Of a stretch of 64,000 bases of DNA, positions 1 through 64,000 are shown piece after piece. Where the stretch lies: the NCBI GenBank assembly GCA_043817155.1, contig JBDRHE010000008.1, positions 1,554 through 65,553 on the forward strand, written 5' to 3'. Each line of letters starts with the position of its first letter. Position 1 is the first letter of the stretch. A program made the position numbers and the translations under genes. The notes below the pieces were generated by a model. That model had not been told where the DNA came from. It searched no databases and saw only the letters and a list, made by a program, of their open reading frames with translations. This stretch comes from Candidatus Omnitrophota bacterium (lineage in GTDB: Bacteria > Omnitrophota > Gorgyraeia > JABMRN01 > RBG-13-46-9).

Positions 1-951
1 GATAGCGTCCTCGAATATCTTTTTTAGCCTTTTACAGTATCTCAAGACCTCAGGGTCATCCCGCCAGTAGGCTATCACTTTTTTCAGGTCCCGCAAAATG
101 TGGACAAGACACCTTTGCTTGGCCTTAGCGGCTATTTTATTGTAGGCGGATAAAGAATCGGATATTAATACACCGTCGTATTTATCGCCCAGGATATCAT
201 CTACCACCTTTTGACCCCGGCTCATGTCGGTATGGGTTATGCATATCTTCTTATTGGAGAACTTCCAAACCCAAGCGTTGTCGCCGTCTATTTTCCAGCC
301 TGTTTCATCAGCATGAATGAATTTACCCTTTTTAAGGGATTCTTTCAATGCTTCGTATGCAGGAAGCGCCTCTCTTTTAAGCTGGTCTCTGAATCCCACT
401 ATGGAAGAGGGAACAATCTTTAAATTAAACAGCTTCTCGGATATGCATTGAATATCCCTGTCGGATATCTTAATGCCATATTTCAAGAATACGGCAAATG
501 CTTTTGCTGTGGGTCCTATATAACTACCCGAGAGCTCATTCCCACCCTTACCATGGACAGCCTTTTGACACTTTTTACAGTAGTAGAGGTGTTTACGGAA
601 GAGGGTCGTCTCGAGCTTCGGCAGAACAATATCTTCCTGAATATGTTCCTCTATCTTATTTTTGTATTCTTTTATATTATTGGAGCCGCATTCCGGACAT
701 TTGGATAGTTTTACCTCTTCTACCTTGTGGATGTTTTTAGGTTTTTTCCTGAACCAGCCTATGTGGCCGAAGAGGCCGCCCTTTTTCTTGGGAACAGATG
801 CAGGAGGCTCATTATCTCCGGGAGGCTTTTTCCTCTTGGATTTATAGCGCTTTGATCTTAAGTCTTCCAATTCGAACTTTACGAGGGCAAGCGTTTCTTC
901 CAGGCTTTCTATTCTCTTCCGGTACTCTCGGCAGTCTCTACAACCGGTCAC
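1..951 (-). CDS. IS66-family DDE transposase (TnpC-like). It is partial: the 3' end runs off the window start, and it appears to start with GTG at 951..949
   Basis: My own minus-strand translation is one open frame: VTGCRDCREYRKRIESLEETLALVKFELEDLRSKRYKSKRKKPPG...KCPECGSNNIKEY...YYCKKCQKAVHG...KGKFIHADETGWKIDGDNAWVWKF...DGVLISDSLSAYNKIA...QRCLVHILRDLKKV. The N-terminal leucine zipper, the paired CxxC zinc finger and the haDETgw...WvW signature are hallmarks of IS66 TnpC. It is missing from the ORF track because it is partial and starts with GTG. Confidence 0.75.
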   Translation of the reverse strand, partial: MTGCRDCREYRKRIESLEETLALVKFELEDLRSKRYKSKRKKPPGDNEPPASVPKKKGGLFGHIGWFRKKPKNIHKVEEVKLSKCPECGSNNIKEYKNKIEEHIQEDIVLPKLETTLFRKHLYYCKKCQKAVHGKGGNELSGSYIGPTAKAFAVFLKYGIKISDRDIQCISEKLFNLKIVPSSIVGFRDQLKREALPAYEALKESLKKGKFIHADETGWKIDGDNAWVWKFSNKKICITHTDMSRGQKVVDDILGDKYDGVLISDSLSAYNKIAAKAKQRCLVHILRDLKKVIAYWRDDPEVLRYCKRLKKIFEDAI

Positions 952-1317
952 TTATAGATCCTCCATCAGTTTATGACTATAGTATCTCAATATGGTAAAG
1001 TCCGCATCAGATAGCTTTATCACGGTAGCTATCAGCTTTTTATAATTATCGATAGCTCTTATGGCATGGATATCTTTTTTCTTTGTGAGCAGGATACTGT
1101 GATTTTTGGCTTTCCCTCTGTAGGAGAGATATGGATAGGGACCGTGTAAGATAGGATTGTGTTCGCGCTTGCACCTGCATCCTTTCGTGCCGCATCTATT
1201 ACCCTGGATACGTATGCTCGCCCTTATAACACTCTTTCTTAGTAACTCTTGAATCTCCGTGACATATCTATATCGTTCCCGCAACAATCTATCGTACGCT
1301 ATGATTCTTTGCTTCAT
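952..1317 (-). CDS. Small Cys-rich protein (RCGTKGCRCKREHNPILHGPYPYLSYRGK motif) encoded immediately upstream of the IS66 transposase and translationally coupled to it (TAA GTG junction). It is a likely IS accessory ORF
   Basis: 121-aa ORF from the track. Its stop at 952-954 abuts the GTG of the transposase. Conserved CxxxxCxC...HGPY motif. It is not the classical IS66 TnpB sequence, so its function is uncertain. Confidence 0.45.
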   Translation of the reverse strand: MKQRIIAYDRLLRERYRYVTEIQELLRKSVIRASIRIQGNRCGTKGCRCKREHNPILHGPYPYLSYRGKAKNHSILLTKKKDIHAIRAIDNYKKLIATVIKLSDADFTILRYYSHKLMEDL

Positions 1318-1611
1318 ACACGAAGTAGTATATCATACTTCGGTCATTCTGTAAAGAGGCACATGCAAAAAAGGAGGGAGCGATTGTGACAGCTCGATCG
1401 GCTTGTTGTTGGAGAGTTGGTTCTGAGATTGCTTCGTCGCGCCGGCGTTTCCGGCGCTCCTCGCAAAGACGGAGTGTGGGTTAATCCTTTGGGAGAGCTG
1501 AACTATTACCAATAATCAAAGAACCCAAATATGAAAGTGCCCAATTATCTTGACACTACTTTCAAGCGAAGAGGCTTTACACATCGCATTAGAAGTCTGG
1601 TATAATAGTAT

Positions 1612-3879
1612 ATGCAATATGAGAAAATTACATATATGATAAAAAAAGCTTGCATTCTTAGGGCTACCGCAAAAACTTTATCACTCTTTCTTATCGTAAT
1701 AGGAATTACGATATTTGTCCGGACAGACTCAGTTGATGCAGATGAAGTTAATAAGACGCGGCCTAAAATAGGACTTGTCCTGGGTGGCGGCGGAGCACGC
1801 GGGGCAAGCTATGTCGGGGTACTTAAAGTCCTGGAGAAGAACAGGGTCCCTGTCGACTATATCGTGGGTTCAAGCATGGGCGCCGTTATAGGCGGTGCTT
1901 ACGCTATAGGCATGTCTCCAGAAGAGATAGAGAAAACTCTCACAAGCACAGACTGGAACGATCTTTTTACGGATAAACCTATAAGGGAGAGCATGACATT
2001 TCGCCGTAAAAAGGAGCAAAGAGAGCTCGTGGATTCTGAGCTTGGCCTAAAAGGCTGGAAAATTCTTATGCCCAAAGGCCTTATAGTTGGCCAAAAACTC
2101 GATTTTCTTCTGGGATCAATTTGTCTACCGGTAGTTGAAATTAGTAATTTTGACGATCTTCCCGTGCCGTTTCGTGCCGTTGCAACTGACATAGAAACAG
2201 GCGATGCGGTCATATTAGGAAAAGGAAGCCTTCCGCTGTCTATCAGGGCAAGCATGTCCATACCGGGGGTGTTTTCTCCCACTGAAATAGACGGCCATGT
2301 TCTCGTGGATGGCGGTTTCACAAATACTTTACCTATCGATATCGCGAAGTCGATGGGAGCCGATATTATAATTGCCGTGTATATTCCAAAGCCTCTCGCC
2401 AAGCGAGATAAGCTAAACTCGATAATTGCCATATCGTCACAACTTTTGAATGTCATGACGCAGCAGATGGTAAGGAACCAAACAGCGTTGCTTGGTGAAA
2501 AAGACATCCTTATCTCGCCCGATTTAGGGAATATGTCGACGACAGATTTTAGGAACTCGAAGAAAGCGATTGAACTGGGTGAAAAGTCCGCCGGAGACGT
2601 TTCGGACAAACTTAAGAGCTGTTCCATTTCAGAAGAAGAATACAGTAAATATGTCGCCAAACAGCGTAAACGCAAGATCGAGCCTGTAAAGATCGATTTT
2701 ATTAAAATAGAACCGCCCGACGGAGTAGATCCTAAAGCAATAAAGGCGAGAGTAGAAACAAAGGTCGACACAGTCTTAAATCTTAAAATCCTGCAGGATG
2801 ACTTGGCTCGCATATATGGGCTCGGAGATTTCGAAAACGTATATTTTAAGATCCATAACGAACAGGATAAGACAGGGCTTTATATTTATACGAAAGACAA
2901 GAGCTGGGGGCCAAATTATTTACGTTTCGGGTTGAATATGGATAATGATTTTCAGGGAGGGGGTTACTATAATCTCCTTGCCGATTACACCATGACCCAA
3001 TTAAATCCATTGAGCGCAGAATGGAAAAACCAGTTTCAGATAGGCAGAACCTCGATGTACCACACGGACTTTTATCAGCCTCTTGATTACGCCGATAAGT
3101 TTTTCATTGATCCGGAATTTAAAGTCCAGAGAGACATTGCTGATATATATAGCGACAGAAGCCGTATTGCGCAGTATCAGGTAGATTCGGTAGAGGGCGG
3201 TGCTAGCATCGGACGCAACATAGGTACATACGTACGCGGAAAATTTGGCGTCTTAACAGGGCACTATAGCGCAAAATCGATCGTTGGAGATTATAACCTG
3301 CCGACATTCGATGTATCACAGACGGCGCTGACAGCGGATATTGCTTATGATAAGCTTGATAACTTAAATTTTCCCCATACGGGAGTCGAAGCCGACGCCA
3401 GACTGTTTTTTGCCCCTGGAAGTTGGGGTGCCGTAAAATCATATAGCAAATTGGAACTATCAGCCCTAAAGCCGTTTACTATTGACAGGCACACTCTTGT
3501 AGCAAGCCTGGAGGCCGGAAGCAATCTTGGCCAGGAGATACCATTTTATGATGAATACACCCTGGGCGGTTTTTTATATCTCTCGGGTTATAAGATACAG
3601 CAATTAAGAGGTCAAAATATGGGTTTAGGCCGGCTCATATACTATTACAGGCTCGCAGATGGCGTTCCGCCGCTATTAAGCGGTGTATACATTGGCGGCT
3701 CGGCCGAATCTGGAAATGTATGGCAAGATATTCATGAAATAGATTTCGGAAAAATGGTTTATGCTGGAAGCGTATTCATAGGATTAGATACTATCATCGG
3801 TCCTATATATTTTGTTTACGGCCTTGCCGATAAAAGTGATGGTGGCGAGTTTTATGTTCACATCGGTAAGAGATTTTAA
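1612..3879 (+). CDS. Patatin-like phospholipase fused to POTRA and an Omp85-type beta-barrel (PlpD-like type Vd autotransporter)
   Basis: N-terminal signal peptide. Patatin motifs GGGGARGASYVGVLKVL and GSSMG (GxSxG) and a DGG catalytic-Asp region. The C-terminal half resembles bacterial surface antigen (D15) barrels and ends with an aromatic residue (GKRF). A plausible sigma70 promoter sits at 1575-1604 (TTTACA ... TGgTATAAT). Confidence 0.7.
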   Translation: MQYEKITYMIKKACILRATAKTLSLFLIVIGITIFVRTDSVDADEVNKTRPKIGLVLGGGGARGASYVGVLKVLEKNRVPVDYIVGSSMGAVIGGAYAIGMSPEEIEKTLTSTDWNDLFTDKPIRESMTFRRKKEQRELVDSELGLKGWKILMPKGLIVGQKLDFLLGSICLPVVEISNFDDLPVPFRAVATDIETGDAVILGKGSLPLSIRASMSIPGVFSPTEIDGHVLVDGGFTNTLPIDIAKSMGADIIIAVYIPKPLAKRDKLNSIIAISSQLLNVMTQQMVRNQTALLGEKDILISPDLGNMSTTDFRNSKKAIELGEKSAGDVSDKLKSCSISEEEYSKYVAKQRKRKIEPVKIDFIKIEPPDGVDPKAIKARVETKVDTVLNLKILQDDLARIYGLGDFENVYFKIHNEQDKTGLYIYTKDKSWGPNYLRFGLNMDNDFQGGGYYNLLADYTMTQLNPLSAEWKNQFQIGRTSMYHTDFYQPLDYADKFFIDPEFKVQRDIADIYSDRSRIAQYQVDSVEGGASIGRNIGTYVRGKFGVLTGHYSAKSIVGDYNLPTFDVSQTALTADIAYDKLDNLNFPHTGVEADARLFFAPGSWGAVKSYSKLELSALKPFTIDRHTLVASLEAGSNLGQEIPFYDEYTLGGFLYLSGYKIQQLRGQNMGLGRLIYYYRLADGVPPLLSGVYIGGSAESGNVWQDIHEIDFGKMVYAGSVFIGLDTIIGPIYFVYGLADKSDGGEFYVHIGKRF

Positions 3880-3920
3880 TATTTCTATAATCTTGATTTT
3901 GGAGATATAATTCTAAAAGC

Positions 3921-4736
3921 ATGAAGAGACTAATTTCAACCGTGTTCGCAATAGTATTATGCGTCGTATCAACGGCGGTCTATGCGATAACGCAACGGAT
4001 GGAATCTGACGCAGTGGTTACGCGCGATAATGTTCGGATTGCCTACGAGCGCTATCAGAACGGCTCTGACTCCGTTGTTATCATCTGCCCAGGATTCTAT
4101 AATAGCAAGAAGAACAGATGGATGCGTAAGGCGGTAGAGCTAGTCTCTCCCGAATACGATGTCATGATATTTGACTTCAGGGGGCACGGGCAGAGCGGCG
4201 GCACCTTCACGTGGTCGGCGAAAGAGGACATGGATGTGGACGCCGTAGTGGATCGCGCAAAAGACTATGGATATAAGCGCATAGGGATACTTGCCTTTTC
4301 GCTGGGCGCGGCAGCATCGGTCAATGATGCGGCGCACAGAACCGATATAGACAGCATGGTCCTTATAAGCTGTCCGACAAGGTTCAATATGATAGATTTC
4401 CATTTCTGGAAGTTCGCGATGTTTTCGGACCTAAAAGACAATATCGAATGCAAGTGGGAAGGCAAAGGCGCCAGATACGGCAGCATCTTTTATCCGAAGA
4501 AAGATCCGATCGACGCGATACGCGCCATACACAATACGGCCATTCTCTTTATTCACGGCGATAATGATTGGGTGATCAATGACCGCCACTCAAGGAAACT
4601 ATACGAAGCGGCATCCGGCACAAAAAAGTTGGAAGTGATCAAGGGCGGCCTTCACGCCGAAAGGATAGTGCAGTTCTATCCGGAAAAACTAAAAAAAATT
4701 ATCCTTGAATGGTTCTCGGAAACGTTTGTACGTTAG
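3921..4736 (+). CDS. Secreted alpha/beta-fold hydrolase
   Basis: Signal peptide MKRLISTVFAIVLCVVSTAVYA. DFRGHGQSGG and GxSxG-like GILAFSLGAAAS nucleophile elbow. A C-terminal HGDND acid/His region. Confidence 0.55.
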   Translation: MKRLISTVFAIVLCVVSTAVYAITQRMESDAVVTRDNVRIAYERYQNGSDSVVIICPGFYNSKKNRWMRKAVELVSPEYDVMIFDFRGHGQSGGTFTWSAKEDMDVDAVVDRAKDYGYKRIGILAFSLGAAASVNDAAHRTDIDSMVLISCPTRFNMIDFHFWKFAMFSDLKDNIECKWEGKGARYGSIFYPKKDPIDAIRAIHNTAILFIHGDNDWVINDRHSRKLYEAASGTKKLEVIKGGLHAERIVQFYPEKLKKIILEWFSETFVR

Positions 4737-4787
4737 GCATGGCTGGAAAATATGGGCAGATTCAGAGATTGGCAGAGGTACGACGTT

Positions 4788-5282
4788 TTATTTTACGCTG
4801 CCAATTTTAAGTAAATTGTAATAGTTTAGCAGGCGGAAGTTAATTCTTATATAGGCTCCCAGGAAGTCGCTGATAAGCACGCCTTTGTAGCTGTTACCGA
4901 GAGCGCCGCGAAGCTCTTTTTGACCCCTGCCGGGCTCTATCCTGTAGACGGCATGCCTTTCATCGGCATAGCACCACAGCCACTTGTCTTTCCAACCGGT
5001 CTCATCGACGTTTAGATACGGCGTATCCGTAAGGCGCGCCTTTAATTGGTCGCAGAGAAGACTGTCTCGCATACGTATCTTTGTATCGAATCCAACGCAT
5101 GATGTGGGATCAAAGTCCATAGTGAACATTTCCTTGAAGAGCATCTTTATTTTACGATAGGGGACTGACAGCTGATAATGCAGGAAACCGGCTGGCTCTA
5201 AGGTCAGGAATTTGCTTGTTTCTACCAGCAATCTCGCTATAATAGATACCTGTATATAGCGAGAGGTTTCTCCTCGGCTCAA
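4788..5282 (-). pseudogene. IS66-like transposase fragment (truncated)
   Basis: 164 aa containing LNVDETGWKDKWLWCYADE ... KGVLISDFLGAY, which is paralogous to the DETGW...WvW...DGVLISDSLSAY region of the transposase at 1-951. It lacks the N-terminal zinc finger and the C-terminus. Confidence 0.6.
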
Positions 5283-5287
5283 AGGTT

Positions 5288-5319
5288 GGTTCTAACTTCG
5301 TTCAGCCAGCGACCCCAGC
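5288..5319 (+). repeat. 32-bp cassette-junction repeat, copy R1 (GGTTCTAACTTCGTTCAGCCAGCGACCCCAGC)
   Basis: Seen directly in the sequence. It is one of five same-orientation copies (5288, 5739, 6968, 7999, 9135). Confidence 0.85.
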
Positions 5320-5340
5320 ATTTTTCCTGAGTGATGAATA

Positions 5341-5739
5341 ATGACAGCAGTCGGCAAAAAAGATAATATGGCTATCCGGGCAACATGTCTGAATTGCATG
5401 GACGGCCGCGTGCAATTGCCGGTTCTAAATTGGATTCGCGAGAAATACAGTATCGATTTTGTGGATGTTATTACTGAAGCGGGCATCGATGGGGTTGTAG
5501 CTTCACAGGATAATATCGATGAGATTATTCGTAGCATTAATATCTCCGTTAACATTAATAAATCTGTCCGAATTTTTCTTGTTGGCCATCATGATTGCAA
5601 AGGTAACCCTGTTGATGAAGAAACTCATCGTGAAAACATAAACAAGGCTGTCGCGCGTTTGAAAGCGTATTGGCCAGAATTTGAGATTATTGGGCTTTGG
5701 GTTAACGGTCATTGGCAGGTGGAGGTTTGGTGCAAGTAG
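5341..5739 (+). CDS. Small beta-carbonic-anhydrase-like protein (CxDxR ... HxxC motifs)
   Basis: CLNCMDGRV and VGHHDCKGN match the beta-CA Zn-ligand pattern (C-x-D-x-R / H-x-x-C). At only 132 aa it is a minimal version of the fold. The start could instead be at 5368. Confidence 0.4.
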   Translation: MTAVGKKDNMAIRATCLNCMDGRVQLPVLNWIREKYSIDFVDVITEAGIDGVVASQDNIDEIIRSINISVNINKSVRIFLVGHHDCKGNPVDEETHRENINKAVARLKAYWPEFEIIGLWVNGHWQVEVWCK

Positions 5740-5793
5740 GTTCTAACTTTGTCCAGCCAGCGACCCCAGCTTTATAATGTTTTACAATGTTTC
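5739..5793 (+). repeat. Cassette-junction repeat copy R2 plus a 23-bp extension TTTATAATGTTTTACAATGTTT (promoter module)
   Basis: TTGTCC (5749-5754), an 18-bp spacer and TATAAT (5773-5778) form a sigma70-like promoter. The same extension is present at R4. Confidence 0.8.
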
Positions 5794-5920
5794 TTCAGAG
5801 TATTTGACAGGAAACAGATAAATGTGGGAAAAGAAAATCCATATGTTTCCTCCTACATGATACAAGTAGAAACATGAGCAACGAGATATTATAAATCATT
5901 TTCTGAAATAGGAGAAAACG

Positions 5921-6919
5921 ATGAATAAGCGCAGACTCATTGCTATTCTCGCTTACTTATTTATTATTTGCTCTATTCGATATTCTATTGCTGAAGTGGA
6001 GGTAAAAAAGGAATATTACGACAGCGGTCAGCTATATTCTGAATTACCTTACGAAAATGGAAAACTTAATGGTCTTGGTAAAACTTATTATGAGAATGGA
6101 CAATTGTTCTCAGAGGTAACATATGTGAATGGCGAATATGACGGCACAATGCGAGCTTATTATGAAAGCGGAGAGCTGGAATCAGAAATGCCTTACAGAA
6201 ATGGTGTCTTGAGCGGTATAGTGAAAGAATATTATAAAAACGAATCATTGCAAGCAGAAACACCATATCAAAATGGCAAAGTAAATGGTGTGGCCAAAAG
6301 TTACAGTGAGAATGGGATAATAGAATCTTTGATACCCTATAAAGATGACGAGATTGACGGGATCGCTAAAACCTATCGTGAGGGTAAAATAGACAGAGAA
6401 TCATCATATAAGGCTGGCAAGAGAGACGGCCTAGCGAAAGTCTATAACGCTGATGGCACATTGGACCATGAGATTCCTTATAAGAATGACCGAGTCGATG
6501 GAGAATTGAAATACTATGGAAGTGGTGGAAATGTGCAGGGATCTGGAACTTATAAGAATGGCGAACTAGTAGAAGCAAAATATTTTGACGGAAAAGATAT
6601 GTCAATAGAAACATTAGTTGGGTATGCAAAAGATGACATCTATTCACTAGGAGTTCTATTAGAGCGTTTCAAATTGGATACTGGCAGTTATCCGGATACA
6701 AGTGAAGGATTAAAATCATTGCTCGAAGAGCCTCCTTTGAAAACAAATTGGCAAGGGCCATACTCCTTATCAATGCCAATAGATCCGTGGGGAAATGATT
6801 ACCATTATGGGTATCCAGGCGTCCATAACAAAGATAGCTACGACTTGTCAACATTTGGGCCAGATGGCATAGAAAGCGAAGATGATATTACCAATTGGGG
6901 TAGTGAAGAAGGTCGGTAA
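5921..6919 (+). CDS. Secreted MORN/YwqK-type repeat protein with a C-terminal type II secretion pseudopilin (GspG-like) globular domain
   Basis: Signal peptide. About 9 repeats of Y(Y/K)xNG(x)L..E.PY.NGK.dG (YwqK/MORN type). The C-terminus DIYSLGVLLERFKLDTGSYPDTSEGLKSLLE...PIDPWGNDYHYGYPGVHNKDSYDLSTFGPDGIESEDDITNW matches the conserved GspG C-terminal signature (DPWG..Y.Y..PG....DL.S.G.DG......DI.NW). There is no class-III prepilin leader. Confidence 0.6.
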   Translation: MNKRRLIAILAYLFIICSIRYSIAEVEVKKEYYDSGQLYSELPYENGKLNGLGKTYYENGQLFSEVTYVNGEYDGTMRAYYESGELESEMPYRNGVLSGIVKEYYKNESLQAETPYQNGKVNGVAKSYSENGIIESLIPYKDDEIDGIAKTYREGKIDRESSYKAGKRDGLAKVYNADGTLDHEIPYKNDRVDGELKYYGSGGNVQGSGTYKNGELVEAKYFDGKDMSIETLVGYAKDDIYSLGVLLERFKLDTGSYPDTSEGLKSLLEEPPLKTNWQGPYSLSMPIDPWGNDYHYGYPGVHNKDSYDLSTFGPDGIESEDDITNWGSEEGR

Positions 6920-6967
6920 TAGAATGATTAATTAGGTTCCCAAAGGGAGCTCGTTTTTTGTTAAACA

Positions 6968-6998
6968 GGTTCTAACTTCGTCCAGCCAGCGACCCCGG
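6968..6998 (+). repeat. Cassette-junction repeat copy R3
   Basis: GGTTCTAACTTCGTCCAGCCAGCGACCCCGG. Confidence 0.85.
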
Positions 6999-7055
6999 TT
7001 CTTTTGAAAAAAGTAGAAAATATAACGAATAACATATTTAAAGGAGGTTATACAG

Positions 7056-7505
7056 ATGAAATGTCCTAAATGTGATTGCGCTCTCAGCAAAGTGCTTGTG
7101 GAGGTCCGGCCTGAATACGGTGCAGATATACTCCAAGATGCGGAACAAACAAGTGAGATAGAGCTTGACCAGTGCGTGAGCTGTAACGGCGTGTGGTTTG
7201 ATGTAAAAGAATTGGACCAATATTTGGCGGAGAAGTTGTTGATTTTAAATTCTCCTAAGATATCAGATTATAAGAAGCTCGATAAGAAGGTAGGTATGTG
7301 CCCGCGATGTAATCAAAAGATGGTTAAGGAGCCGGCACCTAAAGGAGCTGCTTTTATGGTTGATGTATGCAAAAAGTGCCAGGGTGTTTGGTTAGATAGC
7401 ACCGAACTTGATAAGATTGAAAAGAGGAATTTCTCGTTAGGAGAGAAGCACGCTCTTGTGTTTCGCCATCTGAAAGAGATATTTTTCAAAAGGGAGGGTA
7501 ATTAA
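7056..7505 (+). CDS. Zinc-ribbon protein with two CxxC...CxxC-GVWFD-EL domains (zf-TFIIB-like)
   Basis: CPKCD...CVSCNGVWFDVKELDQY and CPRCN...CKKCQGVWLDSTELDKIE. The GvWfD.gEL hallmark identifies the transcription-factor-type zinc-ribbon domain. Confidence 0.6.
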   Translation: MKCPKCDCALSKVLVEVRPEYGADILQDAEQTSEIELDQCVSCNGVWFDVKELDQYLAEKLLILNSPKISDYKKLDKKVGMCPRCNQKMVKEPAPKGAAFMVDVCKKCQGVWLDSTELDKIEKRNFSLGEKHALVFRHLKEIFFKREGN

Positions 7506-7507
7506 TT

Positions 7508-7951
7508 ATGGACTGCCCCAAATGTCTTGGTAAATTACAGAAGACAAAGATTAATATGTATGAGACTTCGGACATCGAAGAGCTTAAAGGAGCAGTTGCA
7601 GCGAAATCGCTAGAGATTGACCAGTGCTTTGTCTGTGGAGGCGTTTGGTTCGATAAAGGAGAGCTTGGTAAATATACGACCGAAAAGATAACAATAATTG
7701 ATGCCGCTTCAGTAGGCAAAACGCTTGATAAAGAGCTGGATGTGAAAGATGGAAAATGCCCGAAATGTTCAGTTGTGATGAAGAAGACGGCATATGAGAA
7801 AGAGCCGAGCATTACGCTCGATGTATGTGAAAAATGTGGAGGCATCTGGCTTGATTCTACGGAAATTGACCGAGTTGAAAGAGCGAATAAAGGAAAAATA
7901 GGATTTCTCGGACTTTTCTTCAAGGGATTTCAAAGACCAAAGGGAAAATAG
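7508..7951 (+). CDS. Paralogous zinc-ribbon protein (tandem duplicate of 7056-7505)
   Basis: Same two-domain architecture: CPKCLG...CFVCGGVWFDKGELGKY and CPKCS...CEKCGGIWLDSTEIDRVE. The start is 3 nt after the previous stop. Confidence 0.6.
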   Translation: MDCPKCLGKLQKTKINMYETSDIEELKGAVAAKSLEIDQCFVCGGVWFDKGELGKYTTEKITIIDAASVGKTLDKELDVKDGKCPKCSVVMKKTAYEKEPSITLDVCEKCGGIWLDSTEIDRVERANKGKIGFLGLFFKGFQRPKGK

Positions 7952-7998
7952 CAGTTTTATTTAGCATAGAGCTCCGGTTACTCTAATTACATAAAAAA

Positions 7999-8051
7999 GT
8001 TCTAACTTTGTCTAATCACTTACCCCAGCTTTATAATGTTTTACAATGTTT
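7999..8051 (+). repeat. Cassette-junction repeat copy R4 (degenerate core) plus the same 23-bp TATAAT extension
   Basis: GTTCTAACTTTGTCTAATCACTTACCCCAGC followed by TTTATAATGTTTTACAATGTTT. Confidence 0.75.
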
Positions 8052-8071
8052 GTTAATTACAAATCAAAGAA

Positions 8072-9091
8072 ATGAAAAAAATATCAAGCCTAAAAGAATA
8101 TAACGTATTTCTGCAAGAGGTAAAACAAAGAATCCGTTCTGCCCAATATGAGGCCCTTAAGGCGGTTAATAAAGAACTTATACAGCTGTATTGGGATATA
8201 GGAAAGATGATTGTTAATAGGCAAAAACAATACAGATGGGGGAAATCTGTTGTAGAAAATCTCGCTAAAGATATACAGGCAGAATTCCCCGGTGTTCGGG
8301 GATACTCGACTCAGAATTTGTGGTATATGAGGCAATTCTATTCGGAATACGTAAATAATGCAAATCTCCAACCGCTGGTTGGAGAAATCGGCTGGGCGCA
8401 TAATTTAGCTATAATGAGCAAGGTTAAGGATTTGTTAGAACGGGAGTTTTATATCCGCATGACAAGGCGTATGGGGTGGACTAAAAATGTGCTGATTCAT
8501 CAGATTGAAAATAAGACATATGAAAAAACGTTGCTCAATCAGACAAATTTCAAGAAGGCTCTTCCAGAAGAGATACGCAATCAGGCAAAATTGGCGGTGA
8601 AGGACGAGTATACCTTTAATTTCCTGGACCTGGGAGAAGAATATAAGGAAATGGAGCTTGAGAGGGCTTTAGTCGCCAAGATAAATCGTTTTCTTATTGA
8701 AATGGGCGGTTCTTTTGCGTTTATGGGAAATCAATTTCGCCTTGAGATCAATGGTAAGGAATTTTTCATTGATATCTTGCTATATCACCGCAAGCTCAAG
8801 TGTTTAGTGGCAATAGAGCTCAAGATTGGAGAATTCAAACCAGAATATGCCGGGAAGATGCAGTTTTACTTAGCAGCCCTCGATGATATAGTGAAAGCAA
8901 AAGGAGAGAATCCTTCGATTGGCATTATTCTATGTAAGGATAAAGACCGCACCATTGTCGAATACGCGCTCCGTGAAAGCAAGAAACCGATAGCGGTGGC
9001 GAAATATAGGATTACTACAAAACTGCCAAAAGAACTGAAGAAAGAATTACCGGCACCCGAGCAGATACAGAAGCTTTTTAAGGATATGTAG
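8072..9091 (+). CDS. YhcG/DUF1016-family PDDEXK nuclease
   Basis: N-terminal YhcG_N-like region (QLYWDIGKMI, GYSTQNLWYMRQFY, GWAHNLAIMS). C-terminal PD-(D/E)xK core (FIDILLYH ... LVAIELKIGEFKPEYAGKMQFY). Confidence 0.65.
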   Translation: MKKISSLKEYNVFLQEVKQRIRSAQYEALKAVNKELIQLYWDIGKMIVNRQKQYRWGKSVVENLAKDIQAEFPGVRGYSTQNLWYMRQFYSEYVNNANLQPLVGEIGWAHNLAIMSKVKDLLEREFYIRMTRRMGWTKNVLIHQIENKTYEKTLLNQTNFKKALPEEIRNQAKLAVKDEYTFNFLDLGEEYKEMELERALVAKINRFLIEMGGSFAFMGNQFRLEINGKEFFIDILLYHRKLKCLVAIELKIGEFKPEYAGKMQFYLAALDDIVKAKGENPSIGIILCKDKDRTIVEYALRESKKPIAVAKYRITTKLPKELKKELPAPEQIQKLFKDM

Positions 9092-9134
9092 CGAGCGCTG
9101 TTTAACGTAAAGTCGCTGGTCCCTCTATTAGACA

Positions 9135-9166
9135 GGTTCTAACTTTGTCCAGCCAGCGACCCCAGC
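9135..9166 (+). repeat. Cassette-junction repeat copy R5
   Basis: GGTTCTAACTTTGTCCAGCCAGCGACCCCAGC. Upstream, GTCGCTGG (9108-9115) can pair with CCAGCGAC inside the repeat. Confidence 0.85.
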
Positions 9167-9273
9167 ATTTTGACGAAGACAAATGGGTGGCCCCTTTGAT
9201 CCGCCTGATTCTATCGCAGAAGAAGGTTTCCGTAGCTTATCCACGCAAATCTATCAATAAACAATATTAATAC

Positions 9274-9678
9274 ATGAAACTCTGTAGCGCATGTCTATTG
9301 GGTATTAGGTGCAGGTTCGATGGCAAAAGCAATGCCGAGAAAGCTATAATAGAGCTAGCGCGAACCGAAACGCTTATTCCGGTCTGTCCTGAACAGCTCG
9401 GGGGCTTGTCTACACCAAGAGACCCGGCCGAAAGGCTGGGGAATAGGGTGATCACAAAAGCAGGCAGGGATGTCACAAAAGAATATAGGACAGGATCTCT
9501 GGAAGTCCTGAAGCTGACCAAGATATACAATATTAAAGAGGCTATTCTTAAACAGGGAAGTCCCGCTTGCGGCCGCGGCCTTATTTGCGATGGGACATTT
9601 TCCGGAAATGCTATTAAGGGAAATGGTGTTACAGCCGAGCTCTTGCAGAAAAACGGCATTAATATTATAGCAAAGTAG
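9274..9678 (+). CDS. DUF523 (TudS-like, 2-thiouracil desulfurase family) protein
   Basis: SACLLGIRCRFDG ... VCPEQLGGLSTPRDPAE ... GSPACG: the characteristic Cys ligands and CPE..GGL..PR motif of DUF523. Confidence 0.6.
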   Translation: MKLCSACLLGIRCRFDGKSNAEKAIIELARTETLIPVCPEQLGGLSTPRDPAERLGNRVITKAGRDVTKEYRTGSLEVLKLTKIYNIKEAILKQGSPACGRGLICDGTFSGNAIKGNGVTAELLQKNGINIIAK

Positions 9679-9819
9679 GATCTCAGATCTTTGGGAAAAG
9701 GGGATGACAGAGAAAGAACTATGAAGACTCACTCACCGGCTACACATCATGTGACTATTTTAGCATAACAAATCAGCATTTATGCTATAATATCATCCGG
9801 AAAACATAGGAGGAAAAAA

Positions 9820-10203
9820 GTGGGCGGTAAAGTAGTTCTGGTAATCGATGATCAACAGGAGATGTGCAAACTGGTTAAAGAGAGTCTGGAAATAGCCGGA
9901 GACTATAAGGTAGCCATGGCTTTCAGCGGCCGGGAGGGGCTTAAGGCCGCGAAATCGATAAAACCGCACCTGATCCTACTCGACGTTATGATGCCTGCTA
10001 TGGATGGATTCGAGGTCTTAAAGTTGCTCAAGGAGAATAGCGCCACAAAGTCTATCCCGGTAGTTATGTTAACGGCAGTAGATAATGAGACAGCAAAATT
10101 GAAGGCTATGCAATTATACGATGAAGACTATCTGATAAAACCCGCACCTATAGAGAAATTGAGAAGCACCGTGGATAATGTGTTAAGAAGAAGAGGGCTC
10201 TGA
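9820..10203 (+). CDS. Single-domain response regulator (CheY-like receiver)
   Basis: GTG start with a good RBS (AGGAGGA). VLVIDDQQE ... LILLDVMMPAMDGFEVLK ... the phospho-acceptor Asp and the conserved Lys are in the expected context. Confidence 0.75.
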   Translation: MGGKVVLVIDDQQEMCKLVKESLEIAGDYKVAMAFSGREGLKAAKSIKPHLILLDVMMPAMDGFEVLKLLKENSATKSIPVVMLTAVDNETAKLKAMQLYDEDYLIKPAPIEKLRSTVDNVLRRRGL

Positions 10204-10286
10204 AGCTTTAGGATCTGTCCCCTTAATTCCCTTAATTCTAGTCATTTTTTTTGATTTTTTATGTTCTATAGAGTATAATCATATCA

Positions 10287-11375
10287 ATGATAGACGTGAT
10301 TTATTTTCATAAGTTCAAATATCCTTACCTCATTCTGCTGCTTGTATTCTTCTCTTTTTTAGCGCTTGAAGCAGGGCCCCTACATGAAGTCTACATAGAC
10401 ATAAGCGTAAGCATACCAAAAGAGGTGAGGAAGACGGATTTCAGCTGGATAACGGTAAACGAATGGTTCAACGGCCAGGTGCGCCTGATAGAGAGTCATT
10501 CGGTGCTGCAGCACGTAAAGACCGGTATCGGTGAAGAGGCCTTAAAGGGGCTTCTTTTCGTTAAGCGACTCGATGCCGTGGATGTTATAAGAGTCTCTAT
10601 CCATTCGGATGACGATCCTCACATTCTGGGAGAAACGCTTAATAAGATCGGGACCGTCTATTTAGAGAGCTTGAGGGGGATCCTCGGCAAAGGGAAGGCG
10701 CTATCCGAGCCGATTGAAACGGTTGATACTGACGCTAGTAGGGCAAGTTATGAAAATACTCTGGCGGATTTGAAGGCAGAGGGCGTTAAGATAGAGAACG
10801 ACATAAAGGGCGCGCAGCAAAATTTAAACAGTTTAAAAAATGAGGTAGCGCCCCTTGAGGCCATAGAACGTGATTCGAAAAAGATCGAAAGCGAGATCGC
10901 CCGCGTAGGGAATACACTTTCCCCGCTTAATGAAAAACTTGCAAATTTGCTATCTGTTTATACCGAGAACTGGCCTACGGTTGTTGAGCTTAAGCAGAAG
11001 ATGGAGCCGCTTGAAACAGAGAAAGCGAGGCTTGAGGATGAGCTGGCCGTTGCCAGGGCCGCTTATGAAAACATAGATGCGCTGAGGCGGAGTATCGGCG
11101 AAGCAGAAGCTGTAATAAGAGATCTCCAGAACCAGGAGAGAGCGATAAGAATACGCTTAGCAGACCACATAAAAAAAGAGCCAAAGATCGAACCCAAAAT
11201 TGCGATAGACAAAGAAGAGACTTCATATGGCGCCATCATAACCCCTCCCACCAGAAAGATACTTTTCCAGGCAGTTGTAAGGGCTCTTATCGGCGCATTG
11301 TTGGGTTTTGCAATTTGGTTTGCAATCAGCAAGTTTTTTGCTAAAAGACAGAGTTACTTTGAATTAGAGAAGTAG
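10287..11375 (+). CDS. Polysaccharide co-polymerase (Wzz/GumC-like) or coiled-coil membrane protein
   Basis: N- and C-terminal transmembrane helices flank a long coiled coil. The LSVYTENWPTVVELKQKM segment resembles the PCP proline-rich motif. Confidence 0.4.
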   Translation: MIDVIYFHKFKYPYLILLLVFFSFLALEAGPLHEVYIDISVSIPKEVRKTDFSWITVNEWFNGQVRLIESHSVLQHVKTGIGEEALKGLLFVKRLDAVDVIRVSIHSDDDPHILGETLNKIGTVYLESLRGILGKGKALSEPIETVDTDASRASYENTLADLKAEGVKIENDIKGAQQNLNSLKNEVAPLEAIERDSKKIESEIARVGNTLSPLNEKLANLLSVYTENWPTVVELKQKMEPLETEKARLEDELAVARAAYENIDALRRSIGEAEAVIRDLQNQERAIRIRLADHIKKEPKIEPKIAIDKEETSYGAIITPPTRKILFQAVVRALIGALLGFAIWFAISKFFAKRQSYFELEK

Positions 11376-11454
11376 ATAACATGCCTGCCCTCTCTTCTTT
11401 GCGAACCCCGTTAGAAAATACTTTTCTAACGGGGCGAGGAACCCTAGATAACAT

Positions 11455-12141
11455 ATGAAAGAGAGCGTACTATTTTCCTGGAGTGGCGGCAAGGATAGCG
11501 CTTTTGCGCTGTACGAATTTAAGAAGAATACCGATTTCGAGATCACCGCGCTTTTAACAACGATAACGGAAGACTACGGGAGGGTAAGCATGCATGGTAT
11601 ACGGCGCTCTCTACTTGAGCGTCAGGGCCAGATGCTTGGCATTCCTGTTGAGAAGGTGTCTATCTCAAAGAACGATTCACATGATGATTATAGCAATAAG
11701 ATGGAGAGTGTGCTTAGAGGATTTCTTGAGAAGAATGTCCGCGCGGTAGTTTTTGGCGATATCTTTTTAGAAGACTTAAGGAGATACAGGGAAGATAACC
11801 TGGCAAAGATAGGGATGAAAGCGCTCTTTCCGATATGGAAGAAGGAGACTTCCAGGCTGGCGCATGAATTTATCGATCTTGGGTTCAAAGCCGTGATCAC
11901 GTGCGTGGATGGGGAATATTTAGACAGGGCGTTTGTAGGCAGGGCTTTCGATAGAGAGTTCTTATCGGAACTTCCTACCACCATAGATCCATGCGGCGAG
12001 AATGGGGAATTCCACTCTTTCGCGTATGACGGACCCATATTTCAAAAAGGGATCGCCCATACCCTGGGCGATATCGTCTTAAGAGACGATCGTTTTTATT
12101 ACTGTGATGTTGTGCCGGATGAGAATAAAGAGCAGGAGTAG
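11455..12141 (+). CDS. PP-loop ATP pyrophosphatase of the MJ0570/Dph6-like family
   Basis: LFSWSGGKDS PP-loop and EGE motifs. About 230 aa, which is typical of the family. Confidence 0.65.
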   Translation: MKESVLFSWSGGKDSAFALYEFKKNTDFEITALLTTITEDYGRVSMHGIRRSLLERQGQMLGIPVEKVSISKNDSHDDYSNKMESVLRGFLEKNVRAVVFGDIFLEDLRRYREDNLAKIGMKALFPIWKKETSRLAHEFIDLGFKAVITCVDGEYLDRAFVGRAFDREFLSELPTTIDPCGENGEFHSFAYDGPIFQKGIAHTLGDIVLRDDRFYYCDVVPDENKEQE

Positions 12142-12143
12142 TA

Positions 12144-12632
12144 TTGATGATGAAGGCGCTCGTGGTGGATGGGTATAACGCAATACACAAGATCCCTCAT
12201 TTAAGGACGCTTATGGACAAGAGCCTTCTTGAAGCACGCGATAGGGTAACGCGGCTAAGCCTGGAATACCAGCGCAGAGTCGGAGGCATTGACAAGATTC
12301 GTGTTGTTTTTGACGGCAAAGATATCTATAGAGACAAAGAGCCGCTCGCTTCGGATGCTCAGGTATTCTCGAAGACGGGTGAAGGCGACGATGAGATTTT
12401 GCGACAGGTAAGGATCCTATCGGAGAAATATCATGTCCTGGTCGTAACGGATGACAACTTCGTTAGGAACAACTCACGCGCGCACAAGGCAAGCGTAATA
12501 AGCGTATCTCGATTTATAGAGCAATTGGACAAAAAAGAGAAGAAGCGAGCCCGAGAGATGCCGGCAGGCAAGGTATCGCCCGAGAGCGCTCTCAAGATAA
12601 ATGAAGAGCTTAAGAGGCACTGGGGACTCTAA
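12144..12632 (+). CDS. NYN-domain (YacP/Rae1-like) putative RNase
   Basis: LVVDGYNAIHK ... VVFDGKD ... VVTDDN is the conserved acidic core of YacP-like NYN domains. Confidence 0.6.
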   Translation: MMMKALVVDGYNAIHKIPHLRTLMDKSLLEARDRVTRLSLEYQRRVGGIDKIRVVFDGKDIYRDKEPLASDAQVFSKTGEGDDEILRQVRILSEKYHVLVVTDDNFVRNNSRAHKASVISVSRFIEQLDKKEKKRAREMPAGKVSPESALKINEELKRHWGL

Positions 12633-12638
12633 TATTTT

Positions 12639-13373
12639 ATGTTCAGTGGTATTCTATTAGCGATAATACAGGCTGCCACCGAATTCTTACCCATATCATC
12701 CTCGGGGCACCTGGCTATAGCGACGAATTTGATCTCACAGCCGGATCTCTTCTTTTTTACAGCGCTACATTTAGCCAGCCTCATAGCGGTTCTTATCTTT
12801 ACAAGAAAAGAGCTTGCAAGTCTTGTGAAATTCAAGAAAGAGACAAGGAACTTGTGGCTCTTCTTGATGATCGCGACCATACCCTCCGCATTATTCGGGT
12901 TTTTCTTCAGGAGCCGGATCGAGGGAACTTTTTCGTCATTTCTATTTATAGGAATAGCGCTTTGCTTTACAGGGGTTATCCTATTCTTCACAAGGTTTAC
13001 AAAGGGAGGCTCGGATTTGAGCATTAAAAGCGCCCTCATAATAGGACTGTTCCAGACGCTCGCGCTATTCCCGGGAGTATCGAGGAGCGGGATCACGATC
13101 TCATGCGCTCTCTTCCTGGGTATCGGGAGGGAGAAAGCCGCAAAATTCTCATTTCTCCTCTTTGTTCCCCTGTCGCTTGGAGCGTTTATGCTGGAGGGGT
13201 TAGAAGGATGTTATGTCAATTTAGCTCTCGGGATCTCTTTTTTGACCTGTCTTATCTTGAGCTTGCTTTTTCTAAATCTTCTGATCTTTATACTTAAAAG
13301 AGACAGATTCTGGCTATTTTCAATTTACTGCGTTTTAGCCGGATTGGTGACTCTAGCTATAAATTATTTATAA
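12639..13373 (+). CDS. uppP: Undecaprenyl-diphosphatase
   Basis: The TEFLPISSSGHL signature and roughly 8 TM helices. Confidence 0.8.
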   Translation: MFSGILLAIIQAATEFLPISSSGHLAIATNLISQPDLFFFTALHLASLIAVLIFTRKELASLVKFKKETRNLWLFLMIATIPSALFGFFFRSRIEGTFSSFLFIGIALCFTGVILFFTRFTKGGSDLSIKSALIIGLFQTLALFPGVSRSGITISCALFLGIGREKAAKFSFLLFVPLSLGAFMLEGLEGCYVNLALGISFLTCLILSLLFLNLLIFILKRDRFWLFSIYCVLAGLVTLAINYL

Positions 13374-13392
13374 CTATTTAATACGTGAATTT

Positions 13393-13446
13393 AAAAGCAG
13401 TAGCCGGGGTTTAAACCCCGGCTACTGCTTTTGGTTTTCTTACAAG
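13393..13446. terminator. Bidirectional rho-independent terminator
   Basis: A perfect hairpin GCAGTAGCCGGGG-TTTAAA-CCCCGGCTACTGC, flanked by A-run/T-run, lies between the convergent uppP and the decarboxylase gene. Confidence 0.8.
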
Positions 13447-13644
13447 GTTACCTTCGGAATGCTGACCGATAACATTTTTATCCAAATTAGCCCCTTTGTC
13501 ATTCCCGCGCAAGCGGGAATCCAGGCGGAAAGTACAAACATATTAGAAAGATATACTTCTGGATCCCCGCTGGAGTTTAGACCGCAGCAGCGGTCCGGGG
13601 ATGACATGTGGGGAAAAAGCGGAAATGGCAGACACATAAATCTG

Positions 13645-14820
13645 TCAAACCATTATGAGCTTAGCAGGTGGGAAGCCGTTAAAACCGGCAGTGGCGCTTG
13701 CGCATGAATACGCGCCTATGTTCTTTACGTAGACTACGTCATTGACGTAAAGCTCAGGGACTTCACAATTTTCAGAAAGAGTATCGAGGGAATCACAGGT
13801 AGGTCCGGCAAGCGTGCTCAAGAATGTTTGCCCGCGTCTTAGGGTCCTGAACTGGTATCTGCAATGGTCAAAGACCATGCCGGAAAAGTCGGCATATATA
13901 CCGTCATTTAGATAATAGTAGTTCTTATTGTTGCGGAAAGTCCTACCGATAACCTGCGTGACAAGTATCCCGGAGGGCCCTACCAGGAACCGTCCCGGCT
14001 CGGCAATAAATTTAACGTTCTTATCGAAGCGGCCTTTAAGTTCACGTCTTATGTGAATAGCCATTCTTTCAAAGTTCACGCCTATCTCACGGTCAAAATG
14101 CTGTATAGGAAACCCTCCTCCTATATCCAGGATCTTCAAAGGCAGGCCCATCTTCCTGGCTTCTTTGAATATGTCTGATGCGATCTCGATTGCCTGTAGA
14201 TAGTTTTCAACATTGGTAGCCTGCGAACCCACATGAAAACTTATACCGGTTGGCGTAAGACCGAGCGCTTTCGCTTTTTGCAAGAGAAAGAAGGCCTGCT
14301 CGGGATCCGCGCCAAATTTAAGTGACAGTTCAACGAGGCTTCCATGGTTATTAACCTTGATACGGGCAAGGACGTGCGCTTTCGGATAATGCTTGGCAAG
14401 TTTATACAGCTCAGGCTCGTTATCAAAAGTTACAAGCCTCACCTTGCGTCTTCTGGCAGATATGATATCATCCGTAGATTTAATGGTGTTGGCAAATATC
14501 ACCTTCGGGGGCAAGGCGCCGAGCGACAAGACGTGCTTCATCTCCGCAGCGCTCGCTACATCAAAACCCGAACCCAGTTTTACAAATGTCTTGATTATAC
14601 CGGGGTAAGGATTTGCTTTTATGGCATAGTAAGGAATAACTTCGGGGAGGCATTTACGAAAACGGCGATATTGTTTTTCAAGGGTGCAGCGTCTGATGAT
14701 CATGAAAGGCGTCCGATGTCTCTTTATCATGGACCTTATGAGGCCCTCTACGCCGCTTATGTCGCTCTTAGGCTTTTGTGGCTTCAAACTCTCTTGCGTT
14801 AGCGCGGATGTCTTTTGCAT
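13645..14820 (-). CDS. PLP-dependent eukaryotic-type ornithine/lysine decarboxylase (alanine-racemase fold)
   Basis: YYAIKANPYPGIIKTFVKLGSGFDVASAAE (PLP-Lys region) and GGGF motifs. The first Met overlaps the upstream gene by 53 nt. An alternative start is at 14730 (MIKRHRTPFMIIRR...). Confidence 0.7.
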   Translation of the reverse strand: MQKTSALTQESLKPQKPKSDISGVEGLIRSMIKRHRTPFMIIRRCTLEKQYRRFRKCLPEVIPYYAIKANPYPGIIKTFVKLGSGFDVASAAEMKHVLSLGALPPKVIFANTIKSTDDIISARRRKVRLVTFDNEPELYKLAKHYPKAHVLARIKVNNHGSLVELSLKFGADPEQAFFLLQKAKALGLTPTGISFHVGSQATNVENYLQAIEIASDIFKEARKMGLPLKILDIGGGFPIQHFDREIGVNFERMAIHIRRELKGRFDKNVKFIAEPGRFLVGPSGILVTQVIGRTFRNNKNYYYLNDGIYADFSGMVFDHCRYQFRTLRRGQTFLSTLAGPTCDSLDTLSENCEVPELYVNDVVYVKNIGAYSCASATAGFNGFPPAKLIMV

Positions 14821-16279
14821 TTAACCTCTCTCTGGGGTCAACAAGAAATGTAGTGAATTGCCAGACGTCCTCTTCCTTTGGCCGCGGAATGTCAAACTTA
14901 GTAAATTTTGTATTAAGATTCTTTAGTGGCGTCCAGTCTACAGGGATTGAAATAAAAGGCTCTATATACGGAATAGAGGTCTTCAAAATGTCCTCATGGT
15001 CTATGTCATCCGGAAGAAGGAAACCCCTTTTAGGATTTCTTATCATCCATGACGCCGCCGCCACTACGGAGATCGCTACCTGAAGTGTCGTTGCCTGTTG
15101 ATGCGGAACGAGTTCACGTGACTTATGGATATCGAGCAGGCTTCCGCACCACCACGATTTAAAGTCATGCCCCATAAGGAGTACGCCAAGCTCATCTTTG
15201 CCATCTATTATCTCATCACTCATAATTCTCTGCTTCTCCTGCAGCTTAAATTGTCTCATCTCAAGCTCATGCATAGAATTGATCGCGGCATTGGAGGGGC
15301 AATATGCGTAGTGTACAGTCGGTCTATAAACAGCTTTTCCATTTTCCCACACAGTAAGTCTATCGGATATACCGAACGCTTCTCCGTGTCGGATGACCAT
15401 ACCAGTTATTTCGCCGCAGGGAACCCAGGACCGGACCCATGTCTTCATCCCTACGGATGCAAGGCATATCTGGTTCTTCGGACCGAAGTTATGGAAGTAA
15501 GCATTTTTAGGGACATAGTATTCGTGCGTTCCCCACCCTAGTTCTGCCGGAGCAACACCCTCTTCGTAAAACCCTTCGATACTCCAAGTATTTACAAATT
15601 CATTTAGCTCTTTTGGCCGGTTCGTGATCTGTGTATCCCTTTCACTTATATGAATAGTCTTGACGCCTTCGATCTGTGCAAGTCTTGCGAAATTCTTATT
15701 CTGAATAGCTTTTTCAAGCGCTCCGGCCCTGGAATCCCCGGGCTTCTCCTCCAAAATCTTTGAAGCTATGTCCAAAAGCGCGTTCTTGGTGAAGTGCGAT
15801 ACCAGTCCCGGGTTGGCTCCATGGTCTACAATGGCAGTTGTCCCGTTGTTATCCCCCCACCGCTCGATCATCTTGCGTAATTCCATGTGACGGGTATACA
15901 AAGTGTATTTGGTCGGGTCATTACGCTCAGAATCTTTATAAGGATTCCACTCTTCAACGGAAGTATTGACATAAAGTACCCGGTTATTTCGGCACCAATC
16001 TACAATAGATCTACAGTCAATATTCCATGCAAGATCGATGATCATGTCACCTGCGCCAACGAAGCCGGAAAGAAGCGTTTTATAGTTATCAATGGTAACC
16101 TTATCCATTGCATACTTTACGCCCTTTTCCATAGAACTCTTGACGCGCGCGCGATTATCTACATAATCCATAATGGTTATTCTCTCTGCCGGCATGTCGA
16201 TAAGCTTAAGTATCAGTGGTATCGCGCACTGAGACACCGAGCCGCACCCTATAACAAGCAGTTTACCGTTAAATTTCAT
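14768..16279 (-). CDS. Saccharopine-dehydrogenase-family enzyme, most likely homospermidine synthase (or carboxynorspermidine dehydrogenase)
   Basis: N-terminal Rossmann LLVIGCGSVSQCAIPLI. It is 503 aa, which is in the bacterial HSS size range, and it is adjacent to the Orn/Lys decarboxylase. Confidence 0.5.
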   Translation of the reverse strand: MKFNGKLLVIGCGSVSQCAIPLILKLIDMPAERITIMDYVDNRARVKSSMEKGVKYAMDKVTIDNYKTLLSGFVGAGDMIIDLAWNIDCRSIVDWCRNNRVLYVNTSVEEWNPYKDSERNDPTKYTLYTRHMELRKMIERWGDNNGTTAIVDHGANPGLVSHFTKNALLDIASKILEEKPGDSRAGALEKAIQNKNFARLAQIEGVKTIHISERDTQITNRPKELNEFVNTWSIEGFYEEGVAPAELGWGTHEYYVPKNAYFHNFGPKNQICLASVGMKTWVRSWVPCGEITGMVIRHGEAFGISDRLTVWENGKAVYRPTVHYAYCPSNAAINSMHELEMRQFKLQEKQRIMSDEIIDGKDELGVLLMGHDFKSWWCGSLLDIHKSRELVPHQQATTLQVAISVVAAASWMIRNPKRGFLLPDDIDHEDILKTSIPYIEPFISIPVDWTPLKNLNTKFTKFDIPRPKEEDVWQFTTFLVDPRERLNAKDIRANAREFEATKA

Positions 16280-16395
16280 CAGCCTTCCTCCATCGGTTGG
16301 GTTTATTTTATGTCAGTATAGCATATTTATTTATTTTGCGAAATAAAAAAATGAAATAGAAATAGAAAAATAATATTCTAAAAAAGATTACACAC

Positions 16396-16760
16396 CTGCC
16401 TGCCGGCCCGCCTGCCAATGTGAAGTCTTGGCAGGCAGGCAGGGATTATTTTTAAATATATAACGTTTTGATTGCACGGGTGAAAAATATTGATATGTCT
16501 TTGCGAGGCACCGGAATATTCGAACGTGCCGAAGCCTGCCTGCCCGAAATATACTGGCAGGCAGGCAATCTCATTCGAGCTAGTTTGAGATTGCTTCGGA
16601 ACACCAAGTATTCATCGGTTCCTCGCAATGACAGAAGAACGGAGATTGCTTCGGTGCGCTAGCTTATTACGGCACCTCGCAAAGACGAGGGGAGAAACAA
16701 TTGCTTCGGTGCGCTTAGCATATTACGGCACCGCGCAATGACAAGCTGACAGTCGAGCGT
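16396..16760. repeat. Composite intergenic repeat cluster (a CCTGCCTGCC palindrome plus at least 4 double-hairpin units)
   Basis: 16396-16443 is a palindromic unit. The double-hairpin units sit at 16498, 16590, 16655 and 16705. Confidence 0.8.
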
Positions 16761-16797
16761 TTCGATGCATTTGCAAGGAGAACAATTTCAGATATAA

Positions 16798-18201
16798 TTA
16801 AGCAGCGGCGAGGTAGACCGTTTCGTTCTTTCGTGGTACGGAGACGCGGACGTTGATGGATTTTATATCCTTTCTCAAGCCCTCAGATTGGCGGGGTTCC
16901 CCATGAACGATGAATACTTTTTTAAGAGATCTCCCGCATTCTTTCACATAGCGAAGGAGGTTATGCTTATCTGCATGGGCGCTGAAGGAGTCGACCATGA
17001 CGACCTCAGCTCTCAGATGATAAGGCCTGCCGAATATATTGACCATTGGTTTTTTTTCAACGATCTTTTTGCCCAGGGTATTATTTGGCATGTACCCCAC
17101 AGCGATGATCGTATTGTAAGGATTTTCGATATTATTCTTAAGGTGATGCAGTATCCTTCCGTTTTCGCATGTACCGGAAGCTGAAATGATGATCATCGGG
17201 CCCGTCTTATCGTTAAGCTTTTTGGACTGGTCTACCTTCTGTATATAGGTGATATTCTTATTGCTAAGGGGGTCAAGTTCTTTTATATAGAGCTCTCTGG
17301 TCTCTTTGTCAAAATATTCCCAGCTGTTCTTAAAGACATTTGTAATATTCACCGCTAGTGGGCTATCTACATATATAGGAATATCCTTTATCTTCTTCTT
17401 TCGCAGTAAGCTGGACAGGTAATACAAGACTTCCTGCGATCGTTCCAAAGCGAAGGATGGGATGATGATCTTACCGCCGCGTTTTACCGTTCTATTTATT
17501 ATTTTCGAAAGATTCTCTTCAGCGTTTTGTACGGGAGGATGCGTCTTCGCGCCATAGGTGCTTTCGATGATCAGGTAGTTCACATCTTGTGGTATTTCCG
17601 GATCTCTCAGGTAGGGGAGGTTCGGCCTTCCGAGATCGACCGCGTAAGCAATGCGTGTCGTCCCTCTTTTTGTGCGGATATCGAATGTGGGTACCGATGA
17701 GCCCAGTATGTGCCCGGCGTCAAATAATGTAAGATCTATCCCTTGAGCTATGCTTAGCCTCGCGTGGTAGTCTAGGGTTTTACAGTATTTTAGGGATTTT
17801 TCAGCATCCTTCCTGACATATAGAGGCGACCTTGGCGGTAACCCGCGGCGCCTGTTTATCTTATTTACGTATTTTACATCCTCTTCCTGTATATGCCCTG
17901 AATCTGGCAACATGAATCGAAGAAGGTCCCTCGTGGAATGCGTAATGTAGGCCTTGGAGCGGAAGCCCTTTTTGACCAAGGTGGGGAAATTGCCACAATG
18001 GTCTATATGGGCGTGGGATATGACGCAACAGTTCAGATCAGAAGGATTAAAAGGGAACTGCGAGTTTGTCTCATAGAATTCATCGCGCCGCCCCTGGAAG
18101 AGGCCCACATCTATTAGAACATTTGCTTTTTCTGTAGACAGTAGATGCATCGATCCCGGCACGGCCCCGACACCGCCACAGAATTTAATTGTTATCGCCA
18201 T
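16798..18201 (-). CDS. MBL-fold beta-CASP hydrolase (RNase J/CPSF-like)
   Basis: HAHIDHCG (HxHxDH) and a beta-CASP-like C-terminal region. 467 aa. Confidence 0.65.
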   Translation of the reverse strand: MAITIKFCGGVGAVPGSMHLLSTEKANVLIDVGLFQGRRDEFYETNSQFPFNPSDLNCCVISHAHIDHCGNFPTLVKKGFRSKAYITHSTRDLLRFMLPDSGHIQEEDVKYVNKINRRRGLPPRSPLYVRKDAEKSLKYCKTLDYHARLSIAQGIDLTLFDAGHILGSSVPTFDIRTKRGTTRIAYAVDLGRPNLPYLRDPEIPQDVNYLIIESTYGAKTHPPVQNAEENLSKIINRTVKRGGKIIIPSFALERSQEVLYYLSSLLRKKKIKDIPIYVDSPLAVNITNVFKNSWEYFDKETRELYIKELDPLSNKNITYIQKVDQSKKLNDKTGPMIIISASGTCENGRILHHLKNNIENPYNTIIAVGYMPNNTLGKKIVEKKPMVNIFGRPYHLRAEVVMVDSFSAHADKHNLLRYVKECGRSLKKVFIVHGEPRQSEGLRKDIKSINVRVSVPRKNETVYLAAA

Positions 18202-18410
18202 TAGGCTTGTATGATATAATAACGCAGAGGTTTTAGCAATACTTAAATTACGAATTATATATACAAAATTCTAATTAACAAACTATAGTTTTAAGCTCTA
18301 AGCTTTAAGCCGTAAGCTAAAAACAGGTTAAGCTTATAACTTACGGCTTATGGCTTATAGCTGCGTGTTATAGTTCTATCTGTGCTAATCTGTGTATAAG
18401 GAGGGCAATA

Positions 18411-19043
18411 ATGGAAAGAGTTTCGAAAAGAATAGGCTGGGAGATCATTAAGAAAGCAGCGCTGCCTTCTCTTATGCTGTTTTCTCTTATTTATGGATAC
18501 ATTTTCTATAAGTTAAAAGTGGTGCCTACATTATCGCAGGCGGCTTCCGGGGAGCTTACTAAATATATAGGAACGATATTCATTCTCTCCATAGCCATAC
18601 TTTTTCAGAGGATCATCGGGGCGGTCCTCGGGTGGTATAGCGAGAATATTGCATCTAAAACGAAGACCAAGATGGATGATAAGTTAATACCCGTATTTAG
18701 GAAAACCATAAAGGTAATCGTATGGATAATAGCTATACTCGCAGCTCTTCCTCTTTATGGAATTAACATAAGCGCTCTTATAGCCACACTTGGAGTCGGT
18801 TCTCTGGCCATTGCTTTGGCTGCCCAGGATACCATTGCGAATATAATCGCGGGGTTCCTTATCATGATCGACGCGCCTTTTATGATAGGCGATAAGGTAA
18901 AGATCCCTTCAGGCGAGATAGTGAAGGTGCTGGATGTGGGCATAAGAAGATCGAAGTTCCTGTCCGATGATAAGTCGGTCATCATCGTGCCCAATCTGGA
19001 CCTGAGCAAGAGCAAGATCGTGAACTATACTTACGGGGCGTAA
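18411..19043 (+). CDS. Small MscS-family mechanosensitive channel
   Basis: TM helices followed by the MscS signature region GVGSLAIALAAQDTIANIIAGFLIMIDAPFMIGD. Confidence 0.65.
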   Translation: MERVSKRIGWEIIKKAALPSLMLFSLIYGYIFYKLKVVPTLSQAASGELTKYIGTIFILSIAILFQRIIGAVLGWYSENIASKTKTKMDDKLIPVFRKTIKVIVWIIAILAALPLYGINISALIATLGVGSLAIALAAQDTIANIIAGFLIMIDAPFMIGDKVKIPSGEIVKVLDVGIRRSKFLSDDKSVIIVPNLDLSKSKIVNYTYGA

Positions 19044-19064
19044 GAGAGTAATTAGGAGCCAAAG

Positions 19065-19859
19065 ATGAAGCCCTTTCTATGGTTTGCCGTATCGGCCATA
19101 CTCTTCTTTATGCTGGCAAGGTATGTAGAGAGGAGTAATATATATTTTCCCATGAGAGCTATCAATACAACGCCGGATGCCGCTCGGCTCCAATATGAAG
19201 AGATCTATTTTGTTACCTCTGATAATATAAAATTACATAGCTGGTTCATCCCGGGTGATAAGACAAAAAAGACGATCCTCTTTTGTCACGGCAATGGCGG
19301 TAACATAAGCCACAGGGTGGAGAAGCTGTTATTCTTTCACAAGCTGGGGCTAAATACCTTTATATTCGATTATCGCGGTTATGGCATGAGCAAGGGGTCA
19401 CCTTCCGAGAGCGGTCTTTATGAAGATGCCCTTGCCGCTTACAGATATCTGATCAATGACAAGAAGATAGCTCGCGATCACATTATTCCTTATGGCGAAT
19501 CTTTGGGCGGGGCGGTTGCGATAGAGCTGGTAAAGCGGGAGAAACTTAAGGCCCTGATAACGGAGGAAGCGTTCACATCCGTTACAGAGATGGCCAGGAT
19601 AGTCTATCCGTTCCTTCCTCGTTTTGCGATATCGAGTAAATTCGACTCGATCTCCAAAATAGGAGAGATCGATTGTCCGAAACTCATTATTCACAGCGTA
19701 GACGACGAGATAGTGCCTTTCTCTTTGGGGGAAGCGCTCTTTGGCGCTGCTGCGCCGCCGAAGCAGCTCCTTGAAGTGAGAGGATCACATAACAATGCGT
19801 TCTTCGATTCATCGGATAAGATAGAGAAGGAACTTAAGGCGTTTTTGGATATGTTGTGA
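19065..19859 (+). CDS. Alpha/beta hydrolase
   Basis: N-terminal TM. HGNGGN, the nucleophile elbow GESLGG, and a D...H catalytic triad. Confidence 0.6.
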   Translation: MKPFLWFAVSAILFFMLARYVERSNIYFPMRAINTTPDAARLQYEEIYFVTSDNIKLHSWFIPGDKTKKTILFCHGNGGNISHRVEKLLFFHKLGLNTFIFDYRGYGMSKGSPSESGLYEDALAAYRYLINDKKIARDHIIPYGESLGGAVAIELVKREKLKALITEEAFTSVTEMARIVYPFLPRFAISSKFDSISKIGEIDCPKLIIHSVDDEIVPFSLGEALFGAAAPPKQLLEVRGSHNNAFFDSSDKIEKELKAFLDML

Positions 19860-19879
19860 GCAAGAACAAGGAGGACTAA

Positions 19880-20392
19880 ATGAAGAATGTTTGTCTATCG
19901 GTCCCGGTATTTTTAATTATGATGCTGGTAAGCAGCGTTTACGGCGCAGAGGACATAGTAGCCTTGTCGGATAAGTTTTACGGCGGCCTTGCAAGTACTA
20001 TAGAACGCTATATGGACGATCCTGATAAATGCGTAAGCGAAGTCGAAGCGTATTACCAGAATAATCAAGCGCTGGCCGCAAAGATAAAAGAGGCTACGGA
20101 AAAAGCAATGGCCCAGATCGCTCCTATGATGGATGAGTATATGGAGATGAGCCAGAAGGCCATGGATGAAGAGATGACCGACGAGGAGATCATGGCTCTT
20201 GAAAATAAGTGGAAGGCGAAGGGTATCCAGCAGAAGCCTCGCGACCCGTCTCCTGGAATGGCCCGCTACTCGGACGCCATGAATGCTTTTTCGGCAAAGC
20301 ACCCTTTTAGAGGTATGAAGATCGCCGGTTTTGCAATGAAACTCGTGCCCGGGTTCGGCCAGGGCATGGCGCAGGATGAGTCTCGCCGATAG
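19880..20392 (+). CDS. Hypothetical secreted Met/Glu-rich protein
   Basis: Signal peptide, then low-complexity MDEYMEMSQKAMDEEMTDEE. Confidence 0.4.
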   Translation: MKNVCLSVPVFLIMMLVSSVYGAEDIVALSDKFYGGLASTIERYMDDPDKCVSEVEAYYQNNQALAAKIKEATEKAMAQIAPMMDEYMEMSQKAMDEEMTDEEIMALENKWKAKGIQQKPRDPSPGMARYSDAMNAFSAKHPFRGMKIAGFAMKLVPGFGQGMAQDESRR

Positions 20393-20875
20393 ATGAGAAA
20401 CTTTACTACCGGGAATATACCGAAGCATTTAGCTTCATTTTCGCTTCCTATATTACTGGCCGATTTTTTTCAATCTATCTATATTGTTGTTGACGCAGTA
20501 TGGGTAGGCAGGCTTCTTGGCTATGAGGCCCTTGCCTCGATCTCTATAAGCTTTCCTATCGTATTCTTCCTCTTCTCCGTAATCATTGGTCTGGGCGTAG
20601 GTAGTAATATACTTGTAGGGCAATCCTACGGAGCGGATAACACAAGCCTATTATCGAAAGTATTGGTGAACTCATTTATCGCTATTATAGCGATATCCGT
20701 TCTTCTGACGATCGTGGGAATCGTCATAAGCAAACCGCTACTCGGCCTTATTAATACACCGGAGGCCCTAAAGGCGGGGGCGCATGTCTACCTCATTATA
20801 ATGCTTGCAGGCCTCGTTATAAGAGCTCTCTACATAAGGAAGAATCACGGGGTATATACCGCAATATACGCTTGA
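20393..20875 (+). pseudogene. MATE-family efflux transporter, N-terminal 160-aa remnant
   Basis: A MATE N-terminus (PILLADFFQSIYIVVDAVWVGRLLG) that stops after about 4 TMs. Full-length MATE proteins are about 450 aa, and the next gene starts 40 bp later. Confidence 0.55.
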
Positions 20876-20915
20876 CTAGAAAGACTAAATGATTACAATA
20901 TATTAAGGGGTTATT

Positions 20916-21881
20916 ATGAAAATAAGAGAGTTCATAGATAATAACTATAAGCATTTTAACGCCGCGGTTGTGCGCGAAGCAGCTTTAGGGTGGGTGAACC
21001 ATCTTAAATCTGATGGAAAGATGTTCCTTGCCATGGCGGGTGCGTTAAGTACCGGTGAGATAGGGATCTCGCTTGGAGAGATGATAAGGCGCGATAAGGT
21101 GCACGGTATTTCATGTACGCCCGCTAACCTGGAGGAGGACCTCTTTAATTTAGTTGCCCACAAACACTATAGGAGGATACCGGATTATCGCAGTTTATCT
21201 CCGGCCCAAGAGCTGGAGCTCAGGAACGCCCATTTGAACCGTGTAACCGATACATGCATACCGGAAGGAGAGGCTATAAGGAGATTGGGAGAGGTTCTCT
21301 ACCCACTTTGGAAGGAGTCCGAAGATAAGGGTGAGCGTTTCTTCCCGTATGAATTCATGTATAAGGCCGTGAGGAGCGGTAAACTGAAAGAATATTACCA
21401 GATCGATCCTAAAAACAGCTGGGTTGTGGCTGCCTGCGAGAAAGAGATACCCATATTTACTCCAGGGTGGGAAGATTCTACTCTGGCAAATGGTTTGGTT
21501 GCGGAGGTGAAGTCCGGGAAGTTCAAGAACTTCAATTTCATAAAGAGCGGCCTTGAACAGATGGACTACCTGATCGACTGGTACCTTGACAAAACAAGAG
21601 ATTCTTCGATGGGGTTCTTCCAGATAGGGGGCGGGATAGCAGGAGATTTCCCGATATGCGTCGTTCCTCTCATAAGACAGGATCTTAAGAAAGATTGCCG
21701 CGTATGGGGATATTTTTGTCAGATTAGCGATAGTACCACCTCTTATGGTTCATATAGCGGCGCAGTGCCGAATGAGAAGATAACCTGGGAGAAGCTCGGG
21801 GTGGAGACCCCGAGATTTATTATAGAATCCGACGCGAGCATTGTAGCGCCGCTTATATTCGAATACGTACTCGGGCATTAA
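20916..21881 (+). CDS. Deoxyhypusine-synthase-like protein (DHS family)
   Basis: 321 aa. Conserved DHS-like segments (GISCTPANLEEDLFNLV, the NAD-binding glycine region and the C-terminal FEYVLG). Bacterial DHS-like enzymes can act as homospermidine synthases. Confidence 0.5.
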   Translation: MKIREFIDNNYKHFNAAVVREAALGWVNHLKSDGKMFLAMAGALSTGEIGISLGEMIRRDKVHGISCTPANLEEDLFNLVAHKHYRRIPDYRSLSPAQELELRNAHLNRVTDTCIPEGEAIRRLGEVLYPLWKESEDKGERFFPYEFMYKAVRSGKLKEYYQIDPKNSWVVAACEKEIPIFTPGWEDSTLANGLVAEVKSGKFKNFNFIKSGLEQMDYLIDWYLDKTRDSSMGFFQIGGGIAGDFPICVVPLIRQDLKKDCRVWGYFCQISDSTTSYGSYSGAVPNEKITWEKLGVETPRFIIESDASIVAPLIFEYVLGH

Positions 21882-21922
21882 AATAAGTGCACCGGTGCAC
21901 AGGCCACAAGAGCGCCAGAGAT

Positions 21923-22493
21923 ATGATTAAGGAATTAATTATCAGGAACCGCAGTTACAGGCGTTTTTATCAAGATCACGTTATTGATCGTAAGGTGTTG
22001 GAGGATCTTGTTGACCTGGCCAGACTCTCTTCTTCCGCAGCCAACTTGCAGCCGCTCAAGTTTATCTTATCAGCTAAACCGGATAAGAATTCTTCGATAT
22101 TCCCGAATTTAAAATGGGCCGGGTATTTAAAAGATTGGCACGGACCGGAAGAGGGCGAAAGGCCATCGGCTTACATAGTGGTACTACAGGACACTAATAT
22201 CAGCAAGAATCCCGAATGTGATCACGGGGATAGCGGCAGCGGTAATACTACTTGGCGCCGTAGAGAAAGGTTTAGGCGGATGTATTCTCGGGGCGATAGA
22301 TCGGGAGGGCATACGCGGCGCCCTCGAGATCGAAAACCGCTTTGCGGTACTCCTTGTCATTGCGCTGGGGAAACCTAAAGAGAGAGTGGCGCTCGAGACG
22401 GCCAAAGATGCGTCCGACATAAAATATTGGCGCACTGAGGACGGTGTGCATCATGTGCCAAAGCGGAGGCTGAAGGATATTATTATTAACTGA
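21923..22493 (+). pseudogene. Nitroreductase-family gene carrying a frameshift near 22215-22230 (or a sequencing error)
   Basis: The N-terminal half (MIKELIIRNRSYRRF...LSSSAANLQP) is in one frame. The C-terminal half (ITGIAAAVILLGAVEKGLGGCILGAIDREGIR...) continues in another frame (ORF 22218-22493). Confidence 0.55.
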
Positions 22494-22494
22494 T

Positions 22495-22915
22495 AAAGCA
22501 AAACGGTGCTAGCTCGTCTTTGCGAGGTGCCGTAATATGCTAAGCGCACTGAAACAATTGTTTCTCCCCTCGTCTTTGCGAGGTGCCGTAAATAAGTTAG
22601 CGCACCGAAGCAATCTCAAACTAGCTCGAATGAGATTGCCTGCCTGCCCGCCAAAGCTTTTAAATGGCAGGCGGGCCTGCCAGTATATTTCGGGCAGGCA
22701 GGCTTCGGCACGTTCGAATATTCCGGTGCCTCGCAAAGACGAGGTAAGCTTGAGATTGCTTCGGCACGTTCGAATATTCCGGTGCCTCGCAAAGACGAGG
22801 TAAGCAGAGATTGTCCCGCCGTTACTTTCGCATGGCGGGATCCCGCCATGCGAAGCATGCGACGGGGCTTCGGCACGTTCGAATATTCCGGTGCCTCGCA
22901 AAGACGAATAGAAGA
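22495..22915. repeat. Composite cluster of small palindromic repeats (about-50-bp double-hairpin units in both orientations, three direct copies, a CCTGCCTGCC palindrome, and a CCCGCCGTTACTTTCG...GGCGGGATCCCGCC unit)
   Basis: GCTTCGGCACGTTCGAATATTCCGGTGCCTCGCAAAGACGAGGTAAGC occurs at 22700, 22755 and 22865. Inverted copies lie at 22515 and 22560. Confidence 0.8.
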
Positions 22916-22921
22916 AAAAAT

Positions 22922-24088
22922 ATGAATAACTTTATATACCACGTCCCCACAAGAATATATTTCGGTAAAGGCCAGGTAAAGGCGCTTAAAGGTGAATTGG
23001 AAGGCCGCGTTAAGAAAGTACTGATAGTTACCGGCCAGGGGAGCGTTAAGAAGAATGGTATATTTGATAATGTCCAAAGGGAGGTAAGGAACGCAAAGGT
23101 CAATTTTGTCGAGCTATCCGGTATCAAACCCAACCCGCGCCTTAAAAGTGTTTATGAAGGTATAGAGATTTGCAGGAAGGAATCCGTAGATTTCATACTG
23201 GCAGTAGGGGGTGGCAGCGTTATCGATGCTTCAAAAGCCATAGCTGCCGGGGTGAACTATACAGGCGACGTATGGGATTTCTTTGAAAAAGGGATCGAAT
23301 GCAAAAAGGCGCTGCCCGTTGGCACGGTTCTTACGCTCGCGGCGACAGGGACGGAGATGAACATGCATACTGTCATTTCTAAAGAGGATACCGAGCGCAA
23401 ACTCTCGCTTAGTTGTCCCCTATTAAGGCCCGAGTTTTCCGTGTTGGACCCGGAATATACGTATAGTGTAAACAGATATCACACGGCTGCCGGAATCGTA
23501 GATATAATGGCGCATATATTTGAGGAGTATTTTAGCGAACCGAGTTCGGCTTATGTGCCGGACAGGATAGCGGAAGCGCTTTTAAGGACGTGCATACATT
23601 ATGGGCCTGTTGCGTGTGAAAAGCCTCGTGATTATAATGCAAGAGCCAACCTTTTATGGGCGGGTAGCCTTGCTTTAAATGGCCTATTGGGAGCCGGTAA
23701 GTGCGGGGATTGGGCCAGTCACTACATAGAACATGAGGTAAGCGCGATCTATGATATAAGCCACGGGGTAGGGCTCGCAATTATCATTCCGAACTGGATG
23801 AGGCATGTTTTAAGCAAGCAGACCGAAAACAAGTTTGCGGAATTCGGGGCCAATGTCTGGGGCATCGAAAAGAGCGCGGATAAAGAGGGAATGGCCAAAA
23901 GCGCTATCAGGAAGACGCGGGATTTCTTTAATTCGCTTGGGCTGCCTTCCACATTTGATGAGGTTGGGGTTCCCAAGGACCGGTTCAAGGATATGGCGAA
24001 GAACGCCAAAAGATCCATAGGCGAGATCGGGTCGTTCAAGAAGCTATCGGAGAAGGACATCATCGATATCCTGGAAGAGGCGCACTAA
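22922..24088 (+). CDS. Iron-containing (group III) alcohol dehydrogenase
   Basis: Fe-ADH motifs (GGGSVIDASKAIAAG, the metal-ligand His cluster HG.G...). 388 aa from MNNFIYHVPTRIYFGKGQ. Confidence 0.75.
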   Translation: MNNFIYHVPTRIYFGKGQVKALKGELEGRVKKVLIVTGQGSVKKNGIFDNVQREVRNAKVNFVELSGIKPNPRLKSVYEGIEICRKESVDFILAVGGGSVIDASKAIAAGVNYTGDVWDFFEKGIECKKALPVGTVLTLAATGTEMNMHTVISKEDTERKLSLSCPLLRPEFSVLDPEYTYSVNRYHTAAGIVDIMAHIFEEYFSEPSSAYVPDRIAEALLRTCIHYGPVACEKPRDYNARANLLWAGSLALNGLLGAGKCGDWASHYIEHEVSAIYDISHGVGLAIIIPNWMRHVLSKQTENKFAEFGANVWGIEKSADKEGMAKSAIRKTRDFFNSLGLPSTFDEVGVPKDRFKDMAKNAKRSIGEIGSFKKLSEKDIIDILEEAH

Positions 24089-24123
24089 CCTTTAAACGCC
24101 AACCTTGTAGCGAAAGTTTATTC

Positions 24124-24642
24124 ATGAAGCCATCAAGACATATAGCCGCTTCAATAGCCCTTGGAACACTGTTCTGGTTTATTACTAGATCCATATCCGC
24201 GGGCGCTATATGCTGTTTATCGGGTATTATGGTTGATACCGATCATATAATAGAGTGGCTAATGCATTACGGTTGGAAGGGTCTTACGTATAGTAACATA
24301 TATAAGGAGAGCGAAGATACCTATACGAACATATGCAAGGAGAGAGAAGATACCTATAAGAACATATGCAAGGAGAGCGAAGATACCTATGGGCCGGGAA
24401 TGGGCGGGTTTAAGAGATTGTACCTGGTATTTCATAGCGCGGAGTTAATAATTCTTTTCTGGATACTAGCCTTTGTTACAGAGAATATTTATGTCTTTGC
24501 CATCGCGCTCGGCCATTCTTCGCATGTGGCGCTTGACTATATTGGGAACGAAGGGCATCTATTCGCCTATTTCTGGATATGGCGATTCGTGCATAAATTC
24601 AATATCGAAAAGATGCAAAGACGAAAGAAAGGGCGTGCTTAA
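24124..24642 (+). CDS. Hypothetical membrane protein with a 3x 11-aa tandem repeat
   Basis: YKESEDTYTNICKEREDTYKNICKESEDTY is encoded by a 33-bp DNA tandem repeat at 24301-24390. Confidence 0.45.
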   Translation: MKPSRHIAASIALGTLFWFITRSISAGAICCLSGIMVDTDHIIEWLMHYGWKGLTYSNIYKESEDTYTNICKEREDTYKNICKESEDTYGPGMGGFKRLYLVFHSAELIILFWILAFVTENIYVFAIALGHSSHVALDYIGNEGHLFAYFWIWRFVHKFNIEKMQRRKKGRA

Positions 24643-24644
24643 CG

Positions 24645-25139
24645 ATGGAGACATTTAAGTCTATAGCCGGGAGAGCGAGTATAAGGGCATACCGAAAAGG
24701 GGAAATTGAAATAGCGCTTTTGGAGAAGCTGGTCGATGCCGGCCGGAGGGCACCTACAGCCAGAGCCATAGAGCCATGGGAATTCGTGGTTATAGTAGAT
24801 AGAGAAACTCTTAATAAGCTCGGCGACATTGCGAATACAGGAAGTTTCATAAAGAGCGCCGCTGCATGTATAGCTGTTTTATGCAAGGAGACCAAATATT
24901 ATCTTGAAGACGGATGCGCTGCCACAGAGAACATATTGCTTCTGGCCAAAGACTTTGGATTAGGCGCTTGTTGGGTAGCCGGCGATAAGAAGCCTTACGC
25001 GCAGAGCGTTCTTGACCTCCTGGGCGCTCCGTCGGGACTTAAGCTCGTAAGCTTAATATCCCTGGGTTGGCCAAAGGAAGAGAGAAAACAGGTAAAGAAG
25101 CGGCCGCTCAAAGACGTAATTCACTGGAATAGGTTCTGA
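24645..25139 (+). CDS. Nitroreductase-family protein
   Basis: SIRAYRKGEI, RRAPTARAIEPWEF, and C-terminal GWPKEE. Confidence 0.65.
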   Translation: METFKSIAGRASIRAYRKGEIEIALLEKLVDAGRRAPTARAIEPWEFVVIVDRETLNKLGDIANTGSFIKSAAACIAVLCKETKYYLEDGCAATENILLLAKDFGLGACWVAGDKKPYAQSVLDLLGAPSGLKLVSLISLGWPKEERKQVKKRPLKDVIHWNRF

Positions 25140-25141
25140 AT

Positions 25142-26269
25142 ATGGAGAAGGTCGATATCACGATCATCGGCGCCGGCGTTATAGGCTTAGCGATCGCATA
25201 CGTACTTTCAGAGTTTAGTAAAGACATAACAGTGATAGAAAGGAACCGGTCATTTGGGCAGGAGACGAGTTCAAGAAATTCAGAGGTAATTCACTCAGGG
25301 ATCTACTATCCCAAAGGCACTCTTAAGGAAGAGACGTGTATAAGGGGACGAGAACTGCTTTATGAACTATGCTCAAAACATAATATTCCGCACAGGAGAC
25401 TCGGTAAGCTAATAGTGGCTTCCGGGGAGAAGGATATAGGCAAGCTCGAAGAGATATATAATAATGCATCGGAATGCGGGGTTAAGAACTTAAGGTTCCT
25501 GGACAAGGGCCAGATCAAAAGGCTGGAGCCGCGTATCGATGCAGAGAAGGCTCTCTTCTCCCCGGATACGGGCATAGTTGACACCCATAGCTTGATGCAG
25601 TTCTTTTTTGGCAGGGCAAAAGAACGTAATGTTAATTTTGCATTTTCTGTAGAAGCTGTAAAGATCAAAAGAGAGAACTCATTCTATGAGATCACCGTGC
25701 GCGAGCCGACAGGGGATAACTTCTCCTTTCAGAGCGGGTACGTTATAAATTCTGCAGGCCTCGTGTCTGACAAAATCGCTGAGCTTGCCGGGATAAATAT
25801 AGAAAAGAACAATTATAAGATCCATTATTGCAAAGGGACGTATTACAGGATAAGAGATCCTAAGAAGTTTTCCATAGAACACCTGATATATCCGCCGCCC
25901 AAAGAGACCGATCTCGGTATCCATGTTACACCGGATCTGGCCGGGGGCCTTAGGCTGGGGCCGGATGCCGAGTATGTTAAAGATATAGAATACAATGTAG
26001 AGGAAGCGGGTAGGGCAAAGTTCTTCGATTCCGTATCAAAACTCTTGGTTTCACTCGAGCAAGATGATCTGATACCTGATACGGCGGGTATCAGGCCAAA
26101 GCTCCAGGGAGTGGGCGAAGGATTTCGCGATTTTGTTATTAAGGATGAGGCGGATCTTGGGCTCCCACGGTTTATAGACCTGATCGGCATCGAATCACCA
26201 GGCCTTACAAGCTGCCTTGCCATAGCGGGCCTGGTAAAGGATCTTGTGAAAGGATCGATAAATGATTAA
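25142..26269 (+). CDS. FAD-dependent oxidoreductase (L-2-hydroxyglutarate oxidase/LhgO-like)
   Basis: N-terminal GxGxxG DITIIGAGVIGLAIA. Size and motifs fit the DAO-family LhgO group. Confidence 0.55.
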   Translation: MEKVDITIIGAGVIGLAIAYVLSEFSKDITVIERNRSFGQETSSRNSEVIHSGIYYPKGTLKEETCIRGRELLYELCSKHNIPHRRLGKLIVASGEKDIGKLEEIYNNASECGVKNLRFLDKGQIKRLEPRIDAEKALFSPDTGIVDTHSLMQFFFGRAKERNVNFAFSVEAVKIKRENSFYEITVREPTGDNFSFQSGYVINSAGLVSDKIAELAGINIEKNNYKIHYCKGTYYRIRDPKKFSIEHLIYPPPKETDLGIHVTPDLAGGLRLGPDAEYVKDIEYNVEEAGRAKFFDSVSKLLVSLEQDDLIPDTAGIRPKLQGVGEGFRDFVIKDEADLGLPRFIDLIGIESPGLTSCLAIAGLVKDLVKGSIND

Positions 26270-26741
26270 GCACTCTCTTAAGATCGGATTCAGCTTTGGC
26301 CTCACTTCCGGGATCATCACAACGCTCGGGCTCATGGTAGGCCTTAGCGCAGGTACCAACTCTAAACTGGCGGTTATCGGGGGCATACTGACCATAGCCA
26401 TAGCCGATGCATTTTCGGATGCGCTTGGCATTCATGTATCTGAAGAATCTGAGAATAAGCACACCCCAAAAGAGATATGGGTAGCGACCTTATCCACCTT
26501 CTTCTCGAAATTTATCATCGCTCTTACATTCCTTGTACCGGTCCTGGCATTCGATCTTACAAGCGCCATATTTATAAGCATTGTCTGGGGACTTGGCATG
26601 CTATGTTTCTTCAGCTATAAGATGGCTTTAGAACAGAAAGAGTCGCCGTGGCGGGTGGTGGGGGAACATGTCGCGATAGCAGCAGTGGTCATCATCTTGA
26701 CAAACTTGGCCGGAAACTGGATATCCGCTATATTAAGGTAA
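26262..26741 (+). CDS. Small integral membrane protein (possibly VIT1/CCC1-like)
   Basis: 4-5 TM helices. Weak similarity of GLMVGLSAGT...GGILTIAIADAFSD to VIT-family C-terminal domains. Confidence 0.35.
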   Translation: MIKHSLKIGFSFGLTSGIITTLGLMVGLSAGTNSKLAVIGGILTIAIADAFSDALGIHVSEESENKHTPKEIWVATLSTFFSKFIIALTFLVPVLAFDLTSAIFISIVWGLGMLCFFSYKMALEQKESPWRVVGEHVAIAAVVIILTNLAGNWISAILR

Positions 26742-26758
26742 AGAGCAAAATACGTAAT

Positions 26759-26943
26759 GGGTGAGTAAACAGGGGTAGTTTCCGTTTGTCATTCCCACAT
26801 CTTCCCACATGTCATCCCCGCGGAAGCGGGGATCCAGAGTGTCCTCGTCGAAAGTACATCCATGGATTCCCGCCTGCCTGCTTGCCGCAGGCGGGCAGGC
26901 TTGCGCGGGAATGACAGAGAAAAAACCCATGAAGACTCGCCCA
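26759..26943. repeat. MITE-like palindromic element, copy A
   Basis: GGGTGAGTAAAC ... GTCATCCCCGCGGAAGCGGGGATCC ... GGATTCCCGCCTGCCTGCTTGCCGCAGGCGGGCAGGCTTGCGCGGGAATGACA ... GAAGACTCGCCC. The termini GGGTGAGT and ACTCGCCC are inverted. Confidence 0.7.
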
Positions 26944-27130
26944 ACGCAAAAATATTCCGAAAAATATCCCAAAATAGCTTGACACCCAAGGCCCATTTTT
27001 GATATAATTCTGAAACTGTAAAAAATACAGGACAAAGGCGTCCTCGCGTGGGGACGCCTGTTTTATTCTATATCGTGTTTAGAAATTGAGCATAATATGA
27101 ATAAAGTATAAGCGAAGAAGGAGGGTAACG

Positions 27131-28723
27131 ATGAATCTACAAAGGCCTAACGCAAATGATGCAACGAGGACCACCAACCGCTCGAGGAGCGTTGTGCCGG
27201 GTTCAGGTATCTGTTCGCGCTGTATTGATGGCTGTAAGGGGAATTGCGAAGTTTTTAAAGCCTCTTTTAGGGGACGAGAAGTAATATATCCCGGTCCTTT
27301 CGGGGATGTGACCGCGGGCGGCGACAAGGATTACCCGGTCGATTATTCACACCTTAATATACAGGGCTATGCGCTTGGCGCAAAAGGTTTACCTGATGGT
27401 GTTGAGGCCGGGCCTGACACGACAAAGTTCCCTGATGTAGATACAGAGACCGAATACGGCTGGGACAAAAAAGTAAAGATGAAGGTCCCTATGTTTACCG
27501 GGGCCCTCGGCTCGACCGAGATAGCAAGAAAGAACTGGGAACACTTCGCAATAGGCGCCGCTATTTCAGGCGTTACCCTGGTTTGCGGAGAGAATGTATG
27601 CGGTATCGACCCGGGACTGGAACTGGATTCGAAGAAGAAGATAAAGAGCGCCCCGGACATGGACAGGCGCATTGAGGTGTACAAGAGATTTCACGAAGGT
27701 TACGGCGAGATCCTTGTGCAGATGAACGTTGAGGATACACGCTTGGGCGTAGCCGAGTATGTCATAAAGAAGCACAAGCTTGACACGATCGAACTTAAAT
27801 GGGGACAGGGCGCGAAGTGCATAGGCGGAGAGATCAAGGTAAACAGTCTCGAAAGAGCGCTCGAGCTTCAGAAGAGAGGTTATATTGTTACCCCTGATCC
27901 ATCTGTTAAATCAATCCAGGCAGCATTTAAAGAAGGCGCCATAAAGGAATTTGAGCGCCATTCCCGCCTCGGCTTTGTATCCGAAGAATCTTTCCTTGCG
28001 GAAGTCAAACGCTTAAGGGATCTCGGGTTCAAGCGCGTTACACTTAAGACGGGCGCATATTCGATGAGAGAACTTGCCATGGCCATTAAGTATAGCTCTC
28101 TGGCCAGGATAGATCTTCTCACAATCGACGGCGCACCGGGCGGAACAGGAATGAGCCCGTGGAGAATGATGGAAGAGTGGGGAATACCGACCTTCTATTT
28201 GCAATCTCTCGCCAACGAATTCTGCGATAAGCTAACTGCTAAGGGTATGCGTATACCTGATATTGCAATAGCCGGCGGGTTCTCATCCGAAGACCACATA
28301 TTCAAGGTACTTGCTATGGGCGCGCCTTATACAAAGGCTGTGTGTATGGGCAGGGCCCTTATGATACCGGGAATGGTCGGAAAGAATATGCAAGGATGGA
28401 TAGACTCAAAAGATCTTCCGAAGACCATTTCGGAATTTGGAAAGACCCCGGAAGAGATCTATGTCACATACGCTGAACTTAAAGAGAAATACGGCAAAGA
28501 CATCAAGCACATTCCTCTCGGAGCTATCGGTATATATACCTTCTCGCAGAAGATCAGGGTAGGACTCCAGCAGCTTATGGCAGGAAGCAGAAACTTCAAG
28601 ATCGACGCAATTGCTAGACAGGATGTTATGAGCCTGACTGAAGAGGCTGCCAAGGTCTCAGGGATCCCTTACATCATGGATGCTTACAGGGAAGAAGCTG
28701 AGATGGTCCTGGAAGGGAAATAG
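27131..28723 (+). CDS. FMN-binding glutamate-synthase-family protein (archaeal-type GltB domain-2 homolog) with an N-terminal Cys cluster
   Basis: CSRCIDGCKGNC (C-x2-C-x3-C-x3-C) at the N-terminus. GltS FMN-domain motifs GAPGGTGMSP ... IAIAGGFSSEDHIFKVLAMGAP. Confidence 0.65.
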   Translation: MNLQRPNANDATRTTNRSRSVVPGSGICSRCIDGCKGNCEVFKASFRGREVIYPGPFGDVTAGGDKDYPVDYSHLNIQGYALGAKGLPDGVEAGPDTTKFPDVDTETEYGWDKKVKMKVPMFTGALGSTEIARKNWEHFAIGAAISGVTLVCGENVCGIDPGLELDSKKKIKSAPDMDRRIEVYKRFHEGYGEILVQMNVEDTRLGVAEYVIKKHKLDTIELKWGQGAKCIGGEIKVNSLERALELQKRGYIVTPDPSVKSIQAAFKEGAIKEFERHSRLGFVSEESFLAEVKRLRDLGFKRVTLKTGAYSMRELAMAIKYSSLARIDLLTIDGAPGGTGMSPWRMMEEWGIPTFYLQSLANEFCDKLTAKGMRIPDIAIAGGFSSEDHIFKVLAMGAPYTKAVCMGRALMIPGMVGKNMQGWIDSKDLPKTISEFGKTPEEIYVTYAELKEKYGKDIKHIPLGAIGIYTFSQKIRVGLQQLMAGSRNFKIDAIARQDVMSLTEEAAKVSGIPYIMDAYREEAEMVLEGK

Positions 28724-28807
28724 ACTGTCGCTGTTAATGCCTAAAAATATATTGACTAAATAACACAAATTTGGTAAGCTGATCTCAACAAAGAAGTTTT
28801 AGGCAAT

Positions 28808-28845
28808 GATGCCCGCGTACGATGAATACGCGGGCATCTTATTTT
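28808..28845 (+). terminator. Rho-independent terminator
   Basis: GATGCCCGCGTA-CGATGAA-TACGCGGGCATC followed by TTATTTT. Confidence 0.7.
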
Positions 28846-29032
28846 GACGTTGTTGTCCTGCCGATTAGACAATGTAGTTGTCTCCCCAAAGACGGTTTTA
28901 ATTGTTGCTTTAATCTTATAACTTGCTATAATTGATTACACGGATTTTTTTGCATCCAAAGGGATGCAACTTAGATTACACAGATGGCGTTTCAATCTGT
29001 GTAATCAAAATGTTATAAGCTCCACAGAATCC

Positions 29033-29080
29033 CTGCCTGCCCGCCAAGACTTCACATTGGCAGGCGGGCCGGCAGGCAGG
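29033..29080. repeat. CCTGCCTGCC...GGCAGGCAGG palindromic repeat (an inverse copy of the one at 16396-16443), flanked by GATTACAC motifs
   Basis: Its reverse complement matches 16396-16443 nearly exactly. Confidence 0.8.
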
Positions 29081-29109
29081 TGTGTAATCATATAAAGAAA
29101 GGAAATATC

Positions 29110-30444
29110 ATGGAAAAAAATAAATTGACAAAAAAGGATATCTTAAAGATCGCAAAAGAGAAGGATATTAAATTCATAAGACTCTGGTTTGCCGATATCA
29201 CCGGTCAGATGAAGGGCTTCGCTATAACGCGCGAAGAGCTGGAGAACGCACTGGAAGATGGCATGGGTTTTGACGGCTCATCAATAAAAGGATTTGCGCG
29301 TATCGATGAATCCGATATGGTCGCCATGCCGGATACATCAACATTTATTATACTGCCATACAGGCCCAAAGAGAAGGCCGTTGCAGGGATGCTCTGTAAT
29401 GTGTTGAATCCTGACAGAACCCCGTATCAGGGAGATTCGCGCTATATACTAAAGAAGAACCTGGAGAGCGCAAAGAAGGAAGGATACACATTCAACATAG
29501 GTCCGGAACTGGAATTCTTTATATTTAAAAACGATAAGTCTACTGAGACCCTGGATGAGGGCGGGTACTTCGATATAACTACACTGGATGCTGCCAATGA
29601 AGTTAGACGCGAGATCATCCTGACTCTTGAACAGATGGGTATCCAGGTAGAGTATTCTCATCACGAGGTTGCACCCTCACAACATGAGATAGATCTCAGG
29701 TATAAGGAAGCGATGTCCATGGCCGACACAGTCATGCTCTACAGGATGGTGGTAAAAGAGATAGCTCAAAAGCACGGTTTTTACGCTACGTTTATGCCGA
29801 AGCCGATATTCGGCCAAAATGGAAGCGGCATGCATACGCACCAGTCGCTCTTTAAAGGGAGCAAGAACGTTTTCTTTAATCCTAAGGATAAGTACCACCT
29901 TTCAAAAGAAGGAAAGTCTTATATCGCGGGAATCTTGAAACACTCAAGAGAGATAACCCTGGTCTGCAACCAGTGGGTAAATTCCTACAAGAGACTGGTG
30001 CCGGGTTATGAAGCCCCTGTTTATATTTGCTGGGCAAGACGCAACAGGAGCGCGCTTGTAAGGGTCCCTATGTATCAACCCGGCAAAGAGAAGGCGACGA
30101 GAATAGAGTTTAGATCGCCGGATCCGTCCTGCAACCCGTATCTGGCATTTGCCACCATGCTTGCGGCCGGTCTTAAAGGTATGAAGGAGAATTACACTCT
30201 TGCGGAACCTATGGAGAGGGATGTATATCACTTAAGCCCGGATGATCTTAAGAAGCTAAAGGTCGGCTGCCTGCCCGGAAGCCTTATAGAAGCTATAGAG
30301 ATCGCAGAAGGTAGCTCGCTTCTAAAGGAAGCTCTGGGAGACCACATATTTAACAATCTCATCATGAGCAAGAAGATCGAGTGGGACGAATACAGGAAGA
30401 GAGTTCACGACTACGAGATCAAGACATACTTGCCAATATTATAA
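29110..30444 (+). CDS. glnA: Glutamine synthetase type I
   Basis: GS-I signatures throughout (FDGSSIKGF, the ATP-binding KPIFGQNGSGMHTHQS, NPYLAFA). 444 aa from MEKNKLTKKDI, with an RBS AAAGGAAAT. Confidence 0.85.
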   Translation: MEKNKLTKKDILKIAKEKDIKFIRLWFADITGQMKGFAITREELENALEDGMGFDGSSIKGFARIDESDMVAMPDTSTFIILPYRPKEKAVAGMLCNVLNPDRTPYQGDSRYILKKNLESAKKEGYTFNIGPELEFFIFKNDKSTETLDEGGYFDITTLDAANEVRREIILTLEQMGIQVEYSHHEVAPSQHEIDLRYKEAMSMADTVMLYRMVVKEIAQKHGFYATFMPKPIFGQNGSGMHTHQSLFKGSKNVFFNPKDKYHLSKEGKSYIAGILKHSREITLVCNQWVNSYKRLVPGYEAPVYICWARRNRSALVRVPMYQPGKEKATRIEFRSPDPSCNPYLAFATMLAAGLKGMKENYTLAEPMERDVYHLSPDDLKKLKVGCLPGSLIEAIEIAEGSSLLKEALGDHIFNNLIMSKKIEWDEYRKRVHDYEIKTYLPIL

Positions 30445-30595
30445 CAGCTTCTTAGCTTATTAGCTTTTTAGCTTCTTAGCGTTCTAGGATAACCCACAAG
30501 CCTATCCTAATAAGCTAGAACGTTAGTAAGCGAAAAAAGAATTTCCTAAAAAGGTAGTAAGCTAATTAGCCGGAACGTCAGTTAGCGAGCAATCC

Positions 30596-31300
30596 ATGGC
30601 ACCATCTTCATATAAAGCATATATCAAAACACTGAGCGAGATAAGTAGCGCGATAACGTCCGATCTCTATTTGGGGGATGTTCTCAAACTTATCGTTACA
30701 TTGACTGCAAATGTAATGAAGGCAAAGATATGCGCGCTCTGGCTGCTTGATAAGAAGAAGCGGGAGCTCAAGATACGCGCTACCCAGGCGATGAGCGAAG
30801 AGTATTTAAAGGAGAGAAGTATTAAGGTGGGGGAAGGGATAGTCGGCCTGGTTGCGGAAGAGAAGAAGCCTCTAATGATAAATAATGTACTGGACGATCC
30901 CAGATACAAGGAGAAGAGATTGGCAAGAAAAGAGGGTCTTGTCTCCATGCTCAGCGTTCCCATGATGGTTAAAAAAGAGGTTATAGGTGTAATAAATTGT
31001 TACACGACCACTCCATACAAATTTACGAAGAGCGATATAGATCTTCTGAGCGCGGTAGCAAATCAGGCCGCGGTCGCGATTGAAAATACCGAGCTTATGG
31101 TTAGAACTAAGGTTATCCAGGAAGAGCTGGATGCCAGAAAGAAGGTGGAGAAGGCCAAGGGGATACTAATGAAGGAACAGGGGCTTACCGAGGAAGAGGC
31201 GTATAACCTTATACGAACATCGAGCATGGATAGGCGCGTTCACATGAAGGACATAGCGGAAGCCATCATCCTCTCCCACGACGTGAAAAAAAATATATAA
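30596..31300 (+). CDS. GAF plus ANTAR domain RNA-binding antiterminator-type regulator
   Basis: The N-terminal GAF domain is about 150 aa. The C-terminal ANTAR domain is ELDARKKVEKAKGILMKEQGLTEEEAYNLIRTSSMDRRVHMKDIAEAII. The exact start is uncertain because there is no obvious RBS at 30596. Confidence 0.7.
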   Translation: MAPSSYKAYIKTLSEISSAITSDLYLGDVLKLIVTLTANVMKAKICALWLLDKKKRELKIRATQAMSEEYLKERSIKVGEGIVGLVAEEKKPLMINNVLDDPRYKEKRLARKEGLVSMLSVPMMVKKEVIGVINCYTTTPYKFTKSDIDLLSAVANQAAVAIENTELMVRTKVIQEELDARKKVEKAKGILMKEQGLTEEEAYNLIRTSSMDRRVHMKDIAEAIILSHDVKKNI

Positions 31301-31301
31301 T

Positions 31302-31462
31302 GGGTGAGTGAATAGGGATTCGTCCAAGTTGTCATCCCCGCGGAAGCGGGGATCCAGAGCGGACTCGCCAAGAGTGTATCTATGGATTCCCGCCTGCCTG
31401 CTTGCCGCAGGCGGGCAGGCTTGCGCGGGAATGACAAACAAAAAACCTATAAAGACTCACCT
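31302..31462. repeat. MITE-like palindromic element, copy B
   Basis: GGGTGAGTG at the 5' end and GACTCACCT at the 3' end (terminal inverted repeat). Its internal hairpins are identical to copy A. Confidence 0.7.
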
Positions 31463-31486
31463 AGCATAAGAATTTATAAAAAGATC

Positions 31487-31515
31487 TTGACAAAAACAGA
31501 GTTGCATGTTAAGAT
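31487..31515 (+). promoter_or_regulatory. Sigma70-like promoter for the porin-amt-PII operon
   Basis: TTGACA (31487-31492), a 17-bp spacer and TAAGAT (31510-31515). Downstream is a roughly 240-nt leader with hairpin-plus-U-tract structures. Confidence 0.5.
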
Positions 31516-31754
31516 CGTTGCGTTAGACAAAGAAGTTAATAAGGCATAGAAGCTCGGGTATAGATCCCGGGTTATTTTTTTGGCGAAGACGCCCTTTTTT
31601 AGGCAAAGATAGGCCTGGAAAAGGGCTTTTTTTTCAATGAGCGCATAATTTATGGAATGAAATGAACATAAATTAGAGCGCGAATTGAATCCGCCGAAGC
31701 TAAACACATATGTATTTAGCGAAGGCGGATCTAATTGAATAAGGGAGAATAACA

Positions 31755-32528
31755 ATGAGACTTACAAAGGACATAAATATAATTTTCTTATTAACATTTT
31801 TGGCTTTCACTTGCGTGTTTGCACAATATGGATTTTCAGCTGAGGAGGGGAAACCGGAATGGGCACCCGACATATCGGGCGCCATTACATTTGAGACTAA
31901 GTATGTATGGAGGGGGCAGACTCTGCTTGATGACTACGTTATGCAGCCGGAAGCCTCGATAGGAAAATACGGGTTCACATTCTCAGTGTGGGGAAATTAC
32001 GATACGGGGGTCGCTGATAAGCTTACGGAGTGGGATTATACATTTGACTATACCTTTAATATAGGGGATGCCAGGGAGGCGCTCAATATGGGTGATGATC
32101 TCCTTCATTTCGTGGACCCGTTAAGTGTATCTTCAGGGTATATCCTGTATACGTTCCCCCATCTTAGCGGTGAGGCATTCGAGTCCCATGAATTCTATTG
32201 GGGGCTTGCTTATGATATATTGTTACAGCCCTTCATAACAGTCTATTATGATTTCGATGACGGCAGAGGCGCCTATTTAGAATTCGGAGGAAGTCATACT
32301 TTCGAATTCCAGGATGGCATAACTGCGGATGTCGGAATAACTACGGGGTATAACGCAGGGCAATGGAGATACGACAAGAGCTTCAGCAATCTACTATTTT
32401 CAGGTGAGGTAAGCATTCCGTTCTTGAAGTATTTTAGCGTTTCACCAAATGTAAACTATTCACTTGCGCTTGATGATCAATATCATTCTGAGTTCTATGG
32501 CGGAGTGAAAGTGAGCGTCGAGTATTAA
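31755..32528 (+). CDS. Outer-membrane beta-barrel (porin-like) protein encoded immediately upstream of amt
   Basis: Signal peptide. Alternating amphipathic beta-strand pattern and a C-terminal aromatic-rich strand (GVKVSVEY). Confidence 0.5.
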   Translation: MRLTKDINIIFLLTFLAFTCVFAQYGFSAEEGKPEWAPDISGAITFETKYVWRGQTLLDDYVMQPEASIGKYGFTFSVWGNYDTGVADKLTEWDYTFDYTFNIGDAREALNMGDDLLHFVDPLSVSSGYILYTFPHLSGEAFESHEFYWGLAYDILLQPFITVYYDFDDGRGAYLEFGGSHTFEFQDGITADVGITTGYNAGQWRYDKSFSNLLFSGEVSIPFLKYFSVSPNVNYSLALDDQYHSEFYGGVKVSVEY

Positions 32529-32545
32529 GAAGAAAGGAGCAAATC

Positions 32546-33808
32546 ATGTCAGAGAATACAATTTATGCATCATTAGCCGGAGTCGACACGTTGTGGGTTC
32601 TCATAGCCGCATTCCTTGTCTTCTTTATGCAGGCGGGATTCGGCATGGTTGAAGCCGGTTTCATAAGAGCCAAAAACACGTGCAACATATTAACCAAAAA
32701 CTTCCTGGACTTCTGTATGGCAACACTCGGTTTCTTCATATTTGGCTATGCCATAATGTTTGGATCAGGGAATGGTTTTATGGGATTTAAGGGATGGTTT
32801 CTGACCGGAGCCGAATCCGGGGCGGATATACCCCTCTTTGCTTTCTGGTTATTCCAGGCAGCCTTTTGTGGCGCAGCTGCGACCATTGTAGCCGGGGGTA
32901 TGGCTGAAAGGATGAAGTTCTCAGCTTACCTTATATACTCATTCATAATATCCGCTTTTATCTATCCTATAGTAGGTCACTGGATATGGGGCGGGGGTTG
33001 GCTTGCAAACCTTAATTTTGCGGATTTTGCAGGGTCGACTGTTGTTCATATGGTAGGCGGATTTGCCGCTTTGATAGGAACCATTGTCCTGAAACCGAGG
33101 ATCGGAAAATACAATATAGATGGGTCGGCCAATGCCATAGCCGGGCACTCTATACCGCTTGCGTCCCTAGGCGTATTTATATTATGGTTTGGTTGGTTTG
33201 GGTTCAATCCGGGATCAACGCTCAGTGTCGGGAATGGGAGCTTGATAGCAAGGGTCGCGATCAATACCAATCTGGCTGCAGCAGCCGGAGGAATATTGGC
33301 AATGATCACTGTGTGGCGGATGTTTGGTAAACCTGATCTATCGATGGCAATGAATGGCGCTTTAGCCGGGCTTGTAGCTGTTACTGCACCATGTGCGTAT
33401 ATTGAGCCATGGGCAGCTATAATTATTGGCGCCATTGGTGGCGTAATAGTTGTGCTGGGCGTGGTCTTACTTGATAAGTTGAAGATAGATGATCCTGTTG
33501 GAGCAGTCCCTGTCCATGGATTAAACGGTATATGGGGAACGCTCTCCATTGGACTATTCGGCCAGAAAGCATTAGGAGTAGCGACTGATGGATTATTTTA
33601 TGGAGGGGGTCTAAAACAACTGGGAATTCAGGCATTAGGAGTGAGTGCGGTTGTTGTATTCATTCTACTTGCTATGGGCATTGTCTTTGTTGCGATAGAC
33701 AAGATTATAGGTCTTAGAGTAACAAGGGACGAAGAGCTTAAAGGTCTGGACATAGGCGAGCACGGTATGGAATCTTATTCGGGATTCCAGATTTTTACTA
33801 CGGAATAG
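32546..33808 (+). CDS. amt: Ammonium transporter (Amt family)
   Basis: Amt signature segments (DFAGSTVVHMVGGFAALIGTIVLKPRIG, the twin-His region). 11 TM. Confidence 0.85.
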   Translation: MSENTIYASLAGVDTLWVLIAAFLVFFMQAGFGMVEAGFIRAKNTCNILTKNFLDFCMATLGFFIFGYAIMFGSGNGFMGFKGWFLTGAESGADIPLFAFWLFQAAFCGAAATIVAGGMAERMKFSAYLIYSFIISAFIYPIVGHWIWGGGWLANLNFADFAGSTVVHMVGGFAALIGTIVLKPRIGKYNIDGSANAIAGHSIPLASLGVFILWFGWFGFNPGSTLSVGNGSLIARVAINTNLAAAAGGILAMITVWRMFGKPDLSMAMNGALAGLVAVTAPCAYIEPWAAIIIGAIGGVIVVLGVVLLDKLKIDDPVGAVPVHGLNGIWGTLSIGLFGQKALGVATDGLFYGGGLKQLGIQALGVSAVVVFILLAMGIVFVAIDKIIGLRVTRDEELKGLDIGEHGMESYSGFQIFTTE

Positions 33809-33968
33809 TTCGACAGATGGGAGAACTACTATGGTTAAGCTACGAAGGACGATGGACGAAAGACGAAGGACGATTCGTAAAATAATGCTTGACGGATGAT
33901 AGCAAAAATAAGACAGCTTAGGTTAGTTATCTCTGATTTCTAAACTTTAAAAAGAAAGGAACTATAAA

Positions 33969-34310
33969 ATGAAACTGATAATAGCCATGATACAGCCGCA
34001 TAAGTTACCCGATGTAAAGAAAGCCCTTTATGATGCAGAAGTACACAAGATGACGGTTACCAACGCTCTAGGTTGTGGACAACAGAAAGGCTATACCGAA
34101 ACATATAGAGGCGTAATCCACGATATCAATCTGCTAAAGAAGGTAAAGCTTGAGATCGCGGTAAACGAGGATTATGTCGAACCCACTATCGACGCCATTA
34201 TAAAAGGAGCAAGAACCGGTAAAATCGGGGATGGTAAGATATTTGTGCTGGACTTACCCGAATGCATAAGAATACGAACGGGTGAAAAAGGCAACAAGGC
34301 GATAGGGTAG
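33969..34310 (+). CDS. glnK: Nitrogen regulatory protein P-II
   Basis: 113 aa. The T-loop region TETYRG and the conserved GDGKIFV. It lies 160 bp downstream of amt. Confidence 0.85.
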
Positions 34311-34324
34311 TTTTTAGAAAGATT

Positions 34325-34486
34325 ACGTCTTGTTCTCCCCGCACCTTCCCATATGTCATCTTCGCGAAAGCGGGGATCCAGAGGGGACTCGTAGAGGGTC
34401 CATCCATGGATTCCCGCCTGCCTGCTTGCCGCAGGCGGGCAGGCTTTCGCGGGAATGACAGAGAGAGAACCCATGAAGACTCGATC
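34325..34486. repeat. MITE-like palindromic element, copy C (5' end degenerate)
   Basis: GTCATCTTCGCGAAAGCGGGGATCC ... GGATTCCCGCCTGCCTGCTTGCCGCAGGCGGGCAGGCTTTCGCGGGAATGACA ... GAAGACTCGAT. Confidence 0.7.
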
Positions 34487-34551
34487 ATTACATAAGATTA
34501 GAAAACTTGCTATCAATGCAAAAAGGTTTAAGATATAATTAAGGCATCAAT

Positions 34552-37500
34552 ATGATACATAGTCACTTACCCAAAAAACAGGGCCTCTATGACCCGCGAT
34601 TCGAAAAGGATTCGTGTGGCGTGGGATTTGTTTGCGATATTAAAGGCATTAAAACCAATAATATCGTTAAGCAGGGTCTTAAGGTGCTCGAAAGATTGGC
34701 CCATCGGGGAGCGGTCGGAGCCGATCCGAAGACAGGTGATGGCGCCGGGATCCTTATACAGATACCGCATGAATTCTTTTCACACGCATGTAAAGAGCAG
34801 TCAATTACCCTGGGCCCTTCCGGGAGCTATGGAACCGGACTGGTCTTCTTGCCGCAAGATGAGAAGCAGCGCCAGATCTGTAAAGATGTATTCTCAAAGG
34901 TTGTAAAGGATGAAGGACAGAAGCTTCTCGGTTGGCGTACCGTGCCTGTTGATAGCTCTACCGTAGGAAAGGTGGCAAGAAACACCCAGCCTGCTATTGA
35001 ACAGATATTTATTTCTAAGAGCGATCACATAAAATCAGAACTTGATTTTGAAAGAAGACTTTATATTATCAGAAAGAGAACCGAGAATACCCTAAGAGAT
35101 GCCAAGCTAAAACAAGGATCATTCTTCTATATAACTAATATATCATGTCGTACATTTTCCTATAAAGGGCTTCTGATGCCGCATCAGCTGGGCGAATTCT
35201 TTCTCGACCTAAAGGATGAGCGCATAAAAAGCTCTTTATGCCTTGTGCATTCCCGCTACAGTACAAATACATTCCCCACATGGGATCTCTCCCAACCATT
35301 TAGATTTTTAGCTCATAACGGGGAGATAAATACGCTGCACGGTAATATTAACTGGATGCGCGCCAGGGAGGGGTTGCTAAAGAGCCGATTGTTTGGCAAA
35401 GACATAGAAAAACTGAAACCTGTAATTGTGCCAGGGGGAAGTGATTCTGCGACCATAGATAATGTATTTGAGCTTCTTGTCCTATCGGGTAGGTCGCTTG
35501 AGCACGCTATGACTATGCTTGTGCCGTCTGCATGGGGGAAATACACATTAATTGATGATAATCTCAAGTCTTTCTTCAGATATCACGCCTGTTTTATGGA
35601 GCCTTGGGACGGGCCTGCAGCCATTGCTTTTACGGATGGAACCCGCATAGGCGCTGTTCTTGACAGGAATGGCTTACGGCCGGCCCGTTATATTATAACG
35701 AAGGATGGACTTGTTGCGCTGGCTTCAGAGGTGGGGGTACTTGATATAAAGCCTGAAGATATCAGGACTTCAGGCAGGCTTGAGCCCGGGAAGATGCTCT
35801 TTATTGATACCGAGCGGGGGCGCGTCGTTGATGATAAGGAGATCAAAGAGAGTATAGCAACCCATGCCCCATATGGCAAGTGGAACAAAAAATACATGGT
35901 GGAACTCGATAAGCTATCCGCTCCGCGAATAAAAAAGAAGAAAGAGATGCTTGGTATCCTGGCGGCGCAAAAGGCATTTGGTTATACCAGAGAAGATATC
36001 AACGTTATCCTAAAGCCTATGGCGGTATCCGGTAAGGAGCCTATCGGATCTATGGGAAACGATACGCCGCTTGCAGTTCTCTCAAAGAGGCCGAACCTGC
36101 TTTATAACTATTTTAAACAGCTCTTTGCGCAGGTTACAAATCCGGCCATAGACTCTATTAGAGAAGACTTTGTGATGAGCATAAGGAGTTTTATAGGCAC
36201 GCAGCGAAATATGCTTGATGAGACCGAAGAACATTGCATTAAGCTGGATGTGAAGGAACCCGTTCTTTCTGACGACGACGTTGCCAAGATCCGCAGCTTG
36301 AAAAGAAAAGGATTCAGAGCAAAGACAATATCGATGCTCTATGATGTGTCGGGTAAGAGGGCCTTTCTAAAGGCCCTGGATAGGATATGCCGGGATGCTG
36401 AAACTGCTGTCAAGAAGGGGTTTTCATTTATTATCTTGAGCGATAAAGGTGTTAACAGAAAGCAGGCGGCGCTGCCGGCACTTCTTGCTACCGGCTGCCT
36501 GCATCATCATCTGGTGAGAATGGCCGTGCGAACTCAAGTCGGCATCATTATTGAGAGCGCAGAACCCCGTGAAGTATTTCACTTTGCGCTTCTCTTTGGC
36601 TACGGGGCCGATTGTATTAACCCGTATCTTGCGTATAGCACGCTGGGGCAGCTTATCAAAGAGAAAGATCTGAAGCTACCGCTTAAAGCAGCGGTCAAGA
36701 ATTACAGGAAGGCTGTTCGTGGCGGAATCCTGAAGATAATGTCGAAGATGGGTATATCTACGATACGAAGCTACAAAGGCGCCCAGATATTTGAAGCCCT
36801 CGGCCTTAGCGAAGAGGTAATTGAGCGTTGTTTCGCAGGGACCAATTCCCGTATAGACGGGATCGGATTTAATATTATCGCCGAAGAGACAAGCGCGCGG
36901 CACCTGGAAGCTTTTGCGGATAAAGAGGGTGGCGCGGAGTTTCTTGCCACGGGCGGGCTCTATCAGTGGAAGAGGGACGGGGAATACCACCTGTGGAATC
37001 CCGAAAGCATTGCGTGTCTCCAGGACGCGACGCGAAAGAACGATTACAACGCATACAAGAGATTTGCTAATATGATAAATGACCAATCGAGTAATCCGAC
37101 AACGCTGAGAAGCCTTCTTAGGTTTCGCAAGGCCGAACCTATAGCCATAAACGAGGTTGAATCCGTAGAATATATAGTGAAGCGCTTTGCCACCGGCGCG
37201 ATGAGTTTCGGATCGATCAGCGGATCGATGCATGAGACACTGGCAATAGCGATGAACAGATTGGGTGCGAAATCGAATACGGGAGAAGGGGGAGAAGACC
37301 CTGCAAGATTCCAGCCACTCCCAAATGGCGATTCTGCCAGAAGCGCCATAAAGCAGGTTGCTTCGGGCAGGTTCGGTGTGACTACAAACTATCTGATAAA
37401 TGCAGATGAACTTCAGATAAAGATCGCTCAAGGGGCGAAACCCGGGGAAGGCGGGCAATTGCCGGGACACAAAGTGAGCGCGATCATTGCCAAAACAAGA

Positions 37501-39084
37501 TATACAACGCCCGGCGTAACACTTATATCGCCTCCGCCGCACCACGATATCTATTCGATCGAGGATCTTGCGCAGCTGATATTCGATCTAAAGAACGTGA
37601 ATCCGCGCGCCAGGATAAGTGTGAAACTGGTTTCTGAGATCGGGGTCGGCACTATTGCCGCAGGTGTGGCAAAAGGCCATGCCGACATGATACTTATTTC
37701 AGGTGGAGACGGGGGAACAGGGGCGTCTCCGCTCAGTTCAATAAAGCATGCGGGGGTGCCCTGGGAGCTCGGTCTCTCGGAGACTCACCAGACGCTCGTT
37801 TTGAATGATTTAAGAAGCAGGGTGCGGATCCAGACGGATGGCCAGATGCGAACAGGCAGGGATGTCGCCATCGCTGCTCTACTCGGCGCTGAAGAGTACG
37901 GTTTCTGTACCGCAGCGCTCATAGTTTCCGGATGTGTTATGCTCAGGCACTGCCATCTAAATAACTGTTCTCTTGGCATAGCGACGCAGGACGATATCCT
38001 GGAGAGGAGATTTCGCGGGAATCCTGACTACGTTGTAAACTTCTTCCGCTTTATAGCGCAGGATCTCAGGGAGATAATGGCGAGTCTTGGTTTAAGAGAT
38101 CTTGACTCCATGATAGGTAGAACGGATTTTCTGCAAGTCGACAGATCAATTATACCTGTCAGATCGAAAGGTATAGACTATTCGAAGATACTTTATAAAC
38201 CCGATGTGCCGAACTCATTCGGCACGCGCTATTTAGTTAGCCAGGATCATTCCATTGAGAAGATCCTGGATAGAAGGCTTATAGAGCTTTCGAAGGACGC
38301 GCTTCTTAAAGGCATTCCAGTAAAGATAGAGCTCGATATCAATAATACGAATAGAACTACAGGAGCTATGCTGAGCGGGGAGGTTTGCAGGCTTCACGGC
38401 GAAAGAGCGCTGGCTGAGGATACTATCCATTGCAAATTTACCGGTGTTGCCGGACAGAGTTTCGGTGCGTGGCTAGCCAGCGGAATAACTTTTGAGCTGG
38501 AAGGCATGGCCAACGATTATATCGGCAAAGGGATCTCCGGAGGAAAGATCATTGTTTATCCGGGTAAAACATCTACCTATAAACCTGAAGAGAACGCGAT
38601 AATAGGTAATACAACTTTTTATGGCGCTATAAGCGGAGAGGCGTATATAAGAGGCTTTGCCGGGGAGAGATTCTGTATAAGGAATTCCGGACTTAGCGCT
38701 GTTGTGGAAGGCGTCGGGGATCACGGCTGCGAATATATGACAGGCGGAAGGGTCGTAGTCTTAGGAAGAACGGGCAGGAACTTTGCTGCCGGCATGTCAG
38801 GCGGTATTGCGTACGTATATGACGCAGACTCGAATTTTAAATCCAGATGCAATACCGACATGATCGTTCTGGAGAAACTTTCTAAGGACGACATAGAGAC
38901 GGTATGCAATCTGCTTCGTAATCACTACAAATATACAGAAAGCCGGTATGCAAAGGAGATCTTGGATAACATGGATATGTATCTGAAGAAATTTATTAAA
39001 GTCATGCCCATAGAATATAAACGCATCCTTGAAGGGGCGAAGGTTGATGAGAAGCTGGGTGCGGGAGAATATACTGAAGGATGA
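34552..39084 (+). CDS. gltB: Glutamate synthase large subunit
   Basis: 1510 aa. The N-terminal amidotransferase Cys (CGVGFV), the FMN domain and the C-terminal GXXG-rich beta-helix. Confidence 0.9.
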   Translation: MIHSHLPKKQGLYDPRFEKDSCGVGFVCDIKGIKTNNIVKQGLKVLERLAHRGAVGADPKTGDGAGILIQIPHEFFSHACKEQSITLGPSGSYGTGLVFLPQDEKQRQICKDVFSKVVKDEGQKLLGWRTVPVDSSTVGKVARNTQPAIEQIFISKSDHIKSELDFERRLYIIRKRTENTLRDAKLKQGSFFYITNISCRTFSYKGLLMPHQLGEFFLDLKDERIKSSLCLVHSRYSTNTFPTWDLSQPFRFLAHNGEINTLHGNINWMRAREGLLKSRLFGKDIEKLKPVIVPGGSDSATIDNVFELLVLSGRSLEHAMTMLVPSAWGKYTLIDDNLKSFFRYHACFMEPWDGPAAIAFTDGTRIGAVLDRNGLRPARYIITKDGLVALASEVGVLDIKPEDIRTSGRLEPGKMLFIDTERGRVVDDKEIKESIATHAPYGKWNKKYMVELDKLSAPRIKKKKEMLGILAAQKAFGYTREDINVILKPMAVSGKEPIGSMGNDTPLAVLSKRPNLLYNYFKQLFAQVTNPAIDSIREDFVMSIRSFIGTQRNMLDETEEHCIKLDVKEPVLSDDDVAKIRSLKRKGFRAKTISMLYDVSGKRAFLKALDRICRDAETAVKKGFSFIILSDKGVNRKQAALPALLATGCLHHHLVRMAVRTQVGIIIESAEPREVFHFALLFGYGADCINPYLAYSTLGQLIKEKDLKLPLKAAVKNYRKAVRGGILKIMSKMGISTIRSYKGAQIFEALGLSEEVIERCFAGTNSRIDGIGFNIIAEETSARHLEAFADKEGGAEFLATGGLYQWKRDGEYHLWNPESIACLQDATRKNDYNAYKRFANMINDQSSNPTTLRSLLRFRKAEPIAINEVESVEYIVKRFATGAMSFGSISGSMHETLAIAMNRLGAKSNTGEGGEDPARFQPLPNGDSARSAIKQVASGRFGVTTNYLINADELQIKIAQGAKPGEGGQLPGHKVSAIIAKTRYTTPGVTLISPPPHHDIYSIEDLAQLIFDLKNVNPRARISVKLVSEIGVGTIAAGVAKGHADMILISGGDGGTGASPLSSIKHAGVPWELGLSETHQTLVLNDLRSRVRIQTDGQMRTGRDVAIAALLGAEEYGFCTAALIVSGCVMLRHCHLNNCSLGIATQDDILERRFRGNPDYVVNFFRFIAQDLREIMASLGLRDLDSMIGRTDFLQVDRSIIPVRSKGIDYSKILYKPDVPNSFGTRYLVSQDHSIEKILDRRLIELSKDALLKGIPVKIELDINNTNRTTGAMLSGEVCRLHGERALAEDTIHCKFTGVAGQSFGAWLASGITFELEGMANDYIGKGISGGKIIVYPGKTSTYKPEENAIIGNTTFYGAISGEAYIRGFAGERFCIRNSGLSAVVEGVGDHGCEYMTGGRVVVLGRTGRNFAAGMSGGIAYVYDADSNFKSRCNTDMIVLEKLSKDDIETVCNLLRNHYKYTESRYAKEILDNMDMYLKKFIKVMPIEYKRILEGAKVDEKLGAGEYTEG

Positions 39085-39484
39085 CACGTAAATCGAATCC
39101 GGCATATGCCCGTCTTCGTCCGCCGCCTACGGCGGCGCGGCTACGACGCGGCAAACTTCGCCTATAGCGGCCTACCGGGACGTAGCTCTGAAGGATTTAC
39201 TTTTAGTCGGCATTCTTCAGAGCGAAGTCTGGTGTGGGGGAGTATACGGAAGGCTAACTCGAATAGTACGTTACGATGGATGACGGACGAAGGACGACGG
39301 ACGATAGCGATTCCACTCCCGGCCTGGAATAAAGAGGTTTACCTAGACAGGCCGGGAGTGGAATCTGCTCAACTTACGACGGATGACGGATGATGGATGA
39401 TGGACGAAAGACGATTCGCCTTGTCTTTGCGAGGTACCGTAGAGATGAGCTAGCATTGTTTCCCTGGCTGCTTGGAGTTAAGAG

Positions 39485-40963
39485 ATGAAAGACGTTAAAG
39501 CTTTCTTAAAGATTAAGAGAGAAGTTTCGCCATACAGGCCGGCCTGCGAGCGGATAGAGGATTATAAAGAGGTCATTGTCAGGCGCAGCGACAAGAAATC
39601 ACAGGAACAGGCCCATCGTTGCATGGATTGCGGTGTACCATTTTGTCACTGGGGATGCCAGGTTGCAAATATCATCCCGGAGTGGAATACACTAATGTTC
39701 CTGGGGCAGTGGAAGAAGGCGTTTGAGCTTCTGGATACTACAAATGATCTTCCCGAGATAACCGGAAGGGTCTGTCCGGCCAGGTGTGAATATGCATGCG
39801 TTTTAGGAATTAACGATGACGCGGTTACAATACGCGACAATGAACTCGCCATCATAGAACACGCTTTCAAGAAAGGTTTTATAAAACCGAGATCTCCAAA
39901 GAGGAGAACCGGTAAGAGTGTAGCGGTTGTCGGATCCGGACCTGCGGGACTATCATGCGCGGCTACGCTTAACAGATCAGGGCATAATGTGGTTGTCTTC
40001 GAAAAGCATGACGCTCTCGGAGGCATAATGCGATATGGAATACCGGATTTCAAGCTTGAAAAATGGATTATAGAAAGGCGCATTGCGCTTTGGAAGAAAG
40101 AAGGCATTAAGTTTAAAACAGGAGTAAACGTCGGTATCGATTATAAGCCATCAGAGATTAAGAAAGATTTTGACGCGATCTGTCTTGCCGTGGGATCAAG
40201 AAAGCCAAGGGATCTTAAAATAGAAGGAAGAGATCTCAAAGGCATACATTTTGCAATGGATTATCTTATACAGGCAAATAAACGCGTTTCGGGAGACAGG
40301 ATACCGAAGGATATGCTAATTGATGCTAAAGATAAGAAGGTAGTGGTTATAGGCGGCGGCGATACAGGCGCAGATTGCGTAGGGGTAGCACACAGACAGA
40401 AAGCATCGTGCATTATTCAGATAGAGGTACTGCCTAAACCACCTGAATGTAGAACCGACGACTACCCATGGCCAGAGCATCCGTTACTACTTAAGTCATC
40501 ATCGAGCCATGAAGAAGGGGCAGAGAGGCATTGGCAGGTACTGACCAAGGGGCTTATAGGAGAAAGCGGCAAGGTGAAGAAACTTGTATGCGTAAATGTC
40601 GAGTTTACCAAAAACGGCAAAGATGCTTGTCCTGTAATGAAGGAGATCCCGGGAAGCGAATTCGAGATAGAGGCGGATCTTGTTATTCTCGCAATAGGAT
40701 TTTTGCACCCGGAGCATATCGGCCTGCTTGACAAACTTGGGCTGGCTTATGACAGTAGGGGCAATGTTAAGACGGGTGATTATCACATGTCCTCCAAAAA
40801 GGGGATATTCGCCGCAGGCGATATGCGCAGGGGCCAGTCTCTAATTGTCTGGGCTATCCAGGAAGGGCGCTCCGCCGCCTCTTCGATCGATGAATATCTG
40901 ACAAGGCCTCCTAATACCGCTCACCCAACCTATCGTCCACAAGACCGCACTAGTAGAAAGTAG
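39485..40963 (+). CDS. gltD: Glutamate synthase small (NADPH) subunit
   Basis: N-terminal Fe-S Cys clusters. Two dinucleotide-binding motifs (VAVVGSGPAGLSCA, VVVIGGGDTGADC). Confidence 0.85.
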   Translation: MKDVKAFLKIKREVSPYRPACERIEDYKEVIVRRSDKKSQEQAHRCMDCGVPFCHWGCQVANIIPEWNTLMFLGQWKKAFELLDTTNDLPEITGRVCPARCEYACVLGINDDAVTIRDNELAIIEHAFKKGFIKPRSPKRRTGKSVAVVGSGPAGLSCAATLNRSGHNVVVFEKHDALGGIMRYGIPDFKLEKWIIERRIALWKKEGIKFKTGVNVGIDYKPSEIKKDFDAICLAVGSRKPRDLKIEGRDLKGIHFAMDYLIQANKRVSGDRIPKDMLIDAKDKKVVVIGGGDTGADCVGVAHRQKASCIIQIEVLPKPPECRTDDYPWPEHPLLLKSSSSHEEGAERHWQVLTKGLIGESGKVKKLVCVNVEFTKNGKDACPVMKEIPGSEFEIEADLVILAIGFLHPEHIGLLDKLGLAYDSRGNVKTGDYHMSSKKGIFAAGDMRRGQSLIVWAIQEGRSAASSIDEYLTRPPNTAHPTYRPQDRTSRK

Positions 40964-41825
40964 AATAACAGAATTCCTTCCCCAGAAAATGTTTACTCGA
41001 GAATACCTTACCATGTTAAAGACAAGGGGGGCGTTCTTCAGGCTCTGCATAAAATATTATGCCAAGATTCTCTCTTCTTGCCTCTTTATAAGGTGATCGT
41101 CGGTTTAAAGGAAATGCCGTAAGCCAAGATATACGCATACTTGGAATACCGACTCTCACCTTGTAAAGAGACAAAGAGAGAATATTCGCCTGAATGAATG
41201 CTCCCCTTGTCTTTCATACAACTTAAAATGGGGTCACTTTGAATTCTCTTCTTCTTTGTAGTCCAGAAGACCTTGCCAGAGCTGCAGGTCATTCTATTGA
41301 TGTCCCGTTACATAAATCCCCAGCTACAGATGCCGTAATGGAGGCGAATTTAAAATTTCTCCCATTCATGCCTTTCGAGCGTGGTTTTAGGGCTTACGGT
41401 GAGCAAATTACGCATGTCTTGGCTTACGACAGAAGATTTGCGAGCCGTAAGTTCAAAACCACGGGAGAAATTTTATGAGCCGGAATTATGGCATTTGTAG
41501 CAGGTATACGGATGTGTAATGAAACCCTTCAAATATGATAATGGCTATTGGAAAAGACTTGACTAAGCGAGGCAAATATAAGATAATACCACTCGGGCGA
41601 TAAAGAGTGAAAAGCGAGACAAAACAAAGGCGTTTTATCCGAATATGGGTGAAACGTCTCTTTTTATTATAGGGACTGTCCCTATCTCATATACGAACAC
41701 TGAAATTACAGACTTTCGTAAGTAGCAAGTAGGGAGTAGCAAGTAGCGAGAAAGATTCTCTCTACTCTCTACTTGCTACTCGCTACTTAGCAAGGGATTG
41801 TCCCTATCTCACATTAACTGATAAT

Positions 41826-42917
41826 ATGAAGCAAAAAGAAGCACTGCTTGTACTTGAAGACGGGAGGATCTTTAGGGGCTTTTCATTCGGAGCTACCGGG
41901 GAGACTTTCGGAGAAGTAGTCTTTAATACCAGTATGTCAGGCTACCAGGAGATCCTCACAGACCCCTCCTATAGGGGTCAGATAGTCACCATGACCTACC
42001 CTCTTATCGGTAATTACGGTGTCAATTCAGAGGATGTTGAGTCGCGAAGACCATTCGTAGAGGGTTTCGTTGTAAAGGAGAATAGCCCGGTAGCGAGCAA
42101 TTGGCGCAAGGAAGAAGATCTCGATACATATCTTAAGAAGAACAACATTCTCGCGATAGAGGGCGTGGACACCAGGGCCCTGACCAGGCATATCAGGCTC
42201 GAGGGCGCGATGAAAGCTGTGATATCGACGGTAGATCTAAACCCGAAAAGTCTGGCTAAAAAGGCCAAAGCATCCCCTGGTTTAATGGGGAAGGATCTGG
42301 TCAAGGATGTGACATTCAGCACTCTAAGGGAGTGGAGCAGTAAAGGTAAGCATAGAGTCGTAGTTATAGATTGCGGCGTAAAATATAATATATTACGCGA
42401 ATTAACACACCTAAAATGCGCTGTAACAGTAGTCCCCGCCAACACGGGAGCAGAAAGCATCCTGGCACTGAAACCGGACGGCGTATTGATTTCTAACGGA
42501 CCGGGAGATCCCGCAGGCGTTCCTTACGTAGTCGATACTGTAAGGATGCTTCTCGGGAAGGTGCCTATATTCGGTATCTGCCTGGGGCATCAGATGCTGG
42601 GGCTCGCACTTGGCGGGAAGACCTACAAACTTAAGTTCGGACATCACGGGGGAAACCAGCCTGTCAAAGATCTAAAAACGGGAAAGGTTGCAATTACGGC
42701 CCAGAACCACGGGTTCTGCGTAGATATAAGGTCCCTTAAGAAGAAGGACATAGAGATCACACATAAGAATCTTAATGACGATACTCTGGAAGGTATGCGC
42801 CATAAGAAGCAACCGGCGTTCTCGGTACAATTCCACCCCGAACACTCGCCCGGACCCCATGACGCGGTGTATCTGTTCGGAGAATTCATAGATATGATGA
42901 AGAAAAACCAAAAATGA
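41826..42917 (+). CDS. carA: Carbamoyl-phosphate synthase small subunit
   Basis: CPSase small-chain N-domain plus the class-I glutamine amidotransferase catalytic Cys (GICLGHQ) and the H..E pair. Confidence 0.9.
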
Positions 42918-43126
42918 AAAACCAAATACCAAAAACACAAACCAAAAATAGAAAAATATTTGCAAACTTAATTATTCAAATTTGCAATTAAAGTTTTTTC
43001 GTTTTTAATATGTGTTTTTGATTTTTAGTTTTTCCCGCCGTGCTTGCGCATTGCGGGATCCCGCCATACCTGCCTGCCGGCAGGCAGGCGTAAGTAACGG
43101 CGGGATAATCTTTAATTTTTTATAAG

Positions 43127-47954
<4,828 letters not shown>

Positions 47955-48200
47955 CTCCCGTTACCATATCCATTGAATATATACTCCAGGATGAAGGGCA
48001 AATTCCGTCCCGGGCTTGATTTAAGAGGTTGTCCTGTAAGCAGCAGAAGCTTGATAAGCTTCTGCTGATAGAAAGCCCGGGACGGAATTATATGTATGTA
48101 GGATGTCGGCATTCAAGCCCCGGGCTTCTAAGCCCGGGGCTTGAATGGTATTTATACATGATCGCGTCATAGGGATGGCCCCATTTTTAGACCTTATCCG

Positions 48201-48229
48201 TTGAAAATATAGCCCTGGTATGTTATAAT
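48201..48229 (+). promoter_or_regulatory. Sigma70-like promoter for the second carB
   Basis: TTGAAA, a 17-bp spacer and TATAAT (48224-48229). RBS ACGGAGG before the ATG at 48285. Confidence 0.55.
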
Positions 48230-48284
48230 GTCGAAAATCTCAAGGGTGGGATTTAATCAAGCAGAGAAAAGTTACGGAGGTAGC

Positions 48285-51200
48285 ATGCCAAAGAGGACGG
48301 ATATCCACAAGGTTCTTATCATCGGTTCGGGACCAATCATTATAGGGCAAGCCTGTGAGTTCGATTATTCCGGCACACAAGCATGTAAAGCATTAAAGGA
48401 AGAAGGTTACGAGGTCGTTCTTGTGAACTCAAACCCCGCTACAATAATGACCGATCCGGGTATGGCTCACAAGACTTATATTGAGCCGCTTACATTAGAG
48501 AGCGTTGAGAAGATCATTGAAAAGGAGAGACCGGATGCCCTCCTTCCTAATCTGGGAGGTCAGACAGGCCTTAATCTCTCTTCCGGTCTTCATAAGGCCG
48601 GTATTCTGAAGAAATATAATGTTGAGATCATAGGCGTTAAAGCAGATGCTATTGAGCGCGGTGAAGACAGGACCGCGTTTAAAAATACAATGAAGAAGCT
48701 CGGTATAGAGATGCCGAGATCGAAGGCATGCAATTCTGTCGAAGAGGCCGAAAAGATAATAGAAGAGATCGGCTACCCCGCGGTTCTGAGACCCGCATAT
48801 ACTATGGGAGGAACGGGTGGGGGAATAGCGTACAATATAGACGAGCTAAGAACGATCGTATCGAGAGGTCTCAATTGCAGTATTGCGCACCAGGTTCTTG
48901 TTGAAGAATCCGTAATAGGCTGGGAAGAGCTTGAGCTCGAGGTTGTAAGGGACCAGAAGAATAAGAAGATAACAGTCTGCTTTATAGAGAATATCGATGC
49001 TATGGGTGTTCACACCGGGGACAGCTTCTGTTCAGCGCCCATGCTGACCGTTCCAAAGCCGCTCCAAAAGAAGATGCAGGACCTCTCTTACAAGATCGTT
49101 GACGCGATAGGTGTTGTGGGAGGCACAAATATCCAATTTGCCCACAATCCCAAGGATGGAAGACTCGTTGTGATAGAGATCAATCCTAGAACATCCCGGT
49201 CTTCTGCGCTCGCATCCAAGGCAACGGGCTTTCCGATAGCCCGCATCTCGACTAAGCTTGCCGCAGGCATTAACATGGATGAGATACCTTACTGGCGTAA
49301 GGGGACATTGGATAAGTATGAACCCTGGGGAGAGTATGTAGTAATTAAATTCGCGCGCTGGGCATTTGAGAAATTCCCGCGCGCTACGGATGTGCTGGGA
49401 ACGCAGATGAAGGCCGTGGGTGAAGTAATGAGCATCGCCAAGACATTTAAGGAGGCGTTCCAGAAGTCTATCCGTTCCCTTGAAATCAAGAGATATGGTC
49501 TTGGAGGAGCCAAGAACTTCAAAGAGCTTTCCCTGGGCGGGTTAAAAGAGAAATTGGCAAATCCGTCAAGCGAACGCGTCTTTCTTATGTACGAAGCGCT
49601 GCGTAAGGGCATGGAGATAGAAGAGCTTCATAAGTTAACCCATATCGGACGGTGGTTTATAAATGAGATGAAGGAGCTTGTCTATTTTGAAGAGGAGATC
49701 CTTAAATCTTCATGGAAAGATCTCCCGGATGAAAAACTTGCTAAAGCAAAGGAATGGGGATTCTCCGATAAATATCTGTCCGGTTTATTTGACATAAAAG
49801 AGAAAGAGGTAAGGGAGAGGAGGCTTTCGATAGGAAAGAAGGCAGCCTACGAACCGGTTCCCGTAAGCGGCGTGGAGAACGCGGCTTATTACTATTCCAC
49901 CTACAACAATGCCGAAGATAAGGTTCCGGTTTCACCCAACAAGAAGATACTGATACTTGGGGGCGGGCCAAACAGGATAGGGCAGGGTATCGAATTTGAC
50001 TATACCTGTGTTCACGCCGCGTTTGCCTTGCGTGAAGAAGGGTATGAATCTGTCATGATAAACTGCAATCCCGAGACCGTATCTACTGATTACGATACTT
50101 CAAATAAGCTATACTTTGAGCCTCTTACAGTAGAAGATGTGCTTGCTGTATACGAGAAGGAGAAGCCGGATGGCGCTATTGTCCAGTTCGGAGGGCAGAC
50201 CCCGCTCAATTTAGCGCAGGAACTTAAGGATAATGGAGTTAAGATTATCGGGACAACCCCGGAGAGTATCAGACTAGCCGAAGACAGGGAGCGTTTCAGG
50301 GAGAAGATGATAGCGCTTGGCATACCGCAACCGGAAAGCGGTACAGCCAGGTCGCTTGAAGAGGCGCTCAAGATCGCTGAAAGGATCGGTTATCCTCTTA
50401 TGGTGCGGCCTTCCTTTGTTCTCGGCGGACGCGGAATGCAGGTTGTCTATGATGACCAGATGCTGCGAAAATACACCCAAGAAGCGATCGAGATAACACC
50501 CGAATACCCGATGCTGATCGATAAATTCCTTGAACAGGCGGTCGAGACAGAGGTCGATGCGTTATCAGACGGTAAAGAGACTTTCGTTGCCGCTATAATG
50601 GAACACATTGAACTTGCCGGTGTACATTCAGGGGACAGCGCGTGCGCAATACCTACAAGAACAATTAAGGAAAAGCATCTAAAGACAATAAGGAGATATA
50701 CAGAAGACATTGCAAGAGAATTTAAAGTAGTCGGGCTCATGAACATACAGTTTGCTATATGTGATGACAAAGTATATATCCTGGAGGCCAATCCAAGGGC
50801 GTCGCGTACGGTTCCACTTATCTCGAAGATCGTTTGCATCCCGCTTGCGCGGATAGCGACACAGGTGATAATGGGCAGACCTCTCTCCGATTTCCCGGAA
50901 CTTAAGACGCATAAGTTGCCATATGTGGGCGTTAAAGAGGCGGTCTTTCCGTTCAATATGTTTCCGGAGGTCGATCCGCTTCTGGGTCCTGAAATGAAGG
51001 CAACAGGAGAGGTCATGGGGATCGGGAAGACTTTTGGCATGGCCTTTTACAAGGCGGAAGAGGCAGCAGGTACAAAGCTTCCCCTGGAAGGGAATGTCTT
51101 GCTTACCGTCGCCGACAAGGACAAGAAATTTTTACTTCCGATCGCCAAACGCCTGAAGAAGCTTAACTTCAATATAATTGCAACAGAGGGTACGAACCGT

Positions 51201-51533
51201 TTTTTAAAGGAGAATGGCATAGAGAGCAGAGCGGTAAAGAAACTACACGAGGGAAGGCCGAACATCCACGATGCGATAAGCAACAAAGAGATAAACCTGA
51301 TAATAAACACGCCCTTAGGGCGCAGCTCAAAGTATGATGACAGCCACATCCGCATAAAAGCGATACAGCATAATATTCCTTATATCACTTCGATGACAGC
51401 GGCTGAAGCCAGCGTCGAAGGTATTGAATCTGTGACCAAAGCCAAAGGAGGCCCCAGGTCTTTGCAGGATTATTATAAGGATCTAAAGACCGATAAAGCG
51501 CCTGAAAAGACGCCCGTTGCCAGCAAGGCTTAG
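48285..51533 (+). CDS. carB: Carbamoyl-phosphate synthase large subunit (copy 2, full-length paralog)
   Basis: Starts [30 protein letters not shown], which is about 75% identical to copy 1 over the N-terminus. The ORF track's upstream extension to 48228 lacks an RBS. Confidence 0.85.
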   Translation: MPKRTDIHKVLIIGSGPIIIGQACEFDYSGTQACKALKEEGYEVVLVNSNPATIMTDPGMAHKTYIEPLTLESVEKIIEKERPDALLPNLGGQTGLNLSSGLHKAGILKKYNVEIIGVKADAIERGEDRTAFKNTMKKLGIEMPRSKACNSVEEAEKIIEEIGYPAVLRPAYTMGGTGGGIAYNIDELRTIVSRGLNCSIAHQVLVEESVIGWEELELEVVRDQKNKKITVCFIENIDAMGVHTGDSFCSAPMLTVPKPLQKKMQDLSYKIVDAIGVVGGTNIQFAHNPKDGRLVVIEINPRTSRSSALASKATGFPIARISTKLAAGINMDEIPYWRKGTLDKYEPWGEYVVIKFARWAFEKFPRATDVLGTQMKAVGEVMSIAKTFKEAFQKSIRSLEIKRYGLGGAKNFKELSLGGLKEKLANPSSERVFLMYEALRKGMEIEELHKLTHIGRWFINEMKELVYFEEEILKSSWKDLPDEKLAKAKEWGFSDKYLSGLFDIKEKEVRERRLSIGKKAAYEPVPVSGVENAAYYYSTYNNAEDKVPVSPNKKILILGGGPNRIGQGIEFDYTCVHAAFALREEGYESVMINCNPETVSTDYDTSNKLYFEPLTVEDVLAVYEKEKPDGAIVQFGGQTPLNLAQELKDNGVKIIGTTPESIRLAEDRERFREKMIALGIPQPESGTARSLEEALKIAERIGYPLMVRPSFVLGGRGMQVVYDDQMLRKYTQEAIEITPEYPMLIDKFLEQAVETEVDALSDGKETFVAAIMEHIELAGVHSGDSACAIPTRTIKEKHLKTIRRYTEDIAREFKVVGLMNIQFAICDDKVYILEANPRASRTVPLISKIVCIPLARIATQVIMGRPLSDFPELKTHKLPYVGVKEAVFPFNMFPEVDPLLGPEMKATGEVMGIGKTFGMAFYKAEEAAGTKLPLEGNVLLTVADKDKKFLLPIAKRLKKLNFNIIATEGTNRFLKENGIESRAVKKLHEGRPNIHDAISNKEINLIINTPLGRSSKYDDSHIRIKAIQHNIPYITSMTAAEASVEGIESVTKAKGGPRSLQDYYKDLKTDKAPEKTPVASKA

Positions 51534-51542
51534 AGAGGCTTA

Positions 51543-51580
51543 ATCCGCCCGCAGGATTCCCCGGACTTTAGTCCGGGGGG
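51543..51580. repeat. 35-bp hairpin repeat CCGCCCGCAGGATTCCCCGGACTTTAGTCCGGGGGG. Its inverse copy is at 61898-61932
   Basis: The two near-identical copies are in opposite orientation and 10.3 kb apart. Confidence 0.8.
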
Positions 51581-51620
51581 CTCCACTTATGTTAGAGACG
51601 TTCGAAAAGAGGGAAGAGAG

Positions 51621-53157
51621 TATGGCAAAAGCAAAAATCTCGAAAAAGAATATCGGCTTTGACAATGAGAAGTACCTGAAGGAACAGACGCAGGCAATAT
51701 TAAAAAGAGTAAAGAAATTCAACAACAAGCTGTATCTGGAATTCGGAGGCAAGATCATCTTCGACATGCATGCTTCCAGAGTCCTTCCCGGATTCGATCC
51801 CAACGTCAAGATGCGGCTTTTGCAAAAGCTTAAGGACAAGGCCGACATCATACTCTGTATCTATGCAGGAGATATTGAGAGAAAGAAGGTGCGGGCGGAT
51901 TTTGGCATTACCTATGATGTAGATGCGATGAAACTCATCGACGACCTTAGGGGGTGGGGTATCGATGTTGCAGCGGTTGTAATAACACGTTTTGATAATC
52001 AGCCTGCGACAAAGGTCTTCAAGAACAAGCTTGAGCGTAGAGGCATGAAGGTGTATACGCACCGCTTCACAAAGGGCTACCCTACCGATGTGGACCTGAT
52101 CGTTAGTGATAACGGGTATGGCGCGAACAGTTATATAAAGACCAAGAAACCCCTGGTGGTTATTACCGGTCCCGGGCCAGGGAGCGGGAAGCTCGCAACA
52201 TGCCTTTCACAGCTTTATCACGAATATAAGAGAGGCGTAAGCGCCGGCTACGCCAAGTTCGAGACATTTCCTATTTGGAATCTTCCTCTGAGACACCCGG
52301 TAAATGTAGCATATGAGGCCGCAACAGCGGATCTTAGAGATTTCAATCTCGTAGATCCTTTCCATCTGGAGGAATATGGCGAAACCTCCATTAACTACAA
52401 CCGCGATGTCGACGCCTTTCCTCTTCTTAAGCGCATAATAGAGAAGATAACAAAGAAGAAGTCCTTTTATCAGTCACCGACGGATATGGGAGTGAACAAG
52501 GCAGGTTTCGGGATAATAGACGACAAAGTCACAAAGGGCGCAGCGAAGGAGGAGATCATAAGAAGGTACTTTAGATCGGCCTGTGAATACGTATTGGGCT
52601 TTGTGGATAAGGGAACGCTCGATAGATCTACTTTGATCATGGAAGGGGTGGGGTTAAAGCCGGAAGAGAGGCGTGTAGTCAAACCGGCCCGAAAGGCAGC
52701 CGAAGAAGCGCAGCGCAAGAAAAAGGGAAATGACGGGATCTTTTGCGGTGCCGCAATAGAACTGAAAGACGGATCGATCGTTACGGGAAAGAACTCACCG
52801 CTCATGCATGCTGCTTCGAGTCTCGTATTGAACGTCATAAAGGAGCTGGCTGAGATACCGGATAAGATCCATCTTCTCTCTCCCGAGATCTTAAGATCGA
52901 TAGCCGATCTCAAGAAGAATATATCGCATTCGAAGAGCGTAAGCCTGGATCTCGAAGAGACGCTAATAGCATTAAGTATAGGCGCTACCAGTAATCCGAC
53001 AGCTAAGATGGCTCTAGACAAGCTTAAGGATCTTCATGGGTGCCAGGTGCATACAACTCACATTCCTACTCCTGGCGATGAGACAGGTTTAAGGCGTCTG
53101 GGAGTAAATCTTACAAGCGATCCCAACTTTTCATCAAAGCTACTATTCGTTACGTGA
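51621..53157 (+). CDS. DUF1846 (UPF0371) family protein
   Basis: The conserved family N-terminus IGFDNEKYL...[23 protein letters not shown]. About 510 aa. Confidence 0.55.
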
Positions 53158-53474
53158 TCTAGGGGCTATTAAGATATAGGGAAAATCCCTGGCGAAGATT
53201 CCTCTCCGAGCCTACGGCTCGTAGAGCCGGAGGCCTGCCTCTTTGCCATATTCCTTATCTTTCATAACTTATTCATTTACAAGAAGTTACAAACCTACGC
53301 GAAAATCAAATCCTCTTGATGCCCATTTCGTGCCTTGATTTTACCACAATTAAGGTGTATCATGTAAACGTGAGGATTCAGAATATTTCTCCAAAAAAGA
53401 AGGTATAAGGGAATAATAAAACAATAAATACAGCTTAAATTTGAGCTGTAACTGCATAATCATGGAGGTGCAAT

Positions 53475-55229
53475 ATGATATTAAAAAATGATACTTCGAA
53501 AAGTGTTTTCTGGTCTGCCGTTTCGACCTTAACGGCTACGATCACCAGGTCATTCAGGGCAATGATCATAACGTTAATATTGTCCATGTTCAGCCCGTGG
53601 GGGACAGAGTATTCTACAGCGAAAGATGATGATAAAAAACCAATTAATATCCTGTTTATTCTTACCGATAACCAGCCGCCGTCTACAATCGGTTGTTACG
53701 GCAACAAAGAAATATATACTCCCAACATTGACAGGCTGGCCGCGGAGGGGATACAGTTTCAAAACGCCTTTGCATGCAACGGCATGTGTTCTCCTACCAG
53801 AGCTTCGATAATGACGGCGCTCATGCCTTCTCAGCACGGTGTCCACACACAGCTGTCCGACCAGCTGCAGAAAGAATGGCCGAAAAACTGGTGCTCTGTC
53901 AGTGAATTCCGAACACTACCTCAGACACTATCAGACGCGGGATATCAGACCGCCTTAATAGGCAAATATCACCTGGGTATACCGGATAAGCCGCACCTTA
54001 AATTCGATGACTGGGTTACTTTCCCTGACGGGCATACATGGTGCTTTTACGGAAACGAGATAATAGATAACGGCAGGACCTACAGACATGAGGGGCATCT
54101 TACGGATTTCTGGACCAAAAAAGCCGTCGAATATATTGAGAGCTATGATGGTAAAAAACCTTTCTTCATCTACCTGGCTTACGACGCGCCTTACTCTTTG
54201 CCCCCGTCAATTTCCGGCCCGGCAAAGAACCGTTTTGCCGGAATGTACGAAGGCAAAGAGATGAAATATTCTCCGCAGATGGCGATGAACAAGATGATGA
54301 TGGAATACATGCTCAAGTCAGAAGAATATTACGGCTCTGCTCACGCCAACTGGATAAAAACCCTAAATGACACGCTGAACGACCAGGATTCCATACGGAA
54401 TCTGGCTTCTCAGGTAACGCTTGTGGACGACGGTGTTGGCAAGGTTCTCGAAGCCCTCAAAAAGAAAGGGCTTGATGAAAACACGTTGGTGGTCTTTACA
54501 TCCGATCAGGGGATAGCATACGGACAAAAGGGGTTCTGGGGGCAGACCGAAAACTCAATTCCTTCCAACCTTTACGAAACACCCATGAGCGTACCTCTGA
54601 TATTCCGGCACAAGGATCATATCCCTACCGGGCAAAAAACGGATATGCTCGTGAATGATTACGATCTTTTTCCGACTATCCTCGGTTATGCCGGCCTGGG
54701 GTATGTCAAAATAGCCAATACGCCCGGCAAAGATATTACCCCTTTGTTAAAAGGCGGAAAGACGGCGTGGGACCGCGACGCAATATTTATGGAACAGGAA
54801 GTTACGAGGGCGATCCGGACCGACGAATGGAAGTACATTAAAAGATGTCCGGTAGTCGTTGAAAAGCTTTTCAGCAAAGAAGAAGAACTGTCAAAAGACG
54901 CTCTTCTCGCTCTGGGTAAATACCCAAACTTTGAAATGGTCATAGGGATGTTTGCGCCCCCTTCTTACGGCGATGAGTTGTACAATATAAAGCGCGATCC
55001 CGGTGAAACTGAAAATCTGGCCAGTGACCCGAAATACGCGAAGGTAAAAGATGAACTCGGCAAACGGCTTACCGATTTTTTTGACAAATATTCCGACCCC
55101 AAGTACGACCTGTGGAAAGGCGGTACAGTCAAATCCAATTCAAACGTGGAATACATATGGAAAAAGATATGGCCCGGTTGGAAGCCGTTGACCGACCCGG
55201 TGGAGCGGCCTTTTTCCGATAAAAAATGA
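53475..55229 (+). CDS. Cys-type sulfatase
   Basis: FILTDNQ ... CSPTRASIMT (the C-x-P-x-R formylglycine motif) and a GKYH-type metal site. Strong RBS GGAGG. Confidence 0.8.
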   Translation: MILKNDTSKSVFWSAVSTLTATITRSFRAMIITLILSMFSPWGTEYSTAKDDDKKPINILFILTDNQPPSTIGCYGNKEIYTPNIDRLAAEGIQFQNAFACNGMCSPTRASIMTALMPSQHGVHTQLSDQLQKEWPKNWCSVSEFRTLPQTLSDAGYQTALIGKYHLGIPDKPHLKFDDWVTFPDGHTWCFYGNEIIDNGRTYRHEGHLTDFWTKKAVEYIESYDGKKPFFIYLAYDAPYSLPPSISGPAKNRFAGMYEGKEMKYSPQMAMNKMMMEYMLKSEEYYGSAHANWIKTLNDTLNDQDSIRNLASQVTLVDDGVGKVLEALKKKGLDENTLVVFTSDQGIAYGQKGFWGQTENSIPSNLYETPMSVPLIFRHKDHIPTGQKTDMLVNDYDLFPTILGYAGLGYVKIANTPGKDITPLLKGGKTAWDRDAIFMEQEVTRAIRTDEWKYIKRCPVVVEKLFSKEEELSKDALLALGKYPNFEMVIGMFAPPSYGDELYNIKRDPGETENLASDPKYAKVKDELGKRLTDFFDKYSDPKYDLWKGGTVKSNSNVEYIWKKIWPGWKPLTDPVERPFSDKK

Positions 55230-56413
55230 ACTATTCAAAAGATTCACAGTTTCATGTGATAGCGAAGACCGTAGGCTCCGAATGCAACCTGGAGTGTAGT
55301 TACTGCTATTACCTAGATAAGAGGAGCCGCATTTCGAGAGGCGGGAACTTCCTCATCCCGGACGACACTCTAGAAAATTTCATACATCAGTATATTAACG
55401 GGCAGGGGCATAAAGAAATCCGATTTTCCTGGCAGGGCGGGGAACCCACACTTGCTGGGATACCTTTTTTCGAAAAAGTTATAGCTTTACAGAAAAAGCA
55501 TCGCCCGCCAGGGAAAAATGTATATAATGATTTTCAGACGAACGGCGTTCTTCTCGATGACGGGTGGTGCGCGTTTTTACATGAAAACAACTTTCTTGTG
55601 GGGCTTAGCGTTGACGGCCCTCGTCAGCTGCATGACAAATACCGCCTTGATAAAAAAGGCGGTTCCACCTTCGATAAAATAGTTAACGCCGCGAAGCTTC
55701 TAAAAAATCACAAAGTGGAGTACAACACTTTGACCGTTGTGAACCGCGTCAATGCCGGACACCCTCTGGATGTTTATAGGTTCCTCCGCGATGAAGTAGA
55801 TTCCACATATATGCAGTTTATCGCCTGCGTTGAGCCGGAGGACTTTAAAACCGCGGCTCCGCACGGGGGCAACTCTACCGTTACGGGATGGTCGGTTGCT
55901 GCGCTCGACTACGGGGATTTTTTGTGCGGTATATTCGATGAATGGTACGGGAGCGATATAGGTAGAGTTTTTGTCGTTAATTTCGAGGCAGCTCTTAATC
56001 TGTGGATGGGGAAGCGTTCGTCAGTGTGTTATTTCTCTGAGACTTGCGGAAAATCCCTTGCCATGGAAAATGACGGCAGTCTCTATTCGTGCGACCACTA
56101 TGTCTATCCTGAGCATAAACTTGGGAATATAGACCAGAAATCCCTGCCGGAGATGGCATTTTCCAGACGGCAGATGGATTTCGGTTTAAGCAAGACCAGC
56201 TCTTTGCCATCGTGCTGTCGTGCGTGCAAGTACCTGTTCGCGTGTAACGGCGGATGTCCGAAAAATCGTCTGATCTTCACGCCGGAGGGGCAGTCCGGAC
56301 TAAATTATCTTTGCCGCGGACTTAAAAGATACTTCAGCCACATCGAGCCTTATATGGATTCTTTTAGCGAAAGGATCAAGAAATCACAGACAGTATCTCG
56401 GGACGGTTGTTGA
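55226..56413 (+). CDS. Anaerobic sulfatase-maturating enzyme (radical SAM/SPASM)
   Basis: CNLECSYCYY (Cx3Cx2C). C-terminal SPASM Cys clusters (CRACKYLFACNGGCPKNR). The start overlaps the sulfatase stop (ATGA). Confidence 0.75.
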   Translation: MNYSKDSQFHVIAKTVGSECNLECSYCYYLDKRSRISRGGNFLIPDDTLENFIHQYINGQGHKEIRFSWQGGEPTLAGIPFFEKVIALQKKHRPPGKNVYNDFQTNGVLLDDGWCAFLHENNFLVGLSVDGPRQLHDKYRLDKKGGSTFDKIVNAAKLLKNHKVEYNTLTVVNRVNAGHPLDVYRFLRDEVDSTYMQFIACVEPEDFKTAAPHGGNSTVTGWSVAALDYGDFLCGIFDEWYGSDIGRVFVVNFEAALNLWMGKRSSVCYFSETCGKSLAMENDGSLYSCDHYVYPEHKLGNIDQKSLPEMAFSRRQMDFGLSKTSSLPSCCRACKYLFACNGGCPKNRLIFTPEGQSGLNYLCRGLKRYFSHIEPYMDSFSERIKKSQTVSRDGC

Positions 56414-56832
56414 AGTACTAATTCTGCGGATAAGACCCGGCACATTGAAACACGTTCCTGTATATGTAATTCCAGGTGCCCAAACGGTGCCCCCTCCTAC
56501 GCCCGGCAGGCAGAACTTCATGGAGGTATGTCTTCGGAGGGCAGGCATCTAAAGCCTAAAAAGAAGCATAGTTAAGCAGCGTGTCCCCTTAATTAACCCT
56601 TGGGTCTATTTTAATATTGACGTATGATTCTATCTATAAGGAGTTAACTTATGGCCGATAAATCAGTTGAGAAAATAATTCAAGAATTAAAAACCTGCGA
56701 AAGAAGCATACCTAAAGAACAGATGAAGAGGATCTAATTACCGATAAATATGTAGCCAATTAATGTAACACTATTATTTTGTTTGGGTTATGACAAAAGG
56801 ATCTAGATCCGGGTTACAATTACAATTCTAAC

Positions 56833-57576
56833 ATGACAGAGATACTTTCAGTAAAAGGGCTCGTCAAATCATACGGCAAACTTATGGCCGTAAACGCTAT
56901 ATCCTTTAGCGTTAGGCGCAATGAGATCGTAGGCCTTCTCGGCCCGAACGGAGCCGGGAAGACCACCACCATAAATATGGTACTGGGTGTACTGGAACCT
57001 GATGGCGGGAACATACTGATAGACGGATTGGACCTTAAATCCGATCGCTCGCGTGCTATTTCGCGCACGAATTTCACCGCCGCGCATACGCCATTGCCCG
57101 GCAACCTTAAGGTAAGGGAGAACTTAAGGATCTTTGCGGCTCTATACGGGGTAAAAGATGTTGCCCGGCGCGTGGACGAAGTTATAAAAGAGTTTGATCT
57201 CGAGAAGTTTCGCAACAAGAAATGTGGTTTGCTTTCCTCGGGCGAACAGGTGCGCACAGGCCTCGCCAAAGCGATGCTTAACGAGCCGACACTTCTCTTG
57301 CTTGACGAACCCACCGCGTCGCTTGACCCGTCTACAGCGCAGGATATTCGCGCGATAATACGCGCGTTCGCAACAAACGGCCCCGGAGGGATATTGTGGA
57401 CCTCTCACAATATGTACGAGGTAGAGGAGGTATGCGATCGCGTACTTTTTTTATCACACGGCAAGATACTTCTGGAAGGTGATCCGAAAACACTTCCGTC
57501 CGAGCATGGCAAAAAAACACTGGAAGAACTCTTCATTAAAGTTGCCCGCGAACCGCTTACACTGGGAGATTTTTAG
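56833..57576 (+). CDS. ABC transporter ATP-binding protein (ABC-2 exporter type)
   Basis: Walker A GPNGAGKTT, the signature LSSGEQ, and Walker B LLLDEPT. Confidence 0.8.
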   Translation: MTEILSVKGLVKSYGKLMAVNAISFSVRRNEIVGLLGPNGAGKTTTINMVLGVLEPDGGNILIDGLDLKSDRSRAISRTNFTAAHTPLPGNLKVRENLRIFAALYGVKDVARRVDEVIKEFDLEKFRNKKCGLLSSGEQVRTGLAKAMLNEPTLLLLDEPTASLDPSTAQDIRAIIRAFATNGPGGILWTSHNMYEVEEVCDRVLFLSHGKILLEGDPKTLPSEHGKKTLEELFIKVAREPLTLGDF

Positions 57577-57578
57577 AT

Positions 57579-58382
57579 ATGTCGTTTCACCGCATTTTCG
57601 CGCTTTTGCTTCGTCAATTATACCTTATACGGGGAAGCTTCGCGCGCCTCTTCCCGCTTTTCGCGTGGGCCGGAATCGACATGGTTCTCTGGGGATTTTT
57701 GACAAGATATCTCAACACTTTTGTTTCTTCAGGGTATAATTTTGTCCCTGCGCTTCTGGGAGCGGTCCTTTTATGGGATTTTTTTATACGCATTATGCAG
57801 GGTATAACAATGGCCTTTTTTGAAGACGTGTGGTCCAACAATTTCATAAACATATTCGCTACGCCGCTTCTCGTATCCGAATATGTGGCAGGCCTGGTTA
57901 TTTCAAGTATTGCGACCAGCATAATAGGCCTTTCTGTTATGCTGACTATAGTAGGCTTATTCTTTAATCTGTCTGTCTTTGTTTATGGTATCATGGCTAT
58001 ACCGTTCGTAGCGGTGCTTTTCCTGTTTGGAATTTCCATAGGTATTTTTGGAACCGCTCTGGTATTACATTTTGGTCCGGCATCGGAATGGTTTATATGG
58101 CCTATCCCGGCCCTTATTTCCCCGTTTGCCGGAGTTTTGTATCCTATTTCAACGCTCCCGCGCTTGATGCAGTATATATCTCGCATATTTCCGCCTTCTT
58201 ATGTGTTCGAGGGCCTTAGAGCGATCGTGTTGAACAGGGAATTTTCCGGTGTCACGCTGATATGGGCGGCCTTTTTAGCCGGAGTTTATATAGTACTGGC
58301 GTATCTTTTTTTTGTGAAAGTTTACAAAAAATCTTTGCGCACAGGCCTCCTGGCCCGTTACAGCGCCGAAAGCTTAAATTAA
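57579..58382 (+). CDS. ABC-2 family transporter permease
   Basis: 6 TM. Translationally coupled to the ATPase. Confidence 0.7.
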   Translation: MSFHRIFALLLRQLYLIRGSFARLFPLFAWAGIDMVLWGFLTRYLNTFVSSGYNFVPALLGAVLLWDFFIRIMQGITMAFFEDVWSNNFINIFATPLLVSEYVAGLVISSIATSIIGLSVMLTIVGLFFNLSVFVYGIMAIPFVAVLFLFGISIGIFGTALVLHFGPASEWFIWPIPALISPFAGVLYPISTLPRLMQYISRIFPPSYVFEGLRAIVLNREFSGVTLIWAAFLAGVYIVLAYLFFVKVYKKSLRTGLLARYSAESLN

Positions 58383-58720
58383 TATTAAATAGTTGGTGTT
58401 TTTAGAGGGTCGGGTCTCGCCATGTGCAAAAAACCGGCAAAGATGGCGATTATCGAGGCGCGACCCTAACGATTTACAAAGGACACACTTTAGTGTATAT
58501 CATTATCATTGACCTGGTGTCAAATGTATCTTGAAGGGTGTTCGATTTAGTGGTAAAATAAGACTTGTGGATTTGGGTTACAGTGAGGGGCGAGTCTAAG
58601 TTCATAGCTAGAATCATCATAATCTACATTGGGTAAATCCGTGATGGTTAGGCATGCCGTTGCGGCCCTGTAAACCGCAAAAAACCGGAGACAAACCACC
58701 AAACAATATAGGAAGCGCTT

Positions 58721-59950
58721 ATGAAAAAAATTATTTATCACTACAGAATCATAAAATTCTTTGTGTGCCTTTTGTGTTTGACGGCAACTACTTCAATCGG
58801 TTTGGCCGTCGCGGAAGATTTTGGTTTTATAACAAGCGAACAGAGGAAACTTAATAGAGATAATGAAAATATGGAATTTCAGGAGCGTTTTCAGTGGTGG
58901 CCCACAGACGCTATGCCTGCGCCGGTAGAGGACAAGGAGCGCGGAGGATACTGGTGGTGGCCTAATACGCCCGGCAAAACAGAACTGTTATGGGGGAACA
59001 GGGGCTATGTATATGTGAGAAAAATAATCTTTGATTACAAAGCGGAAGAACTTCCTCCGCCAAAACCCGAAGAATTACGCCCGTCTCTTCTCATAAAGAA
59101 AGAAATCAAAAATGTGAAGATATACTTCGATTACGACAAAGCTGATTTAAGAGCCGACCACATTCCTATTCTGGAGGACGCAGTCAGGATTTTAAGGAAA
59201 AACTCCAAAGCCGATATCCTGATTACCGGAAATTGCGATAGCCGCGGCTCAGAGACCTATAATGAAAATTTAGGTAAACAACGGGGGGTAGCGGTTAAGG
59301 ATTTCATGATAGAAAAAGGTATTCCTGAAGACCGTATCCGTATAATAAGCAAGGGAAAGCTTGGCGCCGTAGCGCCTATTACCGACCTTGTGGGTATGCA
59401 AAAGGATAGGAATGCCCAGTTCATGGTTGCCGAGGTTGAGGAGATAATGATTCCCTACAAAGGGGAAGGGAAGGCCGGAGAACTCGATGCTACGCCTATA
59501 GGTGAGAATCGATATGCCACCGAGGAGAATATAGTCGTTGAATCCCAAGTCAAGGTTTCTACAAAGGAATACGTTGTGCAAAAAGGGGATACGCTTAAGA
59601 AAATCGCGGAGGAGCAATTGGGCGGTATTCACAGATGGAAATATCTGTATGAATTCAACAAGGCGCAAATCAAAGACCCCGCCGCGCTTCAGCCGGGAAC
59701 GGTCATAATAATCCCTATAGAACAGGAGGGTCATGGAAAAGCGCCTAATGCAAAGGCAGTTACCGTTACCGAAACTTCACCCGGGTGGCGAACTTATACA
59801 ATTAGCAAAAACGATTCTTTGTGGAAAATAGCTAAGAAACAGCTGGGAGATGGAAAGCGCTGGAAGGAGATATACGAACTTAACAAAGGTAAAATTAAGA
59901 ATCCGGATGCGCTTATTGCGGGCACACAAATCATAATACCCGTTAAGTGA
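58721..59950 (+). CDS. Secreted OmpA-domain protein with two C-terminal LysM domains
   Basis: Signal peptide. OmpA_C motif (FDYDKADL...TGNCDSRGSETYNENLGKQRGVAVKDFM). Two LysM repeats (YVVQKGDTLKKIA..., YTISKNDSLWKIA...). Confidence 0.75.
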   Translation: MKKIIYHYRIIKFFVCLLCLTATTSIGLAVAEDFGFITSEQRKLNRDNENMEFQERFQWWPTDAMPAPVEDKERGGYWWWPNTPGKTELLWGNRGYVYVRKIIFDYKAEELPPPKPEELRPSLLIKKEIKNVKIYFDYDKADLRADHIPILEDAVRILRKNSKADILITGNCDSRGSETYNENLGKQRGVAVKDFMIEKGIPEDRIRIISKGKLGAVAPITDLVGMQKDRNAQFMVAEVEEIMIPYKGEGKAGELDATPIGENRYATEENIVVESQVKVSTKEYVVQKGDTLKKIAEEQLGGIHRWKYLYEFNKAQIKDPAALQPGTVIIIPIEQEGHGKAPNAKAVTVTETSPGWRTYTISKNDSLWKIAKKQLGDGKRWKEIYELNKGKIKNPDALIAGTQIIIPVK

Positions 59951-60131
59951 ATGGGTGTAAGCGGTTTGACCTGACCCCCTTAAACTTTTTTGAGATTCAA
60001 ACTCGTGTCATCCCCGCGGAAGCGGGGATCCATTGTTGACTCTCGCCTGGATTCCCGCTTGCGCGGGAATGACAAACAGTCTAATTTGGACAGTTATGAT
60101 ATAGTGTGTATACTAAATGCGGAGGTGAGAG

Positions 60132-60545
60132 ATGAATCATTCTTTTTTTCTGACAGTAATCTTGCTTGTTTTCCTGTCCGCACCAGCCTATTGCCAGAGC
60201 GATGAAGAAGTACGCGATACCGATGTTTTGTTCGAAAATGAAGCGTTTGTCGACGAACCCTCCCTCTCCTGTATGCCCGCAGGATCCACAAAGACTGAAA
60301 CTGAAGATCAGGAACAGCGGGAAGAAACAAACCCGGAAGAAGATGAAGAGAACGATATTTATCAGCCGGGTCTCCTCGAAAAAGTAGAAAAAGAAGGAAT
60401 TATCGCTGCGCAGGAGGAGAAGCAGGGCTCCGCGTATGACCCTGACCCCTCCCATCTCATGGAGAGTAAGGAAGACGAGCGGATTTACGATATAGGTCGT
60501 CAGCGCGACCAAAGATCCGCGCCCATTCGCACACGCAGACGATAG
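60132..60545 (+). CDS. Hypothetical secreted acidic low-complexity protein
   Basis: Signal peptide followed by Glu/Asp-rich sequence. Confidence 0.4.
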   Translation: MNHSFFLTVILLVFLSAPAYCQSDEEVRDTDVLFENEAFVDEPSLSCMPAGSTKTETEDQEQREETNPEEDEENDIYQPGLLEKVEKEGIIAAQEEKQGSAYDPDPSHLMESKEDERIYDIGRQRDQRSAPIRTRRR

Positions 60546-60690
60546 AAGAACCTTCCATCTGTGATCGGCATTGGGGTTGCGTTCCGACAATCGACATTTT
60601 TAGCGTTTTGTCAAATGCCGAGATCTCGCCATTTGATAAACGTTGTCAATTGTCGTGACCCAATGCTCAGACTTTTACGGAGGGTCATAC

Positions 60691-61401
60691 ATGAACCTCA
60701 TCCTTTTATTAAAAGAAGATTTTATCGCAGGGCATGATCGCGTCCGTCTCTCAGGCAGGAGGCATAAGCACATCCGCGATATCCTAAAATCTTCTGCCGG
60801 CGATGAGCTGTGTGTCGGCCGAGAAGGTAGCCGGATCGGCACGGGCCGGGTGCTGGCAATTGATAATAAGATGGTCGAGATGAATGTCACATTAGAGAAA
60901 GACCCGCCATTGCCGCTGCCGCTTACCCTGATACTGGCCCTGCCGCGGCCGCTCGTCCTGAGGAGGGTGTTGATCCACTCGACAGTCCTTGGCGTAAAAA
61001 AGATCATATTACTGCATACGAAAAGGGTCCAGAAAAGTTATTGGAAGAGCCCCGCCCTTAGAGAGGAAAAGATAAGAGAACAGTTCATACTGGGGCTTGA
61101 ACAGGCAAAGGATACTGTTATGCCCAAGATCCAATTCCGCAAGAAGTTTAAGCCTTTCGCAGAGGATGAGCTCCCCGATATGATCAAAGGGAGCCAGGCA
61201 TTTGTTGCCAACTGCGAAGGAGATGCGGCACATCCGATCAAAGGCGATAGGCCGGTCATACTTGTGATAGGGCCGGAGGGCGGGTTTATTCCTTACGAGA
61301 TCGAGAGGCTTAAAAAAAGCGGATGCAGAGCTGTCAACTTCGGCGAGCGCATCATGAATGTGGAAACGGCTGTAGTTGCCTGCATCTCCAGGCTTATGTA
61401 A
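60691..61401 (+). CDS. rsmE: 16S rRNA (uracil1498-N3)-methyltransferase
   Basis: RsmE PUA-like N-terminus. The C-terminal SPOUT knot has GPEGGF and a glycine-rich loop. The RBS GGAGGG precedes 60691. Confidence 0.7.
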   Translation: MNLILLLKEDFIAGHDRVRLSGRRHKHIRDILKSSAGDELCVGREGSRIGTGRVLAIDNKMVEMNVTLEKDPPLPLPLTLILALPRPLVLRRVLIHSTVLGVKKIILLHTKRVQKSYWKSPALREEKIREQFILGLEQAKDTVMPKIQFRKKFKPFAEDELPDMIKGSQAFVANCEGDAAHPIKGDRPVILVIGPEGGFIPYEIERLKKSGCRAVNFGERIMNVETAVVACISRLM

Positions 61402-61975
61402 AAAGTTAATAGGGACGTGTCAAAAATGGACATGCTATAAGTGACACCTCCCCAAAATACGCAAAGGATAATAGGCAAATTTGGACATTTTTACAGTAGT
61501 TCGACGCATTCGTTTCGCTCATTTGCTCACCGCGAATTCGAGCCCCGTTCCGACCTAAACGCAGAAAGGTAGCGTATAATATTCTGTGTAAATTCAACAT
61601 GTCAGATGGCTACGGCGCGGCCTTTCAGACGAATTTTGCGGCTCACTGCAATTGGTGTATTTAATATTTCTCGCCGCCTCCGGCGTCTTTACTCAATTGC
61701 TTTCGTTCGCGCACAAAATTTTCTGTCTTCAAGGCCACGCCGTAGCCATCTGCCTTAAGTTACGCAAATGGAATTGACACAATATTTTTAACGCAACCAC
61801 GCAGAAATTCTGTATTTAAATCCTTAATATTTGTGATACAATGCGTTAGCAACAACGCCTGTAGAGCGTCTTATTTATAGCGAAATTTAGTGGAACCCCC
61901 GGACTAAAGTCCGGGGAATCCTGCGGGCGGATTGAAAAATATACAGTTGGATAAAACGTTTACTAACTCCTAATT

Positions 61976-63916
61976 TTGCGCATGATATCAATAAGAAATA
62001 TATCTAAGCGGTACGGTATACGGGTGCTTTTCTCGGACGTGAGCTTTGATGTCCTAGCCGGTGAAAAGATAGGGCTTGTGGGCCGTAACGGCCACGGGAA
62101 GACCACGCTATTCAGGATCATTGTCGGCGAAGAAGAGCCCGATGAGGGCAAGGTCTTTCGGCCAAAAAATTACTCCATAGGGTATCTCGGGCAGCACTTG
62201 AACTTTACCAAGCCTACGGTGCTGGAGGAAGGCTGTGTTGGGTTGGGGCCGGAAGAGATCGCCAGCGAATGGAAGGTGGAGAAGATCCTCTTCGGGCTTG
62301 GTTTCCGTGAAGAGGATCTTGACCGCAAGCCTTCGGAATTTTCCGGAGGATTCCAGATGCGCATCGCCCTGACCAAGGCCCTGGTAGCTGAACCCAATAT
62401 GCTACTTCTGGACGAGCCTACGAACTTCCTCGATATCGTCTCGATACGATGGTTCGAAAAGTTTCTGCGGTCGTGGAAAAATGAGCTGATAGTGATAAGT
62501 CATGATAGGGATCTTGTCGACAGCGTGACGACGCACATTGTAGGGATACATAGAGGTTTGGCGCGAAAGATCAAAGGGCCGACCGGAAAATATTATGCCC
62601 AGCTATATAAAGACGAAGAGATACATGAGAAGAGGCGCATACAGGATGAGAAGAAACGCAAGCATGTCATGGAGTATGTGAATAGGTTCCGCTCGAAGGC
62701 AAGCCACGCCAAGGGTGTCCAGTCCGCCATCAAGAAGATCGAGAAGATGGAGAATCGGGGCAAGCTTGAGGAGATCCGCACGCTGTCATTTTCGTTCAAT
62801 CATGAGCCATTACCCACTCGGCAGATCATGGAAGTGAGCGATCTTACGTTTTCATACGACGGTAAAGCGCCATATCTGATAAGCGGCTTGAATTTTAGCG
62901 TAAACAGACATGATAAGATCTGCATCATAGGCAAAAACGGGAAGGGAAAGACAACACTCTTAAAATCACTTGCAGGCTTGCTTAAGCCTGTGGGTGGCAG
63001 CGTTAAGACGCATGTGGCGGCGCTGCCGGCCTATTATGAGCAGGCGAATACGGTCGATTTAAATGACGAGCTTACAGTGGAAGATGAAATATCCCTGGGC
63101 AGTCCCTCCATCGATAAATCGCGCTTGCGCGGGATATGCGGCGCTATGATGTTTTCAGGAGACGACGCCGAGAAGAAGATCAGGGTCCTTTCCGGAGGCG
63201 AGCGCAGCCGCGTGCTTGTGGGGAAGCTTCTCGTGAAGCCCTCCAACGTCCTTTTTCTAGATGAGCCTACGCACCATCTTGATATCGAGTCCTGCCAGGC
63301 GATGATGGATGCCGTAAGAGATTTCGAAGGCGCGGCGTTTGTGGTAGCGCACGACGAACATTTTCTGAACGAAGTGGCGACGAAGCTTATAGTGTTTAAG
63401 AACGACAGGGTCTTTTTTTATCCGGGCAATTACCGGGAGTTCCTGGAGAGGATAGGCTGGGAAGATGACGAGAATGTGCCTCAAATAGTTCCGGGCATTG
63501 AGAATTCCGTTCCTAGAACCCCATCCGGCCTGTCTGGCGAGCCGGCCGCAAAACCCGATTCGGCTGCTCCCCCGGCGCCTAGCGCCGGGATCGGACGAGC
63601 GGCAAAAGGGCATGGCATGAAAATGACAAGAAAGGCCCGGGCGGAGTTTATCGCGATGAGATCGAAATGTTTAAAGCCTCTGGAAGCGAAGATCAAGAGC
63701 CTGGAGGATGAGATAATCTCTTCCGAGGGCAGGGTGAAGGAGGGGAACGGGGAATTAATGAGAGATTCGCGAACAGGAGGCCTCGGTGCGATCCGAAGAA
63801 GCGAGCTTTCGAGAGAGCTTGGAGCGTTGGTGAAGAAGATAGAATCCTGCTATGACCAGCTTGACACGACGATGAAAGCGTACGATGCCGAGAAGCGTAA
63901 ATTTAGTAACGAATAA
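61976..63916 (+). CDS. ABC-F family ATPase (two tandem ABC domains, no TMD)
   Basis: Walker A twice (GRNGHGKTT; GKNGKGKTT). Signatures (FSGGFQMR; LSGGERSR). An inter-domain linker and a C-terminal coiled-coil extension. Confidence 0.8.
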   Translation: MRMISIRNISKRYGIRVLFSDVSFDVLAGEKIGLVGRNGHGKTTLFRIIVGEEEPDEGKVFRPKNYSIGYLGQHLNFTKPTVLEEGCVGLGPEEIASEWKVEKILFGLGFREEDLDRKPSEFSGGFQMRIALTKALVAEPNMLLLDEPTNFLDIVSIRWFEKFLRSWKNELIVISHDRDLVDSVTTHIVGIHRGLARKIKGPTGKYYAQLYKDEEIHEKRRIQDEKKRKHVMEYVNRFRSKASHAKGVQSAIKKIEKMENRGKLEEIRTLSFSFNHEPLPTRQIMEVSDLTFSYDGKAPYLISGLNFSVNRHDKICIIGKNGKGKTTLLKSLAGLLKPVGGSVKTHVAALPAYYEQANTVDLNDELTVEDEISLGSPSIDKSRLRGICGAMMFSGDDAEKKIRVLSGGERSRVLVGKLLVKPSNVLFLDEPTHHLDIESCQAMMDAVRDFEGAAFVVAHDEHFLNEVATKLIVFKNDRVFFYPGNYREFLERIGWEDDENVPQIVPGIENSVPRTPSGLSGEPAAKPDSAAPPAPSAGIGRAAKGHGMKMTRKARAEFIAMRSKCLKPLEAKIKSLEDEIISSEGRVKEGNGELMRDSRTGGLGAIRRSELSRELGALVKKIESCYDQLDTTMKAYDAEKRKFSNE

Positions 63917-64000
63917 ATGTAGCCTGGTAATTAGGGTCGAGTTCGACAAAAAACGGCGCTTATCGAGACACGGCCCCAATGCGTATCAAGCATTATGCTT

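Follow-up and report, generated by a model that had tools for sequence, protein, structure and literature searches.

Several described systems carry cargo genes between copies of a short repeated sequence. SCC and SCCmec elements, which are units of 3-60 kb, depend on the Ccr large serine recombinases (LSRs) and have their attB at the 3' end of rlmH/orfX. Islands linked to tRNA or tmRNA genes, such as the tycheposons, hold direct repeats of ~20-50 bp between accreted cargo modules. The pdif sites of Acinetobacter plasmids, substrates of XerC/XerD, are 28 bp long, consist of two 11-bp arms and lie inverted around modules. The locus described here, in a stretch of 64,000 nucleotides of Omnitrophota DNA (the 64-kb window), shares features with each of these systems and with integrons. 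The best reading, which we hold with slightly more belief than doubt, is that a duplex att-type recombination site joins mobile cassettes and is served by a putative recombinase acting in trans, by a logic like that of integrons and SCC elements in a system that would be a member of neither.

The window contains five co-oriented copies (n=5) of GTTCTAACTTyGTyCAGCCAGCGACCCCA, starting at 5289, 5740, 6969, 7999 and 9136, the fourth of which is degenerate. All five are on the plus strand, and no sixth copy was found in the rest of the window. The first-pass annotation had described five same-orientation copies of a 32-bp element, and this count holds: four match its 32-mer with at most one mismatch (n=4, at 5288, 5739, 6968 and 9135; shuffles expect 0), and the degenerate copy at 7999 was recovered by a repeat search and a search with a 14-nt core. 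The 32-bp element is a real repeat, but the true functional unit appears to be a bipartite sequence of ~38-45 bp in a family with diverged members. Copy R1 (5289-5317; 29-mer GTTCTAACTTCGTTCAGCCAGCGACCCCA; nhmmer 46.6 bits) is without the consensus left half and has a T-run downstream. It follows no plus-strand gene and the next ATG is just 21-24 nt away, contrary to the earlier description of every copy as sitting just after a plus-strand stop and 40-190 bp before the next gene.

The genes between the sites are all on the plus strand, and their earlier identification proved correct by Pfam. The minimal beta-carbonic-anhydrase-like gene Pro_CA_2 (5341-5739; E=5e-42) ends in a TAG stop that directly abuts R2 (site 5740-5768; 5740-5792 with its leader). 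The next cassette gene encodes a fusion of MORN repeats and T2SS pseudopilin G (MORN_2+T2SSG; 5921-6919), and downstream of it are a terminator-like hairpin found by terminator scan (6935-6951) and R3 (6959-6997; 52.0 bits), in which the consensus left half TGTTAAACAG precedes GTTCTAACTTCGTCCAGCCAGCGACCCCG. A two-gene cassette (7056-7505 and 7508-7951) encodes tandem paralogous zinc-ribbon proteins, each with two Zn_ribbon_TFIIB matches, and contains the internal direct repeats D4/D5. R4 (site 7999-8027; 7999-8051 with its leader) has a degenerate middle and retains both conserved boxes of the site family. It is followed by a cassette gene for a YhcG/DUF1016 PDDEXK nuclease (8072-9091) and by R5 (9126-9164; TATTAGACAG then GTTCTAACTTTGTCCAGCCAGCGACCCCA; 57.9 bits), the window copy closest to the family consensus. 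After this last site comes a DUF523/2-thiouracil desulfurase gene (9274-9678). No site lies downstream of it in the window, and the gene is either a final cassette lacking a site or the start of the backbone.

Neither edge first proposed for the array is supported. The array was described as starting flush with the 5' end of an IS66-like transposase fragment. The minus strand does carry an internal piece of the gene for an IS66-family DDE transposase (4788-5184; DDE_Tnp_IS66, E=3.5e-10), but its Pfam homology covers roughly 4840-5183 only, with residues 34-147 of a 164-residue ORF aligned to profile positions 15-141 of 284, and ends ~100 bp before R1. The fragment is a neighbor of the array and stands outside the system; a second partial IS66 copy is at 1-951, next to DUF6788 at 952-1317. 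Between the IS66 homology and R1, a different conserved module, here called B-type, forms the left edge of the array (5209-5285, plus strand). It has a perfect -10 box (TATAAT, 5238-5243), a weak -35 (TTGTTT, 16-nt spacer) and a hairpin, GCGAGAGG-TTT-CTCCTCGGC. The module usually ends in ...ACGAGAGGGACCCCAATTTTT and is here fused to R1. It is 82% identical to positions 138-208 of L013, further co-oriented copies were found with an nhmmer profile in L004, L036, L024, L011 and L022, and it has no match in Rfam. At the other edge, the 14-mer AAGACTCACTCACC (9724-9737), supposed to be a solo MITE terminus, has no second copy, and at least one match of this type occurs in 18 of 100 shuffles.

Two junctions carry a promoter-like leader, TTTATAATGTTTTACAATGTTT, in exact copies at 5771-5792 (R2) and 8030-8051 (R4). 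The copies are identical, as had been reported, with a length of 22 nt as written rather than 23. The TTGTCC/TTGTCT-18-TATAAT arrangements that they complete are indeed the two best promoter-like matches of the region. The leader is conserved before YhcG in L063/L065, where the site plus leader of L063 shares 88% identity with 5737-5795 of the window, and it recurs in L009 and L032. The description of the junctions as promoter-bearing has partial support from these comparisons. It does not extend to most junctions, which are without the TATAAT leader, so the leader is a property of certain cassettes or variants of the junction rather than of the site itself.

The site family comprises 54 distinct copies on ~45 independent contigs, mainly from Candidatus Omnitrophota; several matches assigned elsewhere come from short, possibly misbinned MAG contigs of other phyla. 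The site is bipartite, with box 1 (GTyCkAAm), ~14 variable nt, box 2 (GACCCCA) and then a T-run. A weak left half, yATyArACAG, precedes it, and box 1, GTTCTAAC, lies within a partial dyad, CAGGTT-CT-AACyTG. Copies are clustered, low in number and always co-oriented within a locus. Every multi-copy sequence in the first data set has its sites on one strand (19 "extra" copies, P ~2e-6 under random orientation), as do L043 and L061-L065, and the skeleton pattern gave 50 matches in array orientation and 0 in reverse, with ~0.25 expected. Of 26 whole contigs, 11 end within 300 bp of a site, compared with 5.9 expected (P ~0.015). A scan of 185,579 species genomes found the site pattern on only 15 contigs. 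Folding of all five window junctions on both strands gave z = -0.8 to +1.6, no better than shuffles, which bears out the first-pass annotation in its failure to recognize attC-type symmetry. The alifold structure of the site is empty, and the sole candidate stem is not maintained. The site sequence stays constant in hosts of 33-59% GC. Taken together, the absence of a fold on either strand, the empty alifold and this constancy suggest that the site is recognized as primary sequence.

The genes between sites vary: the same ones are found at the same site in other orders and with other neighbors. The window has the order zinc ribbons, site, YhcG, site, DUF523; L063-65 have site, YhcG, site, Pro_CA_2, site; and L061/62 have site, YhcG plus a 413-residue gene, site. 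In blastn comparisons, the YhcG block aligns with L063 from position 7999, precisely the first G of the upstream site, up to the stop codon. Homology of the Pro_CA_2 block continues through the downstream site in five genomes with differing neighbor genes. Pro_CA_2 is followed directly 3' by a site or decayed site in L041, L043, L046, L052 and L063/65, again with differing neighbors. As far as the 3' edge of the site, L024 and L036 share 96% identity; past it they are unrelated. L001, L003 and L026 have a common right flank of the last site and different upstream cassettes. Because these genes also lie between copies of this site in other uncultivated bacteria, but in other orders, the site looks like the joint of a cassette system that is not a classical integron. 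Cargo at the sites includes Fic, MNT-HEPN, AAA_13, AbiEii-like AAA_21, AAA_14-DUF4143, RhuM-Fic and YhcG, a set that by gene content appears typical of mobile DNA. YhcG homologs ~75% identical occur across many phyla, the pattern expected of a horizontally spreading gene. The collections searched contained no close relative of the window's genome, and neither an empty site nor a circular cassette nor presence/absence polymorphism between strains was seen, which counts against the cassette reading. Other observations do so too. Pro_CA_2, with hundreds of Omnitrophota homologs, looks like a lineage-conserved backbone gene, the housekeeping-type gene purD lies between two sites in L043, and the site has decayed in L041, L043 and L052.

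No recombinase was found in the 64-kb window, which also counts against cassettes. As noted at first, there is no integrase: a Pfam scan of the called proteins, which left out one 1510-residue ORF (34552-39084) taken as glutamate synthase from its neighbors, gave only the IS66 fragments as mobile-type matches. The tyrosine-recombinase box II motif is in no ORF of at least 100 residues, IntI is absent from the window and every locus, and no recombinase is consistently adjacent to the site in other loci. In L046, L016, L034 and L024, an LSR gene or remnant is found on the opposite strand, to the right of the site. The L034 remnant is placed against the site just as the intact LSR of L016 is placed against the 3' end of tRNA-Ser. 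Against a role for these enzymes, the four share only 23-33% identity, a tRNA-Ser site is evidently the one used by the L016 LSR, and 2.5 kb separates the L046 LSR from the site. Furthermore, LSR integration normally gives hybrid attL and attR and not regenerated identical sites.

The site is also targeted by an insertion sequence. In L002, an IS1111-type element (DEDD_Tnp_IS110 plus Transposase_20) interrupts a site precisely at its -1|0 junction. Its putative seekRNA, 3' of the transposase gene, matches the site at the element's own insertion point as GGTTAGAACC followed by TAAACAGG, a pair found in 15 of 20,000 shuffles. The layout matches the described seekRNA architecture (PMC11187229). 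That the site serves as an IS1111 target marks it as a stable repeated sequence and is silent on its function.

In the favored cassette reading, the site would be a double-stranded, non-palindromic, attachment-type sequence of ~38-45 bp that marks the joints between independently acquired cassettes of one or two genes; site spacings are mostly ~0.4-2.6 kb and up to ~4 kb. An element or cassette with one site copy would recombine with a resident copy and leave one copy on each side, and repeated events would build a co-oriented array. The recombinase would act in trans from outside the window; the best candidate is an LSR encoded by a subset of the incoming elements, by analogy with the SCC composite islands of staphylococci. 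Pro_CA_2, conserved in Omnitrophota, would offer one primary landing site at its 3' end, and some cassettes may bring their own sigma70-type promoter directly after the site (R2, R4). We infer the site-specific, rather than homologous, nature of the exchange, the position of the crossover and the type of enzyme.

It seems unlikely that the site is instead a protein-bound regulatory sequence (an operator, UP-like promoter module, factor-dependent terminator or 3'-end signal) that travels with transferred genes, the arrays being neighbors under common control. Such a sequence could account for the fact that in 42 of 55 cases the site comes just 3' of a co-oriented gene's stop codon, which the site itself sometimes supplies, for the T-run, for the -35-like hexamer that R2 and R4 give to TATAAT in a leader kept in L063, L009 and L032, and for the perfect -10 box of the B-type module. 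It does not account for the breaks of homology blocks at site edges, and it fits poorly with a site that has no hairpin or conserved RNA structure, is nearly identical across hosts of such different GC content and in most copies has no promoter-like -10 at a fixed distance. In L035/L029, L031 and L038, every gene that flanks the site is on the strand opposite to it. An element placed before many core genes genome-wide would also favor regulation, but the site is restricted to a few clusters per genome, with only three in 224 kb of Omnitrophota DNA.

Similarly improbable is a non-autonomous mobile repeat of 29-45 bp, REP- or MITE-like and perhaps moved by DEDD/IS1111-type or HUH enzymes, that inserts after stop codons; the genes would then not be cassettes, and homologous recombination would shuffle them. 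Homology breaks at both edges of the 29-mer, so sharp on both sides as to suit such a repeat and leaving the crossover position a matter of inference; 29 bp is also about the minimum length for RecA-dependent exchange. Copies between ordinary genes such as purD, copies that decay where apparently not maintained and the association with an IS1111-type element point the same way. However, the very low copy number, strict clustering and co-orientation are unlike REPs and MITEs, terminal inverted repeats and a palindrome are absent, no target-site duplication is evident, and the IS in L002 interrupts the site and does not carry it. Pro_CA_2 plus site is, moreover, conserved as a block at 75-86% DNA identity. 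A classical integron fragment, or CALIN (an attC cluster without integrase), is very improbable. The units of one or two genes are mostly co-oriented, the site starts at or just past the stop codon and GTTCTAAC is near the attC inverse core RYYYAAC. attC sites are also known targets of the IS1111 family (PMC11187229). The absence of a hairpin and of conserved RNA structure nevertheless indicates that the site is not attC: there is no imperfect palindrome, consensus structure or paired downstream GTTRRRY core, and the site is conserved in sequence across hosts, whereas attC is conserved in structure. The lack of IntI and of the box II motif agrees with this.

The proposal of an integron-type cassette array or hotspot with a junction element thus gains comparative evidence and loses its IS66-flush start and MITE end. 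Like integron arrays and CALINs, the locus consists of co-oriented, short, unrelated units with a site at or just past each stop, cassettes are reordered in other genomes, TA- and defense-type cargo is frequent and an IS1111-family element targets the site. Unlike them, it has a conserved duplex sequence without a hairpin or R''/R' pairing, no IntI, attI or tyrosine recombinase nearby, and its own promoters at some junctions. SCC and SCCmec share with it att-core direct repeats between tandem elements, many without a recombinase, a landing site that overlaps a conserved gene at its 3' end (Pro_CA_2 in this case), LSRs in some inserted blocks (L046) or as site-abutting remnants (L034, L024), and cargo with R-M and defense genes. 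The units here are much smaller than in SCC, many arrays are away from Pro_CA_2, the repeat is longer (29-45 bp), and the mutually distant LSRs are only candidates for acting on the site. In tRNA/tmRNA islands, direct repeats likewise separate cargo modules; box 1 resembles the T-loop GGTTCnAAyC, the conserved block ends in CCA before the T-run, and the L016 and L034 enzymes lie alike at a tRNA-Ser 3' end and at the site. Yet no tRNA or tmRNA gene adjoins an array, Infernal, even at E<=10, found nothing in the site that matches a truncated tRNA or tmRNA, and a tyrosine integrase is absent here. Discrete gene modules, a short conserved site and a recombinase encoded elsewhere in the genome recall pdif modules, but the sites here are asymmetric, repeat directly and show no sequence relationship to dif. 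Finally, the site is not among the described IS1111 targets (attC ends, REPs, Tn21-family 38-bp inverted repeats), whereas the L002 element itself has the DEDD transposase of the family and a downstream non-coding region in which a top-strand and then a bottom-strand match to the site overlap where the element is inserted, the arrangement described for seekRNAs (PMC11187229).

The 32-bp repeat reported in the first-pass annotation is real. It has four matches in the window with at most one mismatch (5288, 5739, 6968 and 9135), while shuffled sequences give none, and the degenerate fifth copy placed at 7999 retains the first 14 and the last 8 nt. All five copies lie on the plus strand, and the 64-kb window holds no others. 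The gene identities proposed between the repeats are borne out by Pfam: Pro_CA_2 (5341-5739), a protein with MORN_2 and T2SSG domains (5921-6919), two zinc-ribbon paralogues (7056-7505 and 7508-7951), YhcG/DUF1016 (8072-9091) and, beyond the last copy, a 2-thiouracil desulfurase/DUF523 protein (9274-9678). The extension said to be common to two junctions, TTTATAATGTTTTACAATGTTT, does follow copies R2 (5740) and R4 (7999) exactly on the plus strand, at 22 rather than 23 nt; together with TTGTCC or TTGTCT within the repeat it forms the two best sigma70-like matches of the region. The proposed borders of the array did not survive. Its supposed flush contact with an IS66 transposase fails, since Pfam homology spans only residues 34-147 of the minus-strand open reading frame (approximately 4840-5183), and the stretch adjoining copy R1 (5209-5285) is a conserved module other than IS66. 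The presumed MITE terminus at the far end is one 14-mer whose partner is absent.

Besides two IS66 fragments, the gene content of the window is ordinary chromosomal (uppP/bacA, ornithine decarboxylase, glnA, amtB, carAB, pyrG and others), and the closest homologue of the flanking 362-aa gene is 35% identical and lacks synteny. The IS66-family remnants lie at 1-1317, partial at the window edge and paired with a DUF6788 gene, and at 4788-5184; DUF6788 is also found directly after Pro_CA_2 and the site in another locus, L046. Two carbamoyl-phosphate synthase large-chain paralogues, both full-length (43127-46363 and 48228-51533), are separated by 2 kb containing CTP synthase, and a DUF1846 gene follows the pair.

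A pattern covering all five window copies matched 15 contigs among 185,579 species genomes, at one or two contigs per genome, and 25 metagenome contigs, with zero matches in viral contigs, plasmids and phages. The profile derived from these matches recovers 65 site copies, 54 of them distinct. The hosts are mostly Omnitrophota, Candidatus Undivivens and Candidatus Aceula among them; the remaining site-bearing contigs come from bins labelled Elusimicrobiota, Planctomycetia, Auribacterota, Firestonebacteria, Bacillota or deltaproteobacterium; several of these contigs are short, and misbinning is possible. The site is unchanged across loci of 33-59% GC, which indicates that its spread past one lineage is real. 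Its consensus is yATyArACAG followed by GTTCTAACTTsGTCCAsCCAGCsACCCCA and a T-rich stretch. The left 10 nt are weakly conserved, and the left edge of the 29-mer is sharp. The 29-nt frame is retained in diverged relatives, GTTCGAAAnTCGTnGnTGAAnnGACCCCA in L011 and L004 and GTCCTAACCTCTGCGACTACGTGACCCCA in L038, which makes the element bipartite, with a first conserved box (box 1), approximately 14 variable nt and a second conserved box (box 2). A skeleton pattern of this frame has 50 matches in the array orientation and 0 in reverse (chance approximately 0.25). In every multi-copy locus the copies share a single strand, and co-oriented direct repeats occur at every window junction and in at least 15 other loci. 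The spacing is mostly about 0.4-2.6 kb, in a few cases 2.8-4.1 kb.

The units between the sites recur in other orders and beside other neighbours, the criterion applied to integron cassettes, as found for YhcG and Pro_CA_2 in the window, L061/62 and L063-65. YhcG homologues of approximately 75% identity are present in Omnitrophota, Planctomycetes, Elusimicrobia, Firestonebacteria, Syntrophia, Bacteroidota, Nitrospinae and others, and the two closest are both bounded by sites and have different neighbours. In the window, the order is zinc ribbon, R4, YhcG, R5 and DUF523; in L063-65 it is site, YhcG, site, Pro_CA_2 and site; in L061/62 a pair of sites encloses YhcG and a 413-aa gene. The blastn homology between the window and L063 begins precisely at position 7999, the initial G of R4, takes in the promoter-like leader and ends at the YhcG stop codon (9092). 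Similarly, members of a clade of 132-aa Pro_CA_2 proteins have a site, or a decayed copy, directly 3' of the TAG stop in six independent contexts (the window, L041, L043, L046, L052 and L063/65), and the flanking genes are different in each. DNA homology of 75-86% covers Pro_CA_2 and the downstream site, and more distant homologues of 123/124 aa are without the site. The junction at the Pro_CA_2 stop is a candidate for a primary attB of the SCC kind, which would overlap the 3' end of a conserved host gene; many arrays are without Pro_CA_2, and L063 has a cassette upstream of it.

Homology also breaks at the site. Up to and including the site, L024 and L036 agree at 96% identity, and beyond it they are unrelated. 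A 102-bp stretch, made up of 75 nt and the site, is 99% identical between L001 and L026, which diverge after it; the right flank of the last site is common to L001, L003 and L026, whose upstream cassettes differ. Whole contigs end within 300 bp of a site in 11 of 26 cases, against 5.9 expected (P approximately 0.015), an excess that fits assembly breaks at repeated or variable junctions.

In 42 of 55 cases the gene 5' of the site points the same way as the site. That gene ends from 7 nt inside the site to about 100 nt before it, sometimes with a TAA or TAG stop within the site itself. On the downstream side, strand and distance are variable, and in L035/L029, L031 and L038 all neighbouring genes are on the strand opposite to the site. 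Accessory or defence-like genes recur as cargo: Fic (5), rve transposases (3) and ResIII (3), along with MNT-HEPN, AAA_13, AbiEii-like AAA_21, AAA_14-DUF4143, RhuM-Fic, SPFH, NUDIX and TPM. Non-accessory cargo also exists. In L043, from Candidatus Aceula meridiana, purD lies between two sites in an array that runs GSHPx, site, purD, site, membrane protein, site, a 588-aa gene with Pro_CA_2 and a decayed site.

Several smaller features accompany these arrays. A toxin-antitoxin-like MNT-HEPN pair, 81% identical between L032 (1400-1450) and L027 (7520-7570) and flanked by sites only in L032, has its own TTGACA/TACAAT promoter and a duplicated operator-like repeat, GTTCTCAAAATGA. An ORF-less module of about 100 nt (L001 56-132, L026 3301-3410, L002 3375-3486), flanked by the box-2-like CCCCAATTTT and the next site, is 88-99% identical among its three contigs, which were assigned to different phyla, and may represent a small-RNA cassette. 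L001 (2650-2797), L003 (1600-1746) and L026 (4660-4817) have a conserved segment on the right side of their last site, with the hairpin GCCCTGCTTGAACACAGGGC and then AGGCTTCGAAAAA; in L003 the segment and the 3' end of a convergent Fic gene overlap. The last site is just upstream of type IV pilus/T2SS-like operons in L005, L010 (gspE/pilB-gspF) and L020 (pilM-pilN, 5172-7777), and a stand-alone CheY-like response regulator stands just after it in the window (9820-10203), L010 and L013. These associations may reflect a preferred chromosomal neighbourhood. L022 (3519-3629) has a c-di-GMP-I riboswitch match that is cut by the contig end and scores 34.4 bits, against the Rfam gathering score of 35.

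Conservation at the site is of the primary sequence. Folding of 130-nt windows at all five junctions, on both strands and with DNA parameters, gave z = -0.8 to +1.6 relative to 200 shuffles, and RNAalifold returned an empty structure for the 54 distinct copies on either strand. Rfam had no match at the site or the B module, the hairpin motif that adjoins R1, in the window region and six related loci. A terminator on a GGTC...GACC stem was rejected because the stem is not kept, its variable positions pairing in 48% and 67% of copies. REP/BIME-type repeats were rejected as well: the palindrome is absent, matches fall on one or two contigs per genome, and the site is confined to three clusters in 224 kb of Omnitrophota DNA that, apart from the window, was picked irrespective of the site. 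As it neither folds nor is dispersed, the element falls outside the attC, REP, terminator-hairpin and structured-RNA classes. The attC hairpin, an imperfect palindrome that folds as a single strand by R''-L'' pairing with L'-R', was rejected, as neither window junction folding nor alignment folding shows its structure. In terms of the attC core pair, RYYYAAC...GTTRRRY inverted and 50-140 bp apart, the site has GTTCTAAC, which is near RYYYAAC; the partner GTTRRRY, or a complementary L box, is absent downstream in the window and in 21 other copies. CALINs are by definition without IntI, of which the scanned window proteins also show no trace, and on the folding and core-pair results a classical CALIN is effectively excluded.

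Two other explanations dispense with a dedicated recombination joint. The repeat could be a protein-bound regulatory signal, and sigma70-like -35/-10 elements with 10 of 12 matches do occur at R2 and R4 and are kept in L063, L009 and L032. Over the 54 copies, the first -10-like hexamer is without a fixed position, so a sigma70 promoter module, with its hexamers 16-18 nt apart, is not a fixed part of the site. A regulatory role as the explanation is improbable. Alternatively, a tiny self-propagating repeat may have spread and homologous exchange followed; copies in direct orientation on one strand and clustering in a few places have to be reconciled with such propagation, and we give this explanation a similarly low probability. 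On the best-supported reading, the repeat is a duplex site of attachment type, where units of one or two genes are gained, lost and reordered. We infer the recombination step from the recurrence of these units and the breaks in homology. The window array would have arisen by serial insertions beside Pro_CA_2, carried out by a recombinase encoded elsewhere.

Known classes of duplex site were compared with the element. Its reverse complement begins with GGGGTCG and is 38 nt long, like the 38-bp inverted repeat of the Tn3 family; this identity was rejected, as no locus has a Tn3 transposase and the element lacks both an inverted partner and the inner ACGYTAAG box. Comparison by eye led to the rejection of Xer/dif, Cre/FRT-type 13-8-13 and hix-type symmetry, since the arms are not inverted repeats. 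A CRISPR-like array was rejected too, with at most two exact copies per contig, kilobases apart. By eye only, the site resembles a tRNA 3' end, box 1 looking like a T-loop and the conserved block closing with CCA and a T-run. Infernal gave this likeness no support: 55-nt stretches ending at the site had no tRNA or tmRNA match at E<=10, truncated matches included. A tRNA- or tmRNA-gene att remnant was rejected, as ARAGORN found no tRNA in the window and no tRNA or tmRNA genes adjoin the arrays. Literature searches for the site sequence and for comparable systems returned nothing relevant.

A second conserved motif, the B module, is co-oriented with the sites. Copies, numbered here with the site on the plus strand, are present in the window (5209-5285), L013 (125-231), L004 (1395-1507), L011 (2147-2244), L024 (1821-1860), L022 (3073-3108 and approximately 2290-2340) and L036 (7427-7520). 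The motif, of about 50 nt and often preceded by a sigma70-like promoter, has the pattern cGAGAGGTTTyCCCTCG-nnnAnTAC-GAGAGG-GACCCCA-aTTTTT, so that the module ends with the site's own box 2 and a T-run. GACCCCA...TTT is strongly strand-biased in the B-module loci (31 vs 2 matches). The central CCCTCG can pair with either flanking CGAGAGG and looks switch-like. In the window the module is fused to R1; in L004 and L011 it is inside arrays; in L013 it heads a one-cassette array of module, AAA ATPase, site and response regulator. The B module may be a promoter-bearing variant of the junction or a platform-like element.

No tyrosine or serine recombinase was found by Pfam among the called proteins of the window, in a scan that covered all but one 1510-aa ORF (34552-39084); Phage_integrase likewise had no match among the scanned proteins, and the tyrosine-recombinase box II motif is in no ORF of at least 100 aa from 65 loci. 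Large serine recombinases (LSRs) are the only recombinase family that recurs at site loci, always right of the site and on the opposite strand. The LSR genes of L046 and L016 (4379-5965) are intact, the former lying 2.5 kb from Pro_CA_2 and a site and being followed by DUF2924 and a type I restriction-modification system. L034 and L024 have C-terminal remnants, the one ending about 50 nt from the site, the other abutting the B module. In L016 only a few nucleotides separate the conserved LSR C-terminus from the CCA terminus of a complete tRNA-Ser, an arrangement typical of elements integrated at tRNA 3' ends; L034 is arranged alike, the site standing where L016 has the tRNA end. The L016 tRNA-Ser(GGA) gene (4445-4534) is convergent with the LSR gene, whose reading frame runs through it, and is 3.8 kb from the junction site. 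Additional LSR remnants suggested by tblastn in L017, L033, L026, L040 and L019 were discounted because the matches are driven by translation of the site itself. Box 1 lies within a partial dyad, CAGGTT-CT-AACyTG, and serine recombinases cut dyads of this kind at the central dinucleotide. LSR integration usually gives hybrid sites. Given this, and given that the LSRs are mutually only 23-33% identical and were found in 4 of approximately 45 loci, it is rather doubtful that an LSR is the cognate enzyme, and the family is kept as a candidate lead only.

The site is itself a target for a mobile element. L002 contains a complete IS1111-type element of 1.44 kb (3487 to approximately 4926) whose protein has DEDD_Tnp_IS110 (Pfam E=3.5e-17) and Transposase_20 (5.9e-23) domains. 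L002 also has the ~100-nt module found before the site in L001 and L026; the module continues as far as ...CATCAAATAG, where the element interrupts it, and a degenerate 29-mer lies beyond the element. In IS1111-family elements, a seekRNA from the non-coding region 3' of tnp matches first the top and then the bottom strand of the target, with overlap at the insertion point, and the family is known to target attC ends, REPs, Tn21-type inverted repeats and short linear sites (PMC11187229). The L002 element shows both features of the family described there, the transposase domains and the non-coding target matches. Here, 3' of the transposase gene, GGTTAGAACC (4670-4679) is complementary to positions -1 to +8 of the site, and 14 nt further on TAAACAGG (4694-4701) is identical to its positions -7 to 0; the overlap between these matches is GG, the insertion point. 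Such a pair arose in 15 of 20,000 shuffles, a count in which correct order and overlap were not yet required. Judged by these matches, the non-coding region is a putative natural seekRNA with a directly readable target. The insertion shows that the intact junction (left half and box 1) is a stable, recurrent target, which does not by itself give the site's own role.

Even conservatively, the site is conserved over very different hosts, adds a new natural target, with its readable seekRNA, to those of IS1111 elements, and is accompanied by a second uncatalogued motif, the B module. If the site is a recombination joint, these arrays would be a second, structurally different answer to the integron's task of stockpiling and reshuffling single genes, in phyla known from metagenomes alone. 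The site and its recombinase would be a new pair with a long, specific duplex target, of practical interest for genome engineering, and in MAGs a simple sequence search for the site would point to accessory-gene hotspots and to places where assemblies are likely to break. It is conceivable, though short of probable, that Omnitrophota and neighbouring uncultivated phyla harbor an undescribed integron-analogous gene-capture system, with a conserved ~40-bp duplex site instead of a folded attC, a non-IntI recombinase (possibly an LSR clade in trans), its own promoter-bearing B "platform" module and its own dedicated IS1111-type parasite. Although the tests that define integrons (attC fold, core pair and IntI) failed here and the array probably stands outside the SCC composite islands as well, its logic is like that of both, and with SCC islands it also shares direct repeats of an att core.

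Follow-up and report, generated by a model that had tools for sequence, protein, structure and literature searches.

Inverted NTS/SRM-type hairpin pairs as dispersed non-coding repeats in a Candidatus Omnitrophota genome

The palindromic repeats found in a stretch of 64,000 nt from a Candidatus Omnitrophota MAG (GCA_043817155.1 JBDRHE010000008.1:1554-65553, one strand; this whole stretch is hereafter the window) are small non-coding elements of the NTS/dRS3 type that consist of hairpin pairs, a kind of repeat already known across bacteria. These units are probably non-autonomous repeats, each with two NTS/SRM hairpins in inverted orientation at its centre, with Ssn as the likely partner and with a larger composite that was copied locally. 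The family is genuine: the window contains three long copies (160-185 bp), two shorter pairs and one right-end fragment (Table 1). The original prediction of three full copies, which belong to a dispersed, palindromic, non-coding and non-autonomous family, is thereby confirmed, the outer limits of these copies with their arms being approximate. The long copies are 82-88% identical; in the gapless 154-nt alignment of 26786-26939, 31306-31459 and 34330-34483, the identity to the reference is 82% and 88%. All six sites (five pairs and the fragment) are intergenic; within the window the family is thus multicopy and intergenic, as SRM-type repeats almost always are.

Table 1. Hairpin-pair elements and adjacent expression signals in the window
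Feature	Coordinates	Strand	Comment
Composite copy 1	26757..26943	+	left arm 26757-26809; right arm 26918-26943
Copy 1, orphan half-NTS	26788-26798		within left arm
Copy 1, forward NTS	26810-26837	+	
Copy 1, spacer	26838-26862		
Copy 1, reverse NTS	26863-26917		split
Copy 1, nested palindrome	26873-26899		splits reverse NTS
Promoter, outside element	26979..27008	+	sigma-70-like, TTGACA-18-TATAAT, 12/12 matches
Leader terminator hairpin, outside element	27036-27059	+	3' of the 26979-27008 promoter
Composite copy 2	31301..31462	+	forward NTS 31330-31357; reverse split NTS 31383-31437
Copy 2, nested palindrome	31393-31419		inside reverse NTS
Promoter, outside element	31487..31515	+	sigma-70-like, TTGACA-17-TAAGAT
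Leader terminator hairpins, outside element	31551-31573, 31591-31626	+	3' of the 31487-31515 promoter
Composite copy 3	34325..34486	+	forward NTS 34354-34381; reverse split NTS 34407-34461
Copy 3, nested palindrome	34417-34443		inside reverse NTS
Copy 4, plain NTS pair	60006..60074	+	no loop insert; forward NTS 60006-60033; 13-nt spacer; reverse NTS 60047-60074
Copy 5, NTS pair	13497..13607	-	inverted relative to copies 1-4
Copy 5, T..A-type NTS	13497-13524	+	
Copy 5, C..G-type NTS	13559-13607	-	loop replaced by unrelated hairpin GGAGTTTAGACCGCAGCAGCGGT
Truncated copy	9700..9737	+	only the final 9 nt of reverse NTS (GGGGATGAC) and right arm AGAGAAAGAACTATGAAGACTCACTCACC

Each core consists of two inverted hairpins of approximately 28 nt, TGTCAT(C/T)CCCGCG-GNAA-CGGG(G/A)ATCCAG, one of the form ATCCCCGC-GGAA-GCGGGGAT and the other of the form ATTCCCGC-GCAA-GCGGGAAT, with the oriented TGTCAT ends pointing outward and spacers of 13-34 nt in the five pairs of the window. 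The shared internal hairpins that had been noticed initially are recovered, the 25-nt GTCATCCCCGCGGAAGCGGGGATCC being found six times in the window at up to 3 mismatches compared to 0.00 expected. Folding of the units as single-stranded DNA yields -26.6 to -38.6 kcal/mol (z-scores between -5.4 and -6.6); on single-stranded DNA, either each hairpin folds alone or both pair together. A search with the published SRM pattern (HGTCWYN(0-2)YYVSBRHN(0-5)WNVSBRGN(0-2)RNCYNB; motif definitions from PMC11893778) identifies 6 matches in the window against 0.34 expected in shuffles, two of which deviate from the NTS consensus of Neisseria at no more than one position. The GTC upstream and the C after the palindrome, which are reported to be critical (Chenal et al. 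2025, PMC11893778), can be read in every copy, split hairpins included; the units combine a hairpin-forming semi-palindrome with the oriented flank (GTC 5', C 3') of NTS/SRM. Judged by its sequence, the core is the known NTS/SRM (dRS3/REPIN-like) hairpin pair; the published motif includes the dRS3 repeat of Neisseria, which has also been handled as a REPIN. Invariant positions among copies 1-3 amount to 78 of 83 for the hairpins compared to 38 of 75 for spacer plus arms (Fisher p = 4e-10).

All three long copies share one nested palindrome, CCTGCCTGCTTGCCGCAGGCGGGCAGG, without any difference (0.00 expected). The proposed nesting of one palindrome within the loop of another is real, and the same loop position is used independently in other, unrelated genomes. 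Loop identity is dispensable for Ssn, which still cuts a split NTS (PMC11893778), and given this tolerance, the hairpin with the 27-nt insert could remain functional. In copy 3, the forward NTS carries CC>TT changes that keep G-T pairing. The shorter copy previously placed at 59952-60083 exists as a core, but 59952-60005 is not demonstrably part of it; the outer flank of this copy 4 (approximately 60075-60089) is common to copy 5. The latter had been taken for a partial unit at 13487-13513 and is actually a complete fifth hairpin pair, the second hairpin of which has a different loop insert, whereas the partial unit reported near 9715-9742 is a true right-end fragment.

Beyond the window, the exact 25-mer is present at more than 120 genome loci from many bacterial phyla (three Omnitrophota among them) and also in over 120 viral contigs. 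Across the family, the Y/R stem position covaries (T..A 135, C..G 14, T..G 2, C..A 0), and outward-facing inverted pairs outnumber inward-facing ones 53 to 4 (median spacer, 26 nt). The arm and the nested junction of the composite were not found in JGI metagenome contigs, so that copying of the composite is documented inside this window only.

A comparison with relatives demonstrates that individual copies are insertions, missing at the orthologous sites: five relatives (L121, L122, L123, L125 and L127) possess the same gene cluster without the elements, L121 carrying a simple pair at another site. Compared to L121, L125 and L126, copy 2 adds about 161 bp as a clean insertion between a stop codon and a conserved promoter. 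Copies 1-3 are found beside nitrogen-assimilation genes in a span of 8 kb, copy 2 beginning directly after the stop codon of a GAF-ANTAR gene, and were originally described as inserted in leaders. For copies 1 and 2 this description fails, given that both are located upstream of strong sigma-70-like promoters (ending 36 and 25 bp, respectively, upstream of the -35 box), with the conserved leaders 3' of those; neither is part of a transcribed, orthologously conserved leader as expected of a leader RNA element. No convincing promoter is detectable downstream of copy 3. The leader hairpin at 27036-27059 is conserved in L122 together with an upstream TTGACA-17-TATAAT promoter, and the promoter and leader hairpins at 31487-31626 are conserved in L121, L125 and L126. 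The remaining copies adjoin unrelated genes (ornithine/DAP decarboxylase, OmpA-LysM, response regulator). Because the three long copies constitute one subfamily, their apparent enrichment in the nitrogen cluster can be explained sufficiently by local spread.

Among the known systems, NTS/SRM-Ssn (PMC11893778) is based on the same hairpin: NTS is CGTCATTCCCGCGMAVGCGGGAATCYRG, from which two of the window copies differ at the first base only, and all intact window hairpins fit the SRM pattern. Shared features are the multicopy, intergenic occurrence, the orientation given by an upstream GTC and a downstream C, and the clustering around gene groups; the tolerance of loop changes also fits the nested insert described here. 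The differences are the host (an Omnitrophota MAG versus Neisseria, Wolbachia and Sphingomonas), a leading T rather than C, the composition of every pair as a heterodimer of two stem variants, a copied unit that includes arms and a loop-nested second palindrome, and the lack of a cognate ssn gene in the 64-kb window. The dRS3 elements and NIMEs of Neisseria similarly comprise ATTCCC-N8-GGGAAT cores that flank short repeat units in intergenic mosaics, but the spacer and arm sequences in the window are unrelated to the Neisseria RS units. The window also contains mosaic clusters of several palindrome families, another likeness to dRS3/NIMEs. According to the introduction of PMC11893778, dRS3 is an attachment site for a phage recombinase; in contrast, no phage or IS110-type recombinase context is seen here.

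Ssn proteins are small GIY-YIG nucleases that bind and cut the NTS/SRM motif as single-stranded DNA (Chenal et al., Nat Commun 2025, PMC11893778), and SRMs flank 71% of the Ssn homologues (PMC11893778). Single-domain GIY-YIG ORFs of about 92-109 aa are encoded beside the hairpins in the loci L057 (from another Omnitrophota MAG), L100 and L101, with hairpins on both sides in the last two. Among 13 listed ORFs that sit tightly between two SRMs, two are Ssn-like (L101 and L162), and a third bracket, in L100, also contains an Ssn-like ORF, though the script listed a different ORF there; inspection by eye reveals no resemblance to Y1 transposases in the other bracketed ORFs. No gene for Ssn (cd10448-type GIY-YIG), RAYT or another transposase is present in the 64-kb window. 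The partner in the present genome is probably Ssn, which may drive the copying, although Ssn has been shown to cleave only, transposition being a hypothesis of the authors (PMC11893778). The arms are co-duplicated in copies 1-3 even though they are located beyond the cut sites predicted for Ssn; cleavage beside the hairpins is by itself no explanation for the copied unit.

It appears unlikely that the pairs are instead REP doublets copied by a domesticated IS200-like Y1 (HUH) RAYT encoded once elsewhere, with Ssn irrelevant to the spread. The geometry is exactly REPIN-like, all five pairs comprising two inverted REPs within about 130 bp, with a short spacer and a long hairpin; the repeats are, like REPINs, non-autonomous, and their hairpins are conserved while the spacer drifts. 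Furthermore, the master sequence of the Neisseria REPIN is the same repeat, handled as a REPIN population that, according to Bertels and Rainey, is mobilised by a Group 2 RAYT (bioRxiv 10.1101/2021.07.10.451892), and single-strand Y1 transposition would fit an insertion that possibly lies 3' of RTAA and lacks a clean duplication. However, a phmmer search with a validated IS200 TnpA query, which has limited sensitivity for divergent RAYTs, detects no Y1-type ORF in the window, the 120 genome loci or the 120 viral loci, and no RAYT was detected in any sequence analysed; the ORFs that lie between hairpins belong to the GIY-YIG type and not to Y1, and the large-scale association in the literature is with ssnA (PMC11893778).

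A primary role of the repeats as 3'-end RNA structures that end or stabilise the upstream transcript is distinctly improbable, even if it would explain the placement close to stop codons in one orientation. The copies are located 30-69 nt past a stop codon in a single orientation; in all five pairs the C..G-type hairpin is the one nearest to the stop, and copy 5 is flipped, as is the minus-strand gene upstream of it. The hairpins are predicted to be very stable, and copies 1-3 have no other terminator between the stop codon and the element. Nevertheless, no T-run follows the element hairpins, which accordingly are not intrinsic terminators, and none of the terminator-like sites of the window is one of the elements. 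Tolerance explains the position equally well, the sole dispensable DNA between the co-directional operons being the 17-30 nt after the stop codon; the agreement in orientation over five copies is weak statistically (about 1 in 16), and the relatives manage without the elements. E. coli REP/BIME elements are likewise extragenic palindromes located after stop codons and combined in mosaics with other motifs, but differ in sequence and possibly in the class of the associated enzyme. They may also affect mRNA 3' ends, and some E. coli REPs have been shown to end or stabilise upstream transcripts. A 3'-end role is compatible with repeats of the NTS/SRM type as a side effect rather than as a rival origin.

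The classical MITE reading, under which the units are deletion derivatives of a DDE insertion sequence with 8-9-bp ends (TGGGTGAGT/ACTCRCCCA) that are moved by a transposase in trans, with a short target duplication as the outcome, and carry NTS hairpins as passengers, is weak and highly improbable. The shared termini of the original prediction (GGGTGAGT/ACTCRCC) are real in copies 1 and 2, where reading the sequences gives 9 bp with one mismatch, and the right end recurs in the fragment at 9700; copy 3, the left boundary of which is uncertain (34311-34330), has no left terminus, and neither terminus is present in copies 4 and 5, which clearly share the core, so that terminal inverted repeats are found in only two of the five pairs rather than at both ends of every copy. 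The candidate target-site duplication, RTAA, is doubtful and 4 bp at best (ATAA/ATAA, 4/4, in copy 2; GTAA/GCAA, 3/4, in copy 1), although without copy 2 and one ATAA, the stop codon and the -35 box are again 17 nt apart, as they are in L125. The arms were duplicated together with the core, but they are the least conserved part, the hairpins being the most conserved, and were not found in the metagenome scan. The 64-kb window contains no parent insertion sequence and no transposase with matching, TGGGTGAGT-type ends. The Correia elements, which are bacterial MITEs, are also short, non-coding, dispersed and inserted near promoters, but their terminal inverted repeats are long and defined, and they have a TA duplication, in contrast to the weak and inconsistent repeats in the window, where the conserved part is internal.

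Finally, control of the GltS-like/glnA, porin-amt-PII and gltBD operons by a nitrogen-regulon cis-element (leader hairpin, ANTAR target or protein-binding site), to which the presence of three of the six copies within 8 kb beside nitrogen-assimilation genes would point, is extremely improbable and already largely refuted: five relatives keep the same cluster, promoters and terminator-type leaders without the elements, copies 1 and 2 lie upstream of promoters, other copies adjoin unrelated genes, there is no Rfam match to the elements, and the same hairpin occurs across phyla in unrelated contexts.

For the NTS/SRM-type hairpin pairs, the following scenario seems most plausible. An Ssn nuclease of the small, single-domain GIY-YIG type, encoded in another part of the genome, would recognise the stem with GTC 5' and C 3', and would introduce a nick a few nucleotides 5' of GTCAT; the units would be maintained and dispersed by this interaction or by a hypothetical transposition reaction based on it. 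In the Omnitrophota lineage, one pair would have gained a second palindrome in the loop of the right hairpin, plus the flanking arms, and the resulting 160-185-bp composite would then have been copied, within 8 kb, to three or more sites that all lie between a stop codon and the start of the following gene, with copies 1 and 2 landing upstream of the promoter of the next operon. The elements are selfish or structural DNA rather than nitrogen-regulatory leaders, and might affect recombination or the 3' ends of upstream mRNAs.

The three long copies located next to nitrogen-assimilation genes align without gaps over 154 nt, with 82% and 88% identity; the element family of the original prediction is real and the observation largely right, although its termini and partial units required correction. 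The core of each long copy consists of a forward hairpin, TGTCATCCCCGCGGAAGCGGGGATCCAG, followed by a 25-nt spacer and the reverse complement of a sister hairpin, GGATTCCCGC..GCGGGAATGACA, the loop of which contains an extra palindrome, CCTGCCTGCTTGCCGCAGGCGGGCAGG, without any difference among the three. The 25-mer has 6 matches in the window at up to 3 mismatches (0.00 expected). One supposed partial unit, near position 13500, is actually a complete fifth pair. Each of the five pairs consists of one C..G-type stem (GGAA loop) and one T..A-type stem (GCAA loop). Folded as single-stranded DNA, the units have energies between -26.6 and -38.6 kcal/mol (z-scores between -5.4 and -6.6). A search of the window against Rfam at gathering thresholds and a tRNA scan yielded no match.

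Coordinates of the repeat elements and adjacent features (window positions)
Feature	Position	Hairpin pair scored for placement	Description
Long copy 1	26786-26939 (154-nt alignment); ~26757-26943 with arms	26810-26917	
Long copy 2	31306-31459 (154-nt alignment); ~31301-31462 with arms	31330-31437	
Long copy 3	34330-34483 (154-nt alignment); ~34325-34486 with arms	34354-34461	
Copy 4	60006-60074	60006-60074	plain pair, loop insert absent
Copy 5	13497-13607	13497-13607	full hairpin pair; loop insert of second hairpin unlike copies 1-3
Right-end fragment	9700-9737		
Sigma-70-like promoter, then T-run leader hairpins	26979-27059		upstream of GltS-like/glnA operon; conserved in relatives
Sigma-70-like promoter, then T-run leader hairpins	31487-31626		upstream of porin-amt-PII operon; conserved in relatives
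Mosaic clusters	16395-16770, 22500-22915, 29026-29080		families CCTGCCTGCC..GGCAGGCAGG; GCTTCGGCACG..CCTCGCAAAGACGAGG; CGCATGGCGGGATCCCGCCATGCG
Small genes preceding GGTTCTAACTTYGTCCAGCCAGCGACCCCAGC copies			putative carbonic anhydrase, MORN/pseudopilin-like, zinc-ribbon, YhcG PDDEXK nuclease

These elements represent the known NTS/SRM (dRS3/REPIN-like) hairpin-pair repeats in an Omnitrophota genome. The Neisseria Transformation Sequence (NTS), CGTCATTCCCGCGMAVGCGGGAATCYRG, contains the classical dRS3 repeat, and the Ssn-related motif (SRM) is its generalized form (Chenal et al. 2025, PMC11893778). The motif is recognized by SsnA, a 94-aa single-domain GIY-YIG protein (cd10448) that binds the folded motif in single-stranded DNA only, cuts a few nucleotides upstream of it, and requires three bases 5' of the palindrome and a C 3' of the palindrome, the loop being dispensable (PMC11893778). 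The published SRM pattern matches the window 6 times, compared with 0.34 matches expected from shuffles; two of these matches also fit the NTS consensus with at most one mismatch. The critical GTC and C are read in all copies, including the split hairpins. GNRA loops as a mark of RNA function were dropped from consideration, given that NAAG was imposed by the search pattern and that SsnA reportedly does not bind RNA.

A scan with GTCATYCCCGCGNAAGCGGGRATCC, restricted to one genome per species, identifies at least 120 loci. Among the matches listed are Proteobacteria, Chloroflexota, Planctomycetota, Acidobacteriota, Nitrospirota, Gemmatimonadota and Elusimicrobiota, the candidate phyla radiation groups Paceibacteria, Parcubacteria and Saccharibacteria, and at least three Omnitrophota. 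The two bases of the paired stem position covary in the fetched loci (T..A 135, C..G 14, T..G 2, C..A 0). Outward-facing inverted pairs dominate these loci (53 versus 4), with a median spacer of 26 nt, and therefore the window pairs have the typical structure of the NTS/SRM family. The exact 25-mer is also found in more than 120 IMG/VR viral contigs (L128-L247). Ssn-like ORFs are present in three of these contigs, and the passage of the 25-mer across phyla may be aided by phages or prophages. An orphan left half, GTCATTCCCRC, occurs in tandem just 5' of an intact hairpin at 26788-26809 in the window and in five fetched loci (L099, L108, L030, L016, L020). Such orphans are seen in many phyla (49, compared with 203 intact hairpins) and may have arisen by slippage at the cut site or as a trace of repeated rounds of cleavage and repair.

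Neither a GIY-YIG gene nor any Y1 or other transposase gene was found in the 64-kb window. Elsewhere, Ssn-like single-domain GIY-YIG ORFs adjoin the hairpins in three genome loci, one of them from an Omnitrophota MAG, and also occur in three viral loci. Of the 13 listed ORFs lying tightly between two SRMs, two are Ssn-like, and locus L100 provides a third bracket likewise containing an Ssn-like ORF; the search for Ssn homologues retrieved 7,980 proteins at E <= 1e-10. Bertels and Rainey (bioRxiv 10.1101/2021.07.10.451892) regard the Neisseria NTS/dRS3 repeat as a REPIN and assign it a Group 2 RAYT. RAYTs are Y1/HUH transposases. A validated IS200 TnpA query, the reach of which to divergent RAYTs is limited, detected no Y1 protein in the window, the genome loci or the viral loci. 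Given the evidence from the fetched loci together with the published genome-scale association between Ssn and the motif (PMC11893778), Ssn is the more likely partner of the window elements. We infer, rather than observe, this partnership because Ssn-driven transposition is so far a hypothesis (a literature search for Ssn-mediated transposition found no paper), because the co-duplicated arms fall outside the predicted cut sites, and because the composite was not found elsewhere (scans of metagenome contigs with a 37-mer for the nested junction and with a degenerate pattern for the right arm gave 0 matches each). The alternative of a classical MITE derived from an insertion sequence with TGGGTGAGT ends is weak: the shared termini, GGGTGAGT/ACTCRCC (9 bp, one mismatch), are present at both ends in copies 1 and 2 only. 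The ACTCRCC right end is found also in the fragment near 9700. Copy 3 lacks the left terminus, since the native PII gene ends in the look-alike string found there, and the flanks of copies 4 and 5 differ from those of copies 1-3 but are common to these two copies.

Comparison of the long copies reveals 78 of 83 invariant positions in the hairpins, with the nested palindrome wholly included, versus 38 of 75 in the spacer and arms (Fisher p = 4e-10); thus, the hairpins are constrained or homogenized whereas the rest is drifting. The nested palindrome is a member of a second hairpin family, which has free-standing copies at ~16395, 16535, 22639 and 29032. The original proposal that one palindrome is nested in the loop of another is right. 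A Paceibacteria MAG and a Gemmatimonadetes MAG show a loop interruption at the same position (GCGNAAG^CGGG), with unrelated inserts. Altogether, 5 loop-interrupted hairpins were detected versus 203 intact ones, and two loci, L019 and L057 (the latter from another Omnitrophota MAG), have inserts that appear similar by eye. Because the insert is common to all three long copies, the interrupted hairpin must have been copied at least twice after nesting, which agrees with the report that Ssn does not need the loop. At least three other palindromic families form intergenic, BIME/NIME-like mosaic clusters in the window.

The window GlnA is 100% identical to MFH1593220.1, a protein from a Candidatus Omnitrophota MAG. 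Five relatives, with GlnA 84-86% identical, keep the nitrogen gene cluster of the window (GltS-like gene, glnA, GAF-ANTAR, porin-like gene, amt, PII and gltB), and in all five, SRMs are absent at the sites of copies 1-3. One of these relatives, the Omnitrophota MAG L121 (GCA_024542975.1), has a simple NTS pair (13027-13090) between the porin-like gene and amt, where the window has a 17-bp spacer only; this pair is evidence for independent gain or loss inside the same cluster. In the alignment of the ANTAR-to-porin spacer, copy 2 appears as a clean insertion of ~161 bp right after the stop codon. The sequence 3' of copy 2, a TTGACA-17-TAAGAT promoter followed by a leader with terminator hairpins, is common to the relatives, and so is the leader 3' of copy 1 (conservation seen among L121, L122 and L125). 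Copies 1 and 2 end 36 bp and 25 bp upstream of the respective -35 boxes. By-eye reading of the region 3' of copy 3 found no convincing promoter, the best candidate being a TATAAT at ~34534-34539 without a good -35 box. These results show that the elements are inserted sequences, that copies 1 and 2 lie outside the leaders, and that the cluster has its regulatory parts even where the elements are absent. The original suggestion that the elements lie in leaders and have a regulatory role is wrong where copies 1 and 2 are concerned and lacks support for copy 3. By contrast, nitrogen control probably does include the conserved promoters and ANTAR-type leaders beside the elements, with the leader hairpins probably serving the GAF-ANTAR regulator (30596-31300) as targets for antitermination. 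The amt-PII and gltB-gltD spacers contain purine-rich (GGACGAW)n runs of 7-nt periodicity (33840-33875, 39272-39310, 39375-39415).

In all five pairs, the C..G-type hairpin follows the upstream gene at a distance of 30-69 nt from its stop codon. Copy 5 is inverted along with its upstream minus-strand gene; five pairs are too few to tell insertion preference from selection. A candidate 4-bp duplication is seen at copy 2 (ATAA/ATAA) and copy 1 (GTAA/GCAA), and removal of copy 2 with one ATAA leaves a stop-to--35 distance of 17 nt, as in L125; these duplications are suggestive only. A TAA/TGG insertion junction common to all copies was rejected given that this string is coding sequence in copy 5.

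The window contains further repeats. A 31-nt direct repeat, GGTTCTAACTTYGTCCAGCCAGCGACCCCAGC, which is not palindromic, occurs five times within 5289-9191; four copies are directly 3' of small genes and the first is just upstream of a putative carbonic anhydrase gene, an arrangement that looks like a cassette array. Two paralogous genes for the carbamoyl-phosphate synthase large subunit (43127-46363 and 48228-51533) lie 5 kb apart and show 71-73% DNA identity over stretches of ~300 nt. Three 33-bp tandem repeats (24285-24390) lie within an ORF (24124-24642) that has no Pfam match.

It appears unlikely that the composite is a true transposable unit moved via ssDNA by a GIY-YIG Ssn, with the NTS loop as a preferred landing site for hairpin elements. 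If this were the case, such transposition chemistry would be new for bacteria and the repeats would evolve by hairpin-in-loop nesting, where nested repeats would stay recognizable since recognition by the enzyme involves only the stem and its flanks. Of modest interest in its own right is that the loop-nested composite kept being copied, with consistent placement just past stop codons: a hairpin with a 27-nt loop insert copied at least twice is a natural experiment bearing on whether Ssn or RAYT spreads these repeats. For annotation, NTS/SRM repeats call for caution since they yield spurious peptides (VIPAKAGIQ and SFPRKRES in our reading-frame translation). The analysis also removes a false lead, in that the repeat hairpins beside glnA, amt and gltB play no part in nitrogen control, and adds Omnitrophota to the hosts of the recently described NTS/Ssn repeat class.

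Follow-up and report, generated by a model that had tools for sequence, protein, structure and literature searches.

A GAF-ANTAR protein as a probable antiterminator of nitrogen-assimilation genes in an uncultured Omnitrophota bacterium

The GAF-ANTAR protein encoded among the nitrogen genes of this bacterium is, in our judgement, likely to be a one-component RNA-binding antiterminator of a nitrogen-assimilation regulon. Its targets would be glnA (probably along with the regulator's own gene), a porin-amt(-PII) operon, a small gltB-like gene and carAB-pyrG. In the mechanism that we propose, each of these operons would be transcribed from a near-consensus sigma70-type promoter and would meet an intrinsic terminator inside the first 30-110 nt of its transcript. 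An ANTAR element with the hexaloop consensus C-[A/G]AAGNN-G would act just 5' of each terminator, overlapping its 5' arm, and for glnA and amt another hexaloop hairpin would stand 3-5 nt ahead of the terminator-proximal one. The ANTAR domains of the active dimeric regulator would bind these weak hairpins and keep them in place, the stem of the terminator would be blocked and RNA polymerase would read through; the amt leader would present two such checkpoints in series, T1 and then T2. The N-terminal GAF domain would set the activity state through a long helix leading to the ANTAR bundle. To judge by its nearest relatives, those of EI-Ntr and NifA, this domain most likely reads the cellular nitrogen status, with 2-oxoglutarate activating and/or glutamine inactivating the regulator.

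Gene order and the GAF-ANTAR protein

The window, the 64-kb stretch of genome that was analysed, carries on its + strand the gene order glnA, GAF-ANTAR, porin-like barrel, amt, PII and gltBD, as an earlier note made from the sequence alone had read it; Pfam bears out this gene content, and the term "porin" holds at the level of the fold. The cluster is preceded by the gene of a small GltB-like protein (27131-28723; Glu_synthase domain, PF01645, 2.3e-15), a predicted target. It continues with glnA for a type I glutamine synthetase (29080-30444; Pfam 1e-130, TIGR00653), whose true start is probably the ATG at 29111, and with the regulator gene (30596-31300, 234 aa; Pfam). There follow the barrel gene (31755-32528), amt for an ammonium transporter (32546-33808; Pfam 4.9e-131), a PII gene of the GlnK/GlnB type (33969-34310; Pfam 7e-28, NCBIfam PRK10858), gltB (34552-39084; Pfam) and gltD (39485-40963; Pfam). 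Farther along lies carA, the carbamoyl-phosphate synthase small chain (41826-42917; Pfam), with carB and pyrG behind it. The 257-aa barrel ORF gave no match in Pfam or NCBIfam and belongs to a family of only 48 proteins that lacks a Pfam model. AF2 models it (pLDDT 91) as an outer-membrane beta-barrel, with Tsx, NanC, OmpG and PcoB as the best Foldseek matches in the PDB, so "porin-like" is valid at the fold level.

In the regulator, Pfam places a GAF domain at residues 28-163 (85.9 bits) and an ANTAR domain at residues 175-225 (70.4 bits against a cut-off of 27.3). The AF2 model (pLDDT 83) shows the GAF domain, a continuous 51-residue helix (145-195) and an ANTAR helical bundle extending to residue 233. 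Nine of the 11 residues with which EutV contacts its RNA (contacts from PMC8934654) are identical here (R181, K182, K186, K188, E199, Y203, R207, M211 and R214), the other two being replaced (N173 by D212, R177 by H216). We infer that the protein binds the leader RNAs described below.

The best sequence and fold matches of the GAF domain are with that of EI-Ntr (3ci6 and 3trc, TM 0.85; PRK11061, 7e-20), and it also matches NifA (TIGR01817, 1.5e-17). The EI-Ntr domain binds glutamine (PMC4848567) and that of NifA binds 2-oxoglutarate (PMC12998190). Since these are the nearest relatives, either metabolite is a plausible ligand here, by analogy; the identity to them is only 21-24%, so the ligand is not transferable with confidence. 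Perhaps the regulator works as proposed, with the signal reaching the GAF domain through protein-protein contact with PII instead of a small metabolite. In Azospirillum and Herbaspirillum the GAF domain of NifA works through PII contact, and an interaction of this domain with GlnB is documented (PMC3854208); our GAF domain resembles that of NifA, and a PII gene sits inside the regulated operon. However, the nearest solved GAF domains are those of EI-Ntr, a direct glutamine binder, and in many related loci the regulator stands beside glutamine synthetase (GS) or gltB-like genes without a PII gene nearby, and we regard such a contact as unlikely.

Hexaloops and terminators in the leader sequences

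The best sigma70-type site between 28600 and 34700 is the porin-amt promoter at 31487-31515 (TTGACA, 17 nt, TGtTAAGAT with an extended -10 TG; 10 of 12 positions), precisely where the earlier note had put it; promoter-like sites overall show no enrichment in this interval (15 found, 12.5 expected). Downstream, at 31526-31554, is a canonical ANTAR dual hexaloop with A1, G4 and C-G closing pairs, consisting of hairpin P1 (GAC-AAAGAA-GUU, 31526-31537), a 5-nt linker and hairpin P2 (GGC-AUAGAA-GCU, 31543-31554). Both the motif scanner and the covariance model introduced below pick it out (28.6 bits, E = 2.1e-5). It lies just 5' of the hairpins that the note had listed and is none of them; the note had named the dual hexaloop as the motif to look for.

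The listed hairpins are themselves all present, to within about 3 nt. The first, a CUCGGG stem with a U-run at 31551-31580, is T1 (31551-31581), a terminator that the terminator scan also recovers and whose 8-bp stem (31551-31573, arms AGCUCGGG/CCCGGGUU) is followed by U7 (31575-31581). The 5' arm of T1 overlaps the 3' arm of P2, and terminator and dual hexaloop are mutually exclusive (-11.8 kcal/mol for T1 against -1.9 for P1 plus P2). Together with the synteny reported below, this alternative pairing supports the note's reading of the leader as an antitermination switch. A second tandem unit (31582-31634), found by the terminator and single-hexaloop scans, begins with the hairpin GGCGAAGACGCC at 31582-31593. 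The note had placed it near 31585 as GGCG-AAGA-CGCC; it is better read as a GGC-GAAGAC-GCC hexaloop, since relatives carry A at loop position 1, and this A cannot close a tetraloop. Five related loci (L020, L026, L037, L054 and L012) also carry the unit; among them loop position 1 is A or G, and G4 never varies. As a dual motif the unit scores only 9.4 bits. The 3' arm of its hairpin is the base of T2, a 14-bp terminator (31591-31626) ending in U8 (31627-31634; -23.7 kcal/mol against -8.6 for the alternative fold). What had been described as a third G/C stem plus U8 is correct as to the U8, but the stem is the 3' half of T2. Two hairpins of great stability lie between T2 and the RBS, at 31634-31688 and 31689-31730 (-40.6 kcal/mol, z = -7.0), neither followed by a U-tract; the second is the long hairpin that the note had seen before the RBS, and the first is additional. 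The leader as a whole folds at -85.5 kcal/mol (z = -7.4 against shuffles), and terminator-like sites are enriched in the region (12 against 4.7 +/- 2.4 expected).

The glnA leader repeats this arrangement. Its promoter (28752-28780; TTGACT, 17 nt, TGgTAAGCT, again with an extended -10) has the layout of the amt promoter, and a canonical dual hexaloop (28787-28813; 29.1 bits, E = 1.6e-5) joins P1 (AAC-AAAGAA-GUU, 28787-28798) by a 3-nt linker to P2 (GGC-AAUGAU-GCC, 28802-28813). The intrinsic terminator (28808-28846), picked up by the terminator scan, has a 12-bp stem (28808-28838) followed by UUAUUUUG, and its 5' arm includes the loop and 3' arm of P2 (-22.6 kcal/mol against -3.1 for P1 plus P2). 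With a separate copy of the switch ahead of glnA, the regulator gene is probably within an operon under its own control.

Two further leaders carry a single good hexaloop each, and the single-hexaloop scan detects both. Upstream of the small gltB-like gene, a sigma70-type promoter (26979-27008; TTGACA, TGaTATAAT) directly precedes a variant unit at 27016-27064 (15 bits, E = 0.059). Here a P1-like hairpin without G4 (CUGUA-AAAAA-UACAG, 27016-27030) is followed by a canonical hexaloop (GGAC-AAAGGC-GUCC, 27030-27043) that overlaps a terminator (27036-27059, then GUUUUAUU; -19.2 kcal/mol against -5.6 for the antiterminator). The carA leader (41559-41665; 12.9-14.3 bits, E = 0.1-0.2) has a promoter at 41559-41587 (TTGACT, 17 nt, GATAAT) and one canonical hexaloop (AAAAC-AAAGGC-GUUUU, 41621-41636) overlapping a 13-bp terminator (41628-41659, then CUUUUUAUU; -17.3 kcal/mol against -1.3 for the hairpin). 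The motif upstream of carA is a canonical dual one in a related locus (L044). Across the leaders the terminators exceed the antiterminator hairpins in stability by 10-20 kcal/mol; no other fold of the protein-free RNA comes near the terminator in stability, and premature termination would thus be the default.

The leaders contain no sigma54 promoter, and an Rfam search of the region returned no riboswitch. That the ANTAR protein might instead repress translation through hairpins at the start site, as with mycobacterial ANTAR RNAs, is an idea to which we give hardly any credence. Such a mode does exist in actinobacteria, as two sources describe (bioRxiv 10.1101/660928, PMC8164766), but the present motifs lie some 90-300 nt 5' of the start codons (about 200 for the first amt module, 300 for glnA and 90 for the small gltB-like gene) and each overlaps a stem and U-tract, not an RBS.

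Motif statistics and conservation in related genomes

Scanning both strands of the 64 kb for pairs of ANNGNN hexaloop hairpins with an overlapping terminator yields exactly two sites, those of the glnA and amt leaders. Three of 20 shuffles reach this raw count of two, so it is the cross-genome model and the context that carry the case. The covariance model (R2) was seeded with 38 sites from other genomes only, the sequences of the window being left out. It gives the glnA and amt sites E values of about 2e-5; the next best score in the 64 kb is 15 bits, and the gltB-like, carA and second amt units reach only 9-15 bits.

We have also compared 80 related loci (1.09 Mb) from Omnitrophota and Thermodesulfobacteriota. 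The model matches with E <= 1, 61 in number, all share the strand of the regulator, and all 42 with E < 0.01 fall outside labelled genes; a recognised nitrogen gene follows 32 of the latter and a small sigma-like gene six, gltB-like genes being the commonest target (17 of 42). Fourteen of the 16 non-seed matches have an overlapping terminator, a feature that the model itself does not contain. Both phyla keep the hexaloop sequence with its C-G closing pairs, and stem positions covary (UA/AU/GU/CG; GC/AU). Paired cells amount to 91.7% against 26-52% in slid controls, a figure inflated by the selection of seeds with a pairing rule. It could be argued that the hairpins and U-runs are ordinary terminators, insulators or repeat-derived palindromes without regulated readthrough, and their hexaloops a coincidence; the genome is indeed rich in palindromic repeats, and the shuffles occasionally match the dual-motif count. 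We find this very improbable: the structures stand 3' of strong promoters and 5' of genes, in the sense orientation (as do 61 of 61 model matches), their hexaloops, closing pairs and stem covariation are kept in two phyla, and constitutive terminators at such places would silence essential assimilation genes.

The synteny that the note had proposed to check is likewise widespread. In 61 of the 80 loci, a gene for GS, GSIII, GOGAT, GDH, Amt, PII, CarA or PyrG lies within 700 nt of the regulator gene, and the strongest motif matches in relatives are directly 3' of the GAF-ANTAR gene, within 30-400 nt. These observations bear on whether the motifs, although real ANTAR targets, might be bound by another ANTAR regulator from outside the window, for example a REC-ANTAR protein such as GnfR or NasT, the GAF-ANTAR protein having other targets. 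The window is 64 kb of a genome that could encode another ANTAR protein elsewhere, the REC-ANTAR protein GnfR does this job in Geobacter (PMC2995071), and ANTAR domains are thought to be unspecialised for particular RNAs (PMC7496416). Against this, the GAF-ANTAR gene accompanies the target operons in two phyla, with the strongest motifs immediately behind it; its ANTAR domain is the only one in the window, and the 80 loci contain a single second one (L034, a same-type paralogue). We thus consider an outside regulator decidedly unlikely. With the GAF-ANTAR protein as regulator, the direction of the response is uncertain, as motifs also precede GDH genes in relatives, and GDH is usually not induced under nitrogen limitation.

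Relationship to known ANTAR systems

The RNA element is that of EutV/EutW, which controls the Enterococcus faecalis eut operon (Ramesh 2012, PMC3369931; Walshe 2022, PMC8934654). Both systems have two short A1/G4 hexaloop hairpins with conserved closing pairs, the second overlapping the 5' arm of an intrinsic terminator, and the proteins share nine of 11 ANTAR contact residues and a long helix before the ANTAR bundle. The input differs, being a GAF domain without a kinase partner here and a phosphorylated receiver domain in EutV/EutW, as do the targets (ammonium assimilation rather than ethanolamine utilisation). Unlike the EutV/EutW elements, the GAF-ANTAR-linked family often has G at loop position 1, and its linkers are 3-6 nt long as against 5-12 nt. 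A 3-nt linker engineered into eutP impaired EutV-dependent induction (PMC3369931); the glnA linker is of this same length, which counts against our proposal.

Control of nitrogen genes by ANTAR proteins differs from the NtrBC and GlnR paradigms, as the earlier note had said, but it is not new. In Geobacter sulfurreducens, GnfK/GnfR relieves premature termination in the glnK and amtB leaders and antiterminates nif genes (Ueki and Lovley 2010, PMC2995071). GnfR is, however, a two-component response regulator under an RpoN/GnfLM cascade that serves mainly nif genes, whereas here we have a one-component GAF protein and sigma70-type promoters, without sigma54 sites or nif genes. A 2012 study had already described ANTAR motifs 5' of genes for PII, Amt, GS and GOGAT (PMC3369931). 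Desulfotomaculum acetoxidans has 13 predicted sites 5' of amt, PII and GOGAT genes, and in Alkaliphilus metalliredigens a motif precedes the glutamine synthetase Amet_3386, itself followed by the ANTAR protein Amet_3385 (PMC3369931, Table S2). Those regulons have the same logic and gene classes as ours, including a GS gene and then an ANTAR gene behind the motif. They belong to Firmicutes and other cultured phyla, with regulator architectures not tied to GAF domains, and the same paper explicitly called GAF-ANTAR proteins uncharacterised (PMC3369931). NasR of Klebsiella oxytoca (NIT-ANTAR), whose ANTAR domain is homologous to ours (4akk, E = 2e-7), and NasS/NasT are likewise one-component or protein-partnered antiterminators of nitrogen-acquisition genes. 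Their signal is nitrate or nitrite and their targets are nas genes alone, in contrast to the GAF sensor and the central GS/GOGAT/Amt/PII targets found here. The GAF domains of EI-Ntr (PtsP) and NifA, the best matches to the sensor, report nitrogen or carbon status through glutamine or 2-oxoglutarate, with a phosphotransferase or an AAA+ transcriptional activator as the output in place of an RNA-binding domain.

The ANTAR mechanism is textbook knowledge and its use on nitrogen genes has been known since 2010-2012; the present system is a new member of this kind, and its type of sensor, the GAF domain of a GAF-ANTAR protein, is so far uncharacterised. In this uncultured Omnitrophota bacterium, the genes for ammonium uptake and for glutamine and glutamate synthesis appear to be switched on by a GAF-ANTAR protein that overrides the terminators in their leaders.

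Gene order and promoters of the nitrogen cluster

The gene order that the earlier note had read from this cluster (glnA, GAF-ANTAR, porin, amt, PII, gltBD) is confirmed by Pfam, with all of the genes on the + strand. A small GltB-like gene (27131-28723) is followed by glnA (start at 29080 or 29111, end at 30444), the 234-aa GAF-ANTAR regulator (30596-31300), the gene of a 257-aa porin-like protein without a family match (31755-32528), amt (32546-33808), PII (33969-34310), gltB (34552-39084) and gltD (39485-40963); carA-carB-pyrG (41826-47954) lies further along. An NCBI entry named 'GAF domain-containing protein' matches the regulator at 100% identity.

Near-consensus sigma70 promoters open all four of the regulated leaders, a few nucleotides 5' of the first hairpin. 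The best promoter-like site of the region is that of porin-amt (TTGACA-17-TGtTAAGAT, 31487-31515), exactly where a sigma70-like promoter had been proposed, and glnA has TTGACT-17-TGgTAAGCT at 28752-28780. A search for sigma54 -24/-12 promoters (TGGCAC-N5-TTGC, 2 mismatches) gave 18 matches against 22 expected, with none in the leaders of the gltB-like gene, glnA, amt, gltB or carA. Nor did Rfam, applied to 26000-42000 at a permissive E <= 1, reveal any riboswitch or known leader, the glutamine riboswitches included; it returned only sub-threshold chance matches to eukaryotic miRNA and lncRNA models and to the Pseudomonas sRNA P11. The sigma70 promoters of the four leaders, placed as they are, fit a control exerted at the termination step and not at initiation. 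More strong palindromes, for example GAUUACACAGAU...AUCUGUGUAAUC and the CCUGCCUGCC...GGCAGGCAGG type, lie after the glnA and carA terminators (28850-29080 and 41690-41800), and a long inverted repeat at 41700-41790 produced spurious miRNA matches in Rfam.

The 151-nt spacer between glnA and the regulator (30445-30595) contains no promoter-like site; its fold is one long, imperfect hairpin (-43.9 kcal/mol, z = -3.2) without a U-tract, and it is packed with TTAGC-type repeats and may be a processing or stability element. It is plausible that glnA and the regulator are co-transcribed and that the regulator is therefore under positive autoregulation.

The region also carries a repeat of about 155-190 nt that looks MITE- or REP-like: inverted repeats (GTCATCCCCGCG...CGCGGGAATGAC) form its two ends, and its palindromic core is rich in GC. 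It occurs in full three times, always with the same orientation (26746-26945, 31290-31461 and 34320-34483), each copy ending 25-45 nt 5' of the predicted -35 of the gltB-like, porin-amt or gltB promoter. Only fragments occur in the rest of the window (60006-60032) and in L008 and L045, two of the 80 loci (L001-L080) fetched from other genomes that encode relatives of the regulator. The placement of the repeat before three nitrogen operons could be either chance or regulatory.

Dual-hexaloop motifs in the glnA and amt leaders

The dual hexaloop typical of ANTAR targets, which the earlier note suggested should be sought in the amt leader, is present there at 31526-31554, between the promoter and a first intrinsic terminator, T1. 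Its first hairpin (P1, GAC-AAAGAA-GUU, 31526-31537) is separated by a 5-nt linker from the second (P2, GGC-AUAGAA-GCU, 31543-31554), the 3' arm of which is included in the 5' arm of T1 (stem 31551-31573, then U7). The glnA leader has the same layout of promoter, P1, linker and P2 overlapping a terminator: P1 is AAC-AAAGAA-GUU (28787-28798), P2 is GGC-AAUGAU-GCC (28802-28813) after a 3-nt linker, and the terminator has a 12-bp stem (28808-28838) and then a U-tract. P2 and terminator share 6 nt in glnA and 4 nt in amt. In its published definition, a dual hexaloop has stems of no fewer than 3 bp, A1 and G4 in its six-nucleotide loops, and a P2 that overlaps a terminator (PMC3369931); the glnA site (28787-28813) and the amt site both satisfy it, with A1 and G4 in both loops of each (AAAGAA/AAUGAU and AAAGAA/AUAGAA, respectively). 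Across 38 sites from other genomes G4 is invariant and position 1 is A or G, and the linkers of related sites are mostly 3-6 nt. Natural eut sites have linkers of 5-12 nt, and a 3-nt linker lowered induction in eutP (PMC3369931).

All of the structures that the earlier note listed in the amt leader exist, but their roles differ from those described. The first hairpin (31551-31573 plus U7) is T1 itself, and the third 'stem plus U8' is the 3' half of a second, 14-bp terminator, T2 (31591-31626 plus U8). Between T2 and the porin-like RBS stand two hairpins of very high stability (-40.6 kcal/mol, z = -7), at 31634-31688 and 31689-31730; neither is followed by a U-tract, and L020 has retained them only in part.

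Folded without protein, every leader has the terminator as its minimum-energy structure, at -11.8 to -23.7 kcal/mol, compared with only -1.3 to -8.6 kcal/mol for the antiterminator hairpins. Thus the glnA terminator has -22.6 kcal/mol against -3.1 for P1 plus P2, and amt T1 has -11.8 against -1.9. Since the terminator is so much the more stable structure, the default state would be termination, as in the ANTAR model.

A scanner for dual hexaloops with terminators found exactly two sites in the 64 kb (both strands), namely the glnA and amt leaders. This count was equalled in 3 of 20 Markov shuffles and is not significant by itself, which is why a covariance model was built from other genomes only.

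Support from other genomes

The relatives of the regulator in the 80 loci are 70-84% identical to it in Omnitrophota and 63-70% in Thermodesulfobacteriota/Syntrophia. Applied to these loci, the scanner gave 44 sites, in 31 of which both loops are closed by C-G pairs and the loop sequences are almost identical. The stems of the aligned sites covary: pair 3:14 is UA, AU, GU or CG, and pair 23:32 is GC or AU. Changes on both sides are seen in 5 of the 8 pairs, with 39 double-change cells against 16.4 in shuffles; pairing stands at 91.7% versus 26-52% with slid partners, in seeds that were themselves selected by a pairing rule.

A first covariance model, made from these sites, had 61 matches at E <= 1 in 1.09 Mb, every one of them on the strand of the regulator gene, and all 42 of those with E < 0.01 were outside labelled genes. 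Although the model itself contains no terminator, 14 of 16 non-seed matches overlap one. The genes 3' of the 42 matches are gltB-like (17), small sigma-like (6), porin-amt (4), GDH (3), glnA (2) and gltB (2), and also PII, carA, pyrG and the regulator itself. The key unbiased result is that of model R2, built from the 38 sites of other genomes without any sequence of the window: it scores the glnA leader at 29.1 bits and the amt leader at 28.6 bits (E ~2e-5), and its next match at 15 bits. A model match at 4435-4474, inside an ORF, was dismissed as chance. In the window, the PII and gltB leaders yielded no motif; L017 and L054 have one before gltB.

The small sigma70-like proteins of several Omnitrophota (174-195 aa) give weak Pfam matches to regions 2 and 4. 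Their genes (L001:6608-7153, L020:1999-2547, L027:2729-3253, L034:10943-11467 and L040:7891-8478; also in L005, L012 and L028) stand directly 3' of an ANTAR motif and terminator, often ahead of amt-PII, an arrangement that suggests a regulatory cascade. The cluster in the window has no sigma70-like gene of this type.

Single-hexaloop variants

Three further units of the window have only one good hexaloop hairpin each, which overlaps a terminator, and so fall short of a dual motif. These are GGAC-AAAGGC-GUCC in the gltB-like leader (27030-27043; terminator 27036-27059), where P1 has an A5 pentaloop; AAAAC-AAAGGC-GUUUU in the carA leader (41621-41636; terminator 41628-41659); and GGC-GAAGAC-GCC, the second unit of the amt leader (31582-31593; terminator T2). 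Individually they are weak, at 9-15 bits with the covariance model. A scan for C-[A/G]ANGNN-G hairpins overlapping a terminator gave 4 sites against 0.57 expected: these three units and glnA P2, all on the + strand and in the leaders of genes that assimilate nitrogen or depend on glutamine (glnA, gltB-like, porin-amt, carA). The amt P2 (31543-31554, loop AUAGAA) lies outside this pattern.

A reading of the second amt unit as a canonical dual motif was rejected, the loop of its distal hairpin being 8 nt and the score 7.7-9.4 bits. The earlier note had read 31582-31593 as a tetraloop, GGCG-AAGA-CGCC; this is less likely than the hexaloop, because L020, L026 and L012 carry an A at loop position 1 that cannot pair with C6. 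The unit is kept in L020, L026, L037, L054 and L012, with a loop that begins with A or G and an invariant G4; the homologous hairpin of L037 serves as P2 in a canonical dual motif. Model matches outside the seed commonly have G at loop position 1. The relatives show the second amt unit to be a P2-type hexaloop with a long terminator. Tandem units are also frequent 5' of gltB-like genes in Thermodesulfobacteriota loci. In view of the structure of EutV with RNA, which redefined the minimal ANTAR site as a single hexaloop (PMC8934654), the weak variant units may still function.

Synteny of the regulator

Association of the regulator with nitrogen genes in other genomes, on which the earlier note had made its proposal depend, is widespread: a recognisable nitrogen gene occurs in 65 of the 80 loci, and in 61 it lies within 700 nt of the regulator. 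A same-strand glnA directly 5' of the regulator is found in 12 loci, with overlapping stop and start codons in some, a divergent adjoining glnA in 14 and a type III GS directly 5' in 16. On the 3' side there is a gltB-like gene in 11 loci and a porin or amt in 6; in others PyrG, GDH or CarA adjoins the regulator. A 505-aa DUF1846 protein, for which we know of no link to nitrogen metabolism, recurrently adjoins the regulator in several loci of Omnitrophota (L014:10735-12252, L016, L019, L025, L030, L031 and L043).

The regulator and the porin-like protein

The ANTAR domain of the regulator (PF03861, residues 175-225) scores 70.4 bits against a Pfam cut-off of 27.3 and is the only one in the window. 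We compared it with the hexaloop contacts of EutV (R142, K143, K147, K149, E160, Y164, R168, M172, N173, R175 and R177; PMC8934654). Nine of the 11 are kept, as R181, K182, K186, K188, E199, Y203, R207, M211 and R214, and among these are the G4-stacking tyrosine (Y203), E199 and the 'plug' methionine (M211); all nine are invariant across 35 homologues. The two that differ are N173, replaced by D212 as in Rv1626 and NasR, and R177, replaced by H216. The AF2 model (pLDDT 83) predicts a GAF fold, then a helix that runs unbroken over 145-195, and ANTAR helices at 199-213 and 217-233; the long helix ahead of this helical bundle may mediate dimerisation.

By both sequence and fold, the nearest relatives of the GAF domain are those of EI-Ntr/PtsP and NifA (PRK11061, 7.3e-20; TIGR01817, 1.5e-17). 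By phmmer it matches 3ci6 (4.5e-15) and 3trc (4.2e-13), which are also the top Foldseek matches (TM 0.85-0.86, rmsd 2.6 A). The EI-Ntr domain binds glutamine (PMC4848567) and that of NifA 2-oxoglutarate (PMC12998190), so that glutamine or 2-oxoglutarate is a reasonable guess at the ligand, by analogy at 21-24% GAF identity. An exhaustive search of protein representatives was dominated at the top by giant multi-GAF proteins and thus gives no usable estimate of family size. Thermodesulfobacteriota loci also contain the gene of a GAF protein that stands alone, has about 159 aa and no ANTAR, and is 60-66% identical to the GAF of the regulator (L055:4287-4763, L065:12810-13286, L068:17574-18050 and L070:17305-17781; also L071, L074, L076, L077 and L080). 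Its gene is usually 3' of the gltB-like gene, and the protein could be a partner or a competitor of the regulator.

The word 'porin' in the earlier note is upheld at the level of the fold. The 257-aa protein is predicted to have an N-terminal helix (3-26), taken as a signal peptide, and then a closed antiparallel outer-membrane beta-barrel of 12-14 strands (AF2, pLDDT 91), the best PDB matches of which are Tsx, NanC, OmpG and PcoB (Foldseek, E 5e-7 to 2e-5). No Pfam or NCBIfam model covers this family of only 48 clusters, nearly all from Omnitrophota. Its gene sits immediately 5' of amt, and the modelled barrel could serve as an outer-membrane channel related to ammonium or nitrogen.

Relation to known systems

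The observation of a GAF-ANTAR gene embedded in a nitrogen cluster with a multi-hairpin leader is thus confirmed, and its interpretation as antitermination, with the anatomy corrected and with RNA binding and readthrough as predictions, is supported. The predicted RNA mechanism is the canonical ANTAR one of EutV, NasR and AmiR. ANTAR control of nitrogen genes is already known, and the present case leaves that picture unchanged: in Geobacter, termination ahead of glnK, amtB and nif genes is relieved by GnfR (PMC2995071), and a covariance survey of 2012 located motifs ahead of PII, amt, GS and GOGAT genes across many bacteria, among them a GS gene with an ANTAR gene next behind it (PMC3369931). 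The interesting part is the sensor, since no characterised GAF-ANTAR has yet been described. The 2012 paper states plainly that, of GAF-ANTAR and PAS-ANTAR proteins, not one specific example had been characterised (PMC3369931); a 2020 paper (PMC7496416) and a 2025 review mention the architecture and name no characterised GAF-ANTAR; and our full-text search of the literature, on GAF-ANTAR as well as on ANTAR in Omnitrophota, brought up no characterised case.

A much wider reading, which we offer tentatively and consider rather doubtful, is that in Omnitrophota and a Syntrophia-like branch of Thermodesulfobacteriota nitrogen control is almost wholly post-initiation. A single GAF-ANTAR protein would sense 2-oxoglutarate or glutamine directly and gate constitutive sigma70 promoters (GS, GOGAT, GDH, Amt/PII, CarAB/PyrG and the small sigma factor) through serial hexaloop/terminator checkpoints, with the stand-alone GAF paralogues possibly modulating it. 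If this were true, a GAF-ANTAR would replace NtrBC, GlnR, NtcA or NrpR as master regulator, and it would be the first characterised protein of its architecture, no RNA-binding regulator before it having been shown to read central nitrogen status directly.

As to the antitermination reading itself, the tandem and single-hexaloop units are natural test cases for the single-hexaloop minimal site proposed in 2022. Since the regulator keeps 63-84% identity in two phyla and lies there among genes for GS, GOGAT and Amt, one biochemical study would generalise widely. GAF-ANTAR, an abundant architecture, gains a concrete regulon, an RNA site and a testable ligand hypothesis, and the uncultured phylum Omnitrophota a first view of how its nitrogen assimilation may be regulated.
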